IMG/VR virus record: IMGVR_UViG_3300020581_000009
Coordinates: 22,611-86,610 of that record
From: a virus
Lineage: Duplodnaviria; Heunggongvirae; Uroviricota; Caudoviricetes
Length of the DNA: 64,000 nucleotides
Reading direction: 5' to 3' (one strand)
How positions within the stretch are numbered: the stretch's first letter is position 1; every line of letters starts with the position of its first letter. Below, piece after piece: positions 1-64,000 of the stretch. The notes under the pieces were generated by a model. The model saw only the letters and a list, made by a program, of their open reading frames with translations. It had not been told where the DNA came from and made no database searches. The translations under genes and the position numbers were made by a program.

Positions 1-123
1 GAGAGACCCGTTCTTATAGCGCCCGTGTACCACAGGTTTTCCATCATGTCTCTCAATCGTCAACTCAGGCCAGAAGTCATCCGGCATGGATGGAAACTTG
101 TTGACCATCGCTTCTTGTGTCAT
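1..123 (-). CDS. hypothetical protein, partial (N-terminal 41 aa; continues past window edge)
   Basis: ATG at 123-121 overlaps stop of downstream gene in ATGA fashion; reading frame open to position 1. Confidence 0.3.
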   Translation of the reverse strand, partial: MTQEAMVNKFPSMPDDFWPELTIERHDGKPVVHGRYKNGSL

Positions 124-335
124 TCTGGTACTTTCGAGTGAGCATGAGAGCCCTTAATGTGCAAATGCAAATGCTTCCCAATCGACGGCGCGGCCATTAG
201 TGCTTGGTACTTCTGAGGCGGCACGCCTTTATAGCTATAGGTCCCACCATGCTTGAATTTTGCTTCGAGAACCTGAGATTCGGGGTCGTACGCGATGCTT
301 TCGATATTTGAACTCGAAACCGGAATATGGTTCAT
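120..335 (-). CDS. KTSC domain protein
   Basis: PVSSSNIESIAYDPESQVLEAKFKHGGTYSYKGVPPQKYQALMAAPSIGKH matches KTSC (PF13619) pattern; start moved to internal Met that gives ATGA overlap with upstream gene. Confidence 0.55.
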   Translation of the reverse strand: MNHIPVSSSNIESIAYDPESQVLEAKFKHGGTYSYKGVPPQKYQALMAAPSIGKHLHLHIKGSHAHSKVPE

Positions 336-526
336 ATGACCGTCCTTAAGGAGACTTCCTCTCCCGGCGAAAGTTCTATGTAGCACACGCAGTCCTTTAA
401 GGGAACACGTATTAAATGGTCGCCATTGTTACGAACTGTGCAATCATGCAAACCGTAGGTGCTCATGGCTTCGTCCCATCCTTCGCCGTGACCATCAAGA
501 TAGGCATCAACCAATGGATCAGCCAT
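332..526 (-). CDS. hypothetical protein
   Basis: ORF in tightly coupled minus-strand operon. Confidence 0.35.
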   Translation of the reverse strand: MADPLVDAYLDGHGEGWDEAMSTYGLHDCTVRNNGDHLIRVPLKDCVCYIELSPGEEVSLRTVI

Positions 527-794
527 TCATAGTCGCCCGTATAATCGGAGACTGCGGAGCCTCCATGTCGTTCATGAGTCGCTTAGCCGCAGAGTGACAG
601 CCAATGAACAAGTCGCCCCTCTGCATTCCGGCGTAGTTCATTCCGTACCCGCCAGAGGGAGGGGCGGCGATAATCGCCAGAGACGTTATTTGTCCAGCCC
701 TAGCGGAGGCAAGGAAACTCTCTAGCAATTGCACGACCGGATTCGCCAATGCAATCTGCGGGATCGGGGAGACTGATCCGTTCATCTCTGTCAT
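519..794 (-). CDS. hypothetical protein
   Basis: ORF in coupled minus-strand operon. Confidence 0.4.
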   Translation of the reverse strand: MTEMNGSVSPIPQIALANPVVQLLESFLASARAGQITSLAIIAAPPSGGYGMNYAGMQRGDLFIGCHSAAKRLMNDMEAPQSPIIRATMNG

Positions 795-982
795 CCTATG
801 GACATGAATAGATCTACCAAAAACACCAGAACACCTGCTATAACCATGATTCCTCCGCCGACAATCAGGCCAATTTCAAAAATGAACCAACCGTCGTCGA
901 AACTCGCTCTTGGATCCATGTTGAATCCACAAAATATGCTAGAAAAACCGCCAACGACCAATGTTAGTGCTATCCACTTCAT
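791..982 (-). CDS. small membrane protein (two predicted TM helices)
   Basis: two hydrophobic stretches LTLVVGGFSSIFCGF and GLIVGGGIMVIAGVLVFLVDLF. Confidence 0.4.
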   Translation of the reverse strand: MKWIALTLVVGGFSSIFCGFNMDPRASFDDGWFIFEIGLIVGGGIMVIAGVLVFLVDLFMSIG

Positions 983-991
983 GATGATTCC

Positions 992-1183
992 CTATTCTGC
1001 GACAGTGGCATTTTCCACGTCCTCAACTCGATTCGACGACATGATGGCAGACTTCGGGAACACGTTCAGCACACCAGGAACCTTGTATGCCTCGGTCTCC
1101 GCCTCCAGTGCGCTGTGCGCCTTAACCTCTACCCAGTCCTCGATCTTGCGATAGACCCGCACACGGTAGATGCGGGGTCTCAT
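992..1183 (-). CDS. hypothetical protein
   Basis: ORF, 4-bp overlap with upstream gene. Confidence 0.35.
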   Translation of the reverse strand: MRPRIYRVRVYRKIEDWVEVKAHSALEAETEAYKVPGVLNVFPKSAIMSSNRVEDVENATVAE

Positions 1184-1677
1184 ATTGGGTATGCACGTTC
1201 CCAGTCAGTGGCGGCCATGTCTTCGGCACTCGGAGTGTAACCGCCGCCAGCGGATGATTCTCTTTTGCCACATACCGGCACCCAGTCATCTGGGTCACAA
1301 TCGGTGCCACTTCCTCCGCCATTCCATCCTATGGTTTGGCTATATAGAAGACTACCGTCTACCATACGGTATGGGGGATAATCTCCACGAACACACCAAA
1401 CCATGCGATAGGTCTCGCCTACCACAGAAGTGGCGCCTTCGCCTGCCGGTAGTACCGTCCCAGACTTGACGGTCGCGACGGGCCAGCACTTCCGCCGCAC
1501 ATACCGAGACCTACTTGCAGGCGGCCATGGCGCCTTCATCTGCTCTATCGCCCATGCCCAATCACGCCCAGGTGAATCAAACACTGCCTGAGGAACCACT
1601 TCAATACCAAGTTTCTCGTCCCGAGACCTGTCATCGACAACCTTCGTGGCATCAACAGGCTTCCGCCACCAAAACAT
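1180..1677 (-). CDS. hypothetical protein
   Basis: ORF immediately downstream of terminase, 1-nt overlap. Confidence 0.4.
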   Translation of the reverse strand: MFWWRKPVDATKVVDDRSRDEKLGIEVVPQAVFDSPGRDWAWAIEQMKAPWPPASRSRYVRRKCWPVATVKSGTVLPAGEGATSVVGETYRMVWCVRGDYPPYRMVDGSLLYSQTIGWNGGGSGTDCDPDDWVPVCGKRESSAGGGYTPSAEDMAATDWERAYPI

Positions 1678-3374
1678 TAATGCAGCACCCCATACGACTC
1701 CGCCACACTCACTTGCTGACGGTAATTCGACATCTCGTCATCCATCGCGGCGGACATCTCGTCGCCACGCATGATAAGACCGGCTTCGCGAAGCCATGAG
1801 ATTGCCATGCTGGCGGTATCGACCAGATCGTCATGGTCGGCTTTTGGGAACGATTGGCACTGAATCAGTACCATTTCCGCCCACCTTGTGTCCGGCGCCC
1901 AAATTGTTCCATCCGCGAACAGCGGCTCTACGGACCACGCCCTAGACACCTTGTCACCGATTGGATCGATTAGTTCCACACCCCAATTCTCTCTTGCATA
2001 TAGACGATTGATTTCTTGCGCAACGTCACGACCACGAGTCTTGTTTTCGATTAGAAGCCTCTGCACCTTATACTTCTTGCAGGTATTTGCCACCCACTCC
2101 ACAAGCCCCCAACTCTTCTGCTTTCGTTCCTCAAAATTAACTTTGGCCTCGCCTTGAATGTATTCAACTGGAGTACCGTGTAACGGAAGTCTCTTATTCC
2201 AAGCAAACATCAACATGAGGCGCCGATTTTTGGCTTTGTCAATCCAGATACCCCACACAGTCAGAGCGTTATAGTCGTTTTCCTGCTTCTCTCCGTATGA
2301 CGTGTCTACGCTAGCTAGGATCAATTCCATGTGAGGAAACTCTTTCCTCTCTGAATTCCAGACTAGGCCATATCTCTCTGCTTCCTCGTGATCCCACAAT
2401 CTCCAATATTCTCGCTTGAGAATTCCGCCGCCCTTCGGCGTTGGGCACTGCTGTAAACGACCGCTTGACATATACGGGCCAAGGGCTTCTTCAAGCTTCT
2501 CAACCTCTCGCTCCCCGAAGCGCTCGGGCCACATAAGCTCGCCATCAAATGTGCGAGGATCTTCCCATGGTTCGTCGTTGTCGTACTGAGGAAGCCTTAC
2601 GGTTACGCAATGACGCATTTCGTCGTGGCGCATCGGAAGCATCAAGTGTGTCCAGCGCTCATCACTATCAAGAATAACTCCAGACAGATCGCCCTCATGA
2701 AGGCGCTGCATCACAACTACAATCGAGCTTAGCTTTGGATCATTCAAACGAGTCGAGTGAAGTTCCTTCCACCAATTCTTTACGCGGTCTCTGTCGGATT
2801 CTGTTTCGACGGCCTCTGTGTTGTGCGGATCATCTATTACAAGAATATCTCCTCCGATACCGAGTAATGTTCCGCCCACTGACGTTGCAATTCTCGACCC
2901 GCCAGCAGTCGTATCAAATTGTTGTTTGGAGTTTTGGTCCCATCTAAGGATAACCTTTTCACCCCATTTATTCTGATACCATGGGCTTTGAATCAAGCGT
3001 CTGTTCTTGTTTGAGTTCTGAAGCGCGAGATCGTGATTATAACTACCACACAGAAACCTGACCTGTGGGCCACTCCAGTATGAAATCTCCGACCTTGCCC
3101 AAGTCCATGCCGGCCACGAGATTGAGGCGATATTGGTTTTGCCCGTGCGTGGCGAAATATTTATCAGCAAACGCGGGATATGACCGAGAGTGACTCCCTC
3201 TAAATGATCGCAAAGGGCATCGACGGACCAAGTTTTTTTGTACTCTGAACTGTCAATAGTTGACCATGCGCCACGCACAAAACTGCTAAGACTATCTTCG
3301 TATCTCTCTTGCTCAACTCTCTTGGTTAGCTCGGCAATCTTTCCTTTGAGCGCAAGCAGTCCTTCTTGGTTCAA
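1677..3374 (-). CDS. terL: phage terminase large subunit
   Basis: 565 aa; Walker A-like ISPRTGKT and Walker B DILVIDDPH in N-terminal ATPase domain, C-terminal nuclease-like region; size and context typical of TerL. Confidence 0.8.
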   Translation of the reverse strand: MNQEGLLALKGKIAELTKRVEQERYEDSLSSFVRGAWSTIDSSEYKKTWSVDALCDHLEGVTLGHIPRLLINISPRTGKTNIASISWPAWTWARSEISYWSGPQVRFLCGSYNHDLALQNSNKNRRLIQSPWYQNKWGEKVILRWDQNSKQQFDTTAGGSRIATSVGGTLLGIGGDILVIDDPHNTEAVETESDRDRVKNWWKELHSTRLNDPKLSSIVVVMQRLHEGDLSGVILDSDERWTHLMLPMRHDEMRHCVTVRLPQYDNDEPWEDPRTFDGELMWPERFGEREVEKLEEALGPYMSSGRLQQCPTPKGGGILKREYWRLWDHEEAERYGLVWNSERKEFPHMELILASVDTSYGEKQENDYNALTVWGIWIDKAKNRRLMLMFAWNKRLPLHGTPVEYIQGEAKVNFEERKQKSWGLVEWVANTCKKYKVQRLLIENKTRGRDVAQEINRLYARENWGVELIDPIGDKVSRAWSVEPLFADGTIWAPDTRWAEMVLIQCQSFPKADHDDLVDTASMAISWLREAGLIMRGDEMSAAMDDEMSNYRQQVSVAESYGVLH

Positions 3375-3718
3375 GGCGCGTCTTTTTCCTTCGCCGCCTT
3401 CTCAAGCACCTCGATACGCTCCCTAAGCAACGCGAGATAATCGGCCTTGTTTGGCTCACACGGACAACCAAGTTTGTCTTCCAACTCCTTGACGCGGCGG
3501 AGAAGGTCAAGAAACTCGTATATCCGATCCACTGTCCACGGATGTATCTGCGATAGCGGGATGGCCGGCGGAGGAACTGATGGCGGCCACACAGGTATCT
3601 CCTGCGGTCGCCACGGCGGATTGTGCTGAAACTGCCAATCAGCAATCATGCAATAGGTGCACATTATTGCGCTCTCACTTCGGAACCGGTTGTTCCGAAT
3701 ACGCCGAGTCTGCTTCAT
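3371..3718 (-). CDS. hypothetical protein upstream of terL (small-terminase position)
   Basis: ATGA overlap with terL start; C-terminal coiled coil; no recognisable motif. Confidence 0.4.
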   Translation of the reverse strand: MKQTRRIRNNRFRSESAIMCTYCMIADWQFQHNPPWRPQEIPVWPPSVPPPAIPLSQIHPWTVDRIYEFLDLLRRVKELEDKLGCPCEPNKADYLALLRERIEVLEKAAKEKDAP

Positions 3719-3872
3719 CGGCCCAAGGACTTACCGTTCCGTCCGGATGGATCTTAACCGGCTTATTATCCTCTTTCAGGATCGCCTCCAACTCGTCAAT
3801 CGTCATTGTCTTGCCGGTGGAGCGCTTCTTGATGTCCGCGAAAGACTCGCCCTGCGTCACGGCACCGGCCAT
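3675..3872 (-). CDS. hypothetical protein
   Basis: ORF in operon. Confidence 0.35.
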   Translation of the reverse strand: MAGAVTQGESFADIKKRSTGKTMTIDELEAILKEDNKPVKIHPDGTVSPWADEADSAYSEQPVPK

Positions 3873-3884
3873 GCCTCTGAGGAA

Positions 3885-4124
3885 CTATATCTCTGCAATG
3901 GCGCGCTCCAACAGTTCCAGCGACACCGTTCGGACCAATACGTTTACGTTGCTGTCGGCGGTGTCCGTCAAGGTCTCTCCTGTCCCAGCATGGCGCAGAC
4001 CGTTTTCAATGGCGTGGCGCAATTCCCCAACGATGTCCCCGCCGGTATCAACGCGAATTGCCATCAGGTCTCTCCCATTGCGTATGCGATAATTCCAACT
4101 ATGACCGGGAACGCAATCGGCCAA
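3885..4124 (-). CDS. hypothetical protein
   Basis: ORF in operon. Confidence 0.35.
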   Translation of the reverse strand: MADCVPGHSWNYRIRNGRDLMAIRVDTGGDIVGELRHAIENGLRHAGTGETLTDTADSNVNVLVRTVSLELLERAIAEI

Positions 4125-4215
4125 AACGATGTCCCGACACCGCGATTATATCGCGCCCACAGTGGGATCGATACGGCATACAGGATCAGCGTAAGCAGAA
4201 GAGGCCGACCGTCAA

Positions 4216-4689
4216 TCACGCAGCTAGTTTCCTCAGCTTGTCCCGCCCACGCTTGGTCGTCCTCAGCGCAAATCCTTGATCCGGCTTTATCTCCGGTCTG
4301 TCGGATCCAGCCCAGACAACGCCCTTCACTACTTGACCGATCTCGATCATGCCCTTGCACATGAGACGATCTATTGCGGGGTTCGCTCGCCGCCATGTTG
4401 GCGTTATCGTCGTGAAAAGGCTCTCGTCTTCGTCGGCAAGAAGCGCCGACAAATGCTCTATCTCGTCCTTGTCGAGTTCGCCGTCCCACGGCACGACGGT
4501 ATCAGCCATCCCACGAGTCGCATCCCGCATGGCCGCAGCAAGACGGTTGTGCGCCTCGGTGAAATTCAGGTGCGGTTGTACGAACGGATCGCTCTTGCGC
4601 GCCTGTAGTGCGCCCTCGATGGTCTTGAGTGCGCCTGTGGTGAAGACCAATGTTTCGAGGTCCGCGAGATCAACGGTGACATCAGTCAT
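4216..4689 (-). CDS. hypothetical protein
   Basis: 157-aa ORF. Confidence 0.45.
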   Translation of the reverse strand: MTDVTVDLADLETLVFTTGALKTIEGALQARKSDPFVQPHLNFTEAHNRLAAAMRDATRGMADTVVPWDGELDKDEIEHLSALLADEDESLFTTITPTWRRANPAIDRLMCKGMIEIGQVVKGVVWAGSDRPEIKPDQGFALRTTKRGRDKLRKLAA

Positions 4690-4867
4690 TGGAGCGATCC
4701 CGCTTATTTTCGCGAACCGGCGGCCTACCGAAGTAGTTCATCTTCACGCCCGGCCACACGGAGCCACGAAACTCGTTGCGGCGAGCGGCGCGGTATGTCC
4801 ACGCAGGACGCGGCTGGCCTTTGACGGGAGTGTATACGTATGTAACTTCGGTGGTTGATGTGGTCAT
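4682..4867 (-). CDS. hypothetical small protein
   Basis: ORF overlapping upstream gene by 8 bp. Confidence 0.3.
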   Translation of the reverse strand: MTTSTTEVTYVYTPVKGQPRPAWTYRAARRNEFRGSVWPGVKMNYFGRPPVRENKRDRSND

Positions 4868-5065
4868 TTCTTGCGGTACTCGACGGTGCCGATGGCCTCG
4901 CCAGTCTCCGTCAACTCATAGACGCCGACTTTGGTCTTCTCGCCAAGATCGGCCAGATCCGTCAAGTCCTCAGTCGCAATGAAGTAGTGCGAGGTACCGT
5001 CCGGCTCGATTTTCACATAGAGCGTCTGCGGGAATTTCTTCATGGCATTGAATCCTTATGTTGTA

Positions 5066-5299
5066 TCAGGGGATGATTTTTATATTCACGGCTTGCGGCG
5101 CCTTCCCCTCGACCGGCTCCAGATCGAACGATAGCTTCGTGCCGGCGGGAGGGGCCTCGGTGAAACCTGACTTCTTCAGAGGATTGATGTGGACAAACGT
5201 GTCAACTTTGCCCTCACGCGAAATAAATCCGAATCCTTTATCTTGAATGAAAAATTTGAGGACTCCGGTATCAGACGGTAGCTTCTCAGTCTCGCTCAT
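5066..5299 (-). CDS. cold-shock domain DNA/RNA-binding protein
   Basis: KGFGFI RNP1-like motif (VLKFFIQDKGFGFISREGKVDTFVHINPL); start set at internal Met MSETEK. Confidence 0.7.
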   Translation of the reverse strand: MSETEKLPSDTGVLKFFIQDKGFGFISREGKVDTFVHINPLKKSGFTEAPPAGTKLSFDLEPVEGKAPQAVNIKIIP

Positions 5300-5392
5300 G
5301 CTCTGCTCTGTTGGTGGTGGGATTTCATAGTCCGAAAAGAATTGCTGCGGCACGGTTCGAGTCGCGCGCTTGTCCACTGAACTCCAGCGCAC

Positions 5393-5590
5393 TCAATTGA
5401 CCGGGACAATGGTTGTGCCGCCGTAAAACTGTAGGGTGCTGCTAGTGCCGTACGGTGGAGGCGCCTCGACGCACTTGCCGGCGATCTTCTGCTTCTCCAG
5501 CATCGCCCTCCGCCCCTCGCACTTTTCCTGCGAATCAAACCCTGCGGTCACAAGCGATCCGGCGACGATGCCGATATAAATCCACGTCAT
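5393..5590 (-). CDS. small membrane protein
   Basis: N-terminal hydrophobic helix IYIGIVAGSLVTAGF. Confidence 0.3.
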   Translation of the reverse strand: MTWIYIGIVAGSLVTAGFDSQEKCEGRRAMLEKQKIAGKCVEAPPPYGTSSTLQFYGGTTIVPVN

Positions 5591-5679
5591 GCAATCCTCT
5601 CTTGATATGGAACAATGACTATGTTAATCACATTGTGCCTTTTTTACCCCGAAGTCAACCCCCTTGCCAGGAAGACCAT

Positions 5680-5934
5680 ATGCCTGAAATGACCGCAGTC
5701 GAAGCCCTCTTCAAGTGCGGCGAGGCCCTGTATGGCCAGAACTGGCTCCGACGCACGGCAAAGTTGGTTGGGATGTCACCGACTACATTCAGCAAGTGGC
5801 GGGGAGGCAAGACCAAGGCGTTTGATTCGCGGCACTCGATCTTCCCGGTCCTGGCATACAAGATGCGGATCCGGGCCAAGGAGCTTGAGGCTACGGCGGC
5901 GGAGATCGACGCTTGGCGGGACGACGGACGGTGA
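5680..5934 (+). CDS. small HTH DNA-binding protein
   Basis: MPEMTAVEALFKCGEALYGQNWLRRTAKLVGMSPTTFSKWRGG helix-turn-helix-like; ATG at 5680 in frame with listed ORF. Confidence 0.5.
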   Translation: MPEMTAVEALFKCGEALYGQNWLRRTAKLVGMSPTTFSKWRGGKTKAFDSRHSIFPVLAYKMRIRAKELEATAAEIDAWRDDGR

Positions 5935-6119
5935 ACGACCTTCTAAAAATCCACGGGGAGGGAAATTGCCATATCTGCGGCCAACCGAAGATAAGCGAAG
6001 GCGCCGACATTTGCAGCTACCCTCATGGGATGATTCCAGTCAAAGCGGTTGACCCTGAACATGCTGAGGGCTTTTGGACGTGGGAGTACGTCGGTGCCGT
6101 CCAAGAACCCACGCCGTGA
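5931..6119 (+). CDS. hypothetical Cys/His-containing small protein
   Basis: GTG start overlapping previous stop (GTGA); CHICGQ...CSYPH. Confidence 0.25.
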   Translation: MNDLLKIHGEGNCHICGQPKISEGADICSYPHGMIPVKAVDPEHAEGFWTWEYVGAVQEPTP

Positions 6120-6270
6120 CACCGACATAATCCGCCGATTCGTCGCAGGAGAAGTAACCAAGCAGATCGCACACCTGTACGGGATAAGCGGAGAGCGCGT
6201 CTACCAGATAGTTAAACTGTACGCAGGACTCAATAGACGAAAGATTAAGGCAATGAAAAACGGAGAATAG
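6049..6270 (+). CDS. HTH DNA-binding protein (sigma-70 region-4-like)
   Basis: DIIRRFVAGEVTKQIAHLYGISGERVYQIV. Confidence 0.45.
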   Translation: MTLNMLRAFGRGSTSVPSKNPRRDTDIIRRFVAGEVTKQIAHLYGISGERVYQIVKLYAGLNRRKIKAMKNGE

Positions 6271-6273
6271 ACG

Positions 6274-6558
6274 ATGATTTACCATGTAGGTCAAAAAGTT
6301 ATATGTGTCCGCGATGATAAAGGACGTGTATTCCCGAATCTAAATGTCTTAACTCGCGGCACAATATACACAATTCGTGGTCTTGTGGACAATGATGGTG
6401 TGCTCCTTGAAGAAGTTATATTACCAAACTACCCTTACGACCCATGGAAGAAACATGAAGTCTCATTTGCAATAGACCGATTCCGCCCCGTCAAGACCAC
6501 GGATATCTCGATCTTCACCGCCATGCTCGCCCCATCTCCAGTCAAGGAGACGGTGTAG
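6274..6558 (+). CDS. hypothetical protein
   Basis: ORF, AT-richer codon usage. Confidence 0.45.
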   Translation: MIYHVGQKVICVRDDKGRVFPNLNVLTRGTIYTIRGLVDNDGVLLEEVILPNYPYDPWKKHEVSFAIDRFRPVKTTDISIFTAMLAPSPVKETV

Positions 6559-6893
6559 TGGCGGTCTCTGAGGTGGATTTCACAACCGATAATTTACTTG
6601 TTAAGTCATACGAGCGATATTCGTTCGCTCACACAGATTTGCGTGGACTATACGCTTCGTTCGCTCAAACTAAGGAAATGGTGGCGGCGGAAATCTTAAA
6701 TAACTCATTCGAATCAGTCGCCACAGTGAGCCTCCCCACCGCCATCGCCCTGGGTGCTGCCGCAGTTATCATAAAGAACCCAGAGGTTTCCCGTAGAGGT
6801 GTGCTGGGACTATTCTCGCGCGACCTAGATCTTGACCCTGTAGCAGAGGCAACACCTACCGCCGAAGTCGGGCGCACCTTGGATTTCTCATGA
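6558..6893 (+). CDS. hypothetical protein
   Basis: ORF, overlapping start/stop. Confidence 0.4.
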   Translation: MAVSEVDFTTDNLLVKSYERYSFAHTDLRGLYASFAQTKEMVAAEILNNSFESVATVSLPTAIALGAAAVIIKNPEVSRRGVLGLFSRDLDLDPVAEATPTAEVGRTLDFS

Positions 6894-7174
6894 CCTTCCC
6901 CAGAATTCCAGGCGACTCAGTCTGTGACGCATTCCGCGCCGCCGCCGAAACCAATGGACTCACCCACGTAGAGGTCGGCGCAGCCCTCGCTACCCTCATA
7001 GCCGGGTGGCTGTCCTCCCTATCACCAAGCACCTTCGCAACCGACGAACAGGTTGATTCGGTCATTGATATGCTCACGGATACAGTGAAAGTGTCACTGG
7101 AGGAGCACCGCAAGATGGTCGAGGCTATGCAGAAACCAGAACCAAAGCGGGTGTCGCCGTTCCATGAAGGATAA
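6890..7174 (+). CDS. hypothetical protein
   Basis: ORF, ATGA overlap. Confidence 0.4.
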   Translation: MTFPRIPGDSVCDAFRAAAETNGLTHVEVGAALATLIAGWLSSLSPSTFATDEQVDSVIDMLTDTVKVSLEEHRKMVEAMQKPEPKRVSPFHEG

Positions 7175-7328
7175 ACCGCAGAAGCCTAAACCGATCAAGC
7201 GCGACGAATACCGCCGTTTGCCGATCACGCGCGTTCCGTACAGTGAACCGCCAACACCCGGACTGCGCCGCAAAGAACTATCCAGCGCCTTCGGATTTCG
7301 CTATGATCCACCGGATGAGGAAGAGTGA
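7164..7328 (+). CDS. hypothetical small basic protein (54 aa)
   Basis: MKDKPQKPKPIKRDEYRRLPITR...; below 60-aa cutoff of ORF track; overlaps previous stop. Confidence 0.25.
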   Translation: MKDKPQKPKPIKRDEYRRLPITRVPYSEPPTPGLRRKELSSAFGFRYDPPDEEE

Positions 7329-7489
7329 TGTGGTATAATACTTAGTCTGGTCACGAACCTTAACGCGCCGGCAGTGGTAACGCTGCCTGACCGGTCACAA
7401 TGTCAGCTTTCGGGGTAGTGGGCTCCTTTGAATAAGGCAGCGGCGATCGGCCCCTAGCGCCGTGACGCCGGTCCCGGCATACTCGCATC

Positions 7490-7750
7490 ATGCCCGAACC
7501 ACGCCGCAAACGCCCCCGTGATCCCGCCCAGCTCGCCAAACTCATGATCGATATCGCCAGCGGCGAGGTCGAGGATCGCGAGCCGACGCCCGAGGAACAG
7601 GGCAAAAACCCGGCCGCTGTAAAACGTGGTCGGCTAGGTGGCGCCGTTGGTGGCAAGGTGCGCGCAGCCAACCCGACTAAGGGGCGCCGCGTGGAGATTG
7701 CGAAAAAGGCCGCTAAAAGTCGCTGGAAAACCTCGGCTCGTAGTGAGTAG
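7490..7750 (+). CDS. IS-associated small Arg/Lys-rich protein (accessory ORF)
   Basis: RPRDPAQLAKLMIDIASGEVEDREPTPEE...RRVEIAKKAAKSRW; paralog of 23614-23862 in identical position relative to transposase. Confidence 0.55.
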   Translation: MPEPRRKRPRDPAQLAKLMIDIASGEVEDREPTPEEQGKNPAAVKRGRLGGAVGGKVRAANPTKGRRVEIAKKAAKSRWKTSARSE

Positions 7751-7949
7751 CCGCCAATTCAGTCACTTGCTGGCGTGTAATCAATAGGCTGCGCAGTCCC
7801 TGCATCAAAATAAACGGCTGCATCATTGGCTCTACAAAGCGATAACGATATTTTCCATTCGTTCGTGCTCGCCAATCTTCGTCGGTCTGCGGCCGGGTAT
7901 CCGGGACATTCATGATGAAACCGCCTCATTTCTGGCACACTAGAGGCGT

Positions 7950-8901
7950 TTGTCACACACTAAAGCCGAATTAGCAACATTTAATGCAAAAACCGTGTTG
8001 ACACCGGCACTGTTCTCAAGCATAAGGGTGCCTATGAACAGATTGACCCCAGAAGAACGTGCGAAAATCCTCCATCTTCTCTGTGAGGGCAATTCGATCC
8101 GCGCCGTCACCCGGCTAACGGGCGCGAGCAAGAAGGCCGTCACAAAGCTCCTAGTCGACGCCGGCCAAGCCGCCGCCTGGTATCAGGATCGGGTGTTCGT
8201 TAATCTCACCTGCAAAGCGCATCCAGGTCGATGAAATCTGGGCGTTCGTCTATGCCAAGCAAAAGAACGTCCCGACCGCCAAGGCCGCGCCGGCCAATGC
8301 GGGCGACGTGTGGACATGGACCGCGATCGATGCCGATACCAAGCTGATCCCGTCTTGGTTCGTCGGCGGCCGGGACAGTGACGCAGCGATCATCTTCATG
8401 GACGACCTTCGGTCGCGCCTTGCGAACCGCGTCCAACTGACCAGCGATGGCCACAAGGCCTACCTCGAAGCAGTCGAGGGGGCGTTCGGTGGTGACGTTG
8501 ATTACGCGATGCTGGTCAAGCTCTATGGACAGTCATCGGAACTCGCCAAGGGCCGCTACAGTCCCGCTGAATGCATCGGTGCGCGTAAGGAAGCGATCGA
8601 AGGCAATCCTGATCCGGCGCATATCAGCACGTCCTATGCCGAGCGGCAAAACCTGAACGTGCGGATGCATACCCGCCGCTTTACCCGGCTCACGAATGCA
8701 TTCAGCAAGAAGGTCAAGAACCACGCGCATTCCGTGGCCCTGTTCGCGATGTACTACAATTTCGTCCGCATCCATAAGACGCTGCGGACCACGCCGGCAA
8801 TGGCCGCGAAGGTGACCGAGCGGCTTTGGGAAATGGGTGATATCGTGAATGTGCTTGAGGCTTGGGAAGTGTCTACGTCAACCAAAGGAGAAGCAGCATG
8901 A
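7950..8901 (+). pseudogene. IS1/IS1595-like DDE transposase, frameshifted (two ORFs 7950-8234 and 8308-8901)
   Basis: N-terminal HTH part and catalytic part homologous to intact copy 24606-25454; one extra A at tgcaAagcg (~8215) relative to the tgcaagcgc frame of the intact copy. Confidence 0.6.
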
Positions 8902-9140
8902 CAACGGAACAAGAGAAGCTCGGAAGAGAGCGTATGGTCGCACAGCCATTCACCCCAGTTGCGAATCTTGGCAATGATAGCCGCGATTCACGCTCTCTCG
9001 AATACATCGCGTTCTATCTTGGCGAGATCACAAATCATCTTGCTGGGATCGCCGCTCAACTGAACAACAATAGCGTTAATGGAACGAAGATCGCGCTGGA
9101 ATTACAAGGCCTCGCCCAGGTCCTTCAGATGAAGCCATAA
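8898..9140 (+). CDS. hypothetical protein (IS cargo)
   Basis: ATGA overlap with transposase stop, lies inside right IR. Confidence 0.4.
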   Translation: MTTEQEKLGRERMVAQPFTPVANLGNDSRDSRSLEYIAFYLGEITNHLAGIAAQLNNNSVNGTKIALELQGLAQVLQMKP

Positions 9141-9407
9141 AACCAATTTCGATCAGTTCATCATCCGTCACGGAATCCCAGCGCGACAGGACGTCAACCG
9201 CTGTCGCGAGGGGAATCCCGCGCACAAAAAATTCATTCAACGTGGGCTTGGGTCTTGTGTTCATATCCTGCCACAATCAAAGGAGCCCACTACCCAGATA
9301 GGGCATTCAATCTTATGCTTTGGTAACTCGTTGCCGCATGTGTAGCAGTGCGTCTGCTTAGCGGCAATCTCACGATCCATCTGGTCTATGGTATCCACGC
9401 CATCCTC

Positions 9408-9713
9408 CTACGCCGCATCCATCCACACATGGCCGTCGCCACGACACGCACCCTTGACCGACCACGACCGCGTAAACCAATTGTGCCAGTGGCCTAACTT
9501 CCGACGTACTGTCCCGTCAGAATACCGAACCACAAGAACCTGATAGGACTGTAGCCATACCCACCCAACATCATGTGTCAGAATCGGAATGACCGCGACA
9601 CGATACCTCAATCCAACTATCGTGCCAGGAACCTTGTGCATCATCGGCCGCGTCTCGGAGAATATCCGCTGCCGCCGCAAGCCACACACCCAGAACCATG
9701 GCACATGAGACAC
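9408..9713 (-). CDS. hypothetical protein
   Basis: ORF overlapping 9641-9994 in another frame; uncertain which is real. Confidence 0.2.
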   Translation of the reverse strand: MSHVPWFWVCGLRRQRIFSETRPMMHKVPGTIVGLRYRVAVIPILTHDVGWVWLQSYQVLVVRYSDGTVRRKLGHWHNWFTRSWSVKGACRGDGHVWMDAA

Positions 9714-9994
9714 GACCGAGGATCGTACTCAGTCTGCCGGGTACTGGCATCCGTCCTTAGCCTGTGATCTGAATCGTCGTCGCCCGAATCAACCCAGTAA
9801 TCGTCGCCAACGTAATCGCTTCTTAGTGTCCGGGTAGACCACCTCCACCCTGCACGGGCAATCCGCTCTAGTTCGCGGTCCCTCTCCGCTGCAACCTCGT
9901 CAGGATCGGTGTCCTCCCTAATCCTACGATCAGCCCTGCGGTCTATGTTGTCGCGACTCATGCTTATGCCCTCAATGAACACAAACCGTAACAC
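9641..9994 (-). CDS. hypothetical protein with DnaJ-like CxxCxGxG zinc-finger repeat
   Basis: CLMCHGSGCVACGGSG near C-terminus; acidic N-terminal region. Confidence 0.35.
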   Translation of the reverse strand: MLRFVFIEGISMSRDNIDRRADRRIREDTDPDEVAAERDRELERIARAGWRWSTRTLRSDYVGDDYWVDSGDDDSDHRLRTDASTRQTEYDPRSCLMCHGSGCVACGGSGYSPRRGR

Positions 9995-10310
9995 ACCATT
10001 GGTGAGGACGCAACCCGCAAAAAATCAGAAAATATTTTTTGGAAATCGGAGTAGTTCGTACAGCGTTCTAGCCCCGCAAGGGCTAATCCTCCATGCAAAT
10101 CACAAAACCTGCGCTAGAAGATACCCAGCCAAGATAAAAATAATGGCGAGCCCAATAGCCATCCGACCAGATAACGTAAGCGTGTAATGCGGGTACATCA
10201 TTGGTTCTCCAGAGTTTTTGGAAAAATATCATACATTAGGGAGGGGGCCACGAAGGCATCGGCTCGCCGGCCGCAGGGGGGGGGTGGCCTTCGATCTGTG
10301 CATACGTGCC

Positions 10311-10910
10311 CTAGCCCGTGCCGTCTGTGGCTGAGGTCTGGCGCATCGCGCGTAGCTCTGCCTCGGTCAGTCGGACGCCGCCTGCCTTGGTGCCGTCGAT
10401 GATGTCGAGCCTTGGTGCATCAGCGTCTGGTGTGCCGTTGAGCCTGCACACGTATGGCCTCCATGTGGTGTTGCGTATGTCTACCCATGTCTTGAGGCAT
10501 CTGTCACAGATCCAGGTGTACTCGGTCCCGTTCACTGGGTGGCGGAGGCATGGGCCGTTAGCCTGTCGGTCGGCTGTGGATGCGGTGGCGCGGCGGCGAG
10601 ACTCGACGACATCGAGCGCCACCCAAGCTAGGCCGATACACTCATCCATGGTCAGGCCATCGCTCGACACCTTGTGCATGGCGTTGGCGGCGATGTTCGC
10701 CTCTTCCTGCGTCGGGTGACGCACTGGCCGATGGCTTGCGGTCATGGCGTCCTCTAGCTCGGCTGACGTTATGATATTGTCCCGTACACGATTGCGCACA
10801 CTCTCGGCGGCGGCGAGTGCGGCAGCGGCCATGTCCCTCCATGGAAAGAACCTCTCGCGCGGATCCATCATGGCCTCGGTCGCTGCGTCTATCTCGGCTT
10901 GTGTCGGCAT
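10311..10910 (-). CDS. hypothetical protein
   Basis: 199-aa ORF. Confidence 0.45.
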   Translation of the reverse strand: MPTQAEIDAATEAMMDPRERFFPWRDMAAAALAAAESVRNRVRDNIITSAELEDAMTASHRPVRHPTQEEANIAANAMHKVSSDGLTMDECIGLAWVALDVVESRRRATASTADRQANGPCLRHPVNGTEYTWICDRCLKTWVDIRNTTWRPYVCRLNGTPDADAPRLDIIDGTKAGGVRLTEAELRAMRQTSATDGTG

Positions 10911-10950
10911 GGTTCTATCCTATCACGTAGTTGATGGATGGATGACGGCG

Positions 10951-11277
10951 CTACTTGGCACCCTTTAGGAGCGACCCAGGTGCAGCCATGTTGCGCCACG
11001 ACTCACGCGGCTTGGCGCGAGGTGGCGGCACGATTGGAGTATCCATCGGATCCGGTCGAGGTGAGGCGTAGAATGGCGGCAAGCCCAGCGACAAGAGTAA
11101 TGTTTCGCGCGTCTGGAGATCGGAGTCCTCCCATGCGGTCTGCAATGCCTGGGCTGTGCCAACCTTTCGCAACTCCGTCTTGGGCTTCGCCTTCTTGGCT
11201 CGGTGCGCCTTAGCTCGCTCGGCTCCAGTCATGGGCTTGTCGCCCTTCGGTTTGCGCGGCATTTTGTTACGATCCAT
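10951..11277 (-). CDS. hypothetical basic protein
   Basis: Lys/Arg-rich N-terminus; iteron-like repeat array directly upstream. Confidence 0.4.
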   Translation of the reverse strand: MDRNKMPRKPKGDKPMTGAERAKAHRAKKAKPKTELRKVGTAQALQTAWEDSDLQTRETLLLSLGLPPFYASPRPDPMDTPIVPPPRAKPRESWRNMAAPGSLLKGAK

Positions 11278-11340
11278 TCGTTACGTTACGGGTTTCGTTA
11301 CTCATATCGTTACTCATATCGTTACTGTGTGCTCGTAACG
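11262..11340. repeat. cluster of at least 6 CGTTAC direct repeats including a perfect 12-bp tandem TCATATCGTTAC x2
   Basis: tcgttacgttacgggtttcgttactcatatcgttactcatatcgttactgtgtgctcgtaacg; iteron/operator-like, in promoter region of 10951-11277. Confidence 0.6.
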
Positions 11341-11347
11341 CAATACG

Positions 11348-11890
11348 CTAGTTCAGCTTGTCTTTGTCCTTGTCACGTACAACACCGATCTGCAACGGCT
11401 GCGGCGATGTCAGCGAAGCCGGCGCGTCCACACCTAACGCCTGGAGATCCTTCAGGATTTCGTTACGTAGCTCGTCCGTGGTCATCGTTGCGGTGAGACT
11501 CCGCACGTCCGACTTGATCTCGCGTTTGTTGGTGAATACCTCGCCCATTTCCTTTGCAGCTTGCTCCATTAGCTCGGCGGCGAGCTTCACATTCTTGCGG
11601 CCGATGGCGATGACGCAGAGCTTATGCAACTCCTTCAGCCGATATGCCTTATTGGCTATCCCGATGGAATCGGTGCTCTCTAGGAACCGCTTGCGCTCGG
11701 CATGGAATAGCTCAAGCCACTGTTTTGCCGCACGAAAATTGACCGTATCAGGGTGATATCCATACAGTTGTTGAGTGCTCGCGTCGATCCCAAACTCTTC
11801 CTTTAATTCTCGCGCCGTCTCCGATACGGAAGCAAATCGGGCAAATGCACGTATAACGAAAGCTTTATGTTCTGCGGTGAGCCGGGCCAT
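11348..11890 (-). CDS. phage DNA-binding protein (DUF2280-like N-terminus; possible terminase small subunit family)
   Basis: MARLTAEHKAFVIRAFARFASVSETARELKEEFGID resembles DUF2280 N-terminal HTH; identity tentative. Confidence 0.35.
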   Translation of the reverse strand: MARLTAEHKAFVIRAFARFASVSETARELKEEFGIDASTQQLYGYHPDTVNFRAAKQWLELFHAERKRFLESTDSIGIANKAYRLKELHKLCVIAIGRKNVKLAAELMEQAAKEMGEVFTNKREIKSDVRSLTATMTTDELRNEILKDLQALGVDAPASLTSPQPLQIGVVRDKDKDKLN

Positions 11891-12178
11891 TTTTCATGAT
11901 TGTCGCGCGTTTGATACGAATGGCCCCATTTCCTAGCCGATTATCCCCGAAATGTCTACAGTGCGTATCTGCTTACTTTTCAACGGCCGGCAATGTGCAG
12001 ATTGTGTGTGCGACATATCTCGATTATATCCTGGTGGTGAGGTTTAGCGGATTGCGCCGGTACCGCTCCAATTCAGCCCATAGGCATTCAAATGATTCTG
12101 GCGTGAGGTCTGTTATCTTATGGTTGCTCCATGTCTGCATTAGAACCGATTGCATGGATTCGTCACCAAAATCAACGG

Positions 12179-12517
12179 TCACCGTCGCACCCGCTCAAAC
12201 TCATCCAGCCACTTCGCCGCGACCGTGGCAAGCGTCTTGTCGAGCGACTCAATCCCGTCTGCGATCCGCTTGATGTCGGCGGCAACCTGCGAATCAATCG
12301 TGTGCGTGGCAAGTCTGAGGTCGGTCGGCGCATCGGCTGTGTGCTTGGCAAACTCTGCCAGCTTCTCCGCGCGCATCCGCGTTGCCTCGGCCAGTAGCTT
12401 TGCGTCGGTGCCGTGGTCGAGGTGCTTTGATTCGGGGTGCTTTCGTGGATCGGTGGCCTTGGGTGCCTCAACTGTCTCGGCCGTAGTCGTATCAGGCATG
12501 GATTGATTCCCTGTCAT
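12179..12517 (-). CDS. hypothetical coiled-coil protein
   Basis: ORF; ATGA overlap with upstream ORF. Confidence 0.4.
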   Translation of the reverse strand: MTGNQSMPDTTTAETVEAPKATDPRKHPESKHLDHGTDAKLLAEATRMRAEKLAEFAKHTADAPTDLRLATHTIDSQVAADIKRIADGIESLDKTLATVAAKWLDEFERVRR

Positions 12518-12729
12518 GTGGTGGTCTGTGTCGAGGGGGGCGGCTGAATCTCGCGGTCGGCAAAGTCCCGTAGCGCCATGCTGGTGGAGATTAGCGTCTC
12601 GAATGCGGTGTCACTGTCTAGCGCGTCAAAGGCCGTCCTAGCGTCACGCCATGCCCTCACAAGCCGTTCTAATTCGTAGAGCCGATCCGACTCCTCAACG
12701 CTTATGAGCGGCATTGCAGCTAATCCCAT
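12514..12729 (-). CDS. hypothetical protein
   Basis: internal Met MGLAAMPL chosen; longer listed ORF probably over-extended. Confidence 0.3.
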   Translation of the reverse strand: MGLAAMPLISVEESDRLYELERLVRAWRDARTAFDALDSDTAFETLISTSMALRDFADREIQPPPSTQTTT

Positions 12730-13346
12730 TTCATCGGCGCATCTTGTAGCACGAGGGCAGAGCGGAGTCCAGTTGACTCGCCTAATTGCTGGCTGTAAAA
12801 AGAAATGGCCGGCTCGTGATGGTCTCACGGCCGGCCCGATCCGCAGCGGCTTTTGAAGAGGGTTGTCTGCGAACCACGATATCAAGATATAAACATTTAC
12901 TTATATCTAGATATGGTGTCAAGGTCGAAAAACCCTCAGCCCGGACTTTTTTTGTCCGATCGAGCCAAGCCATCCCCGCAGACCCGGTGCCGCGCGCCAG
13001 CGGTGCATAAGCGCGCGGGCCGTGGGGATAGCCCGAACAAAACAATTCCAGGCTCCGTCGCCCCCTGACGCCCTGGGCCTACAAACCGAGCACCCCTCGG
13101 GAACGGTTGTTGGCATGATGGCCCGCTAGTTGACGGCCATTATGGGCGGGAGCCGAAAAAGTCCCGCTGCACTAGTCCGGCTTGCCGGTAAAAGGCACTG
13201 AGTATGCGGGCACACAATTTGTGCCTCCCCCTCACTAGGGGCCATAGATGGTCTAACCACCATTTGTGGGCAGAAAAGGGGGAACTATGGCTATATATAG
13301 TAGGCCAAAGAAAAGTGGCACAATCTGCGACATTTCTCTTGCATCG

Positions 13347-13368
13347 TACCGTGCAATATGCTCTATGG
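13347..13368. promoter_or_regulatory. conserved promoter/operator-like motif CCGTGCAATATGCTCTATGG
   Basis: 14/14 identity CAATATGCTCTATG with 16244-16257, both followed by ACTGCGAG. Confidence 0.45.
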
Positions 13369-13401
13369 GAGAAGTTAGAACCAACTGCGAGGAATACAGC
13401 C

Positions 13402-13818
13402 ATGAAGCACGATAGCATTTACCACCTTGCCGCCGCTGGCATTAAAATCGAGGACGCGGTGGCGCTCCGCCGAATCTCCATGACCTTGCACCGCTGGCAC
13501 GAGTTGGAGTGCGGCGACGGCAATAACTACGGTTCATGGGCAATCGAGCGCGACGACGAATCCGAAAAGCCGTACATGGTTCACCACCACTACAGGCACG
13601 GCCAAGGCCAAGACTCGGTTTCGCGCACGGCCATCCCCGATCGGGAAATGGGCGCACGCAAGCGGCTCGGCAAAATCATGGCCGGCTATCCGGGCTTTGC
13701 TGCTTACGTCCAGACGGACCCGCGCGGGTGCGCGCTCTATGTTCTGCGTCCCGGCGACGTGCCGGCCGATGCCGCCATCGACTCTTGCTACAATCGCGGT
13801 ATTGCGGTGTACAAATGA
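13402..13818 (+). CDS. hypothetical protein
   Basis: ATG preceded by AACTGCGAGGAATACAGCC leader; upstream conserved promoter-like motif. Confidence 0.5.
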   Translation: MKHDSIYHLAAAGIKIEDAVALRRISMTLHRWHELECGDGNNYGSWAIERDDESEKPYMVHHHYRHGQGQDSVSRTAIPDREMGARKRLGKIMAGYPGFAAYVQTDPRGCALYVLRPGDVPADAAIDSCYNRGIAVYK

Positions 13819-14009
13819 GCGAGAATACGCTCCGATATTGGTGCGAACACGCTCTCGCTGCAGACCAAAAGACCATCGCAGAGCGCAAATGGTCCGCGCC
13901 GGTCAAAGCGCCCAAGCCGCAAAAGCCTTGCGACATTGGACTCTTTAGCGATGACGCGAATCAACTCGACTTGTGCGAAATGTTCCAACTGCCAACAAAT
14001 GAGGCGTGA
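13815..14009 (+). CDS. hypothetical small protein
   Basis: ATGA overlap. Confidence 0.4.
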   Translation: MSENTLRYWCEHALAADQKTIAERKWSAPVKAPKPQKPCDIGLFSDDANQLDLCEMFQLPTNEA

Positions 14010-14141
14010 TATGGCAAAGACTGTAGGCGGGTCATATAAAGGTGGAAGCTGCACCGAGGTTGATAGCATCGCTCGGACGTGCGACCGCGAAACCGCAATC
14101 CGCCGACTAGACTTCAACAACCAACCTGCGAGGATACGAAT

Positions 14142-14618
14142 ATGAATATCGAGCCAGTGTCACAAAACTACCTCTGCGGCGATTGTCCCGATTGCGGCAA
14201 TCCAATTCCAGAGTCGGCCGTTCACGGTGATGCGTGCGACAACTGCGGCCATGTATTCCTTCATGCCGATTGCATCTGCCTGGACGGGCATTTCGATGCC
14301 AAGTGTCCCGTTCACATGGCGGGCGGCAACGCGGCGATACCCCACCCGAACACGGACGAATGCACGGCGGCGTGCAATAACGCGGTGCCCGATATGGACC
14401 GGCCATATTGTGAGATTTGCGGCGAGTCACACGCCACATGGAAAATGGAGGATGTTGGCGTCTGTGATGATTGCTTTGCGGATGAGTGCCGCGAAGCTCT
14501 CTTCCCGGTGCTCGGCAAGCGCTGCTGCGCCGTCTACTGTCAGCCAGTCACAAAACAGCCCGCGATTTGCCTCGCTATGTACGGTCAAGAGCACACACAC
14601 GGCGAGGTCGTGCGATGA
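14142..14618 (+). CDS. cysteine-rich (multiple CxxC) putative zinc-binding protein
   Basis: about 20 Cys in 158 aa (CGDCPDCG, CDNCGH, CEICGESH, CDDCFADEC); CCTGCGAGGA leader before ATG. Confidence 0.5.
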   Translation: MNIEPVSQNYLCGDCPDCGNPIPESAVHGDACDNCGHVFLHADCICLDGHFDAKCPVHMAGGNAAIPHPNTDECTAACNNAVPDMDRPYCEICGESHATWKMEDVGVCDDCFADECREALFPVLGKRCCAVYCQPVTKQPAICLAMYGQEHTHGEVVR

Positions 14619-16198
14619 CGCGCTCACAGAAAATCGCCGCCGAGTTAACGCACTGTTTCAGGGCAAGGCATCCCCTCCTTTGGATAATTACGAGAGAGGA
14701 AGCCAGAGTCGAGCGCTACATTCACGAAGCTGCCGCAAATGCAGCCTACATTACCCGGTCATGGGACGTTGCCCAAGGCGTCACGGAGATCGGCGGTAAA
14801 CCCCCTGCCAGGGCGATAGGCTCCAAGGATCCCGGCGAAATGCTCGACGCCATCATGGCGCGGGCAATGACCGAAACCGGCCCGGAGCGCGCCGTCTGGA
14901 TCATGCGAGACTTGCCGGCGTGGCTAGTGGGTCCGTCCGGCATTGTAACGCTTCGCCAGCTTCGCAATCTGGCGAGGGCGCTACCTGGGAGGCCACGGGA
15001 TTCGGCGCAAGCGTTGGTCGTTATTAGCCCGTCTGGCGAGGTTCCGCCGGAACTGGCGTCTCATGCGACCGTCATCGAATGGCCATTGCCTGATCGGGAA
15101 GAGATTGCCGCCATACTTGATGCGGCTATCGGTGCTCTCCCCGAGGACATCAAGGCCAGTGCCGCCCCGAACGGGACGCGGGACGCTGCTATTGACGCGG
15201 CAATCGGATTGAGCGGCGAAGAGGCGGCGGCGTGCTATGCCAAGTCGCTCGTGCAGCTTAGGCGGATCGATGTCGCCACGGTGGCAAATGAGAAAAAGAG
15301 AGTTATCGCTCGCGAGCGCGTCCTCGAATGGGTGGAACCGATTGAAGCCGGAATGGACGCAGTTGGGGGGCTGGAAAACCTCAAACAATGGCTATTGGTG
15401 CGCGGCACAGCATACAGCGCCAAAGCACGCGCCTACGGACTTCCGTCCCCGCGCGGGATTCTCTTGGGTGGCATTTCTGGCTGTGGCAAATCATTGACTC
15501 CGAAGGCGCTTGCAAAGGCCTGGAAATGCCCGCTATTGCGCCTCGATATGGGCGCTCTAAAATCCAAATTTGTTGGCGAATCGGAAACCAATTTAAGGAA
15601 GGCGCTAAAGGTTGCCGAGGCCACGGGGAAATGTATATTGTGGATAGATGAAATTGAAAAAGCCTTGCAGGGAGCCACTTCCGGCGCATCTGATGGTGGC
15701 GTTTCGTCGGATGCTTTGGGCGCCTTGCTCTCGTGGATGCAAGAGCGCACAAGCGAGACATTTATCGTTGCTACGGCTAATGATGTCTCAATTTTGCCCC
15801 CCGAGCTTTTACGCCGCTTCGATAAAACTTGGTGGATCGACTTGCCAACTCTTGTCGAGCGGACTGACATTCTCGCGGCTGCGTTGCGCGTCCACAAGCG
15901 CGGCGATGTCCTCGAATACAGCGATTGGTCAAAGGTCGCCGCCGCTTGCCCAGGCTTCACGGGCGTAGAGGTTGCCGATCTTGTGCCGGCCGCACTATTC
16001 GCGGCATTCTCAGAGGATGGCAGGGAAATCGAGACTGCGGACCTTTTGGAAGCAATAAAGTTCGTTTCGCCTTTGAGTGTGACTGCCAAGGAGAAAATCG
16101 AGTCCCTCCGTCAATGGGGACGGACACGCGCTCAACCGGCCAGTGCCGTGGCTCAGGTCGAAACCGTCTCAATCGGTGGGCGGGCGCTAGATTTCTAG
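14615..16198 (+). CDS. AAA+ ATPase (classic AAA clade) with about 290-aa N-terminal domain of unknown function
   Basis: Walker A GGISGCGKS, Walker B ILWIDEIE, sensor-1 VATAN, SRH/arginine finger LLRRFD; ATGA overlap with upstream gene. Confidence 0.8.
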   Translation: MTRSQKIAAELTHCFRARHPLLWIITREEARVERYIHEAAANAAYITRSWDVAQGVTEIGGKPPARAIGSKDPGEMLDAIMARAMTETGPERAVWIMRDLPAWLVGPSGIVTLRQLRNLARALPGRPRDSAQALVVISPSGEVPPELASHATVIEWPLPDREEIAAILDAAIGALPEDIKASAAPNGTRDAAIDAAIGLSGEEAAACYAKSLVQLRRIDVATVANEKKRVIARERVLEWVEPIEAGMDAVGGLENLKQWLLVRGTAYSAKARAYGLPSPRGILLGGISGCGKSLTPKALAKAWKCPLLRLDMGALKSKFVGESETNLRKALKVAEATGKCILWIDEIEKALQGATSGASDGGVSSDALGALLSWMQERTSETFIVATANDVSILPPELLRRFDKTWWIDLPTLVERTDILAAALRVHKRGDVLEYSDWSKVAAACPGFTGVEVADLVPAALFAAFSEDGREIETADLLEAIKFVSPLSVTAKEKIESLRQWGRTRAQPASAVAQVETVSIGGRALDF

Positions 16199-16206
16199 CC
16201 CAAAGT

Positions 16207-16257
16207 GTCACGGAGTGTAACTTTCCGCTTGTGCGCTCCGTGACAATATGCTCTATG
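16207..16257. promoter_or_regulatory. palindrome GTCACGGAG-N20-CTCCGTGAC overlapping conserved motif CCGTGACAATATGCTCTATG
   Basis: 9-bp perfect inverted repeat; motif shared with 13347-13368. Confidence 0.45.
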
Positions 16258-16304
16258 TTACAGACTGCGAGTTGAACCCACAACGAATCAAATAGGAGAA
16301 TGTC

Positions 16305-17198
16305 ATGGTACTCGAAACGGCTACCCTGCGCCCAGGTTTGCTGGTGAGCCTTAAGACTTCGGTCACTGGCAATGTCTCGTACATCAAGCGCGACATCGAG
16401 ACAGACCACGTTACCGAGGACGGCCACCTTGCCGCCAAATGGGAAACGGAACGGACTATCGTTGATCCGGGCGAGCATGAGGCGGCGATTAAGGTCCGGT
16501 CGAAGGCTCGGGCTCTCGTGACCGGATCGTGCGTCGCCTCTGCTTTCGGTCTCTTGTGTCCCGAGTCGGGTGCCGGCAATCTCGAATTGGCGATTGCCGA
16601 GGCACGCAGGCTTACGGATGCGTTCAATGCCGAGGCACGGCTAACCCGCGTGTCGGTCTATGTCATTGCCGGCAGGGTCGCGGCGAACGATGGCGAGGCC
16701 ACCAAGGCGATCAACTCCGAGGTCCGCGATCTCTTGGAGGACATGAAGCAAGGTATCGCGAATCTTGACGTTGGTGTGATTCGCGCCGCAGCGAACAAGG
16801 CCCGCGCAATCGGTGCCATGCTTGCGCCGGATGCCTCTGAGCGCGTTAAGGTGGCGATTGAAGCTGCCCGGTCGGTAGCTCGCAAGATTGTCCAGGCCGG
16901 CGAGACTGCGGCGCAAGAGGTTGACCACCAAGCGATCCGGGTCATCGCAGAATCGAGGACGGCCTTTCTCGATTTGGATGAGCCGACGATCAGCGCGGAC
17001 GCGGCGGAAGTCCTGGCCGATGAGGCGCGGGCCGTTGACTTTGCGCCGGCAGATGACGACGCGGTTACGCAGGCCAAGTCCGATGAGGGCGGCGTTGACC
17101 TTGTGTTCGATGAATCGGAGGCAAGGACGCAGGCGGAAGCGGCTGCGAAAGCGGCTGATGCGGCGATGTCCACCGTCCCGCAATTCGAGATGGAATAG
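16305..17198 (+). CDS. hypothetical Ala-rich acidic protein
   Basis: 297-aa ORF. Confidence 0.5.
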   Translation: MVLETATLRPGLLVSLKTSVTGNVSYIKRDIETDHVTEDGHLAAKWETERTIVDPGEHEAAIKVRSKARALVTGSCVASAFGLLCPESGAGNLELAIAEARRLTDAFNAEARLTRVSVYVIAGRVAANDGEATKAINSEVRDLLEDMKQGIANLDVGVIRAAANKARAIGAMLAPDASERVKVAIEAARSVARKIVQAGETAAQEVDHQAIRVIAESRTAFLDLDEPTISADAAEVLADEARAVDFAPADDDAVTQAKSDEGGVDLVFDESEARTQAEAAAKAADAAMSTVPQFEME

Positions 17199-17202
17199 TG
17201 CC

Positions 17203-17541
17203 ATGCCCTGCGATTCCGCAACGCTGCAAGGCCAAACGCTCACAGAGCGCAAAATCGAGGTACGCGAGGCGGTAGAACGTCTCGCGAAGGCCCTCGCCAG
17301 CGGACGCGCTAGGGCCGTTGTGGGACCGCAAGGTGCCATCACGTTCACGGGCGCGGAGTTCTTGGGAGAATATCGCGTCACAGATAATTGTGCGTTCCGC
17401 CGCGTGATGGCAACGGGGTCGGCGTTGGCGCGGAATGCTATCGCCAAGGCCGAAATGATGGCCGGCCGGTCGGTGGATCGGAAGGTCGTCGCGGCTGGTG
17501 TCCATAGCCACGATGGCGTTACGTGGCACGGGAAGGGGTGA
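17203..17541 (+). CDS. hypothetical protein
   Basis: internal ATG just after previous stop. Confidence 0.4.
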   Translation: MPCDSATLQGQTLTERKIEVREAVERLAKALASGRARAVVGPQGAITFTGAEFLGEYRVTDNCAFRRVMATGSALARNAIAKAEMMAGRSVDRKVVAAGVHSHDGVTWHGKG

Positions 17542-17546
17542 CGGAC

Positions 17547-17738
17547 ATGAGAATAAGCCATCGCGAATATCAATCGCTTTCGCCGCGCGAGCAGCAAGAT
17601 TACATTAACTCGATAATCCGTCCCTTCAAGCGGCGTGAAATGATGATCGACCATATCGACGGCGATCCGCGCAACAATGACCCGGCCAATCTGCGTTTGG
17701 TTACGCTGACTGAATCATTTGGCACGAAGACTCGTTAG
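17547..17738 (+). CDS. HNH-like small protein (possibly truncated HNH nuclease)
   Basis: IDHIDGDPRNNDPANLRLVT HNH core motif, lacks distal His. Confidence 0.4.
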   Translation: MRISHREYQSLSPREQQDYINSIIRPFKRREMMIDHIDGDPRNNDPANLRLVTLTESFGTKTR

Positions 17739-17788
17739 TGACTAACTCAGCCGGCCGCGCAAATGCGGCCACAACATGCGAGGACAAC

Positions 17789-18079
17789 ATGACTGCGCAT
17801 ACAGATCCGCTCAAGCTCGAAAACCTGATTTCATGGCTAGAGACAATGCCGCCAGATGAGGAATACAGTTTTTCCAGCCGGGATAACTGTCTCCTGGCAC
17901 AATTCCTCAAGTCATGCGGATGTGAAGAGATATGGGTCGGCGGGTTCACCTTTGATTACGATGACAACAAAGGCGTGCGGATACCCGCCACCCATAGCGA
18001 CATCGCAAGCGAAGGTGAGTACACATTCGGGGCCGCTACGCTGCGGGCTCGTGAGGCTTTCGCTGGCGCCGCGCCCTAA
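17789..18079 (+). CDS. hypothetical protein
   Basis: ATG preceded by CATGCGAGGACAAC leader. Confidence 0.45.
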   Translation: MTAHTDPLKLENLISWLETMPPDEEYSFSSRDNCLLAQFLKSCGCEEIWVGGFTFDYDDNKGVRIPATHSDIASEGEYTFGAATLRAREAFAGAAP

Positions 18080-18363
18080 GCAGCGAGCTTCACCGCACAA
18101 GTACCGCACGCCTGAGAGATAGCCAGCCGGCCGATCTCAGGCGTGCGCGTTCCTGCTTCCACCATAGCGGCGACACGCGGGTCAAACGCACCATACCGAC
18201 GCACAATGGATACAAACTCCGTGACATCGTGGCCTTTCAGGGCGTATTGTGGCGATCCGTCTTTGAGATATTTCGGCTCGCCGTCGCTGTCCAGTGCCAC
18301 GGAACAATGCAAAAGCTCGACTGCCACATTTAACCTGCGAGGACACCATGAACCGGAAAGCAA
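18076..18363 (-). CDS. hypothetical protein (antisense to operon; uncertain)
   Basis: only ORF covering 18080-18347 gap. Confidence 0.2.
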   Translation of the reverse strand: MLSGSWCPRRLNVAVELLHCSVALDSDGEPKYLKDGSPQYALKGHDVTEFVSIVRRYGAFDPRVAAMVEAGTRTPEIGRLAISQACGTCAVKLAA

Positions 18364-18587
18364 CCTACGCCGACGACCGCAAGAAGCGCGTGATCTCCGT
18401 CCACAATGGCCGGTGGGTGGCGCAGAAATTCACCGCCGGCCCGCGCGACGGGAAGGGCTCTAACCGCGTCAGAGGCAACAAGAACGCCCAGGATCACGTT
18501 GATCCGTGGGAGAACATCGCGCCCGTGACCGACGACCGTGCTCGGGCGCTGGCGTCCATCAGTGACAACACGCAGGCGAGGGTGTGA
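18348..18587 (+). CDS. hypothetical protein
   Basis: ATG preceded by CCTGCGAGGACACC leader. Confidence 0.45.
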   Translation: MNRKATYADDRKKRVISVHNGRWVAQKFTAGPRDGKGSNRVRGNKNAQDHVDPWENIAPVTDDRARALASISDNTQARV

Positions 18588-18877
18588 TGATAGACTTCAC
18601 AAGACCCGGACGGATGATTTCGGGATCCAAGACGTGCCCAAAAGGACATGTATGCGTATTCAACGCGAACATCTGTTCAAAATCGCGTGGCAAGTTTTGG
18701 TTTGGCGACATTGACATTACGGCCGATGCCGCCGATCTAAGGGCACTTGCAGCCAAGGAAGGTGAGGAAATCTATATCCTTCGCGAGATGGACGGGCGCT
18801 TCACAAACGAAGAAAAACCTCTACTCCACAAGTCGGTGGCTCGCGTTCACCCTGACGGAACGATAACGATTGGTTAG
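18584..18877 (+). CDS. hypothetical protein
   Basis: ATGA overlap. Confidence 0.45.
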   Translation: MMIDFTRPGRMISGSKTCPKGHVCVFNANICSKSRGKFWFGDIDITADAADLRALAAKEGEEIYILREMDGRFTNEEKPLLHKSVARVHPDGTITIG

Positions 18878-18921
18878 CATCTGGTGCTCCGTGTCCTCGC
18901 AGGCGTAGAGCACCGATGGTC

Positions 18922-18967
18922 GGGCCGGGCAAACGTGGGGAAAGCGTAGCCCGGCCCTTTCCGTTTG
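18922..18967 (+). terminator. putative rho-independent terminator
   Basis: GGGCCGGGC-N18-GCCCGGCCC stem followed by TTTCCGTTTG. Confidence 0.4.
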
Positions 18968-19068
18968 ATTCGCCATAAAGTGCTTGACGGCAGACAATAA
19001 ATAGCGCAATACCTCCCAAACGGGAGGCTATCGTGATTCCTGTGGATAACTACTCGGTCGTGGCCTAA

Positions 19069-20577
19069 GTGCCGGCCCTCTCCATCGACCATGAAATGGC
19101 CCTATACGAGGCTGCGGCGGTCGAAAACGCCCTCTTTGACGGGTATCCGCCCCCCGGCGATCTGGTCATAGGAACCCATGACAAGGGCGCTATGCGGGTC
19201 GCCGCTGTCCGTGTGGGTGTGAATGAACAGTCCCTCAGACGCAGAATCGGCACTCCAGAGGCTCCGGGTGCGATAGAGAAGCGATTCGGTATCTCCGTCG
19301 ATTGGAGCATGTACCGGCCGAAACTCCCTGTAGATGAGACTGAGGAGCTAGAGGCCACGGTCGAGCTATACAAGCGCGAGGGGAGTATTTTTAAGGCTGC
19401 GCTCGCCGCCGGCACCAGCAAAGACACCATACGGATGCGGATCCACAAGGCCGCCGAACGCGGCATGTTGGGGACTGAGCCTGTACTGCCTGGGTTTCGA
19501 ATCAAAGAGGCATCCCGGCAGATCGGACCTGACGGCGAGCTACAAAAGGAATGGATACGGCAGGCCAAGGAGCATGGTGAACCATTCACGTTGCCGGATG
19601 GTCATATCATAAAAGGCATCTCCGCGCTCACAGACGAAGACGGCCGACTCATTCAGCAGTGGGTGAAGACGAAGACTGATACGGTAACGGCTGATTTGGT
19701 CGCGGCGCTCAAGGAGACATTCAAGGAGTACAGCGGCAAGGCTCCGTTGATTCGCGCGCCAAGGAATAGCGACGAATCACTTCTCAGCGTTTATCCCATA
19801 GCAGACCAACATATCGGACTCTTGGCCTGGGGCAAGGAGACCGGGGACGGCGATTACGACCTGAAGATTGGTGTCGAGCGACTCCGCTCATGTGCGACTC
19901 GTCTTGTCAGTCAAAGCCCTCCAAGCAAGCACGCAATCATATTGAACCTTGGGGATTTCCAGCATACAGACGATTCGAAGAATATGACACCCGGTCATGG
20001 AAACATTCTGGACGTGGATAGTCGGTATTTCAAGCTACTCCAAGCCGGCGTTCAGCTAATGATGGACGTAATAGAACTCGCGTTGCAAAAACACGACACA
20101 GTGCTTGTTAGGAACATTCCAGGCAACCACGATCCACACGCTTCAATCGCTTTAACCGTAGCTCTTGGTGCATTCTATTCGAGACACCTCCGAGTCGTCA
20201 TTGACGACGACCCCGGAGATTTCTTTTTCCATCGTTTCGGTGCAACTTTGATTGGAGCTACACACGGACACAAGTGCAAACCTGATAAGATGGCTATGGC
20301 TATGGCCGTTCGGTGTCGAGAGGACTGGGGCGCGACTAAGTACCATTATTTTATGCACGGCCACTTTCACCACGAGGCGACTAAAGAGGTTGGAGACGTG
20401 CGCGTGGAGGGATTCCAGACACTCGCAGCCAATGACGCCTATTCAGCCTCACATGGGTACAGTTCCGGCAAGTCTCTAAACAGCATTACGATCCACTTCG
20501 ATGACGGAGAGATAGGACGGCACCGAATCAACTTTCCTCCCTCTCTGCGTAAAGCTACAAAATTTGAGGGCGCATAA
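19069..20577 (+). CDS. calcineurin-like metallophosphoesterase with N-terminal extension
   Basis: LNLGDFQH, IPGNHD, GATHGH motifs; GTG start preceded by an 11-codon upstream ORF with GGGAGG RBS. Confidence 0.7.
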   Translation: MPALSIDHEMALYEAAAVENALFDGYPPPGDLVIGTHDKGAMRVAAVRVGVNEQSLRRRIGTPEAPGAIEKRFGISVDWSMYRPKLPVDETEELEATVELYKREGSIFKAALAAGTSKDTIRMRIHKAAERGMLGTEPVLPGFRIKEASRQIGPDGELQKEWIRQAKEHGEPFTLPDGHIIKGISALTDEDGRLIQQWVKTKTDTVTADLVAALKETFKEYSGKAPLIRAPRNSDESLLSVYPIADQHIGLLAWGKETGDGDYDLKIGVERLRSCATRLVSQSPPSKHAIILNLGDFQHTDDSKNMTPGHGNILDVDSRYFKLLQAGVQLMMDVIELALQKHDTVLVRNIPGNHDPHASIALTVALGAFYSRHLRVVIDDDPGDFFFHRFGATLIGATHGHKCKPDKMAMAMAVRCREDWGATKYHYFMHGHFHHEATKEVGDVRVEGFQTLAANDAYSASHGYSSGKSLNSITIHFDDGEIGRHRINFPPSLRKATKFEGA

Positions 20578-20925
20578 ATGAAATTACTATTCGTTGGCGA
20601 ATCGCGGTCACCAACCGCAAAAAGAATGGGCGTCACATGGAAAGATGGCCGCCTTGCTGCTAAGCCATTATTCGAGGCATTAGAGTTTATTGGCATAGAC
20701 CCAGCGCAACATAAGTTTGTGAACTGGTTTGAAGGTGGAAAGCAGGCGGTACGAAGTTTTCGCGATGGTTCGATTGTGGCGATGGGAAAGAAAGTACAGA
20801 GAGCGCTTGATGCCGAAGGTATCCAATACATTGGGATTGTCCATCCTGCTGCTCGTGGAAAAATTAGAAAGAGAGAGACCTATATCTCACACGTTTACGC
20901 TGCTTTGAGCGAGTTGAAACTTTGA
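20578..20925 (+). CDS. hypothetical protein
   Basis: ATGA-type overlap. Confidence 0.45.
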   Translation: MKLLFVGESRSPTAKRMGVTWKDGRLAAKPLFEALEFIGIDPAQHKFVNWFEGGKQAVRSFRDGSIVAMGKKVQRALDAEGIQYIGIVHPAARGKIRKRETYISHVYAALSELKL

Positions 20926-21350
20926 CGACCGTTACATTCAGGGCCGGGGTGCTCGCGAGCGACTCCAACTGCTCGGCTGGCGGCTTGCGCGTCTATCGCG
21001 TACGGAAGATATTCCGCCTAGAGGATGGGTCGCTCGCGGGTTTCGCCGGGGATTTGGCCGAGGGCATGAAAATGATAGACTGGCTGGATGACGGCGCCGA
21101 GCCTGAATCGCGCCCAGGAATTCAGAACGTTCACGGCCTTGTGGTGAGACCTAGCGGGAGAATCACGCTATACGAGGGCGGCGTGCCGATTAACCCGAGA
21201 GCGCCGAAGTACATAGCGATCGGCACCGGCCAGGGCGTGGCGATGGGGGCGATGTTCAGCGGGGCGAGCGCGATTGAGGCAGTGCGGGCGGCGATAGAGC
21301 ACGATGATTGCTCGCGAGGCCCGGTGATCTCGATGAGGTTGAAACGATGA
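20922..21350 (+). CDS. HslV/proteasome beta-like Ntn-hydrolase peptidase
   Basis: N-terminal MTTV (Thr1 nucleophile position), FAGDLAEGMKMIDWL and IAIGTGQGVAMGA resemble HslV FAGGTADAF... and IAIGSGG... Confidence 0.55.
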   Translation: MTTVTFRAGVLASDSNCSAGGLRVYRVRKIFRLEDGSLAGFAGDLAEGMKMIDWLDDGAEPESRPGIQNVHGLVVRPSGRITLYEGGVPINPRAPKYIAIGTGQGVAMGAMFSGASAIEAVRAAIEHDDCSRGPVISMRLKR

Positions 21351-21565
21351 CATGGGAAGAATTTAAGGATTCCGTTGAAAAATACCTAGCTGAAAAATGC
21401 ATCAATGGTTCAATTAAGGTGGATTATATTAAAATTGAACCAAACCGTGATCTAAATTTCTATCAAGCGTGAGATTGCAAAAGGAGGACACGGCGTCAAC
21501 AGAGCGCTCGCTAAAAAACATGGCGTAACTGATGCATTGATTTCATCTATAAAGCATGGGAGGGC

Positions 21566-21943
21566 ATGGACATGCGTATCTATCTAGCCGGTGCGATGAG
21601 AAATATCCCCTTTTTCAATTTTCCTGCCTTTCACGCGGCAGCAGCGAAGTTGCGCGCCGAGGGGCACGAAGTATTCAGCCCAGCCGAGCGCGATATAGAA
21701 CGTCATGGCGGAGTTGATATATCTGCCGGAAACGTAACCGGCGACGAACGAGAGTCCGCTGAGAAACATGGTTTCGATCTTCGGGTGGCATTGGGAGAAG
21801 ATTTGGCGTGGATCTGCGCCCATGCAGAGGCCATAGCTCTCCTGCCGGGATGGACGAGAAGTCGAGGAGCTACTGCCGAACATGCGACGGCGCTAGCTCT
21901 TGGGTTGAAGGTAATTCAGTTGGAGTTTAGCGAGCATGACTGA
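21566..21943 (+). CDS. DUF4406 (nucleoside 2-deoxyribosyltransferase-like) protein
   Basis: IYLAGAM...AEGHEVFSP...LLPGW.RSRGA pattern. Confidence 0.5.
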   Translation: MDMRIYLAGAMRNIPFFNFPAFHAAAAKLRAEGHEVFSPAERDIERHGGVDISAGNVTGDERESAEKHGFDLRVALGEDLAWICAHAEAIALLPGWTRSRGATAEHATALALGLKVIQLEFSEHD

Positions 21944-22448
21944 TACGAAGCCGTCGAATCCGAAAGACGCCTATGGGATCGCCAAGGTCTCTCTGTCTTA
22001 TGTCCCCTCAGGTGTCCTTATGGAGGTCGCCCTTGGGATGATGGAGGGAGGCTATAAATACGGGCGGCACAACTACAGGGTTATCGGCGTGCGCGGCAGT
22101 GTCTATTACGACGCCACGATTCGCCACCTCATGGCATGGTGGGAGGGGGAGGATCTTGACCCAAACAGCGGGGCCGGTCTTCACCATATCAGCAAGGCGA
22201 TTGCGTCACTGACGGTTCTACGGGACGCCATGATGTCCGATAAATTTGTGGACGACCGCCCCCCAGTAACCCTAAAGGCTGGCTGGATCGAGGGGATGGC
22301 ACACACCGTCAGGCAGTTGCAGGCGACGTTCCCCAATCCGATCGAGCCCTACTTACAGGTTAAGGACTCACCGGATAAGCCGACCCAAGCCGCATCTGAG
22401 GTCTCCGGGTCGCCATCGGTCGCGGCCAGTGGTCCGGTAGCCTCGTGA
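21936..22448 (+). CDS. DUF5664 / dATP-dGTP diphosphohydrolase N-terminal-like domain protein
   Basis: GGYKYGRHNYR...RHLMAWWEGEDLDPNSGAGLHHISKAIASLTVL pattern. Confidence 0.45.
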   Translation: MTDTKPSNPKDAYGIAKVSLSYVPSGVLMEVALGMMEGGYKYGRHNYRVIGVRGSVYYDATIRHLMAWWEGEDLDPNSGAGLHHISKAIASLTVLRDAMMSDKFVDDRPPVTLKAGWIEGMAHTVRQLQATFPNPIEPYLQVKDSPDKPTQAASEVSGSPSVAASGPVAS

Positions 22449-23130
22449 GGGGCCTCGTAATCAGATCGCTAAGCACCCTCCGGGGCGCGTCGGTGCGGTT
22501 CCACGGCTCCGGGGCTACTTCGGGTGCCGTCGCGTCAAAGGCCTCCAGTGAGCCTCTAAGGGCCATACAGAGGCGTCCTAGACCGTCGTGCCAACCCACG
22601 TAGTTCGCACGCTGCCGGGCAAGCTCTATGACCGATGGGCACCACTTAATGGGGCAATATGCTCCCGTAGAGTATAAATCCCTGCCACGGCATTCACCGA
22701 CGATGGCTGCGGCGCCGGATGGACCCCTCGCCGGCTGGACTCGTGAAGGGAAGGGTTCGTAGTCGCGACCCCAGGCAGGCCGTGTCTTCATGATGCCATG
22801 GTACCGAATCAAAGCTGACGGTTTTATGGTCTCGGTCAGGAGGACATCATGCGCCATAAAGAGGGCGTCGAACGGCCCCATTATGGCGGTGTGGTGGGTC
22901 TCCCAATCAATCTGGCAGTCATCAAGGGCATCTACGGCGGCCTCGATGGTTTCCGCGTCCTTGTGGGGGATGCCAAAATCGTAGCGCTGGCCGCCGCCGC
23001 CCCTGCCAGTCTGGATGGGACCGAAGCCTAAATTATCCCAGCGCATACCCTCCGCAGATGAGGTGTATCTTTTCTGCAATTCCTCAAATGCCCAGCACGA
23101 TAATTTGTCAACGGGGACACTCTGCTTCAC
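22360..23130 (-). CDS. hypothetical protein
   Basis: ORF; ATGA overlap with upstream HNH gene; true start may be internal. Confidence 0.35.
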   Translation of the reverse strand: MKQSVPVDKLSCWAFEELQKRYTSSAEGMRWDNLGFGPIQTGRGGGGQRYDFGIPHKDAETIEAAVDALDDCQIDWETHHTAIMGPFDALFMAHDVLLTETIKPSALIRYHGIMKTRPAWGRDYEPFPSRVQPARGPSGAAAIVGECRGRDLYSTGAYCPIKWCPSVIELARQRANYVGWHDGLGRLCMALRGSLEAFDATAPEVAPEPWNRTDAPRRVLSDLITRPLTRLPDHWPRPMATRRPQMRLGSAYPVSP

Positions 23131-23504
23131 GGTGTAAGGGCCATACGAGGCTTATGGTGTTTGCCGTGTTCTGACGCCGTTAACACCTCAAGATTTTCTT
23201 CAGAATTATTAAATTTGTCTCCATCGACATGATGAGCGTGTTCCCACGACTCCAGCAAGCGGCCAATCTTGTTTTCGGCCACCACCCTATGCAGGGGGTA
23301 TAAGCCCTTGGAATTTCTTTTGGGGTGCGGTGGGTCGGTGCGGCAATATTGGTAGCCGCCACCCTTACATATGGAGAGTATCTTGAACACTTTTTGGCTC
23401 CAATCTAAGGGATTGGTTGCGGAGGGCCGAAATTGCATCGGCCGTCTCGCGGTTATGAGCCGCGCCTGGGGCTTGGTTACCTTCTCCAGACACTCCGCCA
23501 GCAC
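23127..23504 (-). CDS. HNH endonuclease
   Basis: HAHHVDGDKFNNSEENLEVLTASEHGKHH. Confidence 0.7.
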   Translation of the reverse strand: MLAECLEKVTKPQARLITARRPMQFRPSATNPLDWSQKVFKILSICKGGGYQYCRTDPPHPKRNSKGLYPLHRVVAENKIGRLLESWEHAHHVDGDKFNNSEENLEVLTASEHGKHHKPRMALTP

Positions 23505-23613
23505 TAAATGCCACTAAATATGGTATACGTCAAGGCCTTGGCATGGAGGGTAGTGGTACAGTTTGAAAATCAAGCCACTCGCGCCCTAGGCCGATCGGTG
23601 GCATAATTCCACG

Positions 23614-23862
23614 ATGTCAGAAAAGCGCCTTCCCCGCCCGCGCGATCCCGTCCAACTCGGCAAACTGGTTGGTGATATTCTCACTGGCCAAATCGAAGAC
23701 CGCGCGCCGGCACCACCAGCCGACCCCAACAAAGACCCAGCCGCTGTCTCCCTCGGTCGGCGGGGCGGCCTCAAGGGCGGCACCGCGCGGGCCGCCAAGA
23801 TGACCCCGGAGCGGCGCGCCGAGATAGCCAAGAAGGCCGCCAAGGCCCGTTGGGGCAAATAG
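23614..23862 (+). CDS. IS-associated small Arg/Lys-rich protein (accessory ORF)
   Basis: RPRDPVQLGKLVGDILTGQIEDRAPAPP...RRAEIAKKAAKARW; paralog of 7490-7750. Confidence 0.55.
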   Translation: MSEKRLPRPRDPVQLGKLVGDILTGQIEDRAPAPPADPNKDPAAVSLGRRGGLKGGTARAAKMTPERRAEIAKKAAKARWGK

Positions 23863-23934
23863 CCCCCGTCTTGGGTATTGGTTACGTCTTGTCACAAGAA
23901 GACCTTGCAATCCAAGATCGGTTAATTTACACCC

Positions 23935-24402
23935 ATGGCAGAGGTAATTGCCATGACCACAAAATCCGCCAAAGACGAGATGCTGTCGGCGCACGAAGCC
24001 ATGGCCGCCGTGCTCGATGTCAAGCTCAAGAATGTGCCGGAATGGCAGGCTTTTCGCGCGATTGACCGGGCACTGGTGGCGCTGGGGACCGAGCAGTCTG
24101 TTGCCCCTGCTTCGCCCGCGCCGCTCCAGCGAATCGAGCGAGTCCGACTCAACGGCGCGCCTGTACCGTACATGACCCTTGTCAGTCAGGCCCTTACCGA
24201 AGCTGGTAAGCCCGTCACCACCAGCAAGCTCATGGAATATATAACGCGGCATCGTCATTTCGACGACCTGGATAAGGGGAAAATCGTGGTCCAATCGTCC
24301 CTGAGCAAGGACAAGCGATTCAAAAGCGTGCCATGGGAAGATGGCCGGGCGTGGTGGTACGCCGACCGGCAGATCCCGAAAAAGGAAACGGCGGGAGGCT
24401 AG
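23935..24402 (+). CDS. hypothetical protein (IS cargo)
   Basis: 155-aa ORF between accessory ORF and transposase. Confidence 0.4.
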   Translation: MAEVIAMTTKSAKDEMLSAHEAMAAVLDVKLKNVPEWQAFRAIDRALVALGTEQSVAPASPAPLQRIERVRLNGAPVPYMTLVSQALTEAGKPVTTSKLMEYITRHRHFDDLDKGKIVVQSSLSKDKRFKSVPWEDGRAWWYADRQIPKKETAGG

Positions 24403-24605
24403 TCCCGCCGCCAAGACCCCGGCTGCACTCAGGCCGCGATTACTGGTGCAGTCGGCAGACCGAGCGAGTCGGTCACGGTAGTCCCGGAAGGGCTGCCATC
24501 TAGCATACCGGGGCGTCGCGGTCAATAGCAAAATAAGCAGAGGATTGGAATCCCTATCAAACTGTAAGATTATGCTTGACCGTTCGGGCATGATAGTGCA
24601 TTATC

Positions 24606-25454
24606 GTGTCCATGAACAAGCTCACCCCAGAAAAGCGCGCCCAAGCCCTCCAAATGATGGCAGAAGGCATATCCCTGCGGGCCACCACGCGGTTGACCGG
24701 CATTAGTCGGACCACGCTGCTGAAGCTCCTAGAGGATGCCGGGCAGGCGTTCTCCGAATATCAAGACCGCGCGCTTGTTAACCTGCCGTGCAAGCGCATT
24801 CAGGTCGATGAGGCATGGGCTTTTTGCTATGCAAAGCAAAAGAACGTCCCGACCGCGAAGGCTGCCCCTGACGGTGCCGGCGATATCTGGACATGGGTTG
24901 GCATCGATGCCGACACGAAGCTTGTCGCGTCTTGGTATGTCGGCAATCGCGATAGCGAAGCCGCCATGACGTTCATGGACGATCTGGCCCCAAGGCTTGC
25001 TTCCCGCGTTCAACTCACCAGCGACGGCCACAAGCCCTACCTAGAGGCCGTTGAGGGCGCCTTTGGCGGCGATATCGACTTTGCGGTTTTGGTGAAGATT
25101 TACGGTGCGGCCCCGGAAGGCCAGCGCCGCTACAGCCCGGCCATCTGCACCGGAGCGAAAAAGTATCGCGTCGAAGGAAACCCCGATCCGGCGCATGTCA
25201 GTACGTCCTACGTTGAGCGCCAAAACCTGAATATCAGGATGGGCAATCGTCGCATGACGCGACTCACGAATGCCTTTTCAAAGAAGGCCGAAAATCACGC
25301 GCACATGATGGCGATCTACTTCATGCACTACAATTTTGTGCGTATCCATCAGACCTTGAAGGTCACCCCGGCGATGGCCGCTGGCGTCACGCCCAAGCTT
25401 TGGGAAATGGCCGACTTGGTGAAGGTGCTGGAGGATTGGGAAGCCATTCAATGA
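24606..25454 (+). CDS. IS1/IS1595-superfamily DDE transposase
   Basis: N-terminal HTH; C-terminal YVERQNLNIRMGNRRMTRLTNAFSKKAENH..YNFVRIH resembles IS1 InsB ERHNLNLR..RL.R.S.SFSK. Confidence 0.7.
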   Translation: MSMNKLTPEKRAQALQMMAEGISLRATTRLTGISRTTLLKLLEDAGQAFSEYQDRALVNLPCKRIQVDEAWAFCYAKQKNVPTAKAAPDGAGDIWTWVGIDADTKLVASWYVGNRDSEAAMTFMDDLAPRLASRVQLTSDGHKPYLEAVEGAFGGDIDFAVLVKIYGAAPEGQRRYSPAICTGAKKYRVEGNPDPAHVSTSYVERQNLNIRMGNRRMTRLTNAFSKKAENHAHMMAIYFMHYNFVRIHQTLKVTPAMAAGVTPKLWEMADLVKVLEDWEAIQ

Positions 25455-25600
25455 GCACCAAGACCGAAATCGGATGCTGGGCATTCGCCGCCCCAATTGT
25501 GGTCGCTGGCTGGCTTCTTGGCGTGCTTTTACTCTACGGCATAGTTGTTATCATTTTCCGATATGCGTTCGGCGTCGAATTGTGGAACCCGTTCCATTGA
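25451..25600 (+). CDS. small membrane protein (IS cargo)
   Basis: ATGA overlap with transposase stop; hydrophobic. Confidence 0.35.
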   Translation: MSTKTEIGCWAFAAPIVVAGWLLGVLLLYGIVVIIFRYAFGVELWNPFH

Positions 25601-25615
25601 GCGCCACAACGACAT

Positions 25616-25853
25616 AATGGAGTCCGTTATGGGCCGAAAAACTTCGCTAGTTGACCTAATCGCCACGCAAGAACCAGAAACAACTGCGAAAGGTGAAACC
25701 GTAGTGGTGACAGCGCCTGTAATCGTTGCCGGTAGGCCAGACGCTCCCGGTCAAGTTCGTCTAACACTGACGATTGAACAGGCCGAATATCTGGCAGCTC
25801 AGATTCAACCCGTTCTTCGAATAGCTCGCGGAAATGCTCGGCAAAAGAGATAG
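25616..25853 (+). CDS. hypothetical protein (IS cargo)
   Basis: internal ATG of listed ORF 25545-25853. Confidence 0.3.
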
Positions 25854-25885
25854 TCATGTGAGACTTCGCCTTTCAAACTGTACCA

Positions 25886-26224
25886 CTACCGCATGGAGTT
25901 AGACCGGGAGGCTTGCAAGCGATCCCATTGTCTACTGAACCTCTCTGGCCCCGAGCGCGGACCATGGATTTTCGCTCGGTTTCTCCCATTAGGAGCCGGT
26001 CTCCGTGACCGATAAAGCCTTTGAGGACTTCGACCGTCTAACCCCGTGTCAAGGTCTCCTTCAATGGCTTTAACCGCAAGTGCCACAGAATGTGGGATAG
26101 GCGTCTGCCCGGTCACATATCGCCAGATCGTGACCGGGTCGAGGTGTAATGCGCGGGCGAGAGGCGCTTTCCACTTGCGACCGTAAAGCTTCCGCCCGAT
26201 TCGCTCGAACTCAGTAGGCGTCAT
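25886..26224 (-). CDS. HTH (Cro/CI-like) DNA-binding protein, 3' end altered by IS insertion
   Basis: LARALHLDPVTIWRYVTGQTPIP; stop codon lies 5 bp inside IS right IR. Confidence 0.5.
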   Translation of the reverse strand: MTPTEFERIGRKLYGRKWKAPLARALHLDPVTIWRYVTGQTPIPHSVALAVKAIEGDLDTGLDGRSPQRLYRSRRPAPNGRNRAKIHGPRSGPERFSRQWDRLQASRSNSMR

Positions 26225-27801
26225 CCACGTACGAAGTCCGCAATGACGGCCGGCGCCGAAGCGTCAAAGCCCACACAATCCAGCATCCCGGCATCGGTTG
26301 GATCCGCGATCGAGAATCCCGTGCTGGTGAATCCAATCACGACGAGCTTTGCATTGATACCCGTCTTGTTCCGATAGTCCTGCAATGCAATGACCGGGTG
26401 AACTGCGCCCGCCCAACATTCGTTGTCAGTTTGCACGACAAAGGTGTCCACTTTCAGATCGTTACGAAGTGCATACAGCATCGGCAACGAGCAGTCTGTG
26501 CCGCCGCCGTTGATGTCGGACGTTTTCTCCGTGACGGTCGCAAGCGACATCTTGGCTGTGATGCCGAGGTCTCTCATCCCGTGGTCGAAGGCGAGGACAT
26601 GCCAGTTATTTTCGGTTCGCATGGTGACCATCGCCATTGCGGCTGAGGCTTCAGCGACCGTCAGAGACGACCCCATGAACGGAGAGCACATGGAACCAGA
26701 CACATCCAACCCAATTAGGGTACGCTTCCCGGTTGGCTCCACGTTCTGGAACGCCAGATAGAACGCATTGTCCAGCGCGTCGAGGATCGTCGGCACCGGC
26801 TCCCATTTGAGCGCACCTTTCACGCCGTGTCCGCTACGGTAGACTGCCAAAGCTTGGAGCACGTTGAACGGGTGAACACGCGACTTGCGGATTTCCTCCC
26901 CGAGAGACAGGCGGTTTACGACAAGAGCCGTATCGTCACTCAGCGGCTTCAGTGCACCGATGGAAGTCATCTTGCCCAGGTTGCGAATCAGTGCCGTGAG
27001 GCCAAGATTCGGCAGCATGGCGGACCATACCTTGGGATTCGTCGTGGCCTCAGTCGGGATCGCCTCCCATGGGAGGTTGTATTCGCGAATCACGGCAAGA
27101 AGCTCAGACTCGTCATTGGTCTGCATGGCATAACGGTGGGCCTGAAGAATTCCCGGTACACCGAGAGGATCGAAATCCTTCCCGCAGATCCAGTTGTAAA
27201 GCGCCGCCTTCTCCGGAGTTCCGTCAGACTTCGGGTGCGCGCTCTGAAGCATACGCTTATGGGTGTAGTTCTCCCGTGCACGGTATTTGATGGCTTGATA
27301 CGCCAGCTTGTCGGCGCTCTTTGATTCGTACCACCTTGCAACGGCCCGCTTGAGCGTGCGGCCCCATCCACGCTTGAGAGCGCGAACGGTATCAACGAAC
27401 TGGAACAGGTGAGTCGAGGTGCGGCAGACCAGCGGGAGAGCGTTCAGCGCAAGTCTGCGAACGTTGACATCCGCATGAACGGCACCGAGAGCCAGCGCAA
27501 AGATGGCCGGATCATTCTTTGGTGCGCGGCCGGATTCGGAGATATTCACGATAACTGCCACGGTTCGCTCGGCATCCAAGCCGTAGCAGCGCTCGACGCA
27601 CTTCGCGTTCTCGCGGGTGAGTGCCTTGGCGTTCTGATAAAAAGTGTTGGAGTCCGATCCTAGAATCAGGAATCGGTCTAAGCGCGTCCAGTCAGACACG
27701 GCAAAGACGAAGCCCTTCGCGTTGTTGAGGACTTGCCGCTCGTTCAGCGGCTCAGTCTGCGGGATCGGCGCGGTCGCAAGGCGTGCGTATCTGGACATCA
27801 T
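26221..27801 (-). CDS. rsr: Ro60-related protein Rsr (TROVE domain + C-terminal vWA)
   Basis: about 525 aa; vWA MIDAS LIGLDVSGSM in C-terminal third; overall architecture of bacterial Ro60 orthologs; ATG pair at 27801/27798. Confidence 0.75.
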   Translation of the reverse strand: MMSRYARLATAPIPQTEPLNERQVLNNAKGFVFAVSDWTRLDRFLILGSDSNTFYQNAKALTRENAKCVERCYGLDAERTVAVIVNISESGRAPKNDPAIFALALGAVHADVNVRRLALNALPLVCRTSTHLFQFVDTVRALKRGWGRTLKRAVARWYESKSADKLAYQAIKYRARENYTHKRMLQSAHPKSDGTPEKAALYNWICGKDFDPLGVPGILQAHRYAMQTNDESELLAVIREYNLPWEAIPTEATTNPKVWSAMLPNLGLTALIRNLGKMTSIGALKPLSDDTALVVNRLSLGEEIRKSRVHPFNVLQALAVYRSGHGVKGALKWEPVPTILDALDNAFYLAFQNVEPTGKRTLIGLDVSGSMCSPFMGSSLTVAEASAAMAMVTMRTENNWHVLAFDHGMRDLGITAKMSLATVTEKTSDINGGGTDCSLPMLYALRNDLKVDTFVVQTDNECWAGAVHPVIALQDYRNKTGINAKLVVIGFTSTGFSIADPTDAGMLDCVGFDASAPAVIADFVRG

Positions 27802-27810
27802 TCTCTCCTC

Positions 27811-27854
27811 TGCCAATATCGTTAGAGAACACAGGCTCTACAACGATATTGGCA
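27811..27854. promoter_or_regulatory. perfect 13-bp inverted repeat TGCCAATATCGTT-N18-AACGATATTGGCA at rsr start
   Basis: seen directly; operator-like. Confidence 0.5.
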
Positions 27855-27859
27855 GATAG

Positions 27860-28010
27860 ACGGAAACGAATGAGGATCGGTGTTTTGGCGGCTGCTCTAA
27901 CCACTGAGCTATTCTAACTTGCGTCAGAAGTTGGATTCGAACCAACGACCCGCTGCTTATGATAACCGAATACCTCCGGGGCTCGCTTCCTCCTATCTGC
28001 CGTTTAACGA
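27860..28010 (-). ncRNA. tRNA-like fragments, candidate Y RNA-like (YrlA-type) RNA upstream of rsr
   Basis: D-arm-like GCTCTAACCACTGAGC+TA+TTCTAAC (27894-27918) and T-arm-like GTTGGATTCGAACCAAC (27930-27947) that do not assemble into one canonical tRNA. Confidence 0.2.
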
Positions 28011-28249
28011 GCCGAACATAAAGCGGACATGGGGTGTGGTGCCCAAGGGCACCTTCCGTTTCAAGTGGATAACCCACGATCCTGGGGCTCGGCCCCTATT
28101 CATACTGCCCGAACGTAGCGTGGCGAGGATAGCAGTTCTATTGCCAGATAAGCTAACCTCTAGGGCTCGGGCATTGACGAGGTGTATAATATGTGCCATT
28201 ACGTTTTGCAAGAGGAATATCGCGAGGGATAATCGGGCCGTATGGATGA

Positions 28250-28323
28250 TGGCGAAAGTGGAAGGTGTCGAACCCTCGTTTTCGGTTTTGGAGACCGACG
28301 TTCTACCGTTGAACTACACTCCC
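28250..28323 (-). tRNA. tRNA-Trp(CCA)
   Basis: manual fold: TGG+acceptor, T-arm GAAGG-TGTCGAA-CCCTC, anticodon loop CUCCAAA, D-arm GTTC/GAAC. Confidence 0.5.
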
Positions 28324-28324
28324 G

Positions 28325-28396
28325 TACAGACGGGTGGAGTCGAGCCACAACTTGCGCGCGGTTCACAGCCGGCGCCCCAAGCCCTTGGTCGTCTGC
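28325..28396 (-). tRNA. tRNA-like, identity undetermined
   Basis: T-arm GGTGG-AGTCGAG-CCACA and paired acceptor ACAGACG/CGTCTGC; anticodon arm not resolved. Confidence 0.25.
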
Positions 28397-28400
28397 GTAT

Positions 28401-28479
28401 TGGTAGCGGTGGCTGGCTACGATCCAGCGTTCTCCGGTTTATGGGACCGGCGCTTTAGTCCAAGCTAAGCTACACCGCC
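28401..28479 (-). tRNA. tRNA with CAU anticodon (Met or Ile2-type), atypical T-loop AUCGUAG
   Basis: acceptor AGCGGTG/CACCGCC, T-stem GCTGG/CCAGC, anticodon stem CCGGT/ACCGG. Confidence 0.4.
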
Positions 28480-28556
28480 ATATTGGCAACGGGCGTTGAA
28501 AGTCGAATCAACATCCTAAGTTTCAAAGACTTAGTACCTGACCACAGGAACCCGCC

Positions 28557-28799
28557 ATGAGTCGAATTGTCGTATGGAACGAGCCGCTCTGTCTTGATGA
28601 GGGCCATGTGTTAAATTCTGTAGTACGAGCAACCGAGGAAGATATTGTTCACTTGATGCAGCATAATTTCCCAGAAAGAGCTTATTCTTACGACGACGCG
28701 CTGGACGACTTTATGGTAGTCCATTGGGCGTGGTTTGAGGAAGTGGTGCCTCCTGACGGTACCGCCACGCTCACTACGGAACAGCGCCGTGAGAAGTGA
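28557..28799 (+). CDS. hypothetical protein
   Basis: 80-aa ORF between tRNA genes. Confidence 0.35.
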   Translation: MSRIVVWNEPLCLDEGHVLNSVVRATEEDIVHLMQHNFPERAYSYDDALDDFMVVHWAWFEEVVPPDGTATLTTEQRREK

Positions 28800-28818
28800 A
28801 TTAAACCGCGAAACGGTA

Positions 28819-28896
28819 TGGAGCCGCCAGCGGGAATCCAACCCGCGATGTTCGGGAGTGAAGGTCCCGCACCCTTGGCACCCAGGCGATGGCGGC
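28819..28896 (-). tRNA. tRNA-Glu(UUC)-like, T-loop UUGGAUU
   Basis: perfect acceptor GCCGCCA/TGGCGGC; T-stem GCGGG/CCCGC; anticodon stem CGGGA/TCCCG. Confidence 0.4.
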
Positions 28897-28972
28897 AGAT
28901 TTAGGCCCTTGACTTTCTTAACCGTATAGCATATTTCCCGTTTAGCCAATTCCGGCCATACAGGATTATGCT

Positions 28973-29725
28973 ATGACCAAAAAGACCAAAACCGCTGAAA
29001 ATACGCTTGTTACCTTCTTGCTCGACCGCTCCGGATCAATGGGTTCGTGCCGCGAATCAACCATCGAGGCGTTCAACGGCTATATCGAATCCCTCCGCAC
29101 GGCGCCGGTCTCATTCACCTTCCTCCAGTTTGATTCGGAGTCGCTGGATAAGGTCCATTTCGAGAAGCCCATCAAAGATGTCCCGGACCTCAGCATGGCG
29201 ACCTACCAGCCACGGGGCGGAACCCCCCTGATCGAGGCGGCAACCAAGACCATCCAGGCGCTCGAAACCGCCCTCAAGGCCAAGACCGAGAAGCCGAAGG
29301 TCGTCGTCTGCATTCAGACTGACGGCGAGGAGAACCAAAGCGGCCGAGAATATACGTGGCAGGCGCTTAAGGATCTCATCGCAGCCAAGACCGCCGAAGG
29401 CTGGCAGTTCAACTTCATGGGCGCCGGCATCGACGCTTACGACCAAGGATCGAAGATGGGCATCTCGGCGGCGGCAACCATGAGCTACGATAGCACCGAC
29501 AAAGTTGCGACTCGTGCTGCTTTCGCCGCCAGCGGTCACAATACGATGTTGTACGCATCGGGATTTGCTGCATCAACGGATTATTCCGCATTGCAGAAAA
29601 TGGCTTCGGGCGACAAGTTCGATCCCAACCTCAAGATACCCACTCTCAAGCCGGTGAAGGTGTCTTCTTCGGTGAAGCTTGACCTTGGCGGCAAGAAGTC
29701 TAGCGGGCTCGACCTGACACAGTGA
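28973..29725 (+). CDS. von Willebrand factor A domain protein
   Basis: MIDAS motifs DRSGSM, GGTPL, TDGEEN. Confidence 0.75.
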   Translation: MTKKTKTAENTLVTFLLDRSGSMGSCRESTIEAFNGYIESLRTAPVSFTFLQFDSESLDKVHFEKPIKDVPDLSMATYQPRGGTPLIEAATKTIQALETALKAKTEKPKVVVCIQTDGEENQSGREYTWQALKDLIAAKTAEGWQFNFMGAGIDAYDQGSKMGISAAATMSYDSTDKVATRAAFAASGHNTMLYASGFAASTDYSALQKMASGDKFDPNLKIPTLKPVKVSSSVKLDLGGKKSSGLDLTQ

Positions 29726-29991
29726 CCAGACGCGACCGCTACGACTCTGAGTTCGGTGCCTCGGTGAGCCAAGCGCTTGCCGAGGCAAAGATCAATCAGG
29801 CCGAACTCGCCGTGCGATCCGGAATGTCGCCGTCATACCTCAATCAGACCATGACCGGGAGAAAGCATATCCCAACCAAGTGGATCGACGTTGTTGCGGA
29901 ATCTCTCGGTCTACAAGATGCACAGCGAAAGCGGCTGCACCTCGCCGCCGCAAAGGATGCCGGGTACGATATCGACTTGACGAAGGAATGA
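29722..29991 (+). CDS. XRE-family HTH protein
   Basis: INQAELAVRSGMSPSYLNQTMTGRK; GTGA overlap with vWA gene. Confidence 0.55.
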   Translation: MTRRDRYDSEFGASVSQALAEAKINQAELAVRSGMSPSYLNQTMTGRKHIPTKWIDVVAESLGLQDAQRKRLHLAAAKDAGYDIDLTKE

Positions 29992-30066
29992 TGGAGCGGA
30001 GTGAGAGAATCAGACTCTCGTCTTTGGTTTGGAAGACCACTGCTCTGTCATTGAGCTAACCCCGCG

Positions 30067-30154
30067 TGGCGGAAGCAGGAGGATTTGAACCTCCGGTACC
30101 GTTAGGTACTTCGGTTTAGCAAACCGATGCAATAGGCCACTCTGCCATGCTTCC
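30067..30154 (-). tRNA. tRNA-Ser(GCU)
   Basis: perfect acceptor GGAAGCA/TGCTTCC, T-arm GGAGG-ATTTGAA-CCTCC, long variable arm, anticodon loop UUGCUAA; CCA encoded. Confidence 0.6.
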
Positions 30155-30159
30155 GTTAG

Positions 30160-30236
30160 TGGCGATCCCGGCAAGACTCTAACTTGCGACAACCGGTTTA
30201 GGAAACCAGTGCTCTATACATCTGAGCTACGGGACC
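30160..30236 (-). tRNA. tRNA-Arg(CCU)
   Basis: acceptor GATCCCG/CGGGACC, T-stem GCAAG/CTTGC, anticodon loop UUCCUAA; unusual T-loop UUAGAGU. Confidence 0.45.
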
Positions 30237-30241
30237 GTGAT

Positions 30242-30317
30242 TGGAGACCCAGGCGTGAATCGAACACGCGACCTCTTGCTTAGAAGGCAAAGACTCTTTC
30301 CACTGAGTTACTGGGCC
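30242..30317 (-). tRNA. tRNA-Arg(UCU)
   Basis: acceptor GACCCAG/CTGGGCC, T-arm GCGTG-AATCGAA-CACGC, anticodon loop CUUCUAA, D-arm ACTC/GAGT. Confidence 0.55.
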
Positions 30318-30318
30318 G

Positions 30319-30567
30319 TTACCAAAAGTAGTTATGCGGCTTCTTGCTAACCGGCCAAGTCGCGTTGTCCGCGTCGATCTTGCCCAGCAAAACCGCTCTA
30401 GTCGTCTCCATGGCGCGGCGACGATGCGGTCTACGGTGAAACACGATGTCCCACCACGCAGGCCAGTTGTTCAGCCAGCGATACTCGTTGCCAAACTCTT
30501 TTGCACGCCATTTGTCGAAGCGATTGCCGCGCACTCTCGTCCGCGACCGCTTGCGTTTGTGGTTCAT
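30319..30567 (-). CDS. hypothetical highly basic small protein
   Basis: MNHKRKRSRTRVRGNRFDKWRAKEF...; upstream structured region. Confidence 0.25.
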   Translation of the reverse strand: MNHKRKRSRTRVRGNRFDKWRAKEFGNEYRWLNNWPAWWDIVFHRRPHRRRAMETTRAVLLGKIDADNATWPVSKKPHNYFW

Positions 30568-30829
30568 GACACCTTAGCTCCATGTTGGTCACTAACGTGT
30601 CATGGTCGGATCCTTTCAAGGGTTGGAGTAGCAGGCCGGTGCCTACCCGGCTCAATAGCGGTTTTGCAGACCGCCGCGTTCACGTTTCGCCACTGCTACG
30701 TTAAGGCTCGGCCAAGGGTCCCTTCGGTCTTTTCCCCGGCTGGGGTAAAGCACTAGGCGTTTCCGGTTTCCCTATGCGCGCCACGCCACGGCGCCGGCTC
30801 TGCCTGGGTGGTTGATAGCATATCGTGAA

Positions 30830-30905
30830 TGGCAGGGGAAGAGAGGATCGAACTCCCGACATCGGCGTCCAGAGCGCCGCGCTACTACCGCTGAGCTATT
30901 CCCCA
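30830..30905 (-). tRNA. tRNA-Gln(CUG)
   Basis: T-arm GAGAG-GATCGAA-CTCCC, perfect anticodon stem CGGCG/CGCCG, loop CUCUGGA. Confidence 0.5.
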
Positions 30906-30912
30906 TCAAAGA

Positions 30913-30987
30913 TGGTCGGGGCACGGCGATTCGAACGCCGGACCTCACGCTTCCAAAGCGCGAACTCTACCGCTGAGCTATACCCCG
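30913..30987 (-). tRNA. tRNA-Pro(UGG)
   Basis: T-arm CGGCG-ATTCGAA-CGCCG, acceptor CGGGGCA/TACCCCG, anticodon loop UUUGGAA. Confidence 0.6.
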
Positions 30988-31299
30988 TTGATTCCGTCTA
31001 AATTATGTGAGACACTAACCGCGTCCAAATCTCTATCTCAAACGCAAGGAGTACACGCCCCAAAAACGCACCGCAAGTCCTAGTCAGGGCGGCCGGGCGC
31101 GAACCACGTCCGGCCGCAATAATGTGGCGATCCCGGCAAGAGGGCTACCGAAATGAGCAACAAGATTACTACCGGACCAGAAATTGCGTTGGCGCTTGCG
31201 ATGCGGGCTGGACTGGAAGGCGTTGCCTTCTCCCAGGTGTCTATGGGACACTGGACCCCAGAGTTTTATGCAGAGAGATGTCGCGTCATTAAGGATAAA

Positions 31300-31376
31300 T
31301 GGCGACCCACCGAGGAATCGAACCCCGAACCATCAGATTCGTAGTCTGGCGCTCTGTCCATTTGAGCTAGTGGGCC
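31300..31376 (-). tRNA. tRNA-Arg(ACG)
   Basis: acceptor GACCCAC/GTGGGCC, T-loop AATCGAA, D-arm GCTC/GAGC, anticodon loop CUACGAA. Confidence 0.5.
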
Positions 31377-31380
31377 GTAA

Positions 31381-31458
31381 TGGTACGGTCGGCGGGCTAC
31401 GATCCCGCGTTTCCCGGATGAGGGCCGGGGTTCCTTGTCCGATCTAGAAGACGACCGC
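31381..31458 (-). tRNA. tRNA with CUC anticodon (Glu-type), atypical T-loop AUCGUAG
   Basis: homologous in T-arm and D-loop to 28401-28479; anticodon stem CCCGG/CCGGG. Confidence 0.35.
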
Positions 31459-31465
31459 GTAAATG

Positions 31466-31549
31466 CTGAAGGGGCAGGATTCGAACCTGCGACGGGCTTT
31501 CGCCAACTGATTAACAATCAGACCCCTGCTACCGCTCGGGTACCCTCCA
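31466..31549 (-). tRNA. class II (long variable arm) tRNA, identity undetermined
   Basis: canonical T-arm GCAGG-ATTCGAA-CCTGC, acceptor TGAAGGG/CCCTCCA, 3-bp D-stem CCC/GGG. Confidence 0.35.
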
Positions 31550-31558
31550 TCGCATTTG

Positions 31559-31630
31559 TGGTGGAGAAACGGAGAGTTGAACTCCGGACGGCAGCCGTGC
31601 AAAGGGTGCCTGTGGCCCGCCACTTTCCCC
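31559..31630 (-). tRNA. tRNA-like, identity undetermined
   Basis: TGG, acceptor GGAGAAA/TTTCCCC, T-arm CGGAG-AGTTGAA-CTCCG. Confidence 0.3.
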
Positions 31631-31757
31631 GAATCAAACAGCCGACCGGTGCTGCGAGACACCGGCCGGCTTGGAAAGCCAATCGAGTTTACCTGCGCCG
31701 GCTTGTTCCGTAGCCGTGACCGTATTGGAACAGCAGGATTGCCCGAAAGGCTACTCT

Positions 31758-32080
31758 TTACGCCGGGTTGGCGGTAGTCGCCGTGGTGAGGTCGGACGTG
31801 GCCTTCTCGACCTTCGCCGCCAGGGCATCAACTGCCGGCTGGATGTCCGCTGGTGCCGCTGCCTTGAGGGCTGCGATGTCGGCGGAAAGTCCCGTCAGAT
31901 CCGTTACAGCCGCAGCAACAGCGGCGGTGAGTGCATCAACGTCAGTGGTAAGCTTGCTGAGATCAGCCATGATGGTGTCAACCTTTCGAGTGAGAGCGTG
32001 CAATAGGGCATTGTTGCGGGTGGCGTAGAACTCGATACGCTCAAGCCTCGCGTCGTCTACGTCTGTACCGAACCATCCCA
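31758..32080 (-). CDS. hypothetical coiled-coil protein
   Basis: Ala/Thr/Asp-rich heptad-like repeats; internal Met start. Confidence 0.35.
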
Positions 32081-32562
32081 TGGGGTTATATACTCGCTTT
32101 TTGTGACGGTTGCAAGACGCGAAATGGTGCCTCGGCGCCGTTTCGAGCGGCGATCTTCCGTGCTTCAAACGGACGTGTGGAACCACCATCACCACCGAGG
32201 CGAGCAGCATCCCGGTAACGATCCGGGTCCTACACGTTGGCAACGTGTCGTGCTACCTTTAGCACCAATGCTGCATATTGGTCGGCAACCCGCGAATCGA
32301 ACGCGGCATGTCAAAGACGCAGGTTTTACAGACCCGCTCAGTCACCAGACTTGGCGTTGCCGTAAGTATGCACGGGGCCGTAGTGTCCTCACCACCGTAC
32401 CGTGCCGCCATCGTTATCCCTGATGGCTCGGGAAAAGTGCGTCGGCTTGTACTCCGTCGCGTGCGCCGATTTACATCCGATCTGGCGCAGAATTTAGCGG
32501 CCGGTCTGAGGTCTAGCCTCAGTCCCTCGCCCCGGCCGGCGAGGTACGACGCGCGTCGTAGG

Positions 32563-32835
32563 TCATTCTGGCCACACTCCTAATCCCATGTCCTGAAGCC
32601 CTTGAAGTAACTCGGCCTCGGTCATGTAAGATGGCGGTGAAGTGTGGGCCTGATCCACATGCCTTTGCGGGGCACCAGCGGGTTTCGAATCCGTGTCAGG
32701 GGCCTCCCTGATTACTTCACCAATCTCTCCTTGGCAGCAATAATCAAATCTATGGCCGCCGCAGGTAAGGCAGGGAAGGACCGCGCCGTTTAGGCGCAGC
32801 ATAGTCCCCATGCCATGGCATGTTTCGCAAATCAT
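32563..32835 (-). CDS. hypothetical Cys-rich small protein
   Basis: CETCHGMG...CLTCGG; ATGA overlap with HNH gene. Confidence 0.35.
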   Translation of the reverse strand: MICETCHGMGTMLRLNGAVLPCLTCGGHRFDYCCQGEIGEVIREAPDTDSKPAGAPQRHVDQAHTSPPSYMTEAELLQGLQDMGLGVWPE

Positions 32836-33323
32836 GGGTTAACCCATCCCCAAATATTCCCACGCCGAATCAACGACACTGTAGCGTGATGCACGCCAAA
32901 TAATTCTGCTATTTCTGTATTCATCTTGCCGTCTTTAATTAGTGATTTGATGACAACAACTTGAGACTGGAGCAATTTGCTGCGTGGATTTTTTTCTCCG
33001 TTCTGAAAACTATTATTCAAGCTTGCCCGACCCTTAGCATATGCTTCAAGTATATTGTCGCTACAGGTTCCCTCGCGCAGGTGCTCTGGATTGATGCAAG
33101 GCGGATTATCGCATGAATGAAGAACCATAAGGCTAACATCATCGACAGAAATGCCGCGATTGACGGCGTAAGAAACTCTATGGGTCAAGTAGTCTTTCCC
33201 ACCAAACTTTATCTTTCCGTAGCCGCTTTTGTTTCTACCTCCCGACCATTCCCAGCAGCCATTGGGAGCAATAGCGATCTTGGAGGCGAGATAGGTTCTG
33301 AGGTCTTTAATCTTTCTTGGCAT
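32832..33323 (-). CDS. HNH homing endonuclease with C-terminal HTH
   Basis: GYGKI...HRVSY...HSCDNPPCINPEHL HNH_3-type; TEIAELFGVHHATVSLIRRG HTH. Confidence 0.7.
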   Translation of the reverse strand: MPRKIKDLRTYLASKIAIAPNGCWEWSGGRNKSGYGKIKFGGKDYLTHRVSYAVNRGISVDDVSLMVLHSCDNPPCINPEHLREGTCSDNILEAYAKGRASLNNSFQNGEKNPRSKLLQSQVVVIKSLIKDGKMNTEIAELFGVHHATVSLIRRGNIWGWVNP

Positions 33324-33339
33324 GAAACCTCATATTATC

Positions 33340-33427
33340 TGGCGGAACCGAGGTGATTCGAACACCTGATACCTTGCGGTATGCCGCCTTTCCAGGGCGG
33401 TGCCTTCAGCCTCTCGGCCACGGTTCC
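33340..33427 (-). tRNA. tRNA-Ser(GGA)
   Basis: perfect acceptor GGAACCG/CGGTTCC, T-arm AGGTG-ATTCGAA-CACCT, variable-arm hairpin ATACC/GGTAT, anticodon loop CUGGAAA. Confidence 0.6.
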
Positions 33428-33466
33428 TTTGATTCGCAGAGTATCAGTTTGTGCCTCGCAGTCAAG

Positions 33467-33550
33467 TGGCGGAGAGCGATGGAGTCGAGCCATCAACCTT
33501 GCGGTTGGCCTGGGTTTCAGGTCCAGTTCGCGCCCCGCGCGCCGCTCTCC
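33467..33550 (-). tRNA. tRNA-Ser(UGA)-like (class II)
   Basis: perfect acceptor GGAGAGC/GCTCTCC, T-stem GATGG/CCATC, anticodon stem CTGGG/TCCAG. Confidence 0.45.
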
Positions 33551-33554
33551 CTAT

Positions 33555-33629
33555 TGGCGACCTCCGCAGGATTCGAACCTGCATCCTCAAGATTCGGAAT
33601 CTTGTGCTCATCCATTGAGCTAGGAGGCC
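33555..33629 (-). tRNA. tRNA-Arg(CCG)
   Basis: T-arm GCAGG-ATTCGAA-CCTGC, anticodon arm CAAGA-TTCGGAA-TCTTG, D-arm GCTC/GAGC. Confidence 0.6.
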
Positions 33630-33871
33630 TTTGACTGAGAGCGACCCAGCGGCGCTTTTTGTGGTACGCCGCATTCCGTGTTGACGGTAACCAACACCCA
33701 GCGCAATGCTGTCCCCCTGATCCAGCCACGAACCTCTACTTCTAATCTCTTCTCAGCTTCGCATCTCGTCTCTGGCAACGGTGGCTCAAAATCAGTGCGG
33801 ACCCATTCAGAGTCGGTGTGTGAATTGCGATATTCGTACTCGAAATGTCTTCCGGCGATCTCGCGCATATG

Positions 33872-34249
33872 CTATGCTCCGTGCTGCTCGAAAAATCGTG
33901 ATCTGAACGGCTGGTCCGCCCTAGTAGCCCGATTCGGATAGTATGCACCCATTCCCGATGTCCAGGCAATCAAACTGTCGTCAGCCAGGATGACTTTGTC
34001 CATTGCCCGCGTCATAGCCAACGCAAGGTTGTAAGTGTCAGGACTGCACGGATTGATGTATAACACCCAGATGTCGATGGGGACCGTGATCGGGATTTTG
34101 ATCGCTGCCGCCTTAAAGGCCTCCACAAGCGCCTCCCGGTACTTCTGGATGACCTTATAATGCTGCCGGTAGTGCGGAGCCCCATGGATGTATAACCGAA
34201 GCCTGGGCAACGGCTCGTCGGATGGATGGTATTCTGCGATGATGCGCAT
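33872..34249 (-). CDS. RusA-like Holliday junction resolvase
   Basis: DTYNLALAMTRAMDKVILADDSLI resembles RusA D.DN..K...DAL....DD motif. Confidence 0.45.
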   Translation of the reverse strand: MRIIAEYHPSDEPLPRLRLYIHGAPHYRQHYKVIQKYREALVEAFKAAAIKIPITVPIDIWVLYINPCSPDTYNLALAMTRAMDKVILADDSLIAWTSGMGAYYPNRATRADQPFRSRFFEQHGA

Positions 34250-34268
34250 GGTCGTATCCTATCATGGG

Positions 34269-34358
34269 GTGGTCGGCGCTACGTGGATCGAACACGTCCG
34301 TCTACGGTAATCAGCCGCTCCGGGTTTATAAGGCCCAGCCGCACCCAGTGCTAGCGCC
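34269..34358 (-). tRNA. class II tRNA (90 nt), identity undetermined
   Basis: perfect acceptor CGGCGCT/AGCGCCG, T-arm ACGTG-GATCGAA-CACGT, variable hairpin CCG/CGG. Confidence 0.35.
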
Positions 34359-34386
34359 GCTCTGAAAAACGTGATACCAATATTAG

Positions 34387-34782
34387 ATGCACAACCAAGA
34401 AAATGACGACTGGTTTTTGGCCGCAGTCTCTAGCGGTCACATTTCAGTATCCGAAGATGGGAAAGTTTTTAACCACAAGACCAATAGATACATTGGCGCA
34501 GTTGGCAGCGGTAGATATCCAAAAATTTCTCTCTCTGTTGGGCGAAAAGAAATTCGCCATATGCAAATACACCGTCTAGTGTGGTTGGTTTATCGTGGTA
34601 AAATTTCACAAGAAGTTGAAATTAACCATAAGGATACCAACACCAACAATCCATCTCTGCTAAACCTTGAATTAATTACCCCTAGCGGCAATAGATTGCA
34701 CGCTATTGCAAACGGCCGTCCCGGATATCTTTTCCAAAAAGGAAACAAATCATCACGCAAAACGAAAGTCATTGACAAATAA
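34387..34782 (+). CDS. HNH homing endonuclease (AT-rich gene within tRNA array)
   Basis: INHKDTNTNNPSLLNLELITPSGNRLH; local GC clearly lower than surroundings. Confidence 0.6.
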   Translation: MHNQENDDWFLAAVSSGHISVSEDGKVFNHKTNRYIGAVGSGRYPKISLSVGRKEIRHMQIHRLVWLVYRGKISQEVEINHKDTNTNNPSLLNLELITPSGNRLHAIANGRPGYLFQKGNKSSRKTKVIDK

Positions 34783-34786
34783 AAAG

Positions 34787-34863
34787 TGGTCGGCGCGGCA
34801 GGCTTCGATCCTGCGACAACCCGGCTCCGGACCGGGGACTCTACCAGACTGAGCTACGCGCCG
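34787..34863 (-). tRNA. tRNA-Pro(CGG)
   Basis: perfect acceptor CGGCGCG/CGCGCCG, anticodon stem CCCGG/CCGGG, loop UCCGGAG; T-loop AUCGAAG. Confidence 0.55.
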
Positions 34864-34867
34864 TAAG

Positions 34868-34941
34868 TGGCGGTCCTAGGGGGTATCGATCCCCCGTCGA
34901 TCGGTTGACAACCGAGTACTCTACCTTTGAGCTATAGGACC
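34868..34941 (-). tRNA. tRNA-Asp(GUC)
   Basis: perfect acceptor GGTCCTA/TAGGACC, T-stem GGGGG/CCCCC, anticodon loop UUGUCAA. Confidence 0.55.
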
Positions 34942-34942
34942 G

Positions 34943-35021
34943 TATGGCCGGGGAGAATCGAACTCCCATGGTTTCCCACGGCGACCTCAACGCCGCGCGT
35001 CTGCCGTTCCGCCACAGCCAC
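34943..35021 (-). tRNA. tRNA-Leu(GAG)-like
   Basis: T-arm GGGAG-AATCGAA-CTCCC, 11-nt variable arm, anticodon stem CGGCG/CGCCG loop UUGAGGU, 3-bp D-stem GCG/CGC. Confidence 0.45.
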
Positions 35022-35029
35022 GTAAAACT

Positions 35030-35104
35030 TGGAGGGTGCTAGGTGAATCGAACACCTGACAAGAGGGTTAAGAAGCCTCTGTTCTTCCACTGAACTAAGC
35101 ACCC
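35030..35104 (-). tRNA. tRNA-Lys(CUU)
   Basis: perfect acceptor GGGTGCT/AGCACCC, T-arm AGGTG-AATCGAA-CACCT, D-arm GTTC/GAAC. Confidence 0.5.
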
Positions 35105-35365
35105 GAGGATTCCGGAAGTTCTGCCCTTCTTGCGACGCGGGTTAAAAAGCCGGCCCAGAGACTACTCTGATTTACGCTCGGAATCCGAATGGACCCCGAA
35201 CCGTTTAAGTGGATCGCTCATGTTGTTTACTCCATATTGGTGCAAGCGGGAGGTACTGCCCCTCCTATCAGACGCTCATCAGGCGCCGTCTTCGCTTCTC
35301 AGACTCGCTTGCGGTGAAATGGTGCTTCCGATACCTTGGAGAGGCATGACCTTCGCCATGTCGCG

Positions 35366-35438
35366 GCGACGGTGAGGGTCACGATCCCCCGACATCCTGC
35401 GTGTAAAACAGGCGCTCTCCCAACTGAGCTAACCGCCC
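35366..35438 (-). tRNA. tRNA-Val(UAC)-like, T-loop AUCGUGA
   Basis: D-arm GCTC/GAGC, anticodon loop UUUACAC, acceptor with 1-72 mismatch. Confidence 0.4.
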
Positions 35439-35444
35439 ATGAAG

Positions 35445-35522
35445 TGGTGCCGCAGGCGGGTGACGATCACGCGCGGAACCGTTTTTAGGACGGATCCCTC
35501 TGCCAACCTGGGGTACTGCGGC
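35445..35522 (-). tRNA. tRNA with UAA anticodon (Leu codon UUA) but class I architecture, T-loop AUCGUCA
   Basis: perfect acceptor GCCGCAG/CTGCGGC; only about 5-nt variable region. Confidence 0.4.
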
Positions 35523-35526
35523 GTAT

Positions 35527-35604
35527 TGGTGCCCAACCGGGAGATCGAATCCCGACACACCGGATTTTGAATCCAGTCGCTTTGCCTGTTTTGCGTAGTT
35601 GGGC
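35527..35604 (-). tRNA. tRNA with CAA anticodon (Leu) but short variable region
   Basis: perfect acceptor GCCCAAC/GTTGGGC, T-arm CGGGA-GATCGAA-TCCCG; anticodon stem imperfect. Confidence 0.35.
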
Positions 35605-35609
35605 GTGAG

Positions 35610-35687
35610 TGGTAGCCGACCCCGGTCTCGAACCGGGACTGGACGGAGTCTGGATCCGTTCCCTCTTCCAAATTGGGGTAGTCGGCC
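35610..35687 (-). tRNA. tRNA with CAG anticodon (Leu) but short variable region
   Basis: T-arm CCCGG-TCTCGAA-CCGGG, perfect anticodon stem ACGGA/TCCGT, acceptor AGCCGAC/GTCGGCC. Confidence 0.4.
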
Positions 35688-35693
35688 GTTGAA

Positions 35694-35766
35694 TGGTGCC
35701 ACCAGCAGGTTCGAATCTGCATCCCCCTCATTACCAGTGAAGGACTCTACTTTGAGCTATGGCGGC
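35694..35766 (-). tRNA. tRNA-Thr(GGU)-like
   Basis: acceptor GCCACCA/TGGCGGC, D-arm like the Asp tRNA; T-loop appears 6 nt. Confidence 0.35.
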
Positions 35767-35771
35767 AAACT

Positions 35772-35846
35772 TGGTTCCGAGTAGACGAATCGAACGCCTG
35801 CACCCAGTTTACAAAACTGGACCTCTGCCACTGAGGATAACCCGGA
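35772..35846 (-). tRNA. tRNA-Thr(UGU)
   Basis: T-loop AATCGAA, perfect anticodon stem CCAGT/ACTGG loop UUUGUAA, D-arm CCTC/GAGG. Confidence 0.5.
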
Positions 35847-36410
35847 TCAAAGAGTCTTCGCGGGGCGGGGCACGACTGCCGCTGTTTTTCTCGCTGGGCG
35901 AAACGTGGCTTGGGGCGCGTGGCGACCCACCGCGAATTGGAGCCATCAGGTTGATTTGAACAACCATTGCCACCGTACGAAGGGGGTCTCCTACCATTGG
36001 AGGATGACGGCGTTAAAATGAACAAACCGGGCGGACCATTACGATCCGCCCGAATTTCATGATGTCCCCAGCGCGCACAGTTAAGCCGCTTCTCCGACGC
36101 GGAGGAGATAGTGGTCGTCCCGCCTGAGGGGGCCACTATATCTCAATCACCGACTTCCCCTGATTGGTAGCAGGGGCGACTAAATATGCACTCAACAGCA
36201 CAAAAAACGCCATAATGCGCTCTTGAGTGTATATCTGCTTGGGTCTTTGGTGGTGGTTTTGGGCCTCCTCTTCCGCTTTTCGCGGGGGTCAGCCGCCGAA
36301 TCAACTTGGTAGTTTTTGCCTGAATTCGGGCTGCATATGCACGCTATACGACCGCCAGGAGCTATTCGGCCCGGCGGCGATGGTCGTATCTGTGGCACGC
36401 ACTATCGAGT

Positions 36411-36638
36411 TCATGCTGACCTTCTGCCATATCCCAATGGGTTTTGCAAGCCCCATTCACGAATAATTCTTGCTGCGTCGGCGGCCTCCGTTTTTGGATC
36501 CCAACTGAGGTATGTGAGGCCCCATGACTGGCAGTTGTCGCACCTGTTCACTCTGGCGTGTGCCGGTTCTGGATCGGTCGTGTGACCACAATAACGGCAG
36601 TGGTAGACCATCATGTATTTTGTCGTGGGGAGCGTCAC
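36411..36638 (-). CDS. zinc-ribbon small protein
   Basis: CRYCGH...CDNCQ. Confidence 0.35.
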   Translation of the reverse strand: MTLPTTKYMMVYHCRYCGHTTDPEPAHARVNRCDNCQSWGLTYLSWDPKTEAADAARIIREWGLQNPLGYGRRSA

Positions 36639-36847
36639 TGCACCGTAGCCCCGATCGGCGCCCCGTCCTCCTCGCCGTCGTCGGCAATCTCCAGTATGTC
36701 GAGGCCAATGTCTAGAGCATAGTCCATATCAAGGACAGCCTCCGCGAAGACGTTTCCCTTGCCATCGAGAAATTCTACATGGCAGTGACCTTCGTCGCAC
36801 TCTACCACGTTGACGGAATCGGCTAGGCGGATTTTTGGTGCTGCCAT
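36635..36847 (-). CDS. hypothetical acidic small protein
   Basis: ORF, ATGA overlap. Confidence 0.35.
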   Translation of the reverse strand: MAAPKIRLADSVNVVECDEGHCHVEFLDGKGNVFAEAVLDMDYALDIGLDILEIADDGEEDGAPIGATVQ

Positions 36848-37752
36848 TGTTCGCTCCCAAGAACGTCATTGAAATCTTGCCCAGGCGGCGGAGACTGTAC
36901 CTCAACCTGAACCATATCGCAAATCCGATGTGCGAGGGTATATCCGGCGGCGAATCCGGCGAAGTTCAGATCATTGTCCATGAAAATAACCACCTTCTTG
37001 ACGCTCTCCGGAGGTCGCCATTTCATCATTAAGCCGGCCGATCCTGTGGCCCAGCAGGATACCCCGAACATCTTAGTCACTGACAGGGCATTCTCGACCC
37101 CTTCTGTGACACCAAGTGTATCACAAACCGGCCCCAGCCGTACAGCAGACCCCTCCATAATGTTCCCCGGCATGAACATCTTCTGCTTCTCAAGCGCCGC
37201 CTTCTGCCCATCCTCCGTCAGGTACGTCCGGTGTATCATGGACGCCTTCCCGTCAGGCGCGGTGAGCATCGCCAGCATACATGGGTACACTCCGCCTTCC
37301 CGGTGCTTCACGCCCAGCGCCGTCCGTATCGCCTCCGGGAAGGTCGTTATGCCGATCCGGTTTATGAGGTAGCGCCCGACCGGATCCCTCGGGTGGACGG
37401 CCTTGGAGCCCCGCCAGAGCCGGTCCATGGCCTTCTGCTTCATGGCTGGCGTCCAATCCGCCTTGGCCTCGGATGGATTGATTCGCCCGACCACGGCGTC
37501 AACCTGTCGGGCGGCCTCCTTGAACTCCCAGCCATGGAATTTCATCAGGAGGTCGAAACTGGACCCTCCCCCGCATACGCTGCAAATGTAACCGCCGTTT
37601 CCGTCCTTATTGATGAACCGGAACCGGTCCTTGCCCGCCTTGCACATCGGGCACGGGTGGTGCTTCTGGTCGAGCACTATAGACGGGATGCCCAACTCGG
37701 CAAGGATACCCGGCCAGCGCCCTGCGGCTCGCTCGGCAGTGGTTTCAGGCAT
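36823..37752 (-). CDS. DNA primase (zinc-ribbon + TOPRIM)
   Basis: CPMCKAGKDRFRF..GGYICSVCG primase zinc-binding motif; VVIFMDNDLNFAG TOPRIM DxD; start at internal Met MPETT. Confidence 0.7.
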   Translation of the reverse strand: MPETTAERAAGRWPGILAELGIPSIVLDQKHHPCPMCKAGKDRFRFINKDGNGGYICSVCGGGSSFDLLMKFHGWEFKEAARQVDAVVGRINPSEAKADWTPAMKQKAMDRLWRGSKAVHPRDPVGRYLINRIGITTFPEAIRTALGVKHREGGVYPCMLAMLTAPDGKASMIHRTYLTEDGQKAALEKQKMFMPGNIMEGSAVRLGPVCDTLGVTEGVENALSVTKMFGVSCWATGSAGLMMKWRPPESVKKVVIFMDNDLNFAGFAAGYTLAHRICDMVQVEVQSPPPGQDFNDVLGSEQWQHQKSA

Positions 37753-37772
37753 GTTCACCTTTTTAGGGGAGG

Positions 37773-38045
37773 CTACTTTGGACCCGATAAAATGACGCAA
37801 GCCCTAAGAGATGCACCGGGTATTCTATCTGCGTGATCTACCGCCCACGTAACTCTGCGAACAAGCCAAGTGTAGCCACGGATATTGATAAATTCCCCAG
37901 GGCGCGGCACCGCTCCGTCATCGAGGACGGCCATATGCTTCTCATCATCTCCGTGGTAAAATTCAATTGTTGCCATTATTTTGATGCCTGCTGCTCGGCG
38001 TACTTCTTGCTCTTGACGAAGGCGATCTGACGGGAACGCAGCCAT
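37773..38045 (-). CDS. hypothetical protein
   Basis: ORF between primase and helicase. Confidence 0.3.
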   Translation of the reverse strand: MAAFPSDRLRQEQEVRRAAGIKIMATIEFYHGDDEKHMAVLDDGAVPRPGEFINIRGYTWLVRRVTWAVDHADRIPGASLRACVILSGPK

Positions 38046-39484
38046 GACCGAGTCACGATTGATGGAGCGCGTGACGCAACATACTTAACGGAAGGATGGT
38101 TTGGCCACACACCGAATCGCTCCTTATATTTCATGGCCGCGAAGCCCTCTTTATAATTTTTCTCCGCTGCGTATCCCTTCAGTTCAGCATAAAACTGCGC
38201 CTTCTCCTCCATTGTGTATTCTCGTTTCTCGCCGCGCTTCTTCTTCGGCAGGAGGCCGGGCTTGATCTCTTGGAGTTCACCGTCGTCTTCAATGATACCA
38301 GAGATTGCTGGCTTTCTCTCATAGCCACACGATGGACAAATTTTCACACCGGGCGCAAGTAAAGCCGAACACTGTTTGCATTCTTCCGGCAATGGTGCCT
38401 TACGTTCAGCCTTCGGCTTTGGTTTGCCATCGTCAAGAGAATCATACGAAATATCCGTTATAAAGCCCATTCTTGTATGATTGTCGCTGAAATCAAGTAT
38501 CAACGCCGATTCTTTTCCGGGCGCAGTTCTAAGCGATCTACCCAGAATCTGGACGAACAACATTTCACTTCGTGTCGGTCTGCAAAGCAGCAAACAACGG
38601 CAATCCCAGTCCACGCCTTTGGTGAGCGTGGCCACGTTAGATACAACCTGATATTCTCCGTTGTGAAACTTGCGCTTGATCTCTCGCCGCTCGTCTGCCG
38701 GTGTATGGGCGTCCTGATATCCGCACGTTACGCCTGCCTCAATAAATCGCTGCATGATCGCCTGACTGTGCGCCCTATCGACTCCGTACGCCAAAGTTTT
38801 ATTGAGACCCCATTTTTCCTTCCATGTTTTGACGATATCGGCCGTCAGCGTTCCAGACTGCATCGCTTTTGATAGGTCGTCTTTCTGATAGTCCCCAGCC
38901 ACTATTTTTACATCTCTCAAATCAGGGTGACCGGATGCAAACACTCGAAACGGAGAGAGGTAGCCGCGATCAATCAACTCCTGTGTTGTCGAGGAGATCA
39001 AAAGCGTGTTGTATAGAAGGCCCATTCCGCGCGTCCAAGGACTCGCCGACAATCCTATGAACGGGATTTTTTGCCAATCAGGATGCCCTAGCCATTTACG
39101 GTGGGCTGCGTGGATGACGTGGCACTCATCGAAGATAACTGTCTTTGCTTCTGGGAATGCCGTTCGGTTCTTAATCGTCTGTATGGAGCATAGTTGGACG
39201 GGCCTCGACCAGTCCGTGCGCTCATTATTGCCCTGAATAATTCCTACGTCACGCACACCCTCGTCATACAGACTCATCAATGTTTGATCTATTAAGTCAA
39301 TCGAATCCACCACAAACGCAACACGGTTTCCCTTGCTGAGAGCGCTGTCAATGATTGCGGCTGCGATCTTTGTCTTCCCAGATCCGCATGGGCTCTGAAC
39401 CACGATTCGGTAGATTCCCTGGCCAATGGTTTGACGGAGAGCCTGGATCGTGTCTTTCTGGTAATCTCTCAATTCGGTAATCAT
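37976..39484 (-). CDS. SF2 DEAD/DEAH-box DNA helicase
   Basis: Walker A SPCGSGKT, DEAH box FDECH, motif VI ILGRSLR. Confidence 0.8.
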   Translation of the reverse strand: MITELRDYQKDTIQALRQTIGQGIYRIVVQSPCGSGKTKIAAAIIDSALSKGNRVAFVVDSIDLIDQTLMSLYDEGVRDVGIIQGNNERTDWSRPVQLCSIQTIKNRTAFPEAKTVIFDECHVIHAAHRKWLGHPDWQKIPFIGLSASPWTRGMGLLYNTLLISSTTQELIDRGYLSPFRVFASGHPDLRDVKIVAGDYQKDDLSKAMQSGTLTADIVKTWKEKWGLNKTLAYGVDRAHSQAIMQRFIEAGVTCGYQDAHTPADERREIKRKFHNGEYQVVSNVATLTKGVDWDCRCLLLCRPTRSEMLFVQILGRSLRTAPGKESALILDFSDNHTRMGFITDISYDSLDDGKPKPKAERKAPLPEECKQCSALLAPGVKICPSCGYERKPAISGIIEDDGELQEIKPGLLPKKKRGEKREYTMEEKAQFYAELKGYAAEKNYKEGFAAMKYKERFGVWPNHPSVKYVASRAPSIVTRSWLRSRQIAFVKSKKYAEQQASK

Positions 39485-40212
39485 CGAGGTTCCCTCTGGC
39501 CGGGAGGGCTGTTGATGACGTTGTAATAGGCGGTGAAAGCACCCTCCAGGATTTCAATCAAGTCTTCCTGTGAAAGGGGATTATTTGGCCATGGCTGGGA
39601 CTCTTCGGGTTGGCATAACTCCGTCGCTGCATTGATAGATAAGGATATAGAGCGACATACTTGTGCCACATCATCAGGTAACGGCTTACCTTTGCGGTAC
39701 CACGTTCTGCGACTCATCCCCATGATAGCCCATGGCTTGGTCTGGCTTACCGCATTTGCCTCATATTTAGACCGTTTGAGAGCCCCGCTGGCGCGTCTTT
39801 TCTTCCGAGCCCGTGCTTGGTCGGCCCACCTCTTTTCCTCGCGCTGGCGAGCCTTGAGTTCGGTTTGGGATATATCGTAAGGGGCGATGGTCTTGATATT
39901 CGCCATCTGCCGTTCTTCGTAGGTAAGTCTAAGCCTACGGCCGGCTGTGAGAGCCTTCAGCTTTCTTGGATTCTCTATCATATCGAACAGAGGGCCAAGA
40001 CCAAGCGGATATTCCATCATACGGCGATATTCGAGGAGCCTATATAACTCAGCCATGCGCAGATCGGCTATGGTCGGCCGGTATCCGGATCGAGCGTAGC
40101 GGATCGCAACCTCGCGCTTCTTCGCCCGTATCTCTTGCTCTGATGGTCGTTGCATTACACACTCAGGTTCGCAATATTCAACTTCACCTTGGCCTCGTGT
40201 CGGCGCGTCCAT
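39481..40212 (-). CDS. hypothetical protein
   Basis: 243-aa ORF, ATGA overlap with helicase. Confidence 0.45.
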   Translation of the reverse strand: MDAPTRGQGEVEYCEPECVMQRPSEQEIRAKKREVAIRYARSGYRPTIADLRMAELYRLLEYRRMMEYPLGLGPLFDMIENPRKLKALTAGRRLRLTYEERQMANIKTIAPYDISQTELKARQREEKRWADQARARKKRRASGALKRSKYEANAVSQTKPWAIMGMSRRTWYRKGKPLPDDVAQVCRSISLSINAATELCQPEESQPWPNNPLSQEDLIEILEGAFTAYYNVINSPPGQREPR

Positions 40213-40517
40213 TCCTCTTGCGGGATGCTCTGGACGCGGGCGAACTCCTTCTGCGTTTCGGCATCGGCGGAAATACCGATGTTCTCTGCCAGCATTTCAA
40301 GGCACGCCATGGCTTGGCCGATCTCTCGTGGTGTATAGCCACGTTGCCTGGAGTACACACGGGCTGCAATTCGATTGATGGTGAGATAGTCTAACCCCTC
40401 CGCGTGGGCAAGCTCCAGTGCTTCCTCGATGAACCGGGCGGCGCGCTCGTCACGGTTTGCGGCGACGGGGCCGAATGTCCGGATGGCCCATGCTAGGAAT
40501 GCTTTGGGGCGAGTCAT
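40155..40517 (-). CDS. MazG/HisE-like all-alpha NTP pyrophosphohydrolase (tentative)
   Basis: ANRDERAARFIEEALELAHAEG...EIGQAMACLEMLAE. Confidence 0.4.
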   Translation of the reverse strand: MTRPKAFLAWAIRTFGPVAANRDERAARFIEEALELAHAEGLDYLTINRIAARVYSRQRGYTPREIGQAMACLEMLAENIGISADAETQKEFARVQSIPQEEWTRRHEAKVKLNIANLSV

Positions 40518-40897
40518 GCTACGTCTCTATCTTCTTCCATTGCCTGACATGATAGCGGCGGATTTGCCAACTCAAGAAGAATATCCGCGTGGCACGGCTG
40601 GTCCGGCTTGCAAAAACAGGCAAGATTTTTACCATGCAGCGGCGCTATATACGCCTCATAGTCCGCCGGTCGATGCTTCATCATATCGTCCATGTGCCAT
40701 TTGAAAAACATGACCTGAACACGCGGGTCACCAATATCCCACGATACCGGCTTTCCATCGTCGTTGATTCGCCCGTAGCCTAAACCGCATCCGGGATGAT
40801 ACGGATTACCGTACTTCCCTGGCCGCGTTACGCTCACCGTATTTAACGGCATTCGCCAGCCCTTGACACGGCGACGTTGAATGCGGACTGGCATCAA
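40514..40897 (-). CDS. DUF4326-like protein
   Basis: GKYGNPY...LACFCKPDQPCHADILL. Confidence 0.45.
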   Translation of the reverse strand: MMPVRIQRRRVKGWRMPLNTVSVTRPGKYGNPYHPGCGLGYGRINDDGKPVSWDIGDPRVQVMFFKWHMDDMMKHRPADYEAYIAPLHGKNLACFCKPDQPCHADILLELANPPLSCQAMEEDRDVA

Positions 40898-41502
40898 AAG
40901 TCGCCCTCGGCAATTTGTGCCACAGGAATGCCGGCCGCGCGTATGGCTTGAACCACTCTCGCCCTGTCATCGAACCAAAGCACAGGCTCGTACCCATCCG
41001 CACGCAGATCGGCCAGAAGCTCAATCTTCAACTCATGGTCTGGCTTGTGGTCTCCAGCCTTGCGCATGTAGAGCCGACCAAACGGCGCCCCGTGAGAATT
41101 GAGCCACATTTCCGTTTCGCGCCTAACTTCATCGCTGCGGCCAGAGACATAAATGACAGTCTTTCCGGCGCCCATCTTGAGGTTCCACGCCAGATCAAGC
41201 ATATAGCCGATTGGCTTGTCATCGACGCAATCCGCGAAGAACGCGCGCCAATCCTTTTTGTCGCCCTGAATATGATGCAGCCGGTGCGTGATGTCGGCTA
41301 GAGTCCCGTCCAGATCAAATACATATACGAGTTGCATGGTCACACCAACGTTAGTTGCGGGTCGTTCGATATCCTCGACATTACTTGCGGACTGAACATC
41401 CATGATGGCACCTTTGGGAACTCGCGAATCATCAAATCTTTTGGAATGGCCTTCTTTCCAGTCATCTGCTTCGTGAAGTAGCTTACGTCCGCAATCAAAC
41501 AT
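40894..41502 (-). CDS. HAD-superfamily phosphatase (PNK 3'-phosphatase-like); true start probably at MQLVYVFDLDGTL (~41334)
   Basis: motif I VYVFDLDGTLAD; distal GDHKPD and FDDRARV motifs. Confidence 0.55.
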   Translation of the reverse strand: MFDCGRKLLHEADDWKEGHSKRFDDSRVPKGAIMDVQSASNVEDIERPATNVGVTMQLVYVFDLDGTLADITHRLHHIQGDKKDWRAFFADCVDDKPIGYMLDLAWNLKMGAGKTVIYVSGRSDEVRRETEMWLNSHGAPFGRLYMRKAGDHKPDHELKIELLADLRADGYEPVLWFDDRARVVQAIRAAGIPVAQIAEGDF

Positions 41503-42194
41503 TGGTCACGGATTGCGCGGAACCAATCGGCGTTTGTCTCTCTCCGGTCTGGCCCACTCTCTCCACCGCAGATGACCCAAGCCCTACGGCCGCATTCGAG
41601 GAAATCGACCGGCAGAGTGATAGGCCCTAGCATGGGTTCTATGGATACAAAGACAATCCATCCGAGCGTCGTAAGCGGTCGCATGTGCTCCCATCGCTCG
41701 TCAAATTCCCGCTGGCGCTCGGCGGAGAATCCAAGCCATATCTTCTCTCTCTCGACTCTGTAGCATGTGCCGACGTTCTTGACCATCACCTCTGGGCGTT
41801 TGGTCAGTAGCTGCGTGACGTGCTTGGTCTCCTCGCATAGATCGAGCACCTTACGGATATCCCGGCGCGGGCGGTCCTCGTGGAATAAGTCAGACATATC
41901 TGCAACAAAGATAGCGGATGGCATATCCTTGCCCATGACAGGGTTCTTTGCGCCTCTCCATCGAAGCGGCCATTTCCATACATCATGGTCATCGGCGGCG
42001 ACCGTGAGGTAACCGTTAAAGACTGACTTTCCTTTTACGATGTCAGTGGTACCGGCGTAGAGTGGATGAGTGGCTAGGCGCGTTCCAATGATTCGCTGAC
42101 TGTAGCAGTTTTGGCATCCCGCCGACTTTATGGAGCATCCTCCAACGGGGTTAACCGTGGCATCCGTCCAGGAAATCTCCGTTGGATATCCCAT
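41340..42194 (-). CDS. phage Gp37/Gp68 family protein (DUF5131)
   Basis: ISWTDATVNPVGGCSIKSAGCQNCY N-terminal signature. Confidence 0.7.
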   Translation of the reverse strand: MGYPTEISWTDATVNPVGGCSIKSAGCQNCYSQRIIGTRLATHPLYAGTTDIVKGKSVFNGYLTVAADDHDVWKWPLRWRGAKNPVMGKDMPSAIFVADMSDLFHEDRPRRDIRKVLDLCEETKHVTQLLTKRPEVMVKNVGTCYRVEREKIWLGFSAERQREFDERWEHMRPLTTLGWIVFVSIEPMLGPITLPVDFLECGRRAWVICGGESGPDRRETNADWFRAIRDQCLIADVSYFTKQMTGKKAIPKDLMIREFPKVPSWMFSPQVMSRISNDPQLTLV

Positions 42195-42198
42195 ATCG

Positions 42199-42672
42199 TC
42201 ACCATGGCCACTCGAACCCGAGTAGCGCCTTTATCGCACTGAGTTTCCGCTGCGACCACGCCGCTTGGTGGATTCTCTCGACAGATCGAGTATAGTTCCT
42301 CTGCCGCTGTTCGGCAATCTTTACGTTCATGCTCCACGACCGTTTACTGGCTATGTCCGGGTCAAGTTGGAACACCTGTCTTGAGTTGTCTCGAATTTGA
42401 TTCTCGACAACCTCTGGCAGTCCAGTTAATCTGATAAAATCGGATGCCCTAATTAGGCGTTTCTCGTATGGGACAAATGGACCTTCTGATGCTATAGGAG
42501 CGCCAGAACCACCCGGCAGGCTTAGCGACCCACCGTTGCCAAAACCAAGCGCCCCACCTGGGATCATGCCAGTCAGAGACCCAAGCGAGGCATCGGCCGC
42601 TGCCTTCGCCGCAAGAGGTGCGGAGACAGACCCGACTCCAATGAGGGCGAGGACTTTGCGGCGGGTGGTCAT
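42199..42672 (-). CDS. secreted protein with twin-arginine signal
   Basis: MTTRRKVLALIGVGSVSAPLAAKAAA. Confidence 0.5.
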   Translation of the reverse strand: MTTRRKVLALIGVGSVSAPLAAKAAADASLGSLTGMIPGGALGFGNGGSLSLPGGSGAPIASEGPFVPYEKRLIRASDFIRLTGLPEVVENQIRDNSRQVFQLDPDIASKRSWSMNVKIAEQRQRNYTRSVERIHQAAWSQRKLSAIKALLGFEWPW

Positions 42673-43109
42673 GGGATTAGAGCCCCGTTGGCTCGCTTGG
42701 CAATTCCCTTAATAATCGGGCTGTTTTCTCCTGTGCGGCCACGACAATACTCTAGGAATCCTGGTGCATTGAGATTTTCTTTTTGTGTCCCCCACGAAAG
42801 ATTATATTCTACGTTGTTGCGTGAGTTCTCATCGCCGTGCATACAGACAGCATCATCAAACGGCGGCGCACCATGAAAGGCTTCGCAAACTAAGCGCGCA
42901 ACTTTGTACGTAGTGTCTCTCCAGAAAAAAACGTAGCGTTGGTCAATTTTTGACCATGAGCCAATTCGAGGCTTGCCGCCGTATTGGCGGCGTCCACGAC
43001 CTCTTGGCATTTCACCCCAAAATGGAACAACCATTATGCGCCCTAAAGATGACGCAAGAATCCCAGGTAAACTAGGGATAGGTTTCCATATTTCGTTGTA
43101 TTTGTCCAC
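42669..43109 (-). CDS. HNH homing endonuclease (NUMOD4 + HNH)
   Basis: EIWKPIP NUMOD4; LVCEAFHGAPPFDDAVCMHGDENSRNNVEYNLSWGTQKEN. Confidence 0.65.
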   Translation of the reverse strand: MDKYNEIWKPIPSLPGILASSLGRIMVVPFWGEMPRGRGRRQYGGKPRIGSWSKIDQRYVFFWRDTTYKVARLVCEAFHGAPPFDDAVCMHGDENSRNNVEYNLSWGTQKENLNAPGFLEYCRGRTGENSPIIKGIAKRANGALIP

Positions 43110-43117
43110 ATTACAAC

Positions 43118-43576
43118 CTAAAAGGGAATTTCGTCTTCCATATCCATTGCATTCGTCGTCGCCGGCCGCCTCGGCTCAGTCTTCCCCGCCGGCTCCGCGA
43201 AGTCGTTCGGTCCCTCGCTCCGCTGTGCAGGCTTGTCCAGCATAAGGAGTTTCGCGTCGTACCCCTGTAGCACAATCTCGGTCGAGTAGCGATCTGCGCC
43301 GGTCTGATCCTGCCACTTGCGGGTGGTCAGCGAGCCCTCGATGTAGACCTTGGCACCTTTTTTGAGGTACTGTTCGCAGACGCGCGTGAGGCCTTCATTA
43401 AAGCATACAACGCGGTGGAATTCCGATTTCTCCTTGCGCTCGCCCTCCTTGGTCTTCCACGTCTCGGAGGTAGCGACGGTCATGTTTGCGATCTGCTTTC
43501 CGGCCTGCGTTGACCGGATTTCAGGATCCTTGACCAAATTCCCGATAATCGTGACCTTATTAAGTGAACCTGCCAT
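43118..43576 (-). CDS. ssb: single-stranded DNA-binding protein
   Basis: LNKVTIIGNLVKDPEIRST..G..IANMTVATSETW; acidic C-terminal tail ending DEIPF. Confidence 0.8.
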   Translation of the reverse strand: MAGSLNKVTIIGNLVKDPEIRSTQAGKQIANMTVATSETWKTKEGERKEKSEFHRVVCFNEGLTRVCEQYLKKGAKVYIEGSLTTRKWQDQTGADRYSTEIVLQGYDAKLLMLDKPAQRSEGPNDFAEPAGKTEPRRPATTNAMDMEDEIPF

Positions 43577-43589
43577 TATATGCTACTCC

Positions 43590-44162
43590 TTATTTGAATC
43601 GGTCTGTCTGATTTCCCCAGCATGACCAGCCAGGACGCTCTGTTCTCGCAAACAATTCGACAAATGGACCGGCCACTAGACGCTCGATCCTGTCGTACAT
43701 ACAAGATGGTTTCCTGCTATGCTCGCGTCTTGGCTCGACTATTGCCTGTAGGACATCGGCGTTTAGCCTTTTTGGCGCTCCTCGCGTTGCCAATAAACAA
43801 CATTCGCTATTAGCTCGTGACCAATAGCCCATGCCCATGTATGGGTCAATGTCATCTCGAAACATCTCCACCTGAGAGGCATCAGCCTTAACCCACGCAA
43901 AAGCACACGTCTTATAGGCGAATGACCATGAGGAGATAAGGTCGAGAGCTTCTTGAAGCATCGGCCATACAACCCACATGAAAAGCACGCAATCTGGTGC
44001 CGCAAGGTCAACCACCGGCATGGCCTTCATTTCGTCAAGCGTCATGGTATCGTAGTGATTGTCGGCTGACCTTGCCTTACCCTTTCCTGACCATACCTCG
44101 AATCTCCAGGGCGGGTCACAGTACACAACGCCGAAATGATTCCTCGGCAACCCTTCAAACAT
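43590..44162 (-). CDS. MT-A70 family DNA N6-adenine methyltransferase
   Basis: VVYCDPPW catalytic motif. Confidence 0.75.
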   Translation of the reverse strand: MFEGLPRNHFGVVYCDPPWRFEVWSGKGKARSADNHYDTMTLDEMKAMPVVDLAAPDCVLFMWVVWPMLQEALDLISSWSFAYKTCAFAWVKADASQVEMFRDDIDPYMGMGYWSRANSECCLLATRGAPKRLNADVLQAIVEPRREHSRKPSCMYDRIERLVAGPFVELFARTERPGWSCWGNQTDRFK

Positions 44163-45264
44163 CGTCTATGCGCTTCCGCAGGCGATGATTCCTCTTCCCC
44201 TTGTTCATGTGCTCCACGAGGTAGTTTTCGAGGATCGGTATCGCCATGGATCCAGCCGAGCACAGCCGCGAGATTTCCGGATCCAGCACCGGGAACGCCT
44301 TGAGCTTGCGCTTCAGGTCGGCATCCACGAACAGATTGTCGCCCTTCCAGAAGTTCTCATGTGAGCAGAACATCTTCGCCAGCGTGACGAGGAAATTACC
44401 ACGGAGATGCGCGGCCGACTGGTTGTACTCGATTGTCCGGACACCGAAGCAGGTGTCCATGACCTCGAAAAACTCTGCGACATTCGTGCGGAACGTGTTG
44501 AGACCGACTTTCTTGGCCAAGATATCGAGTCCGGGAGCGAGGACGGAGGCGCGGTCGCCAGTTCGCTTCCTGACCTCATGGAGGCTCCCCGCCGTGCGCC
44601 CGAGCATCGTCGCCGTGATGAGTTCCAGCCGCGTCATGCGCTGGTTCCAACAGACGCGCTCGTACAGGGCGAAATCCTTGTCAGTGTGACTGAGCCCGTA
44701 CAGCGTGAGAATGCTGGGGTGCTTGTCCCGCATATTCCGGAGAATCACGTTCGGAGATACCGGAGTCCGGTGGGTATTGAGCTTGTTGAACAGATCCTTC
44801 TCGATTTCCTTGTCGGTGGCGAATCGCACCTCGGCACCGATCCGAAGGTTCTTGGCTTCCTCCGGGTGCCGTTCTGCATAGGTCTTGAGCGCGAACACTC
44901 GCTGGAGACCGTCCACGATATAGACCTTGTCCAAGAGACGACAGATTGAGGTTCCATTCGGAAAGTCAATCCTCTGCCCTCGCATCCCCAGCATGATATC
45001 CGGGAGGCGAACGCCATCCTCCACGGCTTCCCGCAGGGAGCCCTTCTTGCCTCCAGTGATGGACAGAACCTCCCGCTGGTAGTCATCCACCCGCAGGAGG
45101 TTCATGGACTCCAGATCCAACCATCCGTGGGCGATGATCTCGCCGTCGCGCTCGTCCAGGCCGGCGTTGAGAAGCCTAACCGTGCCGTGCTGGCTCGTGT
45201 CAACGGCGACACCGCTCCAACGGCGAGTTTCCAACTGCGTCTCTTCGTGCGTGATTGCCAACAT
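44155..45264 (-). CDS. ParB/Srx-fold DGxQR-motif protein (DndB/DUF262-like)
   Basis: LRVDDYQRE and IVDGLQRVFALK. Confidence 0.5.
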   Translation of the reverse strand: MLAITHEETQLETRRWSGVAVDTSQHGTVRLLNAGLDERDGEIIAHGWLDLESMNLLRVDDYQREVLSITGGKKGSLREAVEDGVRLPDIMLGMRGQRIDFPNGTSICRLLDKVYIVDGLQRVFALKTYAERHPEEAKNLRIGAEVRFATDKEIEKDLFNKLNTHRTPVSPNVILRNMRDKHPSILTLYGLSHTDKDFALYERVCWNQRMTRLELITATMLGRTAGSLHEVRKRTGDRASVLAPGLDILAKKVGLNTFRTNVAEFFEVMDTCFGVRTIEYNQSAAHLRGNFLVTLAKMFCSHENFWKGDNLFVDADLKRKLKAFPVLDPEISRLCSAGSMAIPILENYLVEHMNKGKRNHRLRKRIDDV

Positions 45265-45265
45265 G

Positions 45266-45571
45266 CTATCCTCCGTTCAATCCATTCCTTGTTGCGTGGG
45301 TACGCGCTCCTGCCAACACCGTTGAGTGATGGTGGTTAGTCAACCTTCCGATGGTGCGCAGACTTTTGTTGGTCTCAGTCACGCACCGATAGAACAACTC
45401 GTGACGCGCTCGCACTATCTGCGGATTTCTGTTGCCAGTCAATAGCTCTTTGGCAAAATGTGCGATGACAACCTCAGTCATGATCTGGTGTATGGAACCC
45501 CGCAGCCGGCGTCCCTGAGGTGACACTTGCCATCGGCTTGCTGAAACCATCGCCGGCTGCGGGGTATTCAT
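45266..45571 (-). CDS. DnaA domain IV-like HTH protein
   Basis: SLRTIGRLTNHHHSTVLAGARTHATR resembles DnaA C-terminal SLP.IG..FG.RDHTTV.HA. Confidence 0.4.
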   Translation of the reverse strand: MNTPQPAMVSASRWQVSPQGRRLRGSIHQIMTEVVIAHFAKELLTGNRNPQIVRARHELFYRCVTETNKSLRTIGRLTNHHHSTVLAGARTHATRNGLNGG

Positions 45572-45574
45572 ATT

Positions 45575-45937
45575 CTATGTTTCCTTTATCTTGATGCCGT
45601 AGACATGTTCAATGATTTTTTTCTTTATCTTGTACACGTCCGTTTTGTAGCCTTTTGTGTCCTCGACAACCTTCGTCCCATCTTTCTCAGTATACCCGAA
45701 GTCAGAAAAATAGGTAAACATTTTTTTGCCATCTAGCACAAATGCAAACTCTGGCTGGAGGACAAGGTCAGAGATTTCGCCGGCTCGTGAGAGAAGGAGA
45801 AGCTCCCTATATCGAGCCCCCTCCTTGAGGCTGGGAAATCGGTGCCCATCTATAGTGATCGGACGCGCCCTGTATTTAGTCACGCTATTATGCCAGCCTC
45901 GCAGATCGCCTGGGTCGGAACAAACGCCCTTTCGCAA
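45575..45937 (-). CDS. DUF1064 phage protein
   Basis: ITIDGHRFPSLKEGARYRELLLLSRAGEISDLVLQPEF...YFSDFGYTEKDGTKVVEDTKG. Confidence 0.5.
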   Translation of the reverse strand: MRKGVCSDPGDLRGWHNSVTKYRARPITIDGHRFPSLKEGARYRELLLLSRAGEISDLVLQPEFAFVLDGKKMFTYFSDFGYTEKDGTKVVEDTKGYKTDVYKIKKKIIEHVYGIKIKET

Positions 45938-46350
45938 TGATTCCTACAGTAGACATAGCCATCCAATGTCTTGCCCCCGCAGTGCCCGAAATCCCTATGA
46001 CCGGGAATCCCAATAGGCCATCTGCAGGTCTTGGACGTAAGTTCCCATGTCTGCCGGCGCTGTTTCTTCGGTATCGCTGCGTCGAACGGATGTAGCCGAT
46101 CTGGGTTCGCAGCGAGCGATTCGTCCTCGGGCGCCGTGGTGAACTTGGCCTTGAAAGTCTTTGGCTTCGGTCTGAACACTGGTTTCTTTCGTACTCTGGA
46201 TTTACTCAATCCCATGCGGTGCAATTTGCCAATCACAGCGTTGCGGGTGACCTTCAATTCGTCCGCGATGAAACTTGCGGATAGGCCAGATTTCCACAGT
46301 GCGGCGGCTTTTTCTGCGGCTTCCGGCGCCCAATTTTGCTGCGTGCCCAT
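45880..46350 (-). CDS. gcrA: GcrA cell-cycle regulator homolog
   Basis: N-terminal LWKSGLSASFIADELKVTRNAVIGKLHRMGL and C-terminal CRWPIGIPGHRDFGHCGG...YCRNH. Confidence 0.7.
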   Translation of the reverse strand: MGTQQNWAPEAAEKAAALWKSGLSASFIADELKVTRNAVIGKLHRMGLSKSRVRKKPVFRPKPKTFKAKFTTAPEDESLAANPDRLHPFDAAIPKKQRRQTWELTSKTCRWPIGIPGHRDFGHCGGKTLDGYVYCRNHCERAFVPTQAICEAGIIA

Positions 46351-46360
46351 CTGCCGTCCC

Positions 46361-46570
46361 CTATATTGTATTCAAGAGATGCCCAAACATGGCGCCCCCG
46401 AACGGTATTGCGAGTTCCAAAGGATAAAAACCCACCACGCCAGCGACTAGGAACGTCACGATTCCGGCCGAAAGGCAGCCGATGAACGGCAACATGATAT
46501 GGTCAAGCGGACCCGGCTTAGACATAGCGTTTCCTCTCGGTGAGTAGGTCCCTTGGGTGAACGACGCCAT
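46361..46570 (-). CDS. small membrane protein
   Basis: hydrophobic. Confidence 0.3.
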   Translation of the reverse strand: MASFTQGTYSPRGNAMSKPGPLDHIMLPFIGCLSAGIVTFLVAGVVGFYPLELAIPFGGAMFGHLLNTI

Positions 46571-46721
46571 TTGTCCACTCCTCGATCCCTACGGCAGTCT
46601 CTAGCCCTACCAGTCTCTCCCCGTTCAGTAGTCTTGTTATACAGGAGACGGCGACACCGACGCCATTTGCGCAATCGGTGGCCGTGTAACCGTGAGATTC
46701 GAGGAACTTGCTCAGCTTCAT
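46518..46721 (-). CDS. HTH transcriptional regulator (Cro/CI-like)
   Basis: YTATDCANGVGVAVSCITRLLNGER. Confidence 0.45.
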   Translation of the reverse strand: MKLSKFLESHGYTATDCANGVGVAVSCITRLLNGERLVGLETAVGIEEWTNGVVHPRDLLTERKRYV

Positions 46722-46826
46722 GGCTTTAAGTTCTGGTTAAACCACGAAGCAAAGTATATTACGAATGCACTGATTCCAGCAAACGAAACCAGCCCTATGA
46801 AAACCGCTACGGAGGGGCTTACCATG

Positions 46827-47750
46827 TCACTTTATCCCAATGAATGGAACGGCCGACCCAGGCACCATTGTTGTTGGTAGTTTCCCGTCCCATTTTTCAG
46901 CCTGCGTCAGTGCAATCAGGTTTGAATTGCTGCTCAGGGCCTCTGCCTTGGCTCTAATTGCGGTTGCTTCGGCATTACCAGCAAGAATCGTCGCATCGGC
47001 CTTGGCTTTGGCTTCTGCGATTACCGAGTTTGCGCGACCAGTGGCCTGAGTTACCGCGATGTCGGCCTTGATCTTCTCCTGGGCAAGCTCCTGCTGGCGC
47101 TGCTGAACAGCAACCTCCGCCATCATCCGGGCCTCAACGGATTTGATGTAATCGGCGGAAAAGCTGATATCCTCGATCTGGACACCCTCGATAACGAAGA
47201 TTGGGTCGTAGGCAATCGCTTGGGTTAATGCGGCAGCCGCGTCCGTATTCAACTGTCCGCGCGCCGAAATGGCCTTGGCAGCCGTGTATTGCCCGAACAC
47301 GACCTTAACCTCTTGATTCATGTGAGGTGTGATGAGCCGAGAAATCGCCGCTGCCTGATCTCCGCCGAATCGAGAATACATCTCAGGGACTTTATCCGGA
47401 GACACATGCAGGGTAACTGATATTTTCAGATCCGCAGGCTGCTGGTCGGCGGAGTACGAATTCACCTTCTCAAAAGTAAAATTGTGCGTCTGCATATCAA
47501 TTTTGTAGACGCTCTCGATCCATGGCGTTTTGAAATGCAGTCCAGGGCCGACAACATCGACCAAGGCTCCGTTACGCAGAAGAACGCCGCGCTCGGTTTG
47601 GTTTATAGTGTACCAACTTCCGAATACAATGGTTAGACAGAAGATGACGGCAAATCCGGTTCCTCCGAGGAAGGCGATTTTTCCGGCTTCTGATCTTTCG
47701 GGCTCGGGGGCACTATATCCACTGAGGCCTTGGCTGCGTACTGGAGGCAT
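46827..47750 (-). CDS. SPFH/Band-7 (HflK/C-like) domain protein
   Basis: N-terminal TM then ERGVLLRNGALVDVVGPGLHFKTPWIESVYKIDMQT, Ala/Gln-rich coiled coil. Confidence 0.75.
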   Translation of the reverse strand: MPPVRSQGLSGYSAPEPERSEAGKIAFLGGTGFAVIFCLTIVFGSWYTINQTERGVLLRNGALVDVVGPGLHFKTPWIESVYKIDMQTHNFTFEKVNSYSADQQPADLKISVTLHVSPDKVPEMYSRFGGDQAAAISRLITPHMNQEVKVVFGQYTAAKAISARGQLNTDAAAALTQAIAYDPIFVIEGVQIEDISFSADYIKSVEARMMAEVAVQQRQQELAQEKIKADIAVTQATGRANSVIAEAKAKADATILAGNAEATAIRAKAEALSSNSNLIALTQAEKWDGKLPTTMVPGSAVPFIGIK

Positions 47751-47818
47751 TTATTCACTCCCATAAGGAAAATGCCGATGAGAACAATCCCGCCGATGAT
47801 TTCTGCGACAATCTGCAT
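47633..47818 (-). CDS. small membrane protein upstream of SPFH gene
   Basis: MQIVAEIIGGIVLIGIFLMGV. Confidence 0.3.
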   Translation of the reverse strand: MQIVAEIIGGIVLIGIFLMGVNKCLQYAAKASVDIVPPSPKDQKPEKSPSSEEPDLPSSSV

Positions 47819-47874
47819 GGGGCTGCCTCTCGGACCACGTTTCGATTTTTCCTATATGCCACGCCGAAAAATAA

Positions 47875-48438
47875 ATGTCAAGTGGCTATTGCCTTGTGGC
47901 GCAGAATGTGCGACATACAGGCCGCGCCGACATTCGGCATTCCAATGGAGAGAAACACATTCTTCTTGCTTCGGTTCTTGCGCTTGGGATCGCAACAGGC
48001 GTTCAAACGGCCGCTCAAGCGCAACTCAATCTCGGGGCGGTGCAGAGCACCAAGGATCCGCTCACCGGCCTTTCAGCGGTCGATTGGATCAAGCTCGCCA
48101 CGAATCTTGTCGATGGCAGCGCCGTCATCGGACAGCCGATGATCTTCATGCTCAACGGTACGGGCAAGGAGTTGTCGGCAGTGACGTGCGACGGCACATA
48201 CCAACTCGTTGGGCCGAAGCCATACATCAAGGGCGCCCCGAGTAGGCTAAAGCCATGGCGGGCGACTCTCGTCCCGACCAAGGGGTTCGACGGGTACTGC
48301 AAGAAAAGCATCACGGCCCAGTCCGATGACGGCGTGACCTATGAATCCAAGTTGGTCTCGTCGGAAACTGCGCCCCACTCAAGAGGCCTCTACGGTTTGG
48401 CGGTTTTGGCAGAGGGTGGCCGCTCAACGCGGTTGTGA
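47875..48438 (+). CDS. secreted hypothetical protein
   Basis: signal-peptide-like ILLASVLALGIATGVQTAAQAQ; start uncertain. Confidence 0.4.
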   Translation: MSSGYCLVAQNVRHTGRADIRHSNGEKHILLASVLALGIATGVQTAAQAQLNLGAVQSTKDPLTGLSAVDWIKLATNLVDGSAVIGQPMIFMLNGTGKELSAVTCDGTYQLVGPKPYIKGAPSRLKPWRATLVPTKGFDGYCKKSITAQSDDGVTYESKLVSSETAPHSRGLYGLAVLAEGGRSTRL

Positions 48439-48559
48439 TTATCGCTCAATCATGGTCGATAACGGAGCGATCTCTGCTCTGCCAGACGGCCACGGTCTGC
48501 CGTGGTGCTACCCACTGCCATTGAAATGCAAGCGCAAGGCATCAGGCATCGAGCACTAA

Positions 48560-48988
48560 ATGGCCGTTCGCATCGCAAATCAGGCCGCTCCTGGGACGCT
48601 TCTGGACAAGCGCCGCCGCTCCAATCGTGTGCGGTCGGATGCGCCGGGGCAGCGGAAGCCGCGTGAGCGGGATGACCAGTTCCTTGCACTCATACGCCAA
48701 TTATCTTGTATCCGCTGCGGTCAGGTTCCGAGCGAGGCCGCACATATCAGGCTCACGGTTCCAGGTAAGAAAATCACAGGCAAAGGCATGAAGCCGGATG
48801 ACAGATTTTCGTGTCCGCTATGCTCTGAATGCCACACTATCGCTCCCGATTCACAACATAGGTCCGGTGAGAAAAAATTCTGGGCGCGACTGAAGATCGA
48901 CCCGCTACAGGTTGCGGCTGAGCTTTACGCCGCCGCACCAGATTTAGCGGCTATGCAAATGATTATTTTTCGGTATAGGAGAGTATAA
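48560..48988 (+). CDS. DUF968/HNH-like zinc-binding protein
   Basis: CIRCG...AAHI...PLCSECH...GEKKFW. Confidence 0.45.
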   Translation: MAVRIANQAAPGTLLDKRRRSNRVRSDAPGQRKPRERDDQFLALIRQLSCIRCGQVPSEAAHIRLTVPGKKITGKGMKPDDRFSCPLCSECHTIAPDSQHRSGEKKFWARLKIDPLQVAAELYAAAPDLAAMQMIIFRYRRV

Positions 48989-49212
48989 TGCGGACAAATT
49001 CACTAGCCAAGTTTCGCAAGGAACACGCAGAGCAACACATCGAATTAATCAAGGCAAAAAATGAGCTTCGCGATAGCCATTTTGAACTTAAGCAATCAAC
49101 TGAAAAACTGAATAAGATGTGCCAGTTATGCGATAGGCAGCGACACGAGATTACACGGCTCCGCTCTCTCTTGATGGCCGTGAAGGTTCTTGTTAGGGCG
49201 ATGGGAGAATAG
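48988..49212 (+). CDS. hypothetical protein
   Basis: ATGA overlap; lower GC. Confidence 0.35.
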   Translation: MRTNSLAKFRKEHAEQHIELIKAKNELRDSHFELKQSTEKLNKMCQLCDRQRHEITRLRSLLMAVKVLVRAMGE

Positions 49213-49213
49213 C

Positions 49214-50185
49214 ATGACCGAATCAAACGAATACGCCTTGTGGGAATCGCTCCTAGCCGCCAAGGTTGCAGGGCAGATCCCGCCGCCGATCAATCCGAAC
49301 GAGCCCGCTTGTGGCTTCTACCGGTCACGCCGGAAGGGTGGCCCATATCTCCCGGTGGCTATTTGGATTGATGGCGATCTGTGCTGCCAGATCGACGGCG
49401 AGGACGTGCCGGCGCAAAAGGTGATTGACAGTTGGCCGTTTATCTCAAGGAATCCAGTATCATGGGAGGCCTACGAATTCTACAAGCAAAACGGTCGTTG
49501 GGAAGATGCCGACGAAACCGTACACGAGCAGATGACCGAGCGAGGGATTGGGGACAACAACCCTCCCGATGAACTCGCGCTGATGAAGGGCGAGATCGAG
49601 GCTGCCTCCGCCGGCATTGCGGCCTACAAGGAAATCACGGACGACCAACAACAGGCGCGGGCGCAGTCGCTGCGGTCGAGATTATTGGAACTTTCGACCG
49701 GCGCAGACAAAAAAAGAGAGGCTGAAAAGAAGCCACACTGGGATGCCGGGAAGGCAGTCGATGCCAAGTGGCAGCCTTTGGTTGCCGCCGCAAAAGCCGC
49801 CGCCGACACGATCCGCGCTGCAATGGCAAAGTTTGAGACTGCCAAGGCCCAGAAGGCGCGAGCGGAGCAGGAAGAGATTGCTAGGAAGGCCCGCGAAGCT
49901 GCTGCGGAGGCCGCCAAGGCTGGGAAGCCGGCACCGCCTCCTCCCCCCGCTCCAACGCCTCCAGTTGCACCACAACCGATTCGTGGGGGCTACGGCAGGG
50001 CTGCAAGCACAAGGCCGGTCAAGGTCTTCAAGAAAATAACAGATCTTGACGCCGCCTTGAAATTCTTTCACAACTGCCCAGAGATCGCGGAAGCAGTTAC
50101 AGCGGTCGCCAAAAGCTACTGCAAAAACTACCCGGAAACCGAATTGCCCGGAATCGAAACGGCAATGGAAATGAGCATAAAATGA
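49214..50185 (+). CDS. hypothetical protein (Ala/Lys/Pro-rich linker)
   Basis: ATG MTESNEY downstream of listed start. Confidence 0.45.
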   Translation: MTESNEYALWESLLAAKVAGQIPPPINPNEPACGFYRSRRKGGPYLPVAIWIDGDLCCQIDGEDVPAQKVIDSWPFISRNPVSWEAYEFYKQNGRWEDADETVHEQMTERGIGDNNPPDELALMKGEIEAASAGIAAYKEITDDQQQARAQSLRSRLLELSTGADKKREAEKKPHWDAGKAVDAKWQPLVAAAKAAADTIRAAMAKFETAKAQKARAEQEEIARKAREAAAEAAKAGKPAPPPPPAPTPPVAPQPIRGGYGRAASTRPVKVFKKITDLDAALKFFHNCPEIAEAVTAVAKSYCKNYPETELPGIETAMEMSIK

Positions 50186-51276
50186 GCGAACGATTCGATT
50201 TGGAAACTGGCGAAATCACAGAATCTCGCGTCCCGGCGATAGTCGATAAGAGAGAGGTCGATTCTCCGCTACAGCCACCGTCCTCCGGAACATTCCCGCA
50301 CATCGCCAAGGCCATTGCCGAGGTCATGGCGGCGCTTGCCCCGGTCGAGCGGGACGGCAAGCACAAGCATTTCGGCTATAAGTACCCGACCATGGGCGCG
50401 ATCCTGACTGAGTTGACGCCTCGCATGGGAACGGCTGGCCTCGCAATCATTCCGGCGGAGTTCGGTGATCCTGCCTTCGTGGAGGGAAAATACGTCAAAC
50501 AACGGTACGTCTTCACGATTCTCCACAGTTCTGGCGAAGTCTGGGCCTATCCCACCAAGTGGACGGGATTGTCTCTGGCCATGTCAGAGAACGGAAAATT
50601 CGATGACAAGTGCCTCGGAAAGACCGCAGTGTCAGCGCGAAAGGCGTTCTTGCAGGCACTGTTCAATATTCCGGTCGAGGACGTGAACGCAGCGGATCCG
50701 GATCGCGGCGATAACGACGCACAGAGGTCTCCTCCCCCGCCACCGAAGCCAGTTGCCGGGGCCAAGCCACACACCATCCAAATAACGGATGGAATGGACA
50801 TGCCGCATTGGATCCAACTGTATCTCTCATATCTCGCCACGTCCGCGACAAACGATGAGTTGCAGCAGTGGGACAAACTTAACGACGCGATCTTGACGAA
50901 AGTCTCGAATAAGGACAAGGACGCCTACGCGAAGATCATCGAGGCAACGCAGAAGCGCGGGAAGGAGTTGACCGTCAAGAAGCCGGGACCGCCCCCTCCT
51001 CCGAAGGCCACGACGCAAGCGGAGAAGGATGTCGCACTCGTGACCGAAGGCGTTACGCCTCCAGGAGAGACCGTGTGGGAGGACCCAGCCATGGACGGCC
51101 AAGCGTGGCTGCGCGACTTCGACGGTGCTCTAAGCGCCTGCACCACGAAGGAGGCGCTGGAGGAGGTCCGCAAGATGGTTGGACTTCCGGCCAAGGGGAA
51201 GGTATCGACTGAGGAGTGGGACCAAGGCGGCGTGCTGTTGCAGGCAGCAAAGAACAGGATTGCGCTTGATGCATAG
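50182..51276 (+). CDS. ERF-family single-strand annealing protein
   Basis: IAKAIAEVMAALAPVERDGKHKHFGYKYPTMGAILTELTPRMGTAGLAI. Confidence 0.6.
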   Translation: MSERFDLETGEITESRVPAIVDKREVDSPLQPPSSGTFPHIAKAIAEVMAALAPVERDGKHKHFGYKYPTMGAILTELTPRMGTAGLAIIPAEFGDPAFVEGKYVKQRYVFTILHSSGEVWAYPTKWTGLSLAMSENGKFDDKCLGKTAVSARKAFLQALFNIPVEDVNAADPDRGDNDAQRSPPPPPKPVAGAKPHTIQITDGMDMPHWIQLYLSYLATSATNDELQQWDKLNDAILTKVSNKDKDAYAKIIEATQKRGKELTVKKPGPPPPPKATTQAEKDVALVTEGVTPPGETVWEDPAMDGQAWLRDFDGALSACTTKEALEEVRKMVGLPAKGKVSTEEWDQGGVLLQAAKNRIALDA

Positions 51277-51493
51277 GGCGATCTCCAAGTTCTACCGGAT
51301 ATCCGGACAGGCCATCTACGGTATTGGCTCCGTATTTGCGTTCGCTGGACTTGCCATAGCCATGCCGGGTGCTGTCATAGCCTCGTGGGGCATGTGGCTG
51401 GAGGTGCGCGGGTATCGGTTGCTGATGAAACAGGATTTCAGCGGGTCGATGCCCGTGCCGAAAAGTTCATTGGCGCCTAAAAATGGAGAATAG
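51270..51493 (+). CDS. small membrane protein
   Basis: ATG overlapping erf stop; IYGIGSVFAFAGLAIAMPGAVIASWGMW. Confidence 0.4.
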
Positions 51494-51701
51494 CATGGGC
51501 ACATACAGTCAGATCATCGAAGGGCTGCAACTTCTCGCCACTTGTGAGCCTAATGGATTAGCCACCCACGGCGTTCAAGCCGAGCATGACGAGATTTATG
51601 CCGGACCATCCATTGAGAAGGTTAGTAAGGAGGTTAGCCTGCGGCTTGAGGCTCTTGGTTGGCACCATAGCGAAGCCGATTGTTGGGCTATCTATACCTA
51701 A
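51483..51701 (+). CDS. hypothetical protein
   Basis: ORF. Confidence 0.35.
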   Translation: MENSMGTYSQIIEGLQLLATCEPNGLATHGVQAEHDEIYAGPSIEKVSKEVSLRLEALGWHHSEADCWAIYT

Positions 51702-52135
51702 TGAGAGGCATCTGGCGCCGCGTCGGTGATACGGCCGTACCGATCTCGCCGCGTGCAAAAAAGTTCTTGGTTGGCATAAAAGAAAACGGAGTTTTCACGG
51801 ATGCTCGGAACCCCAAGCAACATGCGCTATTCTTCGTTTTGTGCAAGATTGTCGCAGATAACACAGACGAGACAGTTGAAGTCGTCCGTAAACGCGCGTT
51901 ATACAAGGCTGGTTATGTGACAACATGGGTGGAGAAGTCAGGTAGAGTACACATCGAGCCGAAATCGATCCGCGACATGAAGCAGAAGGAGTTCGACCAA
52001 TGCTTTAAGGACTGTATCCCGATCATGGCAGAGTGGCTTGGAAACGCACCAGACGAACTACGCGACGAGGCAATGGCGCGGTTTAATGATTCGGTAGACG
52101 GGGACTTGGCAGAGCGGATGGAGAGTTACAGGTGA
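51700..52135 (+). CDS. hypothetical protein
   Basis: ATG overlapping previous stop. Confidence 0.45.
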
Positions 52136-52341
52136 CGACAAAACGAAAGCTCAAGTTGGAAGGCGAGAGGCTGAAACGCTGCCTGCGCAGACAGTCGTAT
52201 CCGCCGCAAATCCGAAATATGGCGGATGGCATCATTGCGGGCATAGATGCGGCGCAACTTGCTGCTCGTGTCCATCAAGCCATCAAGGCACAGATTGTCA
52301 ATGGTGTTACAGAGTTGGAGAAGATGTTAGGCGCGGCATAG
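52132..52341 (+). CDS. hypothetical protein
   Basis: GTG start overlapping previous stop. Confidence 0.3.
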   Translation: MTTKRKLKLEGERLKRCLRRQSYPPQIRNMADGIIAGIDAAQLAARVHQAIKAQIVNGVTELEKMLGAA

Positions 52342-52446
52342 TGACCGGAGATCGGTCGTGACCGAGCAGGACAATGGGACGATCAAGTGACTTGCTGAGC
52401 GGTGAAGTGCTCAGCGCCAAAATGCAACAAATAGTAAATGCGCTAG

Positions 52447-52605
52447 GAGGCGAACATGACCTTGTTTTGGCACCCAACGGGACCGAAGGTAACATACAGA
52501 AACGGCATGTTTCGCGTCTCCGATCTCAATCCACAAGTGGAGACGGGATGGCGGATGAGCCGAAGTGAGATGATCCGCTTCGGATGGAACTGCATACGGG
52601 CAGCA
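52447..52605 (+). CDS. hypothetical small protein (52 aa)
   Basis: AGGAGG 7 nt upstream of ATG; below ORF-track cutoff. Confidence 0.35.
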
Positions 52606-52631
52606 TTTCAGTAGACACCGGGTAGGAAAAC

Positions 52632-53303
52632 ATGACGCTTACCGATTACCTCGATGGAATGCGCGGCGCCGCGACGGCGACCGATCTTGAAGCCGCAATT
52701 CAAGCGCCGTTCAAGCATTCGTTCCGAGGCCCGACTTGGAGCCGAATTTGCAATACACGCATCGAAGCCGGTAATCGCATTTGCTTAGCCAGCCCCAACG
52801 GGAAGTTTGTTCCGATGTTTGGACCGCGTCGGAAGCTCACACTTTGCGGCCACACTTATGGGGTCGGGTACGGGCAAAACTCGAGCGGGGAACGCTACGT
52901 CTGGACGTATGCGGAGGAATGGGCGGTGAAGGTTCTGCGAGAGCACGGCTTCGGCGTTCGCGCCTCGCATCTTATCTGGGATAACGCCGGGAGCTATCCG
53001 CATCGCGCCCTGCAGTGCATCGAGGAAGCCCTGGCGGGACAGCACCCTGATCCGCCGATGAATCGGCTGATCTACGTCCGCGACACATGCGATGGAATGC
53101 CCGTGCGAGTGGACCGCCGATACGAGAGCAAGCATCGTGCTCACCGCCCGTGCCGATGCGGCGGCACTCGCTGGGATTGGGGTTCTGGGTACAGCCTGGG
53201 TATCACATTCGTCCATTGGTATTGCGACGGATGCCCGAGAGTTTACGAGGAACACGTGACCGAGGATCGGTTCGCAAAAATCAGGTCGCAGAAAGCCGCG
53301 TGA
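52632..53303 (+). CDS. hypothetical Cys-containing protein
   Basis: 223-aa ORF. Confidence 0.45.
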   Translation: MTLTDYLDGMRGAATATDLEAAIQAPFKHSFRGPTWSRICNTRIEAGNRICLASPNGKFVPMFGPRRKLTLCGHTYGVGYGQNSSGERYVWTYAEEWAVKVLREHGFGVRASHLIWDNAGSYPHRALQCIEEALAGQHPDPPMNRLIYVRDTCDGMPVRVDRRYESKHRAHRPCRCGGTRWDWGSGYSLGITFVHWYCDGCPRVYEEHVTEDRFAKIRSQKAA

Positions 53304-53337
53304 GTTACCCGGTAACATCACAGGACGGAGCAGGACG

Positions 53338-53682
53338 ATGGTATCGATGGCTCAGATGGAGACTTGCCGGGCGCTTGCCGCAGAACGCTTGCGGCCCGTC
53401 GATATGCCGGACGGCATCGATAGCCCCATTCCAGGCGTGATCCTGTTCGCCGATGACGGACATAGAAGTCTGGAGATGGTCATGGGAGACGGCCGCACGG
53501 TCGATCTTCTAAAGGTCTGGAGACTTGCGGAGGACTGCATTCGGAATTGGCACAAGGGAACGCCAGAGCACATCCCGAGCTTTGTCGGAGACTTCGGCCG
53601 ACTCGCTCGGCTCGCAGAGGCATTGAACGGGCGCGATCCGCGCGTTCTACCCGGAGTTATCAAACCTCGGGGCGAGACATGA
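53338..53682 (+). CDS. hypothetical protein
   Basis: ORF. Confidence 0.4.
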   Translation: MVSMAQMETCRALAAERLRPVDMPDGIDSPIPGVILFADDGHRSLEMVMGDGRTVDLLKVWRLAEDCIRNWHKGTPEHIPSFVGDFGRLARLAEALNGRDPRVLPGVIKPRGET

Positions 53683-53770
53683 GCCAATTGGATTACATCG
53701 GTCTGTTTGTCACCGTCGATACGTCGCTTCTTGTGGTGATTGTCGTTCACTTGTTTTGGGGCAGCAGACG

Positions 53771-54109
53771 ATGACAGATCGAGCAGCAGATTATCTTGAG
53801 CGGGTCAAAAGCAACATTGCTGACCAGCGGGGGCACGAAGACCCAGCGGCCTGCATCGCCTACTCGGACGCCGATGCCATGATTGCGGAGATCGAGGAAC
53901 TTCGGGCAGCCATGATGGCCAACCGCGCGCTCTCGGAAGCAATAGCGGCCGATGAGAACTTATCTTCTCTTAGGGCGCGCTTGAACCAAGTTGACGGGAA
54001 CGAAGCGCATCGGATTCTTCCGGAAATTTGGCCTAGCATAAAAGCGATTTGCGCTTTGTCGGACGTTGCAGAGATGCTCAGTCGCGGTGAGACAGAGGGT
54101 AAGTCATGA
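53771..54109 (+). CDS. hypothetical coiled-coil protein (module A copy 1)
   Basis: ends ...ETEGKS, paralogous to 54304-54789. Confidence 0.4.
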   Translation: MTDRAADYLERVKSNIADQRGHEDPAACIAYSDADAMIAEIEELRAAMMANRALSEAIAADENLSSLRARLNQVDGNEAHRILPEIWPSIKAICALSDVAEMLSRGETEGKS

Positions 54110-54294
54110 GCGATATCTACGCAGAGAACCATCAGAACGATCCTCACCCGCCTGTCGTCGAATGCCCCCGGTGCAATGAGACCGATGAGCGAGCTATTGG
54201 CATGAACAGATGCGGTTTATGCGAATGCGAGTTCTTTGTTGCCTGCAATGGCTCTGCCTATGCTCCAGCAAAACGACTACCCGCATGTACCTGA
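54106..54294 (+). CDS. zinc-ribbon small protein (module B copy 1)
   Basis: CPRCNE...CGLCECEFFVAC; ATGA overlap. Confidence 0.4.
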   Translation: MSDIYAENHQNDPHPPVVECPRCNETDERAIGMNRCGLCECEFFVACNGSAYAPAKRLPACT

Positions 54295-54303
54295 ATACGG
54301 AGC

Positions 54304-54789
54304 ATGACGATGGCCGATACCCCAACACAACTCCGCAACATCCGCGATAAAATTCGCAGCGGACGATTTGGGCAACGGTCGATATGGGAGAATCAACTTG
54401 AAGGCGCTGCGGCCGAGATCGAGAAGCTGCGGGCGGCGCTCAAGCCGTTCGCGGATGCAGCGGTCGGCCTAACGGATGATGACGAGGACGACGAGGAAAT
54501 ATGGGAGCGTCCGGTCGGCATGGACATTCTCATTGGCGATCTGCGTCGGGCGGCGACGGCTCTTGAGCAGAAGGCGGGCGATCCCGATGAAGGGCTACCG
54601 ACAGCCAACGATGTGCGCGGCATCTTGGCCACCGAGCAGAAGGCGGCCCCGAGCGCCGTTTCGACCGGCTATTGCCCCCGCTGGCCGGGATGCGGTTGCG
54701 GGACGCAAAGCGGGCCACATACCTGTGAGTGGGAACACGAGCAGAGCAGTCCGATGCCCGGTCGTGGGCAAACTGAGGGTAAGCCATGA
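54304..54789 (+). CDS. hypothetical coiled-coil protein (module A copy 2)
   Basis: AAAEIEKLRAAL; ends ...QTEGKP. Confidence 0.4.
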   Translation: MTMADTPTQLRNIRDKIRSGRFGQRSIWENQLEGAAAEIEKLRAALKPFADAAVGLTDDDEDDEEIWERPVGMDILIGDLRRAATALEQKAGDPDEGLPTANDVRGILATEQKAAPSAVSTGYCPRWPGCGCGTQSGPHTCEWEHEQSSPMPGRGQTEGKP

Positions 54790-55220
54790 CCACATATTTT
54801 TGCGACGGATGCGATGCAACGTGCGATCCGGAGAAAGACCCGCATTGTTTTCATCGGGCCGGGGATTGCGATGTTACCCTCTGCGAGAACTGCCGCGAAG
54901 CGGCCTACGATCGCCAGCAGGGACGGCTCATGGAAAATGGACCTGGGCCGAGCCTGCGGGATCAGCAGATCTCGGCAATGAAGTTCAAAGTGACAAGGTC
55001 TCAAGAGACCTGCGAGCAAGTAATGTCCGACCAATTCGTTATCCACCGGCTGCGATCGAAGCCCGTCGAATATACGGTTCGCATCCGTCACTTTGTGGTG
55101 GACGGAGAATGGACAATCGGCGTCCTGGTTCTGGACATCGTAGAGGACGACGAGCAAAAATTAAGGGTTGCTGCCGATCTTCGTCGGGCGGCCGATATTC
55201 TTGATGGGCAACAGACATGA
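54786..55220 (+). CDS. Cys-rich protein (module B copy 2, extended)
   Basis: CDGCDATCDPEKDPHCFHRAGDCDVTLCENC. Confidence 0.45.
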   Translation: MTTYFCDGCDATCDPEKDPHCFHRAGDCDVTLCENCREAAYDRQQGRLMENGPGPSLRDQQISAMKFKVTRSQETCEQVMSDQFVIHRLRSKPVEYTVRIRHFVVDGEWTIGVLVLDIVEDDEQKLRVAADLRRAADILDGQQT

Positions 55221-55372
55221 GCAATACCGCAAGGACGAGATTGGCCGTTATGCTTCTCTACATCTCGGCATGGTGCGCCGCTATGGGGGTCGGGCATAAC
55301 GAGGTCGCTCTCGGCATCGCGATCGGTCTCGGCATCAACTCATTGACCTATTTCATGCTCGCAGGTGCCTAA
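55217..55372 (+). CDS. small two-TM membrane protein (holin-like, 51 aa)
   Basis: ATGA overlap; below ORF-track cutoff. Confidence 0.35.
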   Translation: MSNTARTRLAVMLLYISAWCAAMGVGHNEVALGIAIGLGINSLTYFMLAGA

Positions 55373-55422
55373 ACTCCGAGTAAAACGAAACAGACCTCAC
55401 GGTTTCCCGCAGGTGCCATATG

Positions 55423-55998
55423 TCAACTTTTCTCTTGGGATGGTTCTATCTCAAAGTTTATTTCTGGCATCTGGACGCATATCGGCCAGAACTCTTGTAG
55501 TGGATTACATGCGTAGCAGGCAACGCTCGAATATTTCGCCGGCCCAGTAATATTCTCAGGCAAAGGAACTGTACGCTCTACCTTGTCGTTTCGTTGCTGA
55601 TCCGGCGTACCGTAAATAGCGTTTACCGGATCATAGGCGTGTCGAACCCCTTTGGAATCGACAATCGTGCGCGTGACCTTTGCCCTCGATGACGGCCGGC
55701 AGGATCTCTCAGTCTTTATATCCCACGTCACCATTATGGACCCATTGACCACTGGATTCGGCGGGTCTATATGGCCAGAAATAACGGCGAATGGAGGCTC
55801 GCGGTCAAGAAGCATCCATAGTGCCGGACCAAACAAAATAACCGATACAAATGCCGCAACCATAGATGTCCTTGGTTCAGATATCATTTTATGATATCCT
55901 TCAGGCCCCAGAGGTATTTTATACCGGCGACCGCCGCTGCGACCGATGCTAGCCACTTCGCCCAAATTCCCGTTTTCAGCCAAAATTTTGTTGCCCAT
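55423..55998 (-). CDS. membrane-anchored hypothetical protein
   Basis: internal TM MVAAFVSVILFGPALWMLL. Confidence 0.4.
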   Translation of the reverse strand: MGNKILAENGNLGEVASIGRSGGRRYKIPLGPEGYHKMISEPRTSMVAAFVSVILFGPALWMLLDREPPFAVISGHIDPPNPVVNGSIMVTWDIKTERSCRPSSRAKVTRTIVDSKGVRHAYDPVNAIYGTPDQQRNDKVERTVPLPENITGPAKYSSVACYACNPLQEFWPICVQMPEINFEIEPSQEKS

Positions 55999-56102
55999 TC
56001 ATGGGCCTCCAACATATTGAGTAGTCGCCGTTCTTCGTCAGGAGTCATGGGTAATACGACGCGCATGTGAAATAATAGCAACAGTATGTCCAATAGCTGC
56101 AA
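55884..56102 (-). CDS. small membrane protein
   Basis: hydrophobic N- and C-termini. Confidence 0.3.
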   Translation of the reverse strand: MQLLDILLLLFHMRVVLPMTPDEERRLLNMLEAHEWATKFWLKTGIWAKWLASVAAAVAGIKYLWGLKDIIK

Positions 56103-56463
56103 GTACGCTGTATATCTGGTCGGCAGCTATGAAGGCGTGAGGTCTTAACACGCCATCAGCGAACTGTCCGAGCCACATTGATTCTATGGCGCCGGCCCCA
56201 GACATCATCAGTAGAGCCTGCTGCGGCAGTAGAAAAAGCAACATCCACGGCAAAGCTGTGAAAAGGCCAATCCAAGCCATCACGGCAGCGCCAATAATGA
56301 CTGCGATTAGTACCGGCAACAAATTAATGTATACATGCAGAGCATTGATCGCGTTCACATTTAGGGCGGAATCATCCGTCATTAGAATCAATGCCCACGA
56401 CATATGCAGGGCAATTGCAAACAGAACCATTATTGAGATGGGGCGGTTGTGGAATGTTACCAT
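56038..56463 (-). CDS. multi-pass membrane protein
   Basis: about 4 hydrophobic segments. Confidence 0.4.
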   Translation of the reverse strand: MVTFHNRPISIMVLFAIALHMSWALILMTDDSALNVNAINALHVYINLLPVLIAVIIGAAVMAWIGLFTALPWMLLFLLPQQALLMMSGAGAIESMWLGQFADGVLRPHAFIAADQIYSVLAAIGHTVAIISHARRITHDS

Positions 56464-56615
56464 TGTCTTTTCTTAGGGGTAAACACTCGATGGCTGATCG
56501 CGCTCCCATGCTGGCTTTCGTTTCACTGTCATTTGCGACAACTCCACTCCAGCCGAGAACGCGGCAAGAAAACTCAGGAAGGCGATAACATAGGTCGGGT
56601 CTAGGTCTTCTGGTC

Positions 56616-56849
56616 TCACCTATGAGGCAGAAGCGATACGCCGCCGCCAAAACTCATGAGACATGAGATCAGCATGAAGCAGAAGATGATTACCAGGATC
56701 GCCACTACCGCCCATAGGGCTATGTTTAGAGCACCGGTTACGACTGCAAATCCACCGCCGGTAGCTGGCCATCCGAGGGATGCAAAGACATACGGAATTA
56801 GGAGCCGAAGAATTCCGATTACGGCGAACACGATCACCGCGAGAATCAA
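56616..56849 (-). CDS. small multi-TM membrane protein
   Basis: almost entirely hydrophobic. Confidence 0.35.
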   Translation of the reverse strand: MILAVIVFAVIGILRLLIPYVFASLGWPATGGGFAVVTGALNIALWAVVAILVIIFCFMLISCLMSFGGGVSLLPHR

Positions 56850-56896
56850 AACATGCTCAATTCCAGTCTAATGGAAAGCACATTGGCGTTTCCCCT

Positions 56897-57166
56897 TTAT
56901 TGGTTGTCGCACCGACGAACGATACGAACTGTGTCAGGCCCATTACGGTGATGTGTCACAATTTCAACGTCGCGGCAACGGTCGTCATCGCGGCGGTCAT
57001 TGTAGTAATCACGCTCGTGTGCTCTGTTTTCCTGAGGGCCAACACGAAACTTCAGGCCATTCGGACCAGCACCAACGTCGATCTGAGCCACAGCCGGTGC
57101 TGCGAGCAGCATGAGAGCAAAACAGGTCAAAGCGAAGTGTTTCATTGTGGTTTCCTTTAGAAACAT
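56897..57166 (-). CDS. secreted small protein
   Basis: signal peptide MKHFALTCFALMLLAAPAVAQ. Confidence 0.45.
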   Translation of the reverse strand: MFLKETTMKHFALTCFALMLLAAPAVAQIDVGAGPNGLKFRVGPQENRAHERDYYNDRRDDDRCRDVEIVTHHRNGPDTVRIVRRCDNQ

Positions 57167-57171
57167 GGTTA

Positions 57172-57375
57172 TTATTCCCTAGTTGAACCCTTGCTTGACT
57201 TCAGATCTGCCTCCGGAAACGGAAGTATTAGCCCGGTCGTCAAAAGATTAACTCGCCAAACTCCGTCTTCCTCGCCGGGGCCGATAATTGCCCCGAGTAT
57301 CTGTTTCGGTCTTGCATCTGGACTGCGCAGGGTTACCTCGACAAGATCGTGTGCTCTGAATTTTCCTGACATCAA
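57172..57375 (-). CDS. hypothetical protein
   Basis: ORF. Confidence 0.3.
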   Translation of the reverse strand: MMSGKFRAHDLVEVTLRSPDARPKQILGAIIGPGEEDGVWRVNLLTTGLILPFPEADLKSSKGSTRE

Positions 57376-57890
57376 TGCGTTGTCTTTCGATCAGACAGGA
57401 CAGCACGAAGCTCGGTTATCTTACCCTCAGTTGATTTTATCGCAGCTAGGGTATCTAATGAAGGTTCACGGCCCGCTGCCTTATTAAGTATAACAACCTC
57501 CCGCATCATAGCAAGTTCCCGTACCACTGCATCGAACTCAGATTTCATGGCGGTAGTCATGTTGCTATTAACGAGAGTATGGATCAAATCAAGTTTTGTA
57601 TTGGTAACCTGTGCTGTCTCGACGGCAACCTTAGCAGCATCTGCTACGCGGTCATTGGCATCAAGGAGCTTTCTAGCGACGGTTGCTGCTTCGGAGGCAG
57701 TCACCTTCTGTCGCTCTAAAAGAAGCTTTGCGGCCTCCTCCGCTTTAGCGGCTACAGCATCCTGCCGGGCATAGTCCTCCAGTTTTTCCGCGCGCCGGCT
57801 GCGGTTATTTAGAATCGACAGGACCAGAGGAGATATCACACTGGAAACAGCAACTATTAGTGCGATCTCAACTCCGCTATCGATCGGCAT
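57372..57890 (-). CDS. membrane-anchored coiled-coil protein (possible spanin or tape-measure-like)
   Basis: N-terminal TM IALIVAVSSVISPLVLSIL then Ala/Lys-rich coiled coil. Confidence 0.4.
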   Translation of the reverse strand: MPIDSGVEIALIVAVSSVISPLVLSILNNRSRRAEKLEDYARQDAVAAKAEEAAKLLLERQKVTASEAATVARKLLDANDRVADAAKVAVETAQVTNTKLDLIHTLVNSNMTTAMKSEFDAVVRELAMMREVVILNKAAGREPSLDTLAAIKSTEGKITELRAVLSDRKTTH

Positions 57891-57892
57891 AT

Positions 57893-58135
57893 CTAGGTCG
57901 TAGTGGACCCGTCATCCGGCGGGAGAGGCTCTTGAATCTGAGCCGCCGCCGCGTCTACTGCTGCCTCCAATGCGTCAAGCTGAGCCTGCGTGATGGTTGC
58001 ACCCTTGGTGAGGTTATTAACTATAGCGGTAGCGATCGGGGTCAGGCTGGTTACCCCAGCCTCAACGGACGGTGCGAGCTTAACGACGACGCCAAGGATA
58101 CCCTCAATGGCCTGGATGATTGCAAGTGGGTTCAT
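57893..58135 (-). CDS. hypothetical protein
   Basis: internal Met MNPLAII gives ATGA overlap with lipoprotein gene. Confidence 0.3.
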   Translation of the reverse strand: MNPLAIIQAIEGILGVVVKLAPSVEAGVTSLTPIATAIVNNLTKGATITQAQLDALEAAVDAAAAQIQEPLPPDDGSTTT

Positions 58136-58509
58136 GGAGAAGTCCTCTGGGTTGCGCTTACGGCAAACTGGAAATCTGCGAGAGCTTGCTGCGCGGCTAA
58201 GAGTGCCGTCGCGTTGTTGAGCGTCGGGTTGTTCTTGGTGAAGTTCCGCAACGCGACCACAGCAGCCTGCGCCTTCGCACCTGTCTGCTGAATCTGAACG
58301 TCGATACTGCGCCGGCCACAAGGACTGGAGAGTGTTGACACCGTACCAGTCCTGCACAGCGGAAGCGCCATGTAGACTATGGCGATGTTCTCCGCAGCTA
58401 GGTAGCCGGCCTCAATATCGTATTGAGTGGTCAAACTGACCGGGTTGTTGAAGGTCGCGCAGCCAGCAAGGGCGAGCGCAAACAGGATAGAGACAAAGAT
58501 TTTGTGCAT
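58132..58509 (-). CDS. lipoprotein (possible outer-membrane spanin)
   Basis: signal peptide with lipobox LALAGC. Confidence 0.5.
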   Translation of the reverse strand: MHKIFVSILFALALAGCATFNNPVSLTTQYDIEAGYLAAENIAIVYMALPLCRTGTVSTLSSPCGRRSIDVQIQQTGAKAQAAVVALRNFTKNNPTLNNATALLAAQQALADFQFAVSATQRTSP

Positions 58510-58523
58510 AGCAGGTTCCTTTG

Positions 58524-58892
58524 TTATGATTTGGCGATGACAGAAGCTGAGGTCGTGCCGGCAGGTGCGACAACGGATAGGTCATTCATGGAATGCGCTA
58601 GGTCGCGGCCCGCAACGCTGTCGGTCGTCACGATTCCGGCCACCGGAGATGTGGGATCCTTGGCGATCTCCTTAACCACGGCGATAGCGTTTGACTGCTT
58701 ATGAACCACTAACCCAACGATTCCACTGACAACTGAAACCGCAATTGACATAAATGCTTGACTATTCAATATACCGAGTACCTGATCCGCCGTAATGAAC
58801 CCGCTGTGGGCAAACCATCCGGCAGCAAGGGCGCCAAAAGTCGTTACAACCCATCGAATTGCAGACTTGATTTGTTCTGGATTCGGGTTCAT
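58524..58892 (-). CDS. membrane protein (holin-like)
   Basis: two TM segments. Confidence 0.4.
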   Translation of the reverse strand: MNPNPEQIKSAIRWVVTTFGALAAGWFAHSGFITADQVLGILNSQAFMSIAVSVVSGIVGLVVHKQSNAIAVVKEIAKDPTSPVAGIVTTDSVAGRDLAHSMNDLSVVAPAGTTSASVIAKS

Positions 58893-59137
58893 TTGATTCC
58901 TTTCGCCAATTCAAGGCACTCCGGACTGAATTTATGCGCCGCTACACAGGCGCGAATGGCAGACCCGACAAGCGGCACTGAGCCGCAGACCGCAAGATAG
59001 GCCGCAATGCAGTCAAGCTGCGTTTGTGCCGGCGGAGGACGGTTTTTCTCCGCAGCATTAGCGCTGTATATCCACAAGAAAGCTAGTGGAATCAACCGTA
59101 TATTTTGATAGAGTTGTGGCATATCTACCCCATGCAA
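58889..59137 (-). CDS. small membrane or secreted protein
   Basis: IRLIPLAFLWIYSANAA signal-like. Confidence 0.3.
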   Translation of the reverse strand: MHGVDMPQLYQNIRLIPLAFLWIYSANAAEKNRPPPAQTQLDCIAAYLAVCGSVPLVGSAIRACVAAHKFSPECLELAKGIK

Positions 59138-59353
59138 TCAATGGTGATGGTACGGTTGGTATACCTGCTCGGTGGTGAGCGTGGTCTCAGCGGCGGTGGC
59201 GCGGCCAAGCCAGAAGATGCCGACTAGGAACGCGACCACGAGCGCGACCGCTGCGATGAACAGCCCGAACACAATGTTCGCGATCCCATCGCACTCTCCG
59301 GGGGCGGCACGCATCACGCAACCACCGGAACCGGAATGGCGGGGAGAGCCCAC
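59138..59353 (-). CDS. small membrane protein
   Basis: IANIVFGLFIAAVALVVAFLVGIFWLG. Confidence 0.35.
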   Translation of the reverse strand: MGSPRHSGSGGCVMRAAPGECDGIANIVFGLFIAAVALVVAFLVGIFWLGRATAAETTLTTEQVYQPYHHH

Positions 59354-59985
59354 TGACTCCGCAATTCCTCGGCAGTCCCGTCGAATACGGAGAGGTCAGC
59401 ATCTGGTTCAAGGCCGTCTAGCGTGTGTGGCTCTGGTCCAATGCCATCTCCCGTACATTGCCAGAGGAACGGTTTGGCCCACGGCAGCGTCTGATGGTTG
59501 GCGTCCACGTTGCGCCAGCGAGGCCCGTACTCGCAGCCCCAGAGGGGGTGCTTGGCAAGGAAATCACGCTGGATGGAGGTGGCACGAGTTATCAGCGTTT
59601 TGATGACATCGCCACTGTAGAGCCCACAGTACCGCCCCGTGGCCTGATCGGCCCTGTCCAGCCACTCGGCCGTCATGTTTAGGGTCATCTGTCCGGTTCC
59701 GGAGGGATTTCGCTCCAGATCGAGATAGCCTGCCTCATCTGATTCGAGGTTGGCCCAGTCAAGGAAACGCTTGACCTGGACAGCAGGGGGTTCTCCCGTA
59801 TTGAAGGCATATGCTGCGGTCAATAGTCCATTATTCCGCGCAAGCTCCCTGCGGCTCGGATAGAGCGCGTCGTCCTTCTCATTGCTGCGAGTTGCCCGGA
59901 GGATGACGCCCACACACCCTGATTTGCCGAGCTTGACGAAATTTACGGGGTTCTGTGAACCGAAGTCTGCGACATAAACAGTCAT
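59314..59985 (-). CDS. GH25-family lysozyme (endolysin)
   Basis: VYVADFGSQNPVNFVKLGKSGCVGVILRATRSNEKDDALY...LTAAYAFNTGE pattern of glycoside hydrolase family 25. Confidence 0.65.
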   Translation of the reverse strand: MTVYVADFGSQNPVNFVKLGKSGCVGVILRATRSNEKDDALYPSRRELARNNGLLTAAYAFNTGEPPAVQVKRFLDWANLESDEAGYLDLERNPSGTGQMTLNMTAEWLDRADQATGRYCGLYSGDVIKTLITRATSIQRDFLAKHPLWGCEYGPRWRNVDANHQTLPWAKPFLWQCTGDGIGPEPHTLDGLEPDADLSVFDGTAEELRSQWALPAIPVPVVA

Positions 59986-59993
59986 TTTTTCTC

Positions 59994-60419
59994 CTAATAC
60001 ATTGGAATTGGTACAAGACAGAAAACAGTCCTATGATCTCCTACGGAGATAAACACTACAAGCCTTCCAGTGGGGTTGCCATAGTGCGTTTGTATCTTTT
60101 CACGAGGCGCTTTAACCTCAGTCCCGTCTGGAATTATAGTCTTTCCATCATCAATGACAACTGATATATTCCCAAGCACATCTTCGCCAACAATTCGACC
60201 CTCAAAGGCATCTGTAGATCCACAACAACTATGACCTGAATCATGCATTTCCTCAAACCCAGGCTGCATGACGGTGGGGAACCATTTATGGACTTCCGGC
60301 GGATAGTTTCCCCAGAATTGCGGATCGCCAGCGCGTGCACACGCGACCCACGCCACGACAAGGAAAAATATCCCCCACAAGAGAACGCCGAATGCTCCCT
60401 GCACTGCTTCTCGGAAGTC
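59994..60419 (-). CDS. membrane-anchored hypothetical protein
   Basis: internal Met of long ORF; TM GAFGVLLWGIFFLVVAWVA. Confidence 0.35.
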   Translation of the reverse strand, partial: DFREAVQGAFGVLLWGIFFLVVAWVACARAGDPQFWGNYPPEVHKWFPTVMQPGFEEMHDSGHSCCGSTDAFEGRIVGEDVLGNISVVIDDGKTIIPDGTEVKAPREKIQTHYGNPTGRLVVFISVGDHRTVFCLVPIPMY

Positions 60420-60421
60420 TA

Positions 60422-60820
60422 TCATCCATGCCCTCCGCGCGGATTCCTGATCGAATACCCCGCCAGCGAAACCTCGTGAACGCGGGTCATTCCGTGCCCA
60501 CTGTTCGCGTCGTAGGCTATCACCCGACCATTCCCAAGAACTGCACGGATTACAAAAACGTGATGCGATCTGACAGCGACCATGCCGGGACCAGCCGCCG
60601 CCCGAGGAAACCGAAACCACGCTGCCGCCGGCCACAGATCGCGGACGCTGTGCCCGAATACCTCGACACTCGCACCGCAACCGCAAAAGGCCGATCTCGG
60701 GCAACCGCTGGGATGAGGTAACTGTGTGGCCGATGAGGCTACGGAGTAATGGCGGTGTGGATGCGCTTGTGCCCCGGTCGATAAAAACAATGCCATGATA
60801 CAGAATACGAATGCCTTCAT
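60422..60820 (-). CDS. secreted Cys/His-containing protein (possible peptidase)
   Basis: signal peptide MKAFVFCIMALFLSTGAQA. Confidence 0.4.
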   Translation of the reverse strand: MKAFVFCIMALFLSTGAQAHPHRHYSVASSATQLPHPSGCPRSAFCGCGASVEVFGHSVRDLWPAAAWFRFPRAAAGPGMVAVRSHHVFVIRAVLGNGRVIAYDANSGHGMTRVHEVSLAGYSIRNPRGGHG

Positions 60821-61551
60821 CCCAACCCCTCCGATGTGTCTCCCAGCTTGCCGGCGGCGAACCGACGACAGTATGCTTCAGATTGTATCGGACTTTTGAC
60901 CCCCGCGCAAGCCGGACCACCATACCTTGCCTCGATAAAATGACGGCAAAGCTCACATTTCTGCCCCTTATGTGTTGATTTTTCCTCGTATTTCACCGAT
61001 TCGTGAGTGCGTTTTTCCTTCTGAGCCGTCTCGTTTACGCGCTCGATTATCTTCGTGCTGCGGGGCGGCGCTAGTAGTGGACGCTGGTCGAGATCGGTCG
61101 GTGAACGAATGATTCGCTCTAAGGAATCTTTTTTTATGAACGGACGAAAGGCGGACTCCACCTCTTTCGGGTCAAAGCCCTTAGACTTGTATAGGCGCTC
61201 TTCCCAATGCTGCGCCGTGAAATGAGCCAGCGGCAGATACGGCCACCCGAACACATCTTCAAGGATAACTTCTAGACGTTCGTGTCGAATAAGGCCCGGC
61301 TTCACATCAAGTCGTTTATACTTGACCGGGATAACGCCGTAAGGCCAATTCTTGAACCGTAAATGCCTGTCCAGGTAAACGGTCCATCCACCGATAGAAC
61401 TAGAGCCGAGGAGAGCAATATCGTAGTCGCAATTAAGCTTAAAGCTTCGCGCTAGGCGTTTTTTGACTCTCGGATCGGCAAGCGCATGATCCAGAAGTGA
61501 ATCTAACTCGGCCTGCGATAAGTCGCCGTTCGCTTGATGTCCCGCTGACAC
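60817..61551 (-). CDS. hypothetical protein
   Basis: 244 aa, ATGA overlap. Confidence 0.45.
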   Translation of the reverse strand: MSAGHQANGDLSQAELDSLLDHALADPRVKKRLARSFKLNCDYDIALLGSSSIGGWTVYLDRHLRFKNWPYGVIPVKYKRLDVKPGLIRHERLEVILEDVFGWPYLPLAHFTAQHWEERLYKSKGFDPKEVESAFRPFIKKDSLERIIRSPTDLDQRPLLAPPRSTKIIERVNETAQKEKRTHESVKYEEKSTHKGQKCELCRHFIEARYGGPACAGVKSPIQSEAYCRRFAAGKLGDTSEGLG

Positions 61552-61552
61552 C

Positions 61553-63769
61553 TTATGCGGCTTCCTTGTATCTCACTGGCTTTTTAGTTTCATTACTCGC
61601 CAGCCATTCTTTGAATTTATCCATACTCATTTCCTGGACATGGCCGAATCTATCACCAGCTTTGCCGTCTGAGAACGCTTCGTGAAAGGCGTTGATGGCT
61701 GCGAACTTGGATGGAAAAAACAACATCGCCTTGTGTTCATCGAATTTATTTGTGCCGGCGTGCAACTGGTCAATCACGTATACGTGCGGCGATTTTACGT
61801 GCGGCCCGAGGTAGCAGTCTATGTGGTCCAGATCAGCGCCGGTGGTCCCGCGTATGTATCCGTAGTGAGCACTGAGCTTTGATTTCCACGGCTTGCCATC
61901 TTTGTCAACGCCCCGCCTATAGGAGCCCTTGGCATTCTCAACCGAGATACGGAGCCCTTGGGCGCTGATATGATCCTTCGCATATGCCCCGCTTTCCTTC
62001 TGCGCCTCGCTCGGATTATGGTTGATATTCGCCGCCTCCACCCTGCCGCCGGCCGCAAATCCAGCGCGCTCCCGCATCTGCTTGCGCACCTCCTTTAATG
62101 TAGCCTCCTTCATGACGGGGTCGTTCTTGAAGTTCTCGCTAACGGCAGCCTCTGCCATGCGAGAGCCGTAGCCTTGGTCCTTTCTGGATGGGCGGTTCTT
62201 CATCTCGCCTTTATAGGCAGCATCGAACAAATCATCCGATGTTTTAAAGCCGAGTCCGTTGATAGCATTGCGTATGCGACGGAACACGTTCATCATGCGA
62301 TCGAAGAATCTGCGAATACCGGCAGAAAGTCCGTCAGCACTTGCTCGGTCCTTGCCGTATGCCGCAAAGGCCTGCGCCCGAATCTCATAGTCTGCGATCT
62401 TCTCAACTCTCTCCGGACTGATATTCCAGTCCTTAGCGACTATATCTCTGAGTCTGGGCTCCTCCGCCTTCATCAGCGCCATTTCCATTGGCGTTGCGAA
62501 GTGGTCCTCGATTCCGTGCCATGCTTCGTGGAAGACCGATTGAAGCTTGTCCGGATAACTAGGGTCTGCCATCGCTATTTCGATGACATCTCGCATGGGA
62601 GCGTAGACGCCACCTGAAGTGGATTTGAGTCCTTCTTCGCCTCCCCACCCTGCGGAGATTCCTGGGATTGTGTCCTTGAACACGACTTTTACAGCATTCC
62701 CGACAATATGTCTGACTATCTGCTCAAGTTGTCCATGGCTTACGATGCTGGACATTTCTTCGGTGGTTGGCTTGCTTCTGCCAAGGGCGATATTCTCTAT
62801 GGCCTGTGGAGGAAGCGGCTTGCCAACCAAATCCATAAGATCGGATTGTTTTGATTCGTCCCCGAACATGCCGATGTCGAGTGGCTTTTGGGCCACAGTC
62901 GGCTTTAGTGGCTGGTCGGCGGCGCGCTGGGCCTGTTCGCCCTGACCGATCTTCTCAGCGCCTGGAATTACGGCTTGTGTCCCAGCGGGAGTTGATTCTG
63001 TGGTTAGCGCTTTTTCCGCTGCCGGGCCACCTTCGCTAGGGCTCGGCCGGTTCGCGCTCCCGCCAAGAGGACTTTCTTGCGGTCTGGATCCTTCTCCTTG
63101 TTCGCCCGCGCTAGCAATTTGTGCGCTAGTTTGGCGTGTGTCTCCGCGCTCAGTTTCATTGTGGTAGTCCTGTGCTAGATAGGCCTTTTCGAGAGCGTCT
63201 ATGGGGTCCTTTTCTTCGCCGCTGGCGAGCAATTCTGCCGCGTCGTAGAGTGACTTTGTGTCAATTTGGTCTCGACCAACCCCCTCTTTCGCATGAGCGT
63301 CCAGAATTTCCTTAGCCGCCGACTCAATGCCAGAGGCCTGTCCATCTTCCGGCTTGACTGGAATACGATGGCGGTCGTTTTCACTATAGAATCTCTCTCC
63401 ACCTAAGCCTTTTATCGCAGAAACGTCCTGATGTAGGGCGTCATCGAGTTCGGCGCGAATATCCCGACTTGAGTACCCGTCCGGATCATATGGGAGGTAG
63501 CCATTCTCAATAAGCTTATTACGCCAGTAGCCGTCGATCGAGAGGCCTGATTTCCTCGCGAGTGGACCGCCACCGGGCACGAAGACCTTATCATAGTCGC
63601 GGCCTTTTGTCTCGCCTGTCAGTTCCAGACCGCCGTTACGGGCGATAAACTGGGAGATCGAGAGGGGGTTTTTGGCTTGCCACGGCTTTCTGGGGGCGGG
63701 GAGGCCGTCCGGGGTGGCCGTGGGTAGCTCTGGTGCCACCTCTGCCGGCAGTGAGGGGGACGGCTCCAC
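61553..63769 (-). CDS. large (738 aa) hypothetical protein with HExxH zincin-like motif
   Basis: VFHEAWHGIEDH; Pro/Glu/Ser-rich N-terminal third. Confidence 0.5.
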   Translation of the reverse strand: MEPSPSLPAEVAPELPTATPDGLPAPRKPWQAKNPLSISQFIARNGGLELTGETKGRDYDKVFVPGGGPLARKSGLSIDGYWRNKLIENGYLPYDPDGYSSRDIRAELDDALHQDVSAIKGLGGERFYSENDRHRIPVKPEDGQASGIESAAKEILDAHAKEGVGRDQIDTKSLYDAAELLASGEEKDPIDALEKAYLAQDYHNETERGDTRQTSAQIASAGEQGEGSRPQESPLGGSANRPSPSEGGPAAEKALTTESTPAGTQAVIPGAEKIGQGEQAQRAADQPLKPTVAQKPLDIGMFGDESKQSDLMDLVGKPLPPQAIENIALGRSKPTTEEMSSIVSHGQLEQIVRHIVGNAVKVVFKDTIPGISAGWGGEEGLKSTSGGVYAPMRDVIEIAMADPSYPDKLQSVFHEAWHGIEDHFATPMEMALMKAEEPRLRDIVAKDWNISPERVEKIADYEIRAQAFAAYGKDRASADGLSAGIRRFFDRMMNVFRRIRNAINGLGFKTSDDLFDAAYKGEMKNRPSRKDQGYGSRMAEAAVSENFKNDPVMKEATLKEVRKQMRERAGFAAGGRVEAANINHNPSEAQKESGAYAKDHISAQGLRISVENAKGSYRRGVDKDGKPWKSKLSAHYGYIRGTTGADLDHIDCYLGPHVKSPHVYVIDQLHAGTNKFDEHKAMLFFPSKFAAINAFHEAFSDGKAGDRFGHVQEMSMDKFKEWLASNETKKPVRYKEAA

Positions 63770-64000
63770 AACGGCCTGGGGAGGCGCTACAGCGGGTTCC
63801 TCGACCGGTGGCGCTCCGGTCAGGCCAAGCCGTTCGCGTAGCTGGTCGGCCAGCGGGACGCCGGAAACTGGCTTTGGGGCGGGAGTCGGGGCAGGAGGTG
63901 CGGCGGTTGGTGCTTCTGGTGGGGTCTCGGGGGCCGGCAGGAGCCTTTGCCGGTTAGCATCGTCAGCCGTTGCCTGGGCTTCTGCCGCCCTTTGGGCATC

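What the first reader, a model, noticed from the sequence alone, without database searches (positions are those of the whole stretch)
35445..35687. Three adjacent tRNAs with leucine anticodons (UAA, CAA, CAG) but class I architecture
Bacterial and phage tRNA-Leu are class II with a 13-21 nt variable arm. These three have a variable region of only about 5 nt between T-stem and anticodon stem and a large D-loop instead. The separate Leu(GAG)-like gene at 34943-35021 has an 11-nt variable arm. If the folds are right, these either are charged by a non-Leu synthetase (recoding/decoy) or are a novel Leu architecture. Acceptor stems are perfect or near-perfect in all three.
Basis: inference. Interest (0 to 1): 0.55.

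Follow-up and report, generated by a model that had tools for sequence, protein, structure and literature searches.

The report
Short-armed leucine tRNAs in phage
Three neighbouring phage tRNA genes for leucine really do lack the long extra arm that textbook leucine tRNAs carry, but this short-armed type turns out to be common in phages and in actinobacteria, so the finding is real yet ordinary.

Summary
ARAGORN calls three 78-nt tRNAs on the minus strand: Leu(UAA) 35445-35522, Leu(CAA) 35527-35604 and Leu(CAG) 35610-35687. Each has a 4-5 nt variable loop, a 3-bp D stem with an 11-12 nt D loop, A73 and an encoded CCA.

The interpretation (recoding, decoy or novel architecture) is not supported. 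Short-variable-loop ("type I") tRNA-Leu is a large existing family:
- It is annotated in GenBank phages of Pseudomonas, Erwinia, Vibrio, Streptomyces and Bacillus.
- It made up 13 of 50 tRNA-Leu in IMG/VR loci picked with a non-Leu motif, against 0 of 34 tRNA-Ser.
- It occurs mostly as lone chromosomal genes, largely in Actinomycetota.
- Streptomyces coelicolor LeuRS is shown to leucylate it (Fan et al. 2019).

A covariance model built only from IMG/VR members ranks the three copies 1st, 2nd and 5th among the array's tRNAs. They keep the E. coli-type leucine identity set (A73, U8/A14, G18G19, R15-Y48). A related phage contig carries positional orthologues with many compensatory stem changes.

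Most likely they are ordinary leucine-accepting tRNAs in a roughly 30-gene array of a probable alphaproteobacterial phage. Charging was not tested. The odd details are C33 in two copies, conserved in the orthologue of the CAG copy, and an A54/U58 T loop in one.

The parts
35610..35687 (-). tRNA-Leu(CAG), type I: 5-nt variable loop CCAGU, G1.U72, A73, encoded CCA, and anticodon loop UCCAGAC with C33.
   Evidence: ARAGORN. It is the best hit of the type I Leu covariance model R1 in the array, at 67.2 bits. Rfam's tRNA model gives no hit at E<=1. All 25 of its nearest neighbours are class-I-sized tRNA-Leu. Its positional orthologue, Leu(UAG) in L363, also has C33 and carries compensatory stem changes.
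35527..35604 (-). tRNA-Leu(CAA), type I: variable loop UGUGU or GUGU, canonical anticodon loop UUCAAAA, T loop UUCGAUC, A73, encoded CCA.
   Evidence: ARAGORN. Scores are 47.4 bits with Rfam tRNA and 54.7 bits with R1, the second-best hit. The minimum-energy fold is the cloverleaf, z = -3.26. A positional orthologue, Leu(CAA), is present in L363.
35445..35522 (-). tRNA-Leu(UAA), type I and the most deviant copy: anticodon loop CCUAAAA (C33), T loop AUCGUCA (A54/U58), one U.C mismatch in the T stem, one U.U at the base of the anticodon stem, and G15-C48 where the other two copies have A15-U48.
   Evidence: ARAGORN. R1 scores it 47.6 bits, the fifth-best hit. Rfam tRNA gives no hit at E<=1. Of its 25 nearest neighbours, 24 are class-I-sized tRNA-Leu. 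No orthologue was found in L363 or L003.
34942..35021 (-). tRNA-Leu(GAG) with a minimal 10-11 nt variable region (UGGGAAACCAU, a 3-bp stem capped by GAAA), U8 G9, A73 and no encoded CCA. It is the fourth leucine isoacceptor of the array.
   Evidence: ARAGORN and Rfam tRNA at 46 bits. The same 80-nt gene is conserved in L003 with a compensatory acceptor-stem change. In L363 the GAG gene is instead 77 nt with a 4-nt variable loop.
28250..36011 (-). The tRNA array that contains the three genes. ARAGORN makes 28 calls at default settings, and there are several weaker tRNA-like elements. Genes are packed 0-9 nt apart in blocks, with HNH endonuclease ORFs interspersed.
   Evidence: for the tRNAs; for the HNH ORFs at 32832-33323 and 34387-34782.
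36027..36053 (-). Terminator-like hairpin (12-bp stem followed by a T run), downstream of the primase gene and just upstream of the first tRNA of the array.
   Evidence: Consensus scan only. Four terminator-like sites were found in this region against 2.8 expected from shuffles, so this part is weak.

Best explanation
The three genes are functional leucine tRNAs of the widespread short-variable-loop (type I) tRNA-Leu family. They sit in the large tRNA array of a phage that probably infects an alphaproteobacterium.

Proposed mechanism: they are transcribed with their neighbours, cut out by host RNase P and 3' processing enzymes (the CCA is already encoded), and leucylated by the host LeuRS. [quoted passage not shown] The charged tRNAs then decode UUA/UUG, UUG and CUG. 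Together with Leu(GAG), the array covers five of the six leucine codons.

Shown here: the fold, the family membership, the conservation with compensatory changes, and the presence of the identity nucleotides. Inferred: expression, charging with leucine and use on the ribosome.
For: 1. The fold and the anticodon position are confirmed by ARAGORN and by alignment to an independent covariance model.

2. Family membership. Model R1 was built from 60 IMG/VR short tRNA-Leu, none from this window. In that alignment 97.6% of cells pair and 19 of 20 pairs covary. R1 scores the copies 67.2, 54.7 and 47.6 bits, ranking them 1st, 2nd and 5th among the array's tRNAs. Where both scores are available, these are the only tRNAs that score higher with R1 than with Rfam's general model: 47.4 bits for the CAA copy and no hit for the other two. 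By contrast the Arg, Pro, Lys and Thr tRNAs score 7-20 bits lower with R1.

3. Nearest neighbours. Among 1188 tRNAs of all isotypes, 24-25 of the 25 closest to each copy are class-I-sized tRNA-Leu. Arg and Lys controls retrieve mainly their own isotype (13 and 8 of 25).

4. The body type is tied to Leu anticodons. The D-arm motif TANCCCAAYTGGYAGAGG sits in tRNAs with Leu anticodons in 113 of 115 viral cases and 110 of 110 genomic cases. Of 110 genomic loci, 92 held a single tRNA gene, and most loci are from Actinomycetota.

5. Identity elements. A73 is present in all three copies and in 149 of 154 family members. U8, A14 and G18G19 are present. The Levitt pair is A15-U48 in the CAG and CAA copies and the compensated G15-C48 in the UAA copy (read from the sequences). 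The review PMC9976931 states that E. coli leucine identity rests on A73, A15-U48, G18G19 and A20a, and that the long arm is dispensable.

6. Biochemical precedent. S. coelicolor type I tRNALeu(CAA) is leucylated by its LeuRS with kcat/Km 6.25 s-1 uM-1 (PMC6614811).

7. The isotype pattern matches synthetase rules. In IMG/VR loci picked with a non-Leu motif, 13 of 50 tRNA-Leu have a variable loop of 6 nt or less. None of 34 tRNA-Ser do, and SerRS needs the arm.

8. Purifying selection. Relative L363 carries Leu(UAG) and Leu(CAA) genes of 77 nt at the same place, between Thr(GGU) and Val(UAC). Across the six genes 18 of 20 stem pairs change on both sides.

9. Demand. All six Leu codons are used in window ORFs (TTG 18%, CTG 18%, TTA 6%). 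The array is a near-complete decoding set.
Against: Charging was not tested and the host is unknown.

Fan et al. report that E. coli LeuRS did not charge the S. coelicolor type I tRNALeu(CAA), and that a particular leucine-specific domain was needed. Acceptance by a proteobacterial LeuRS therefore cannot be taken for granted.

Two of the three copies have C33 instead of the near-universal U33, which is U in 151 of 154 family members. The UAA copy also has an A54/U58 T loop (the family has T54-A58 in 153 of 154) and two stem mismatches. Rfam's tRNA model misses those two copies.

R1 is not strictly isotype-specific: two very canonical Arg tRNAs score 53.7 and 48.1 bits.

Relative L003 lacks the three genes altogether, so they are dispensable within the clade.
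Confidence: 0.75

Rival explanations
1. Defence-evasion variants. The tRNAs are leucine acceptors, but the short arm and the C33 and A54/U58 substitutions are selected because they make the phage copies poor substrates for host tRNA-targeting nucleases or toxins. Such enzymes read the anticodon loop or the long variable arm. The phage copies would then replace host tRNALeu that is depleted during infection. This adds a selective reason to the main explanation rather than replacing it.
For: C33 is present in 6 of the 28 array tRNAs, including two of the three Leu genes. It is retained in L363 Leu(UAG), whose loop UCUAGAC matches UCCAGAC in the window apart from the wobble base, while the stems have diverged by compensatory changes.

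A54 T loops occur in 7 of 28 tRNAs, five of them with U58. The clade also varies the variable arm in other isotypes: a long-armed Asn in the window and long-armed Lys in L003 and L363.

The literature supports the general idea. Phage tRNAs carry anticodon-loop changes predicted to block anticodon nucleases (PMC10264068). The toxin MenT3 uses the long variable loop of tRNASer as a determinant (PMC11541572). Relative L006 encodes Pnkp and two RNA ligases, and the window encodes a PNKP-phosphatase protein.
Against: No tRNA nuclease that targets tRNALeu through the long arm is known for the unidentified host. Type I tRNALeu is also a normal chromosomal gene in Actinomycetota, so the short arm needs no defence rationale. 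C33 is rare in the wider family, at 2 of 154. No experiment bears on this.
Confidence: 0.2
2. One or two of the copies (UAA, CAG) are decaying or non-functional duplicates. ARAGORN still recognises them, but they no longer work in translation.
For: Rfam's tRNA model does not reach E<=1 for the UAA and CAG copies. Both have C33. The UAA copy also has a non-canonical T loop (AUCGUCA), a U.C mismatch in the T stem and a U.U at the base of the anticodon stem. Relatives L003 and L363 lack a Leu(UAA) gene at this position.
Against: The acceptor stems are intact, and A73 and CCA are present. The CAG copy is the best hit of the family model at 67.2 bits, and its C33 is shared with the L363 orthologue despite many compensatory stem changes. 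The UAA copy keeps a compensated Levitt pair, G15-C48. The A54/U58 T loop recurs in four other tRNAs of the array, which argues for a tolerated or selected variant rather than random decay.
Confidence: 0.1
3. Recoding or decoy. The tRNAs would be charged by a non-leucine synthetase so that Leu codons are read as another amino acid. Alternatively they would stay uncharged and act as decoys or regulators.
For: Only indirect evidence exists. E. coli LeuRS failed to charge a type I tRNALeu in vitro (PMC6614811). The array contains other tRNAs whose shape does not match their isotype, such as the long-armed Asn.
Against: The D-arm body type co-occurs with Leu anticodons in 223 of 225 motif-bearing tRNAs from phages and bacteria. 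Most of the bacterial ones are lone chromosomal tRNA genes, mainly in Actinomycetota, and the S. coelicolor member is known to be charged with leucine.

The window copies have C3-G70 rather than G3:U70, so they lack the AlaRS determinant. They have no long arm for SerRS and no G-1 for HisRS. Their anticodons match no anticodon-reading synthetase other than the Leu family (sequences; identity rules from PMC9976931). No synthetase gene is evident among the window ORFs scanned.
Confidence: 0.03

Closest known systems
Type I (short-variable-loop) tRNALeu of Actinomycetota, for example S. coelicolor tRNALeu(CAA) (Fan et al. 2019, NAR, PMC6614811)
   Same: It has a Leu anticodon on a class I body: a 4-5 nt variable loop ending in U48, U8 A9, a 3-bp D stem with a CAAYUGGYAGA-type D loop, and A73. 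The window genes fall into this sequence family by covariance-model score and by nearest neighbours.
   Different: The window genes are phage-borne, clustered three in a row, and come from a phage whose host is probably an alphaproteobacterium (GcrA homologue) rather than an actinobacterium. Their D loops deviate from the consensus motif by one or more bases. Two copies have C33 and one has A54/U58.
Short tRNA-Leu genes annotated in cultured phages: Pseudomonas phages Amme-3 and phiPsa374, Erwinia phage Hena2 (Ounavirinae), Vibrio phage phiKT1024, Streptomyces phage Daubenski and Bacillus phage vB_BcoS-136
   Same: They are 74-79 nt tRNA-Leu with a 4-6 nt variable loop, A73 and often G1.U72, and they lie inside phage tRNA arrays. 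The 3' half of the window's CAG copy is 90% identical to that of Amme-3 Leu(CAA).
   Different: There is no close sequence relationship overall: no megablast hit and only 30-nt matches at E about 0.2. The GenBank examples checked all have U33 and a TTCRA T loop.
Canonical bacterial and phage class II tRNALeu, for example E. coli tRNALeu, phage T5 tRNALeu(UAG) of 85 nt, and the Brevundimonas phage Marchewka tRNALeu genes of 86-88 nt
   Same: They share A73, the 3-bp D stem with a large D loop containing G18G19, and the Leu anticodons. The same LeuRS identity set is presumably used.
   Different: The window genes have no variable stem-loop (4-5 nt against 13 nt or more). They have U8 A9 where the class II examples inspected have U8 G9.
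Animal mitochondrial tRNALeu
   Same: It is a class I-shaped tRNALeu recognised through A73 and A14 without a long arm (PMC9976931).
   Different: It belongs to an unrelated lineage with degenerate D and T loops. S. coelicolor LeuRS does not charge the human mitochondrial tRNALeu(UUR). The window genes keep canonical G18G19 and, in two of three copies, a canonical T loop.

Membership tests
Type I (short-variable-loop) tRNALeu family | Leu anticodon (NAG or YAA) at positions 34-36 of a 7-nt anticodon loop | tested here: met
   ARAGORN places UAA, CAA and CAG at positions 34-36. The R1 alignment puts them at the same model positions.
Type I (short-variable-loop) tRNALeu family | Variable loop of 4-5 nt with no stem (144 of 154 family members have 4 or 5 nt) | tested here: met
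   The loops are 4-5 nt in all three copies.
Type I (short-variable-loop) tRNALeu family | U8 A9, a 3-bp D stem and an 11-12 nt D loop with A14, R15, G18G19 and an ARA ending | tested here: met
   The D arms read TA-CCC-CAGGTTGGCAGA-GGG, TA-CGC-AAAACAGGCAAA-GCG and TA-CCC-CAATTTGGAAGA-GGG, against the family consensus TAGCCCAATTGGCAGAGGC. None matches the 18-nt search motif exactly, and the CAA copy is the most diverged.
Type I (short-variable-loop) tRNALeu family | Discriminator A73 (149 of 154 members) and a Levitt pair 15-48 (A15 and U48 are invariant in alignment A2) | tested here: met
   A73 is present in all three copies. The Levitt pair is A15-U48 in the CAG and CAA copies and G15-C48, a compensated change, in the UAA copy.
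Type I (short-variable-loop) tRNALeu family | Scores with a family covariance model above the other tRNAs of the same genome, and above the general tRNA model | tested here: met
   R1 gives 67.2, 54.7 and 47.6 bits, ranking the copies 1st, 2nd and 5th among the array's tRNAs. Rfam RF00005 gives no hit, 47.4 bits and no hit for the same copies. All other array tRNAs with an Rfam score do worse with R1 than with Rfam. Caveat: two Arg tRNAs reach 53.7 and 48.1 bits with R1.
Type I (short-variable-loop) tRNALeu family | U33 and a T54-A58 T loop (151 of 154 and 153 of 154 members) | tested here: not met
   This is met only by the CAA copy. The CAG and UAA copies have C33, and the UAA copy has A54/U58. 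These are general tRNA features rather than features that define the family, and C33 is shared with the L363 orthologue.
Type I (short-variable-loop) tRNALeu family | Aminoacylation with leucine by LeuRS | not testable with these tools
   This has been shown only for S. coelicolor tRNALeu(CAA) with its own LeuRS; E. coli LeuRS did not charge that tRNA (PMC6614811).
Canonical class II tRNALeu | Long variable arm (a stem-loop, 10 nt or more in all) | tested here: not met
   The variable loops are 4-5 nt, and folding finds no alternative long arm. Only the separate Leu(GAG) gene at 34942-35021 has a minimal 10-11 nt arm.
tRNA (Rfam RF00005) | Score at or above the gathering threshold of 29 bits | tested here: inconclusive
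   The CAA copy scores 47.4 bits. The UAA and CAG copies give no match at E<=1, although ARAGORN, the R1 model and covariation all support a cloverleaf.
Anticodon-nuclease-resistant phage tRNAs (hypothesis of van den Berg et al. 2023) | Anticodon-loop substitutions, relative to the host isoacceptor, at or near a known nuclease cleavage or recognition site | not testable with these tools
   C33 is present in two copies, but the host, its tRNALeu genes and its nucleases are all unknown.

The most novel reading that the evidence does not exclude
This alphaproteobacterial phage clade may systematically remodel tRNA shape as a counter-defence against host enzymes that recognise tRNA architecture or the anticodon loop. 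The changes seen are:
- loss of the extra arm from up to four leucine isoacceptors;
- insertion of tetraloop-capped (GAAA or UUCG) extra arms into Asn and Lys tRNAs;
- replacement of the near-universal U33 by C;
- replacement of T54-A58 by A54-U58.

On this reading the three type I tRNALeu genes, two of them with a conserved C33, would be nuclease-proof substitutes for host tRNALeu.
Probability: 0.2. Interest if true: 0.55.

Novelty: new member of a known kind. Interest (0 to 1): 0.25.

Why it matters
The result corrects a textbook assumption rather than opening a new field. A scan that flags every short-armed tRNA-Leu as anomalous will fire often, because roughly a quarter of phage tRNA-Leu in the sample taken here are of this type (13 of 50).

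One question remains genuinely open, for this phage and for the many proteobacterial phages that carry the same type. Proteobacterial LeuRS enzymes may or may not charge type I tRNALeu: E. coli LeuRS failed on the Streptomyces one in vitro. If they do, it is unclear what advantage the short arm brings.

The conserved C33 and the variable-arm plasticity in this clade offer a small, testable entry point into how phage tRNAs diverge at positions that are almost invariant in cells.

Tried and rejected
**Searches for close relatives**
- Megablast of 34700-36100 against GenBank phages found nothing. A distant blastn gave only single-tRNA-sized hits to other isotypes.
- A distant blastn of the three genes alone gave six 30-nt hits at E 0.2-0.8. 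These were useful only as the lead to the Amme-3 phage.
- The primase as a single query found nothing in IMG/VR.
- A primase alignment searched against JGI metagenomes and IMG/VR returned only relatives at 48% identity or less. These carry at most four tRNAs and no short tRNA-Leu (for the metagenome set; the IMG/VR set was not scanned separately).
- The T-arm/acceptor pattern GTCCCGGTTCGAGNCCGGGGTYGRCTACCA gave no hit in IMG/VR.
- The contigs of the closest primase homologues, P0001 (82% identity) and P0004 (81%), are too short to reach the tRNA array.

**Leads that did not hold up**
- Phage T5 was checked as a possible precedent. Its tRNALeu(UAG) is 85 nt and class II.
- Full-text literature searches found no paper that describes phage type I tRNALeu as such.

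**Interpretations rejected**
- The anticodon is not misplaced, and there is no hidden long arm.
- The mechanical ORFs that overlap the genes (35379-35702 and 35429-35731, minus strand) are not credible as coding sequence, given the tRNAs.
- No synthetase is evident among the window ORFs scanned. The ORF scan was not exhaustive.
Full report
**What is there**

ARAGORN finds 28 tRNA genes in the window, all on the minus strand between 28250 and 36011. The three flagged genes lie at exactly the stated coordinates: Leu(UAA) 35445-35522, Leu(CAA) 35527-35604 and Leu(CAG) 35610-35687. They are separated by 4-6 nt from each other and from their neighbours, Val(UAC) and Thr(GGU).

The ARAGORN drawings and bracket strings give the same plan for all three. 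Each is 78 nt with an encoded CCA and A73. The acceptor stem has 7 bp, all Watson-Crick in two copies and G1.U72 plus six Watson-Crick pairs in the CAG copy. Each also has U8 A9, a 3-bp D stem, an 11-12 nt D loop containing GG, a 5-bp anticodon stem, a 7-nt anticodon loop, a variable loop of only 4-5 nt, and a 5-bp T stem.

The fourth leucine gene, Leu(GAG) at 34942-35021, has a 10-11 nt variable region, UGGGAAACCAU. This can form a 3-bp stem capped by a GAAA tetraloop.

Single-sequence folding finds no hidden long arm, and the CAA copy folds into the cloverleaf as its minimum-energy structure (z = -3.26). Rfam's general tRNA model recognises only the CAA copy (47.4 bits). It does not reach E<=1 for the other two.

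**Context**

The window is phage DNA. It encodes:
- a terminase large subunit, an AAA ATPase, a primase and a helicase, with the primase immediately upstream of the array;
- SSB, an ERF recombinase, a lysozyme and an MT-A70 methylase;
- HNH endonuclease ORFs inside the tRNA array, as in the phage T5 tRNA region.

A GcrA homologue at 45880-46350, together with GcrA genes in two relatives, points to an alphaproteobacterial host. That inference rests on my own knowledge of the taxonomic range of GcrA.

No closely related genome exists in the GenBank phage collection. Primase homologues at 62-69% identity led to three related metagenomic contigs: L003, L006 and L363.

**Is a class I tRNA-Leu unusual? 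No.**

Weak BLAST hits of the three genes led to Pseudomonas putida phage Amme-3. Its annotated tRNA-Leu genes are 79 and 77 nt long with 5-nt variable loops and A73.

Using the 77-nt Amme-3 tRNA-Leu(UAG) gene as a query found annotated 74-78 nt tRNA-Leu genes in several other phage groups:
- the P. syringae phiPsa374 group;
- Streptomyces phages such as Daubenski;
- Vibrio phage phiKT1024;
- Erwinia phage Hena2 (Ounavirinae);
- Bacillus phage vB_BcoS-136.

These genes share a D-arm motif. Of the 115 tRNAs that contain the motif, 113 have Leu anticodons, and all are 74-78 nt long.

The 154 distinct short Leu tRNAs in those loci have these features:

| Feature | Count (of 154) |
|---|---|
| A73 | 149 |
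| U8 A9 | 143 |
| Variable loop of 4 or 5 nt | 144 |
| U33 | 151 |
| T54-A58 | 153 |
| G1-C72 | 79 |
| G1.U72 | 56 |

All 110 motif-bearing tRNAs there have Leu anticodons: UAA 54, CAA 34, UAG 10, CAG 8 and GAG 4. Of the 110 loci, 92 held a single tRNA gene. Most are from Actinomycetota, including Nocardia, Mycobacterium, Gordonia, Rhodococcus, Corynebacterium, Bifidobacterium and Amycolatopsis.

To get a frequency less biased by the search motif, I fetched 120 IMG/VR loci with a non-Leu D-arm motif. In those loci, 13 of 50 distinct tRNA-Leu have a variable loop of 6 nt or less. The figures are 0 of 34 for tRNA-Ser and 3 of 15 for tRNA-Tyr.

The literature agrees. Fan et al. (PMC6614811) showed that S. 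coelicolor has a type I tRNALeu(CAA) that its LeuRS leucylates. Behra et al. (PMC6582537) noted a short-variable-loop tRNALeu(TAG) in a mycobacterial tRNA gene cluster.

**Are the three window genes members of that family? Yes.**

I built a covariance model, R1, from 60 diverse IMG/VR members, none from this window. The structure of that alignment is strongly supported: 97.6% of cells pair and 19 of 20 pairs change on both sides.

I searched the array with R1 with filters off. Scores compare with Rfam's general model as follows:

| tRNA | R1 (bits) | Rfam RF00005 (bits) |
|---|---|---|
| Leu(CAG) | 67.2 (rank 1) | no hit at E<=1 |
| Leu(CAA) | 54.7 (rank 2) | 47.4 |
| Leu(UAA) | 47.6 (rank 5) | no hit at E<=1 |
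| Arg(CCG) | 53.7 | 66 |
| Lys(CUU) | 39.8 | 58.1 |

Where both scores are available, the three Leu genes are the only tRNAs of the array that do better with R1 than with Rfam.

In a global-alignment comparison with 1188 tRNAs of all isotypes, 24-25 of the 25 nearest neighbours of each copy are class-I-sized tRNA-Leu. Arg and Lys controls retrieve mainly their own isotype, 13 and 8 of 25 respectively.

**Evidence for function**

Relative L363 (primase 62% identical) has the same gene order: Thr(CGU), Thr(UGU), Thr(GGU), then Leu(UAG) and Leu(CAA) of 77 nt each, then Val(UAC). Its Leu(GAG) is also short, at 77 nt.

I aligned the three window genes with the three L363 genes. In that alignment 96.7% of cells pair and 18 of 20 stem pairs carry changes on both sides. 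None of 500 shuffles reaches this, and slid controls pair at only 33-44%. This is the signature of tRNAs kept under selection for the cloverleaf.

The leucine identity set established for E. coli consists of A73, U8-A14, G18G19, A20a and the 15-48 Levitt pair. The anticodon and the long arm are dispensable (PMC9976931). This set is present in all three window genes. Two copies have A15-U48, and the UAA copy has the compensated G15-C48 (sequences).

None of the three has G3:U70, a long arm or an extra 5' G, so the AlaRS, SerRS and HisRS routes are closed.

The contrast in isotype pattern, with short arms common in phage tRNA-Leu and absent from phage tRNA-Ser, is what the synthetase rules predict. 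SerRS needs the arm and LeuRS does not.

All six leucine codons are used in the window's ORFs. The four Leu tRNAs cover five of them.

**Best explanation and its limits**

The three genes are most likely ordinary leucine-accepting tRNAs of the type I family, charged by the host LeuRS (confidence 0.75). The fold, family membership, identity nucleotides and selection are shown. Expression and charging are inferred.

The main reservation is that Fan et al. found E. coli LeuRS unable to charge the Streptomyces type I tRNALeu in vitro. Acceptance by a proteobacterial enzyme is therefore plausible, given that many proteobacterial phages keep such genes, but it is unproven.

A second reservation is that two copies deviate at near-universal positions. 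The CAG and UAA copies have C33. The UAA copy also has an A54/U58 T loop, a U.C mismatch in the T stem and a U.U at the base of the anticodon stem.

These deviations do not look like random decay:
- C33 is shared by the L363 orthologue of the CAG copy. Its loop is UCUAGAC against UCCAGAC in the window, while the stems have diverged.
- C33 occurs in 6 of the 28 tRNAs of the array.
- A54 T loops occur in 7 of 28, five of them with U58.

They fit a clade-wide habit of non-canonical tRNAs, which L003 shows as well.

**Rival explanations**

- A counter-defence reading is attractive but untested (about 0.2, as an added selective rationale). Here shape and loop changes would make the phage tRNAs resistant to tRNA-targeting nucleases or toxins. 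It has precedent in PMC10264068 and in the variable-loop-dependent toxin MenT3.
- Pseudogenisation of the UAA and/or CAG copies is possible (about 0.1).
- Recoding by a non-Leu synthetase, or a pure decoy role, has no positive support (about 0.03).

**Verdict**

The feature is a new member of a known and, as it turns out, common kind. Interest is low to moderate. The remaining curiosity lies in the conserved C33 and in the variable-arm plasticity of this phage clade, not in the short arm itself.

Noticed in passing
window 31465-31549 (-): A tRNA with the Asn anticodon GUU has a class II shape. It is 85 nt long with a 3-bp D stem and a 14-nt variable region, GGCGAAAGCCCGUC (a 3-bp stem capped by GAAA), plus G73 and no encoded CCA. 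Its positional orthologue in L003 (15518-15591) is 74 nt and lacks the arm. In an IMG/VR sample, 16 tRNAs of normally class I isotypes had variable regions of 10 nt or more, 3 of them Asn.
   Followed up: partly
L003 12582-12763; L363 4217-4307: Relatives carry tRNAs with Lys anticodons and long variable stem-loops capped by UUCG or GAAA. L003 has UUU at 91 nt and CUU at 86 nt, and L363 has UUU at 91 nt. They have short (2-3 bp) D stems and U73. The window's own Lys(CUU) at 35030-35104 is a normal 75-nt class I tRNA, also with U73.
   Followed up: partly
window 28250-36011 (-), whole array: Six of the 28 ARAGORN tRNAs have C33 instead of U33: Met 28401, Glu(UUC) 28819, Glu(CUC) 31381, Pro(CGG) 34787, Leu(UAA) and Leu(CAG). 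Seven have A54, which makes the T loop read GATCG, and five of those also have U58: Met, Glu(CUC), Gly(GCC), Val and Leu(UAA). L003 shows similar deviations.
   Followed up: partly
window 26221-27816 (-) and 27891-27953 (-): A Ro60/TROVE plus vWA protein (PF25045 at 9e-66, PF05731 at 9e-42) lies at the end of the tRNA array. Just upstream of it is a weak match to the Y RNA-like family YrlA, at 30.7 bits against a gathering score of 69. This could be a phage-borne Rsr/Y-RNA module.
   Followed up: no
window 29992-30065, 30624-30699, 33467-33550, 34270-34359, 28484-28556 (-): There are further tRNA-like elements that ARAGORN misses at default settings. Gly(UCC) at 29995-30065 scores 57.8 bits with Rfam's tRNA model. 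Relaxed ARAGORN calls and weak R1 hits add Cys(GCA)-like, Ser(UGA)-like, a 90-nt Ile(UAU)-like and a Gln(UUG)-like element. The array may hold about 33 tRNAs, some of them degenerate.
   Followed up: partly
window 32832-33323 (-) and 34387-34782 (+): ORFs with HNH homing-endonuclease domains lie between blocks of tRNA genes. The first matches HNH_3 only below the Pfam cut-off (20.5 against 24.8 bits); the second scores 33.6 bits. The arrangement resembles the phage T5 tRNA region.
   Followed up: no
window 24606-25454 (+): An ORF carries an N-terminal HTH domain and an IS1-type DDE transposase domain. It may be an insertion sequence inside the phage genome.
   Followed up: no
window 40894-41502 (-); L006 12585-15256: The window encodes a protein with the PNKP phosphatase domain (PF25109 at 6.5e-26). 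Relative L006 encodes a Pnkp-like kinase/phosphatase followed by two RNA ligases (PF09414 and PF09511). These are the parts of a tRNA-repair pathway.
   Followed up: no
window 45880-46350 (-): A GcrA cell-cycle regulator homologue is present (PF07750 at 9.5e-30), as in relatives L003 and L006. This suggests an alphaproteobacterial host.
   Followed up: partly
window 61553-63769 (-): A 738-aa protein has a C-terminal 'InPase' domain (PF18823 at 1.1e-46). The rest of the protein has no Pfam match.
   Followed up: no
L363 4396-4472; L003 12771-12850; window 34942-35021: The Leu(GAG) gene switches form within the clade. It is 80 nt with a GAAA-capped mini arm in the window and in L003, but 77 nt with a 4-nt variable loop in L363.
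   Followed up: partly
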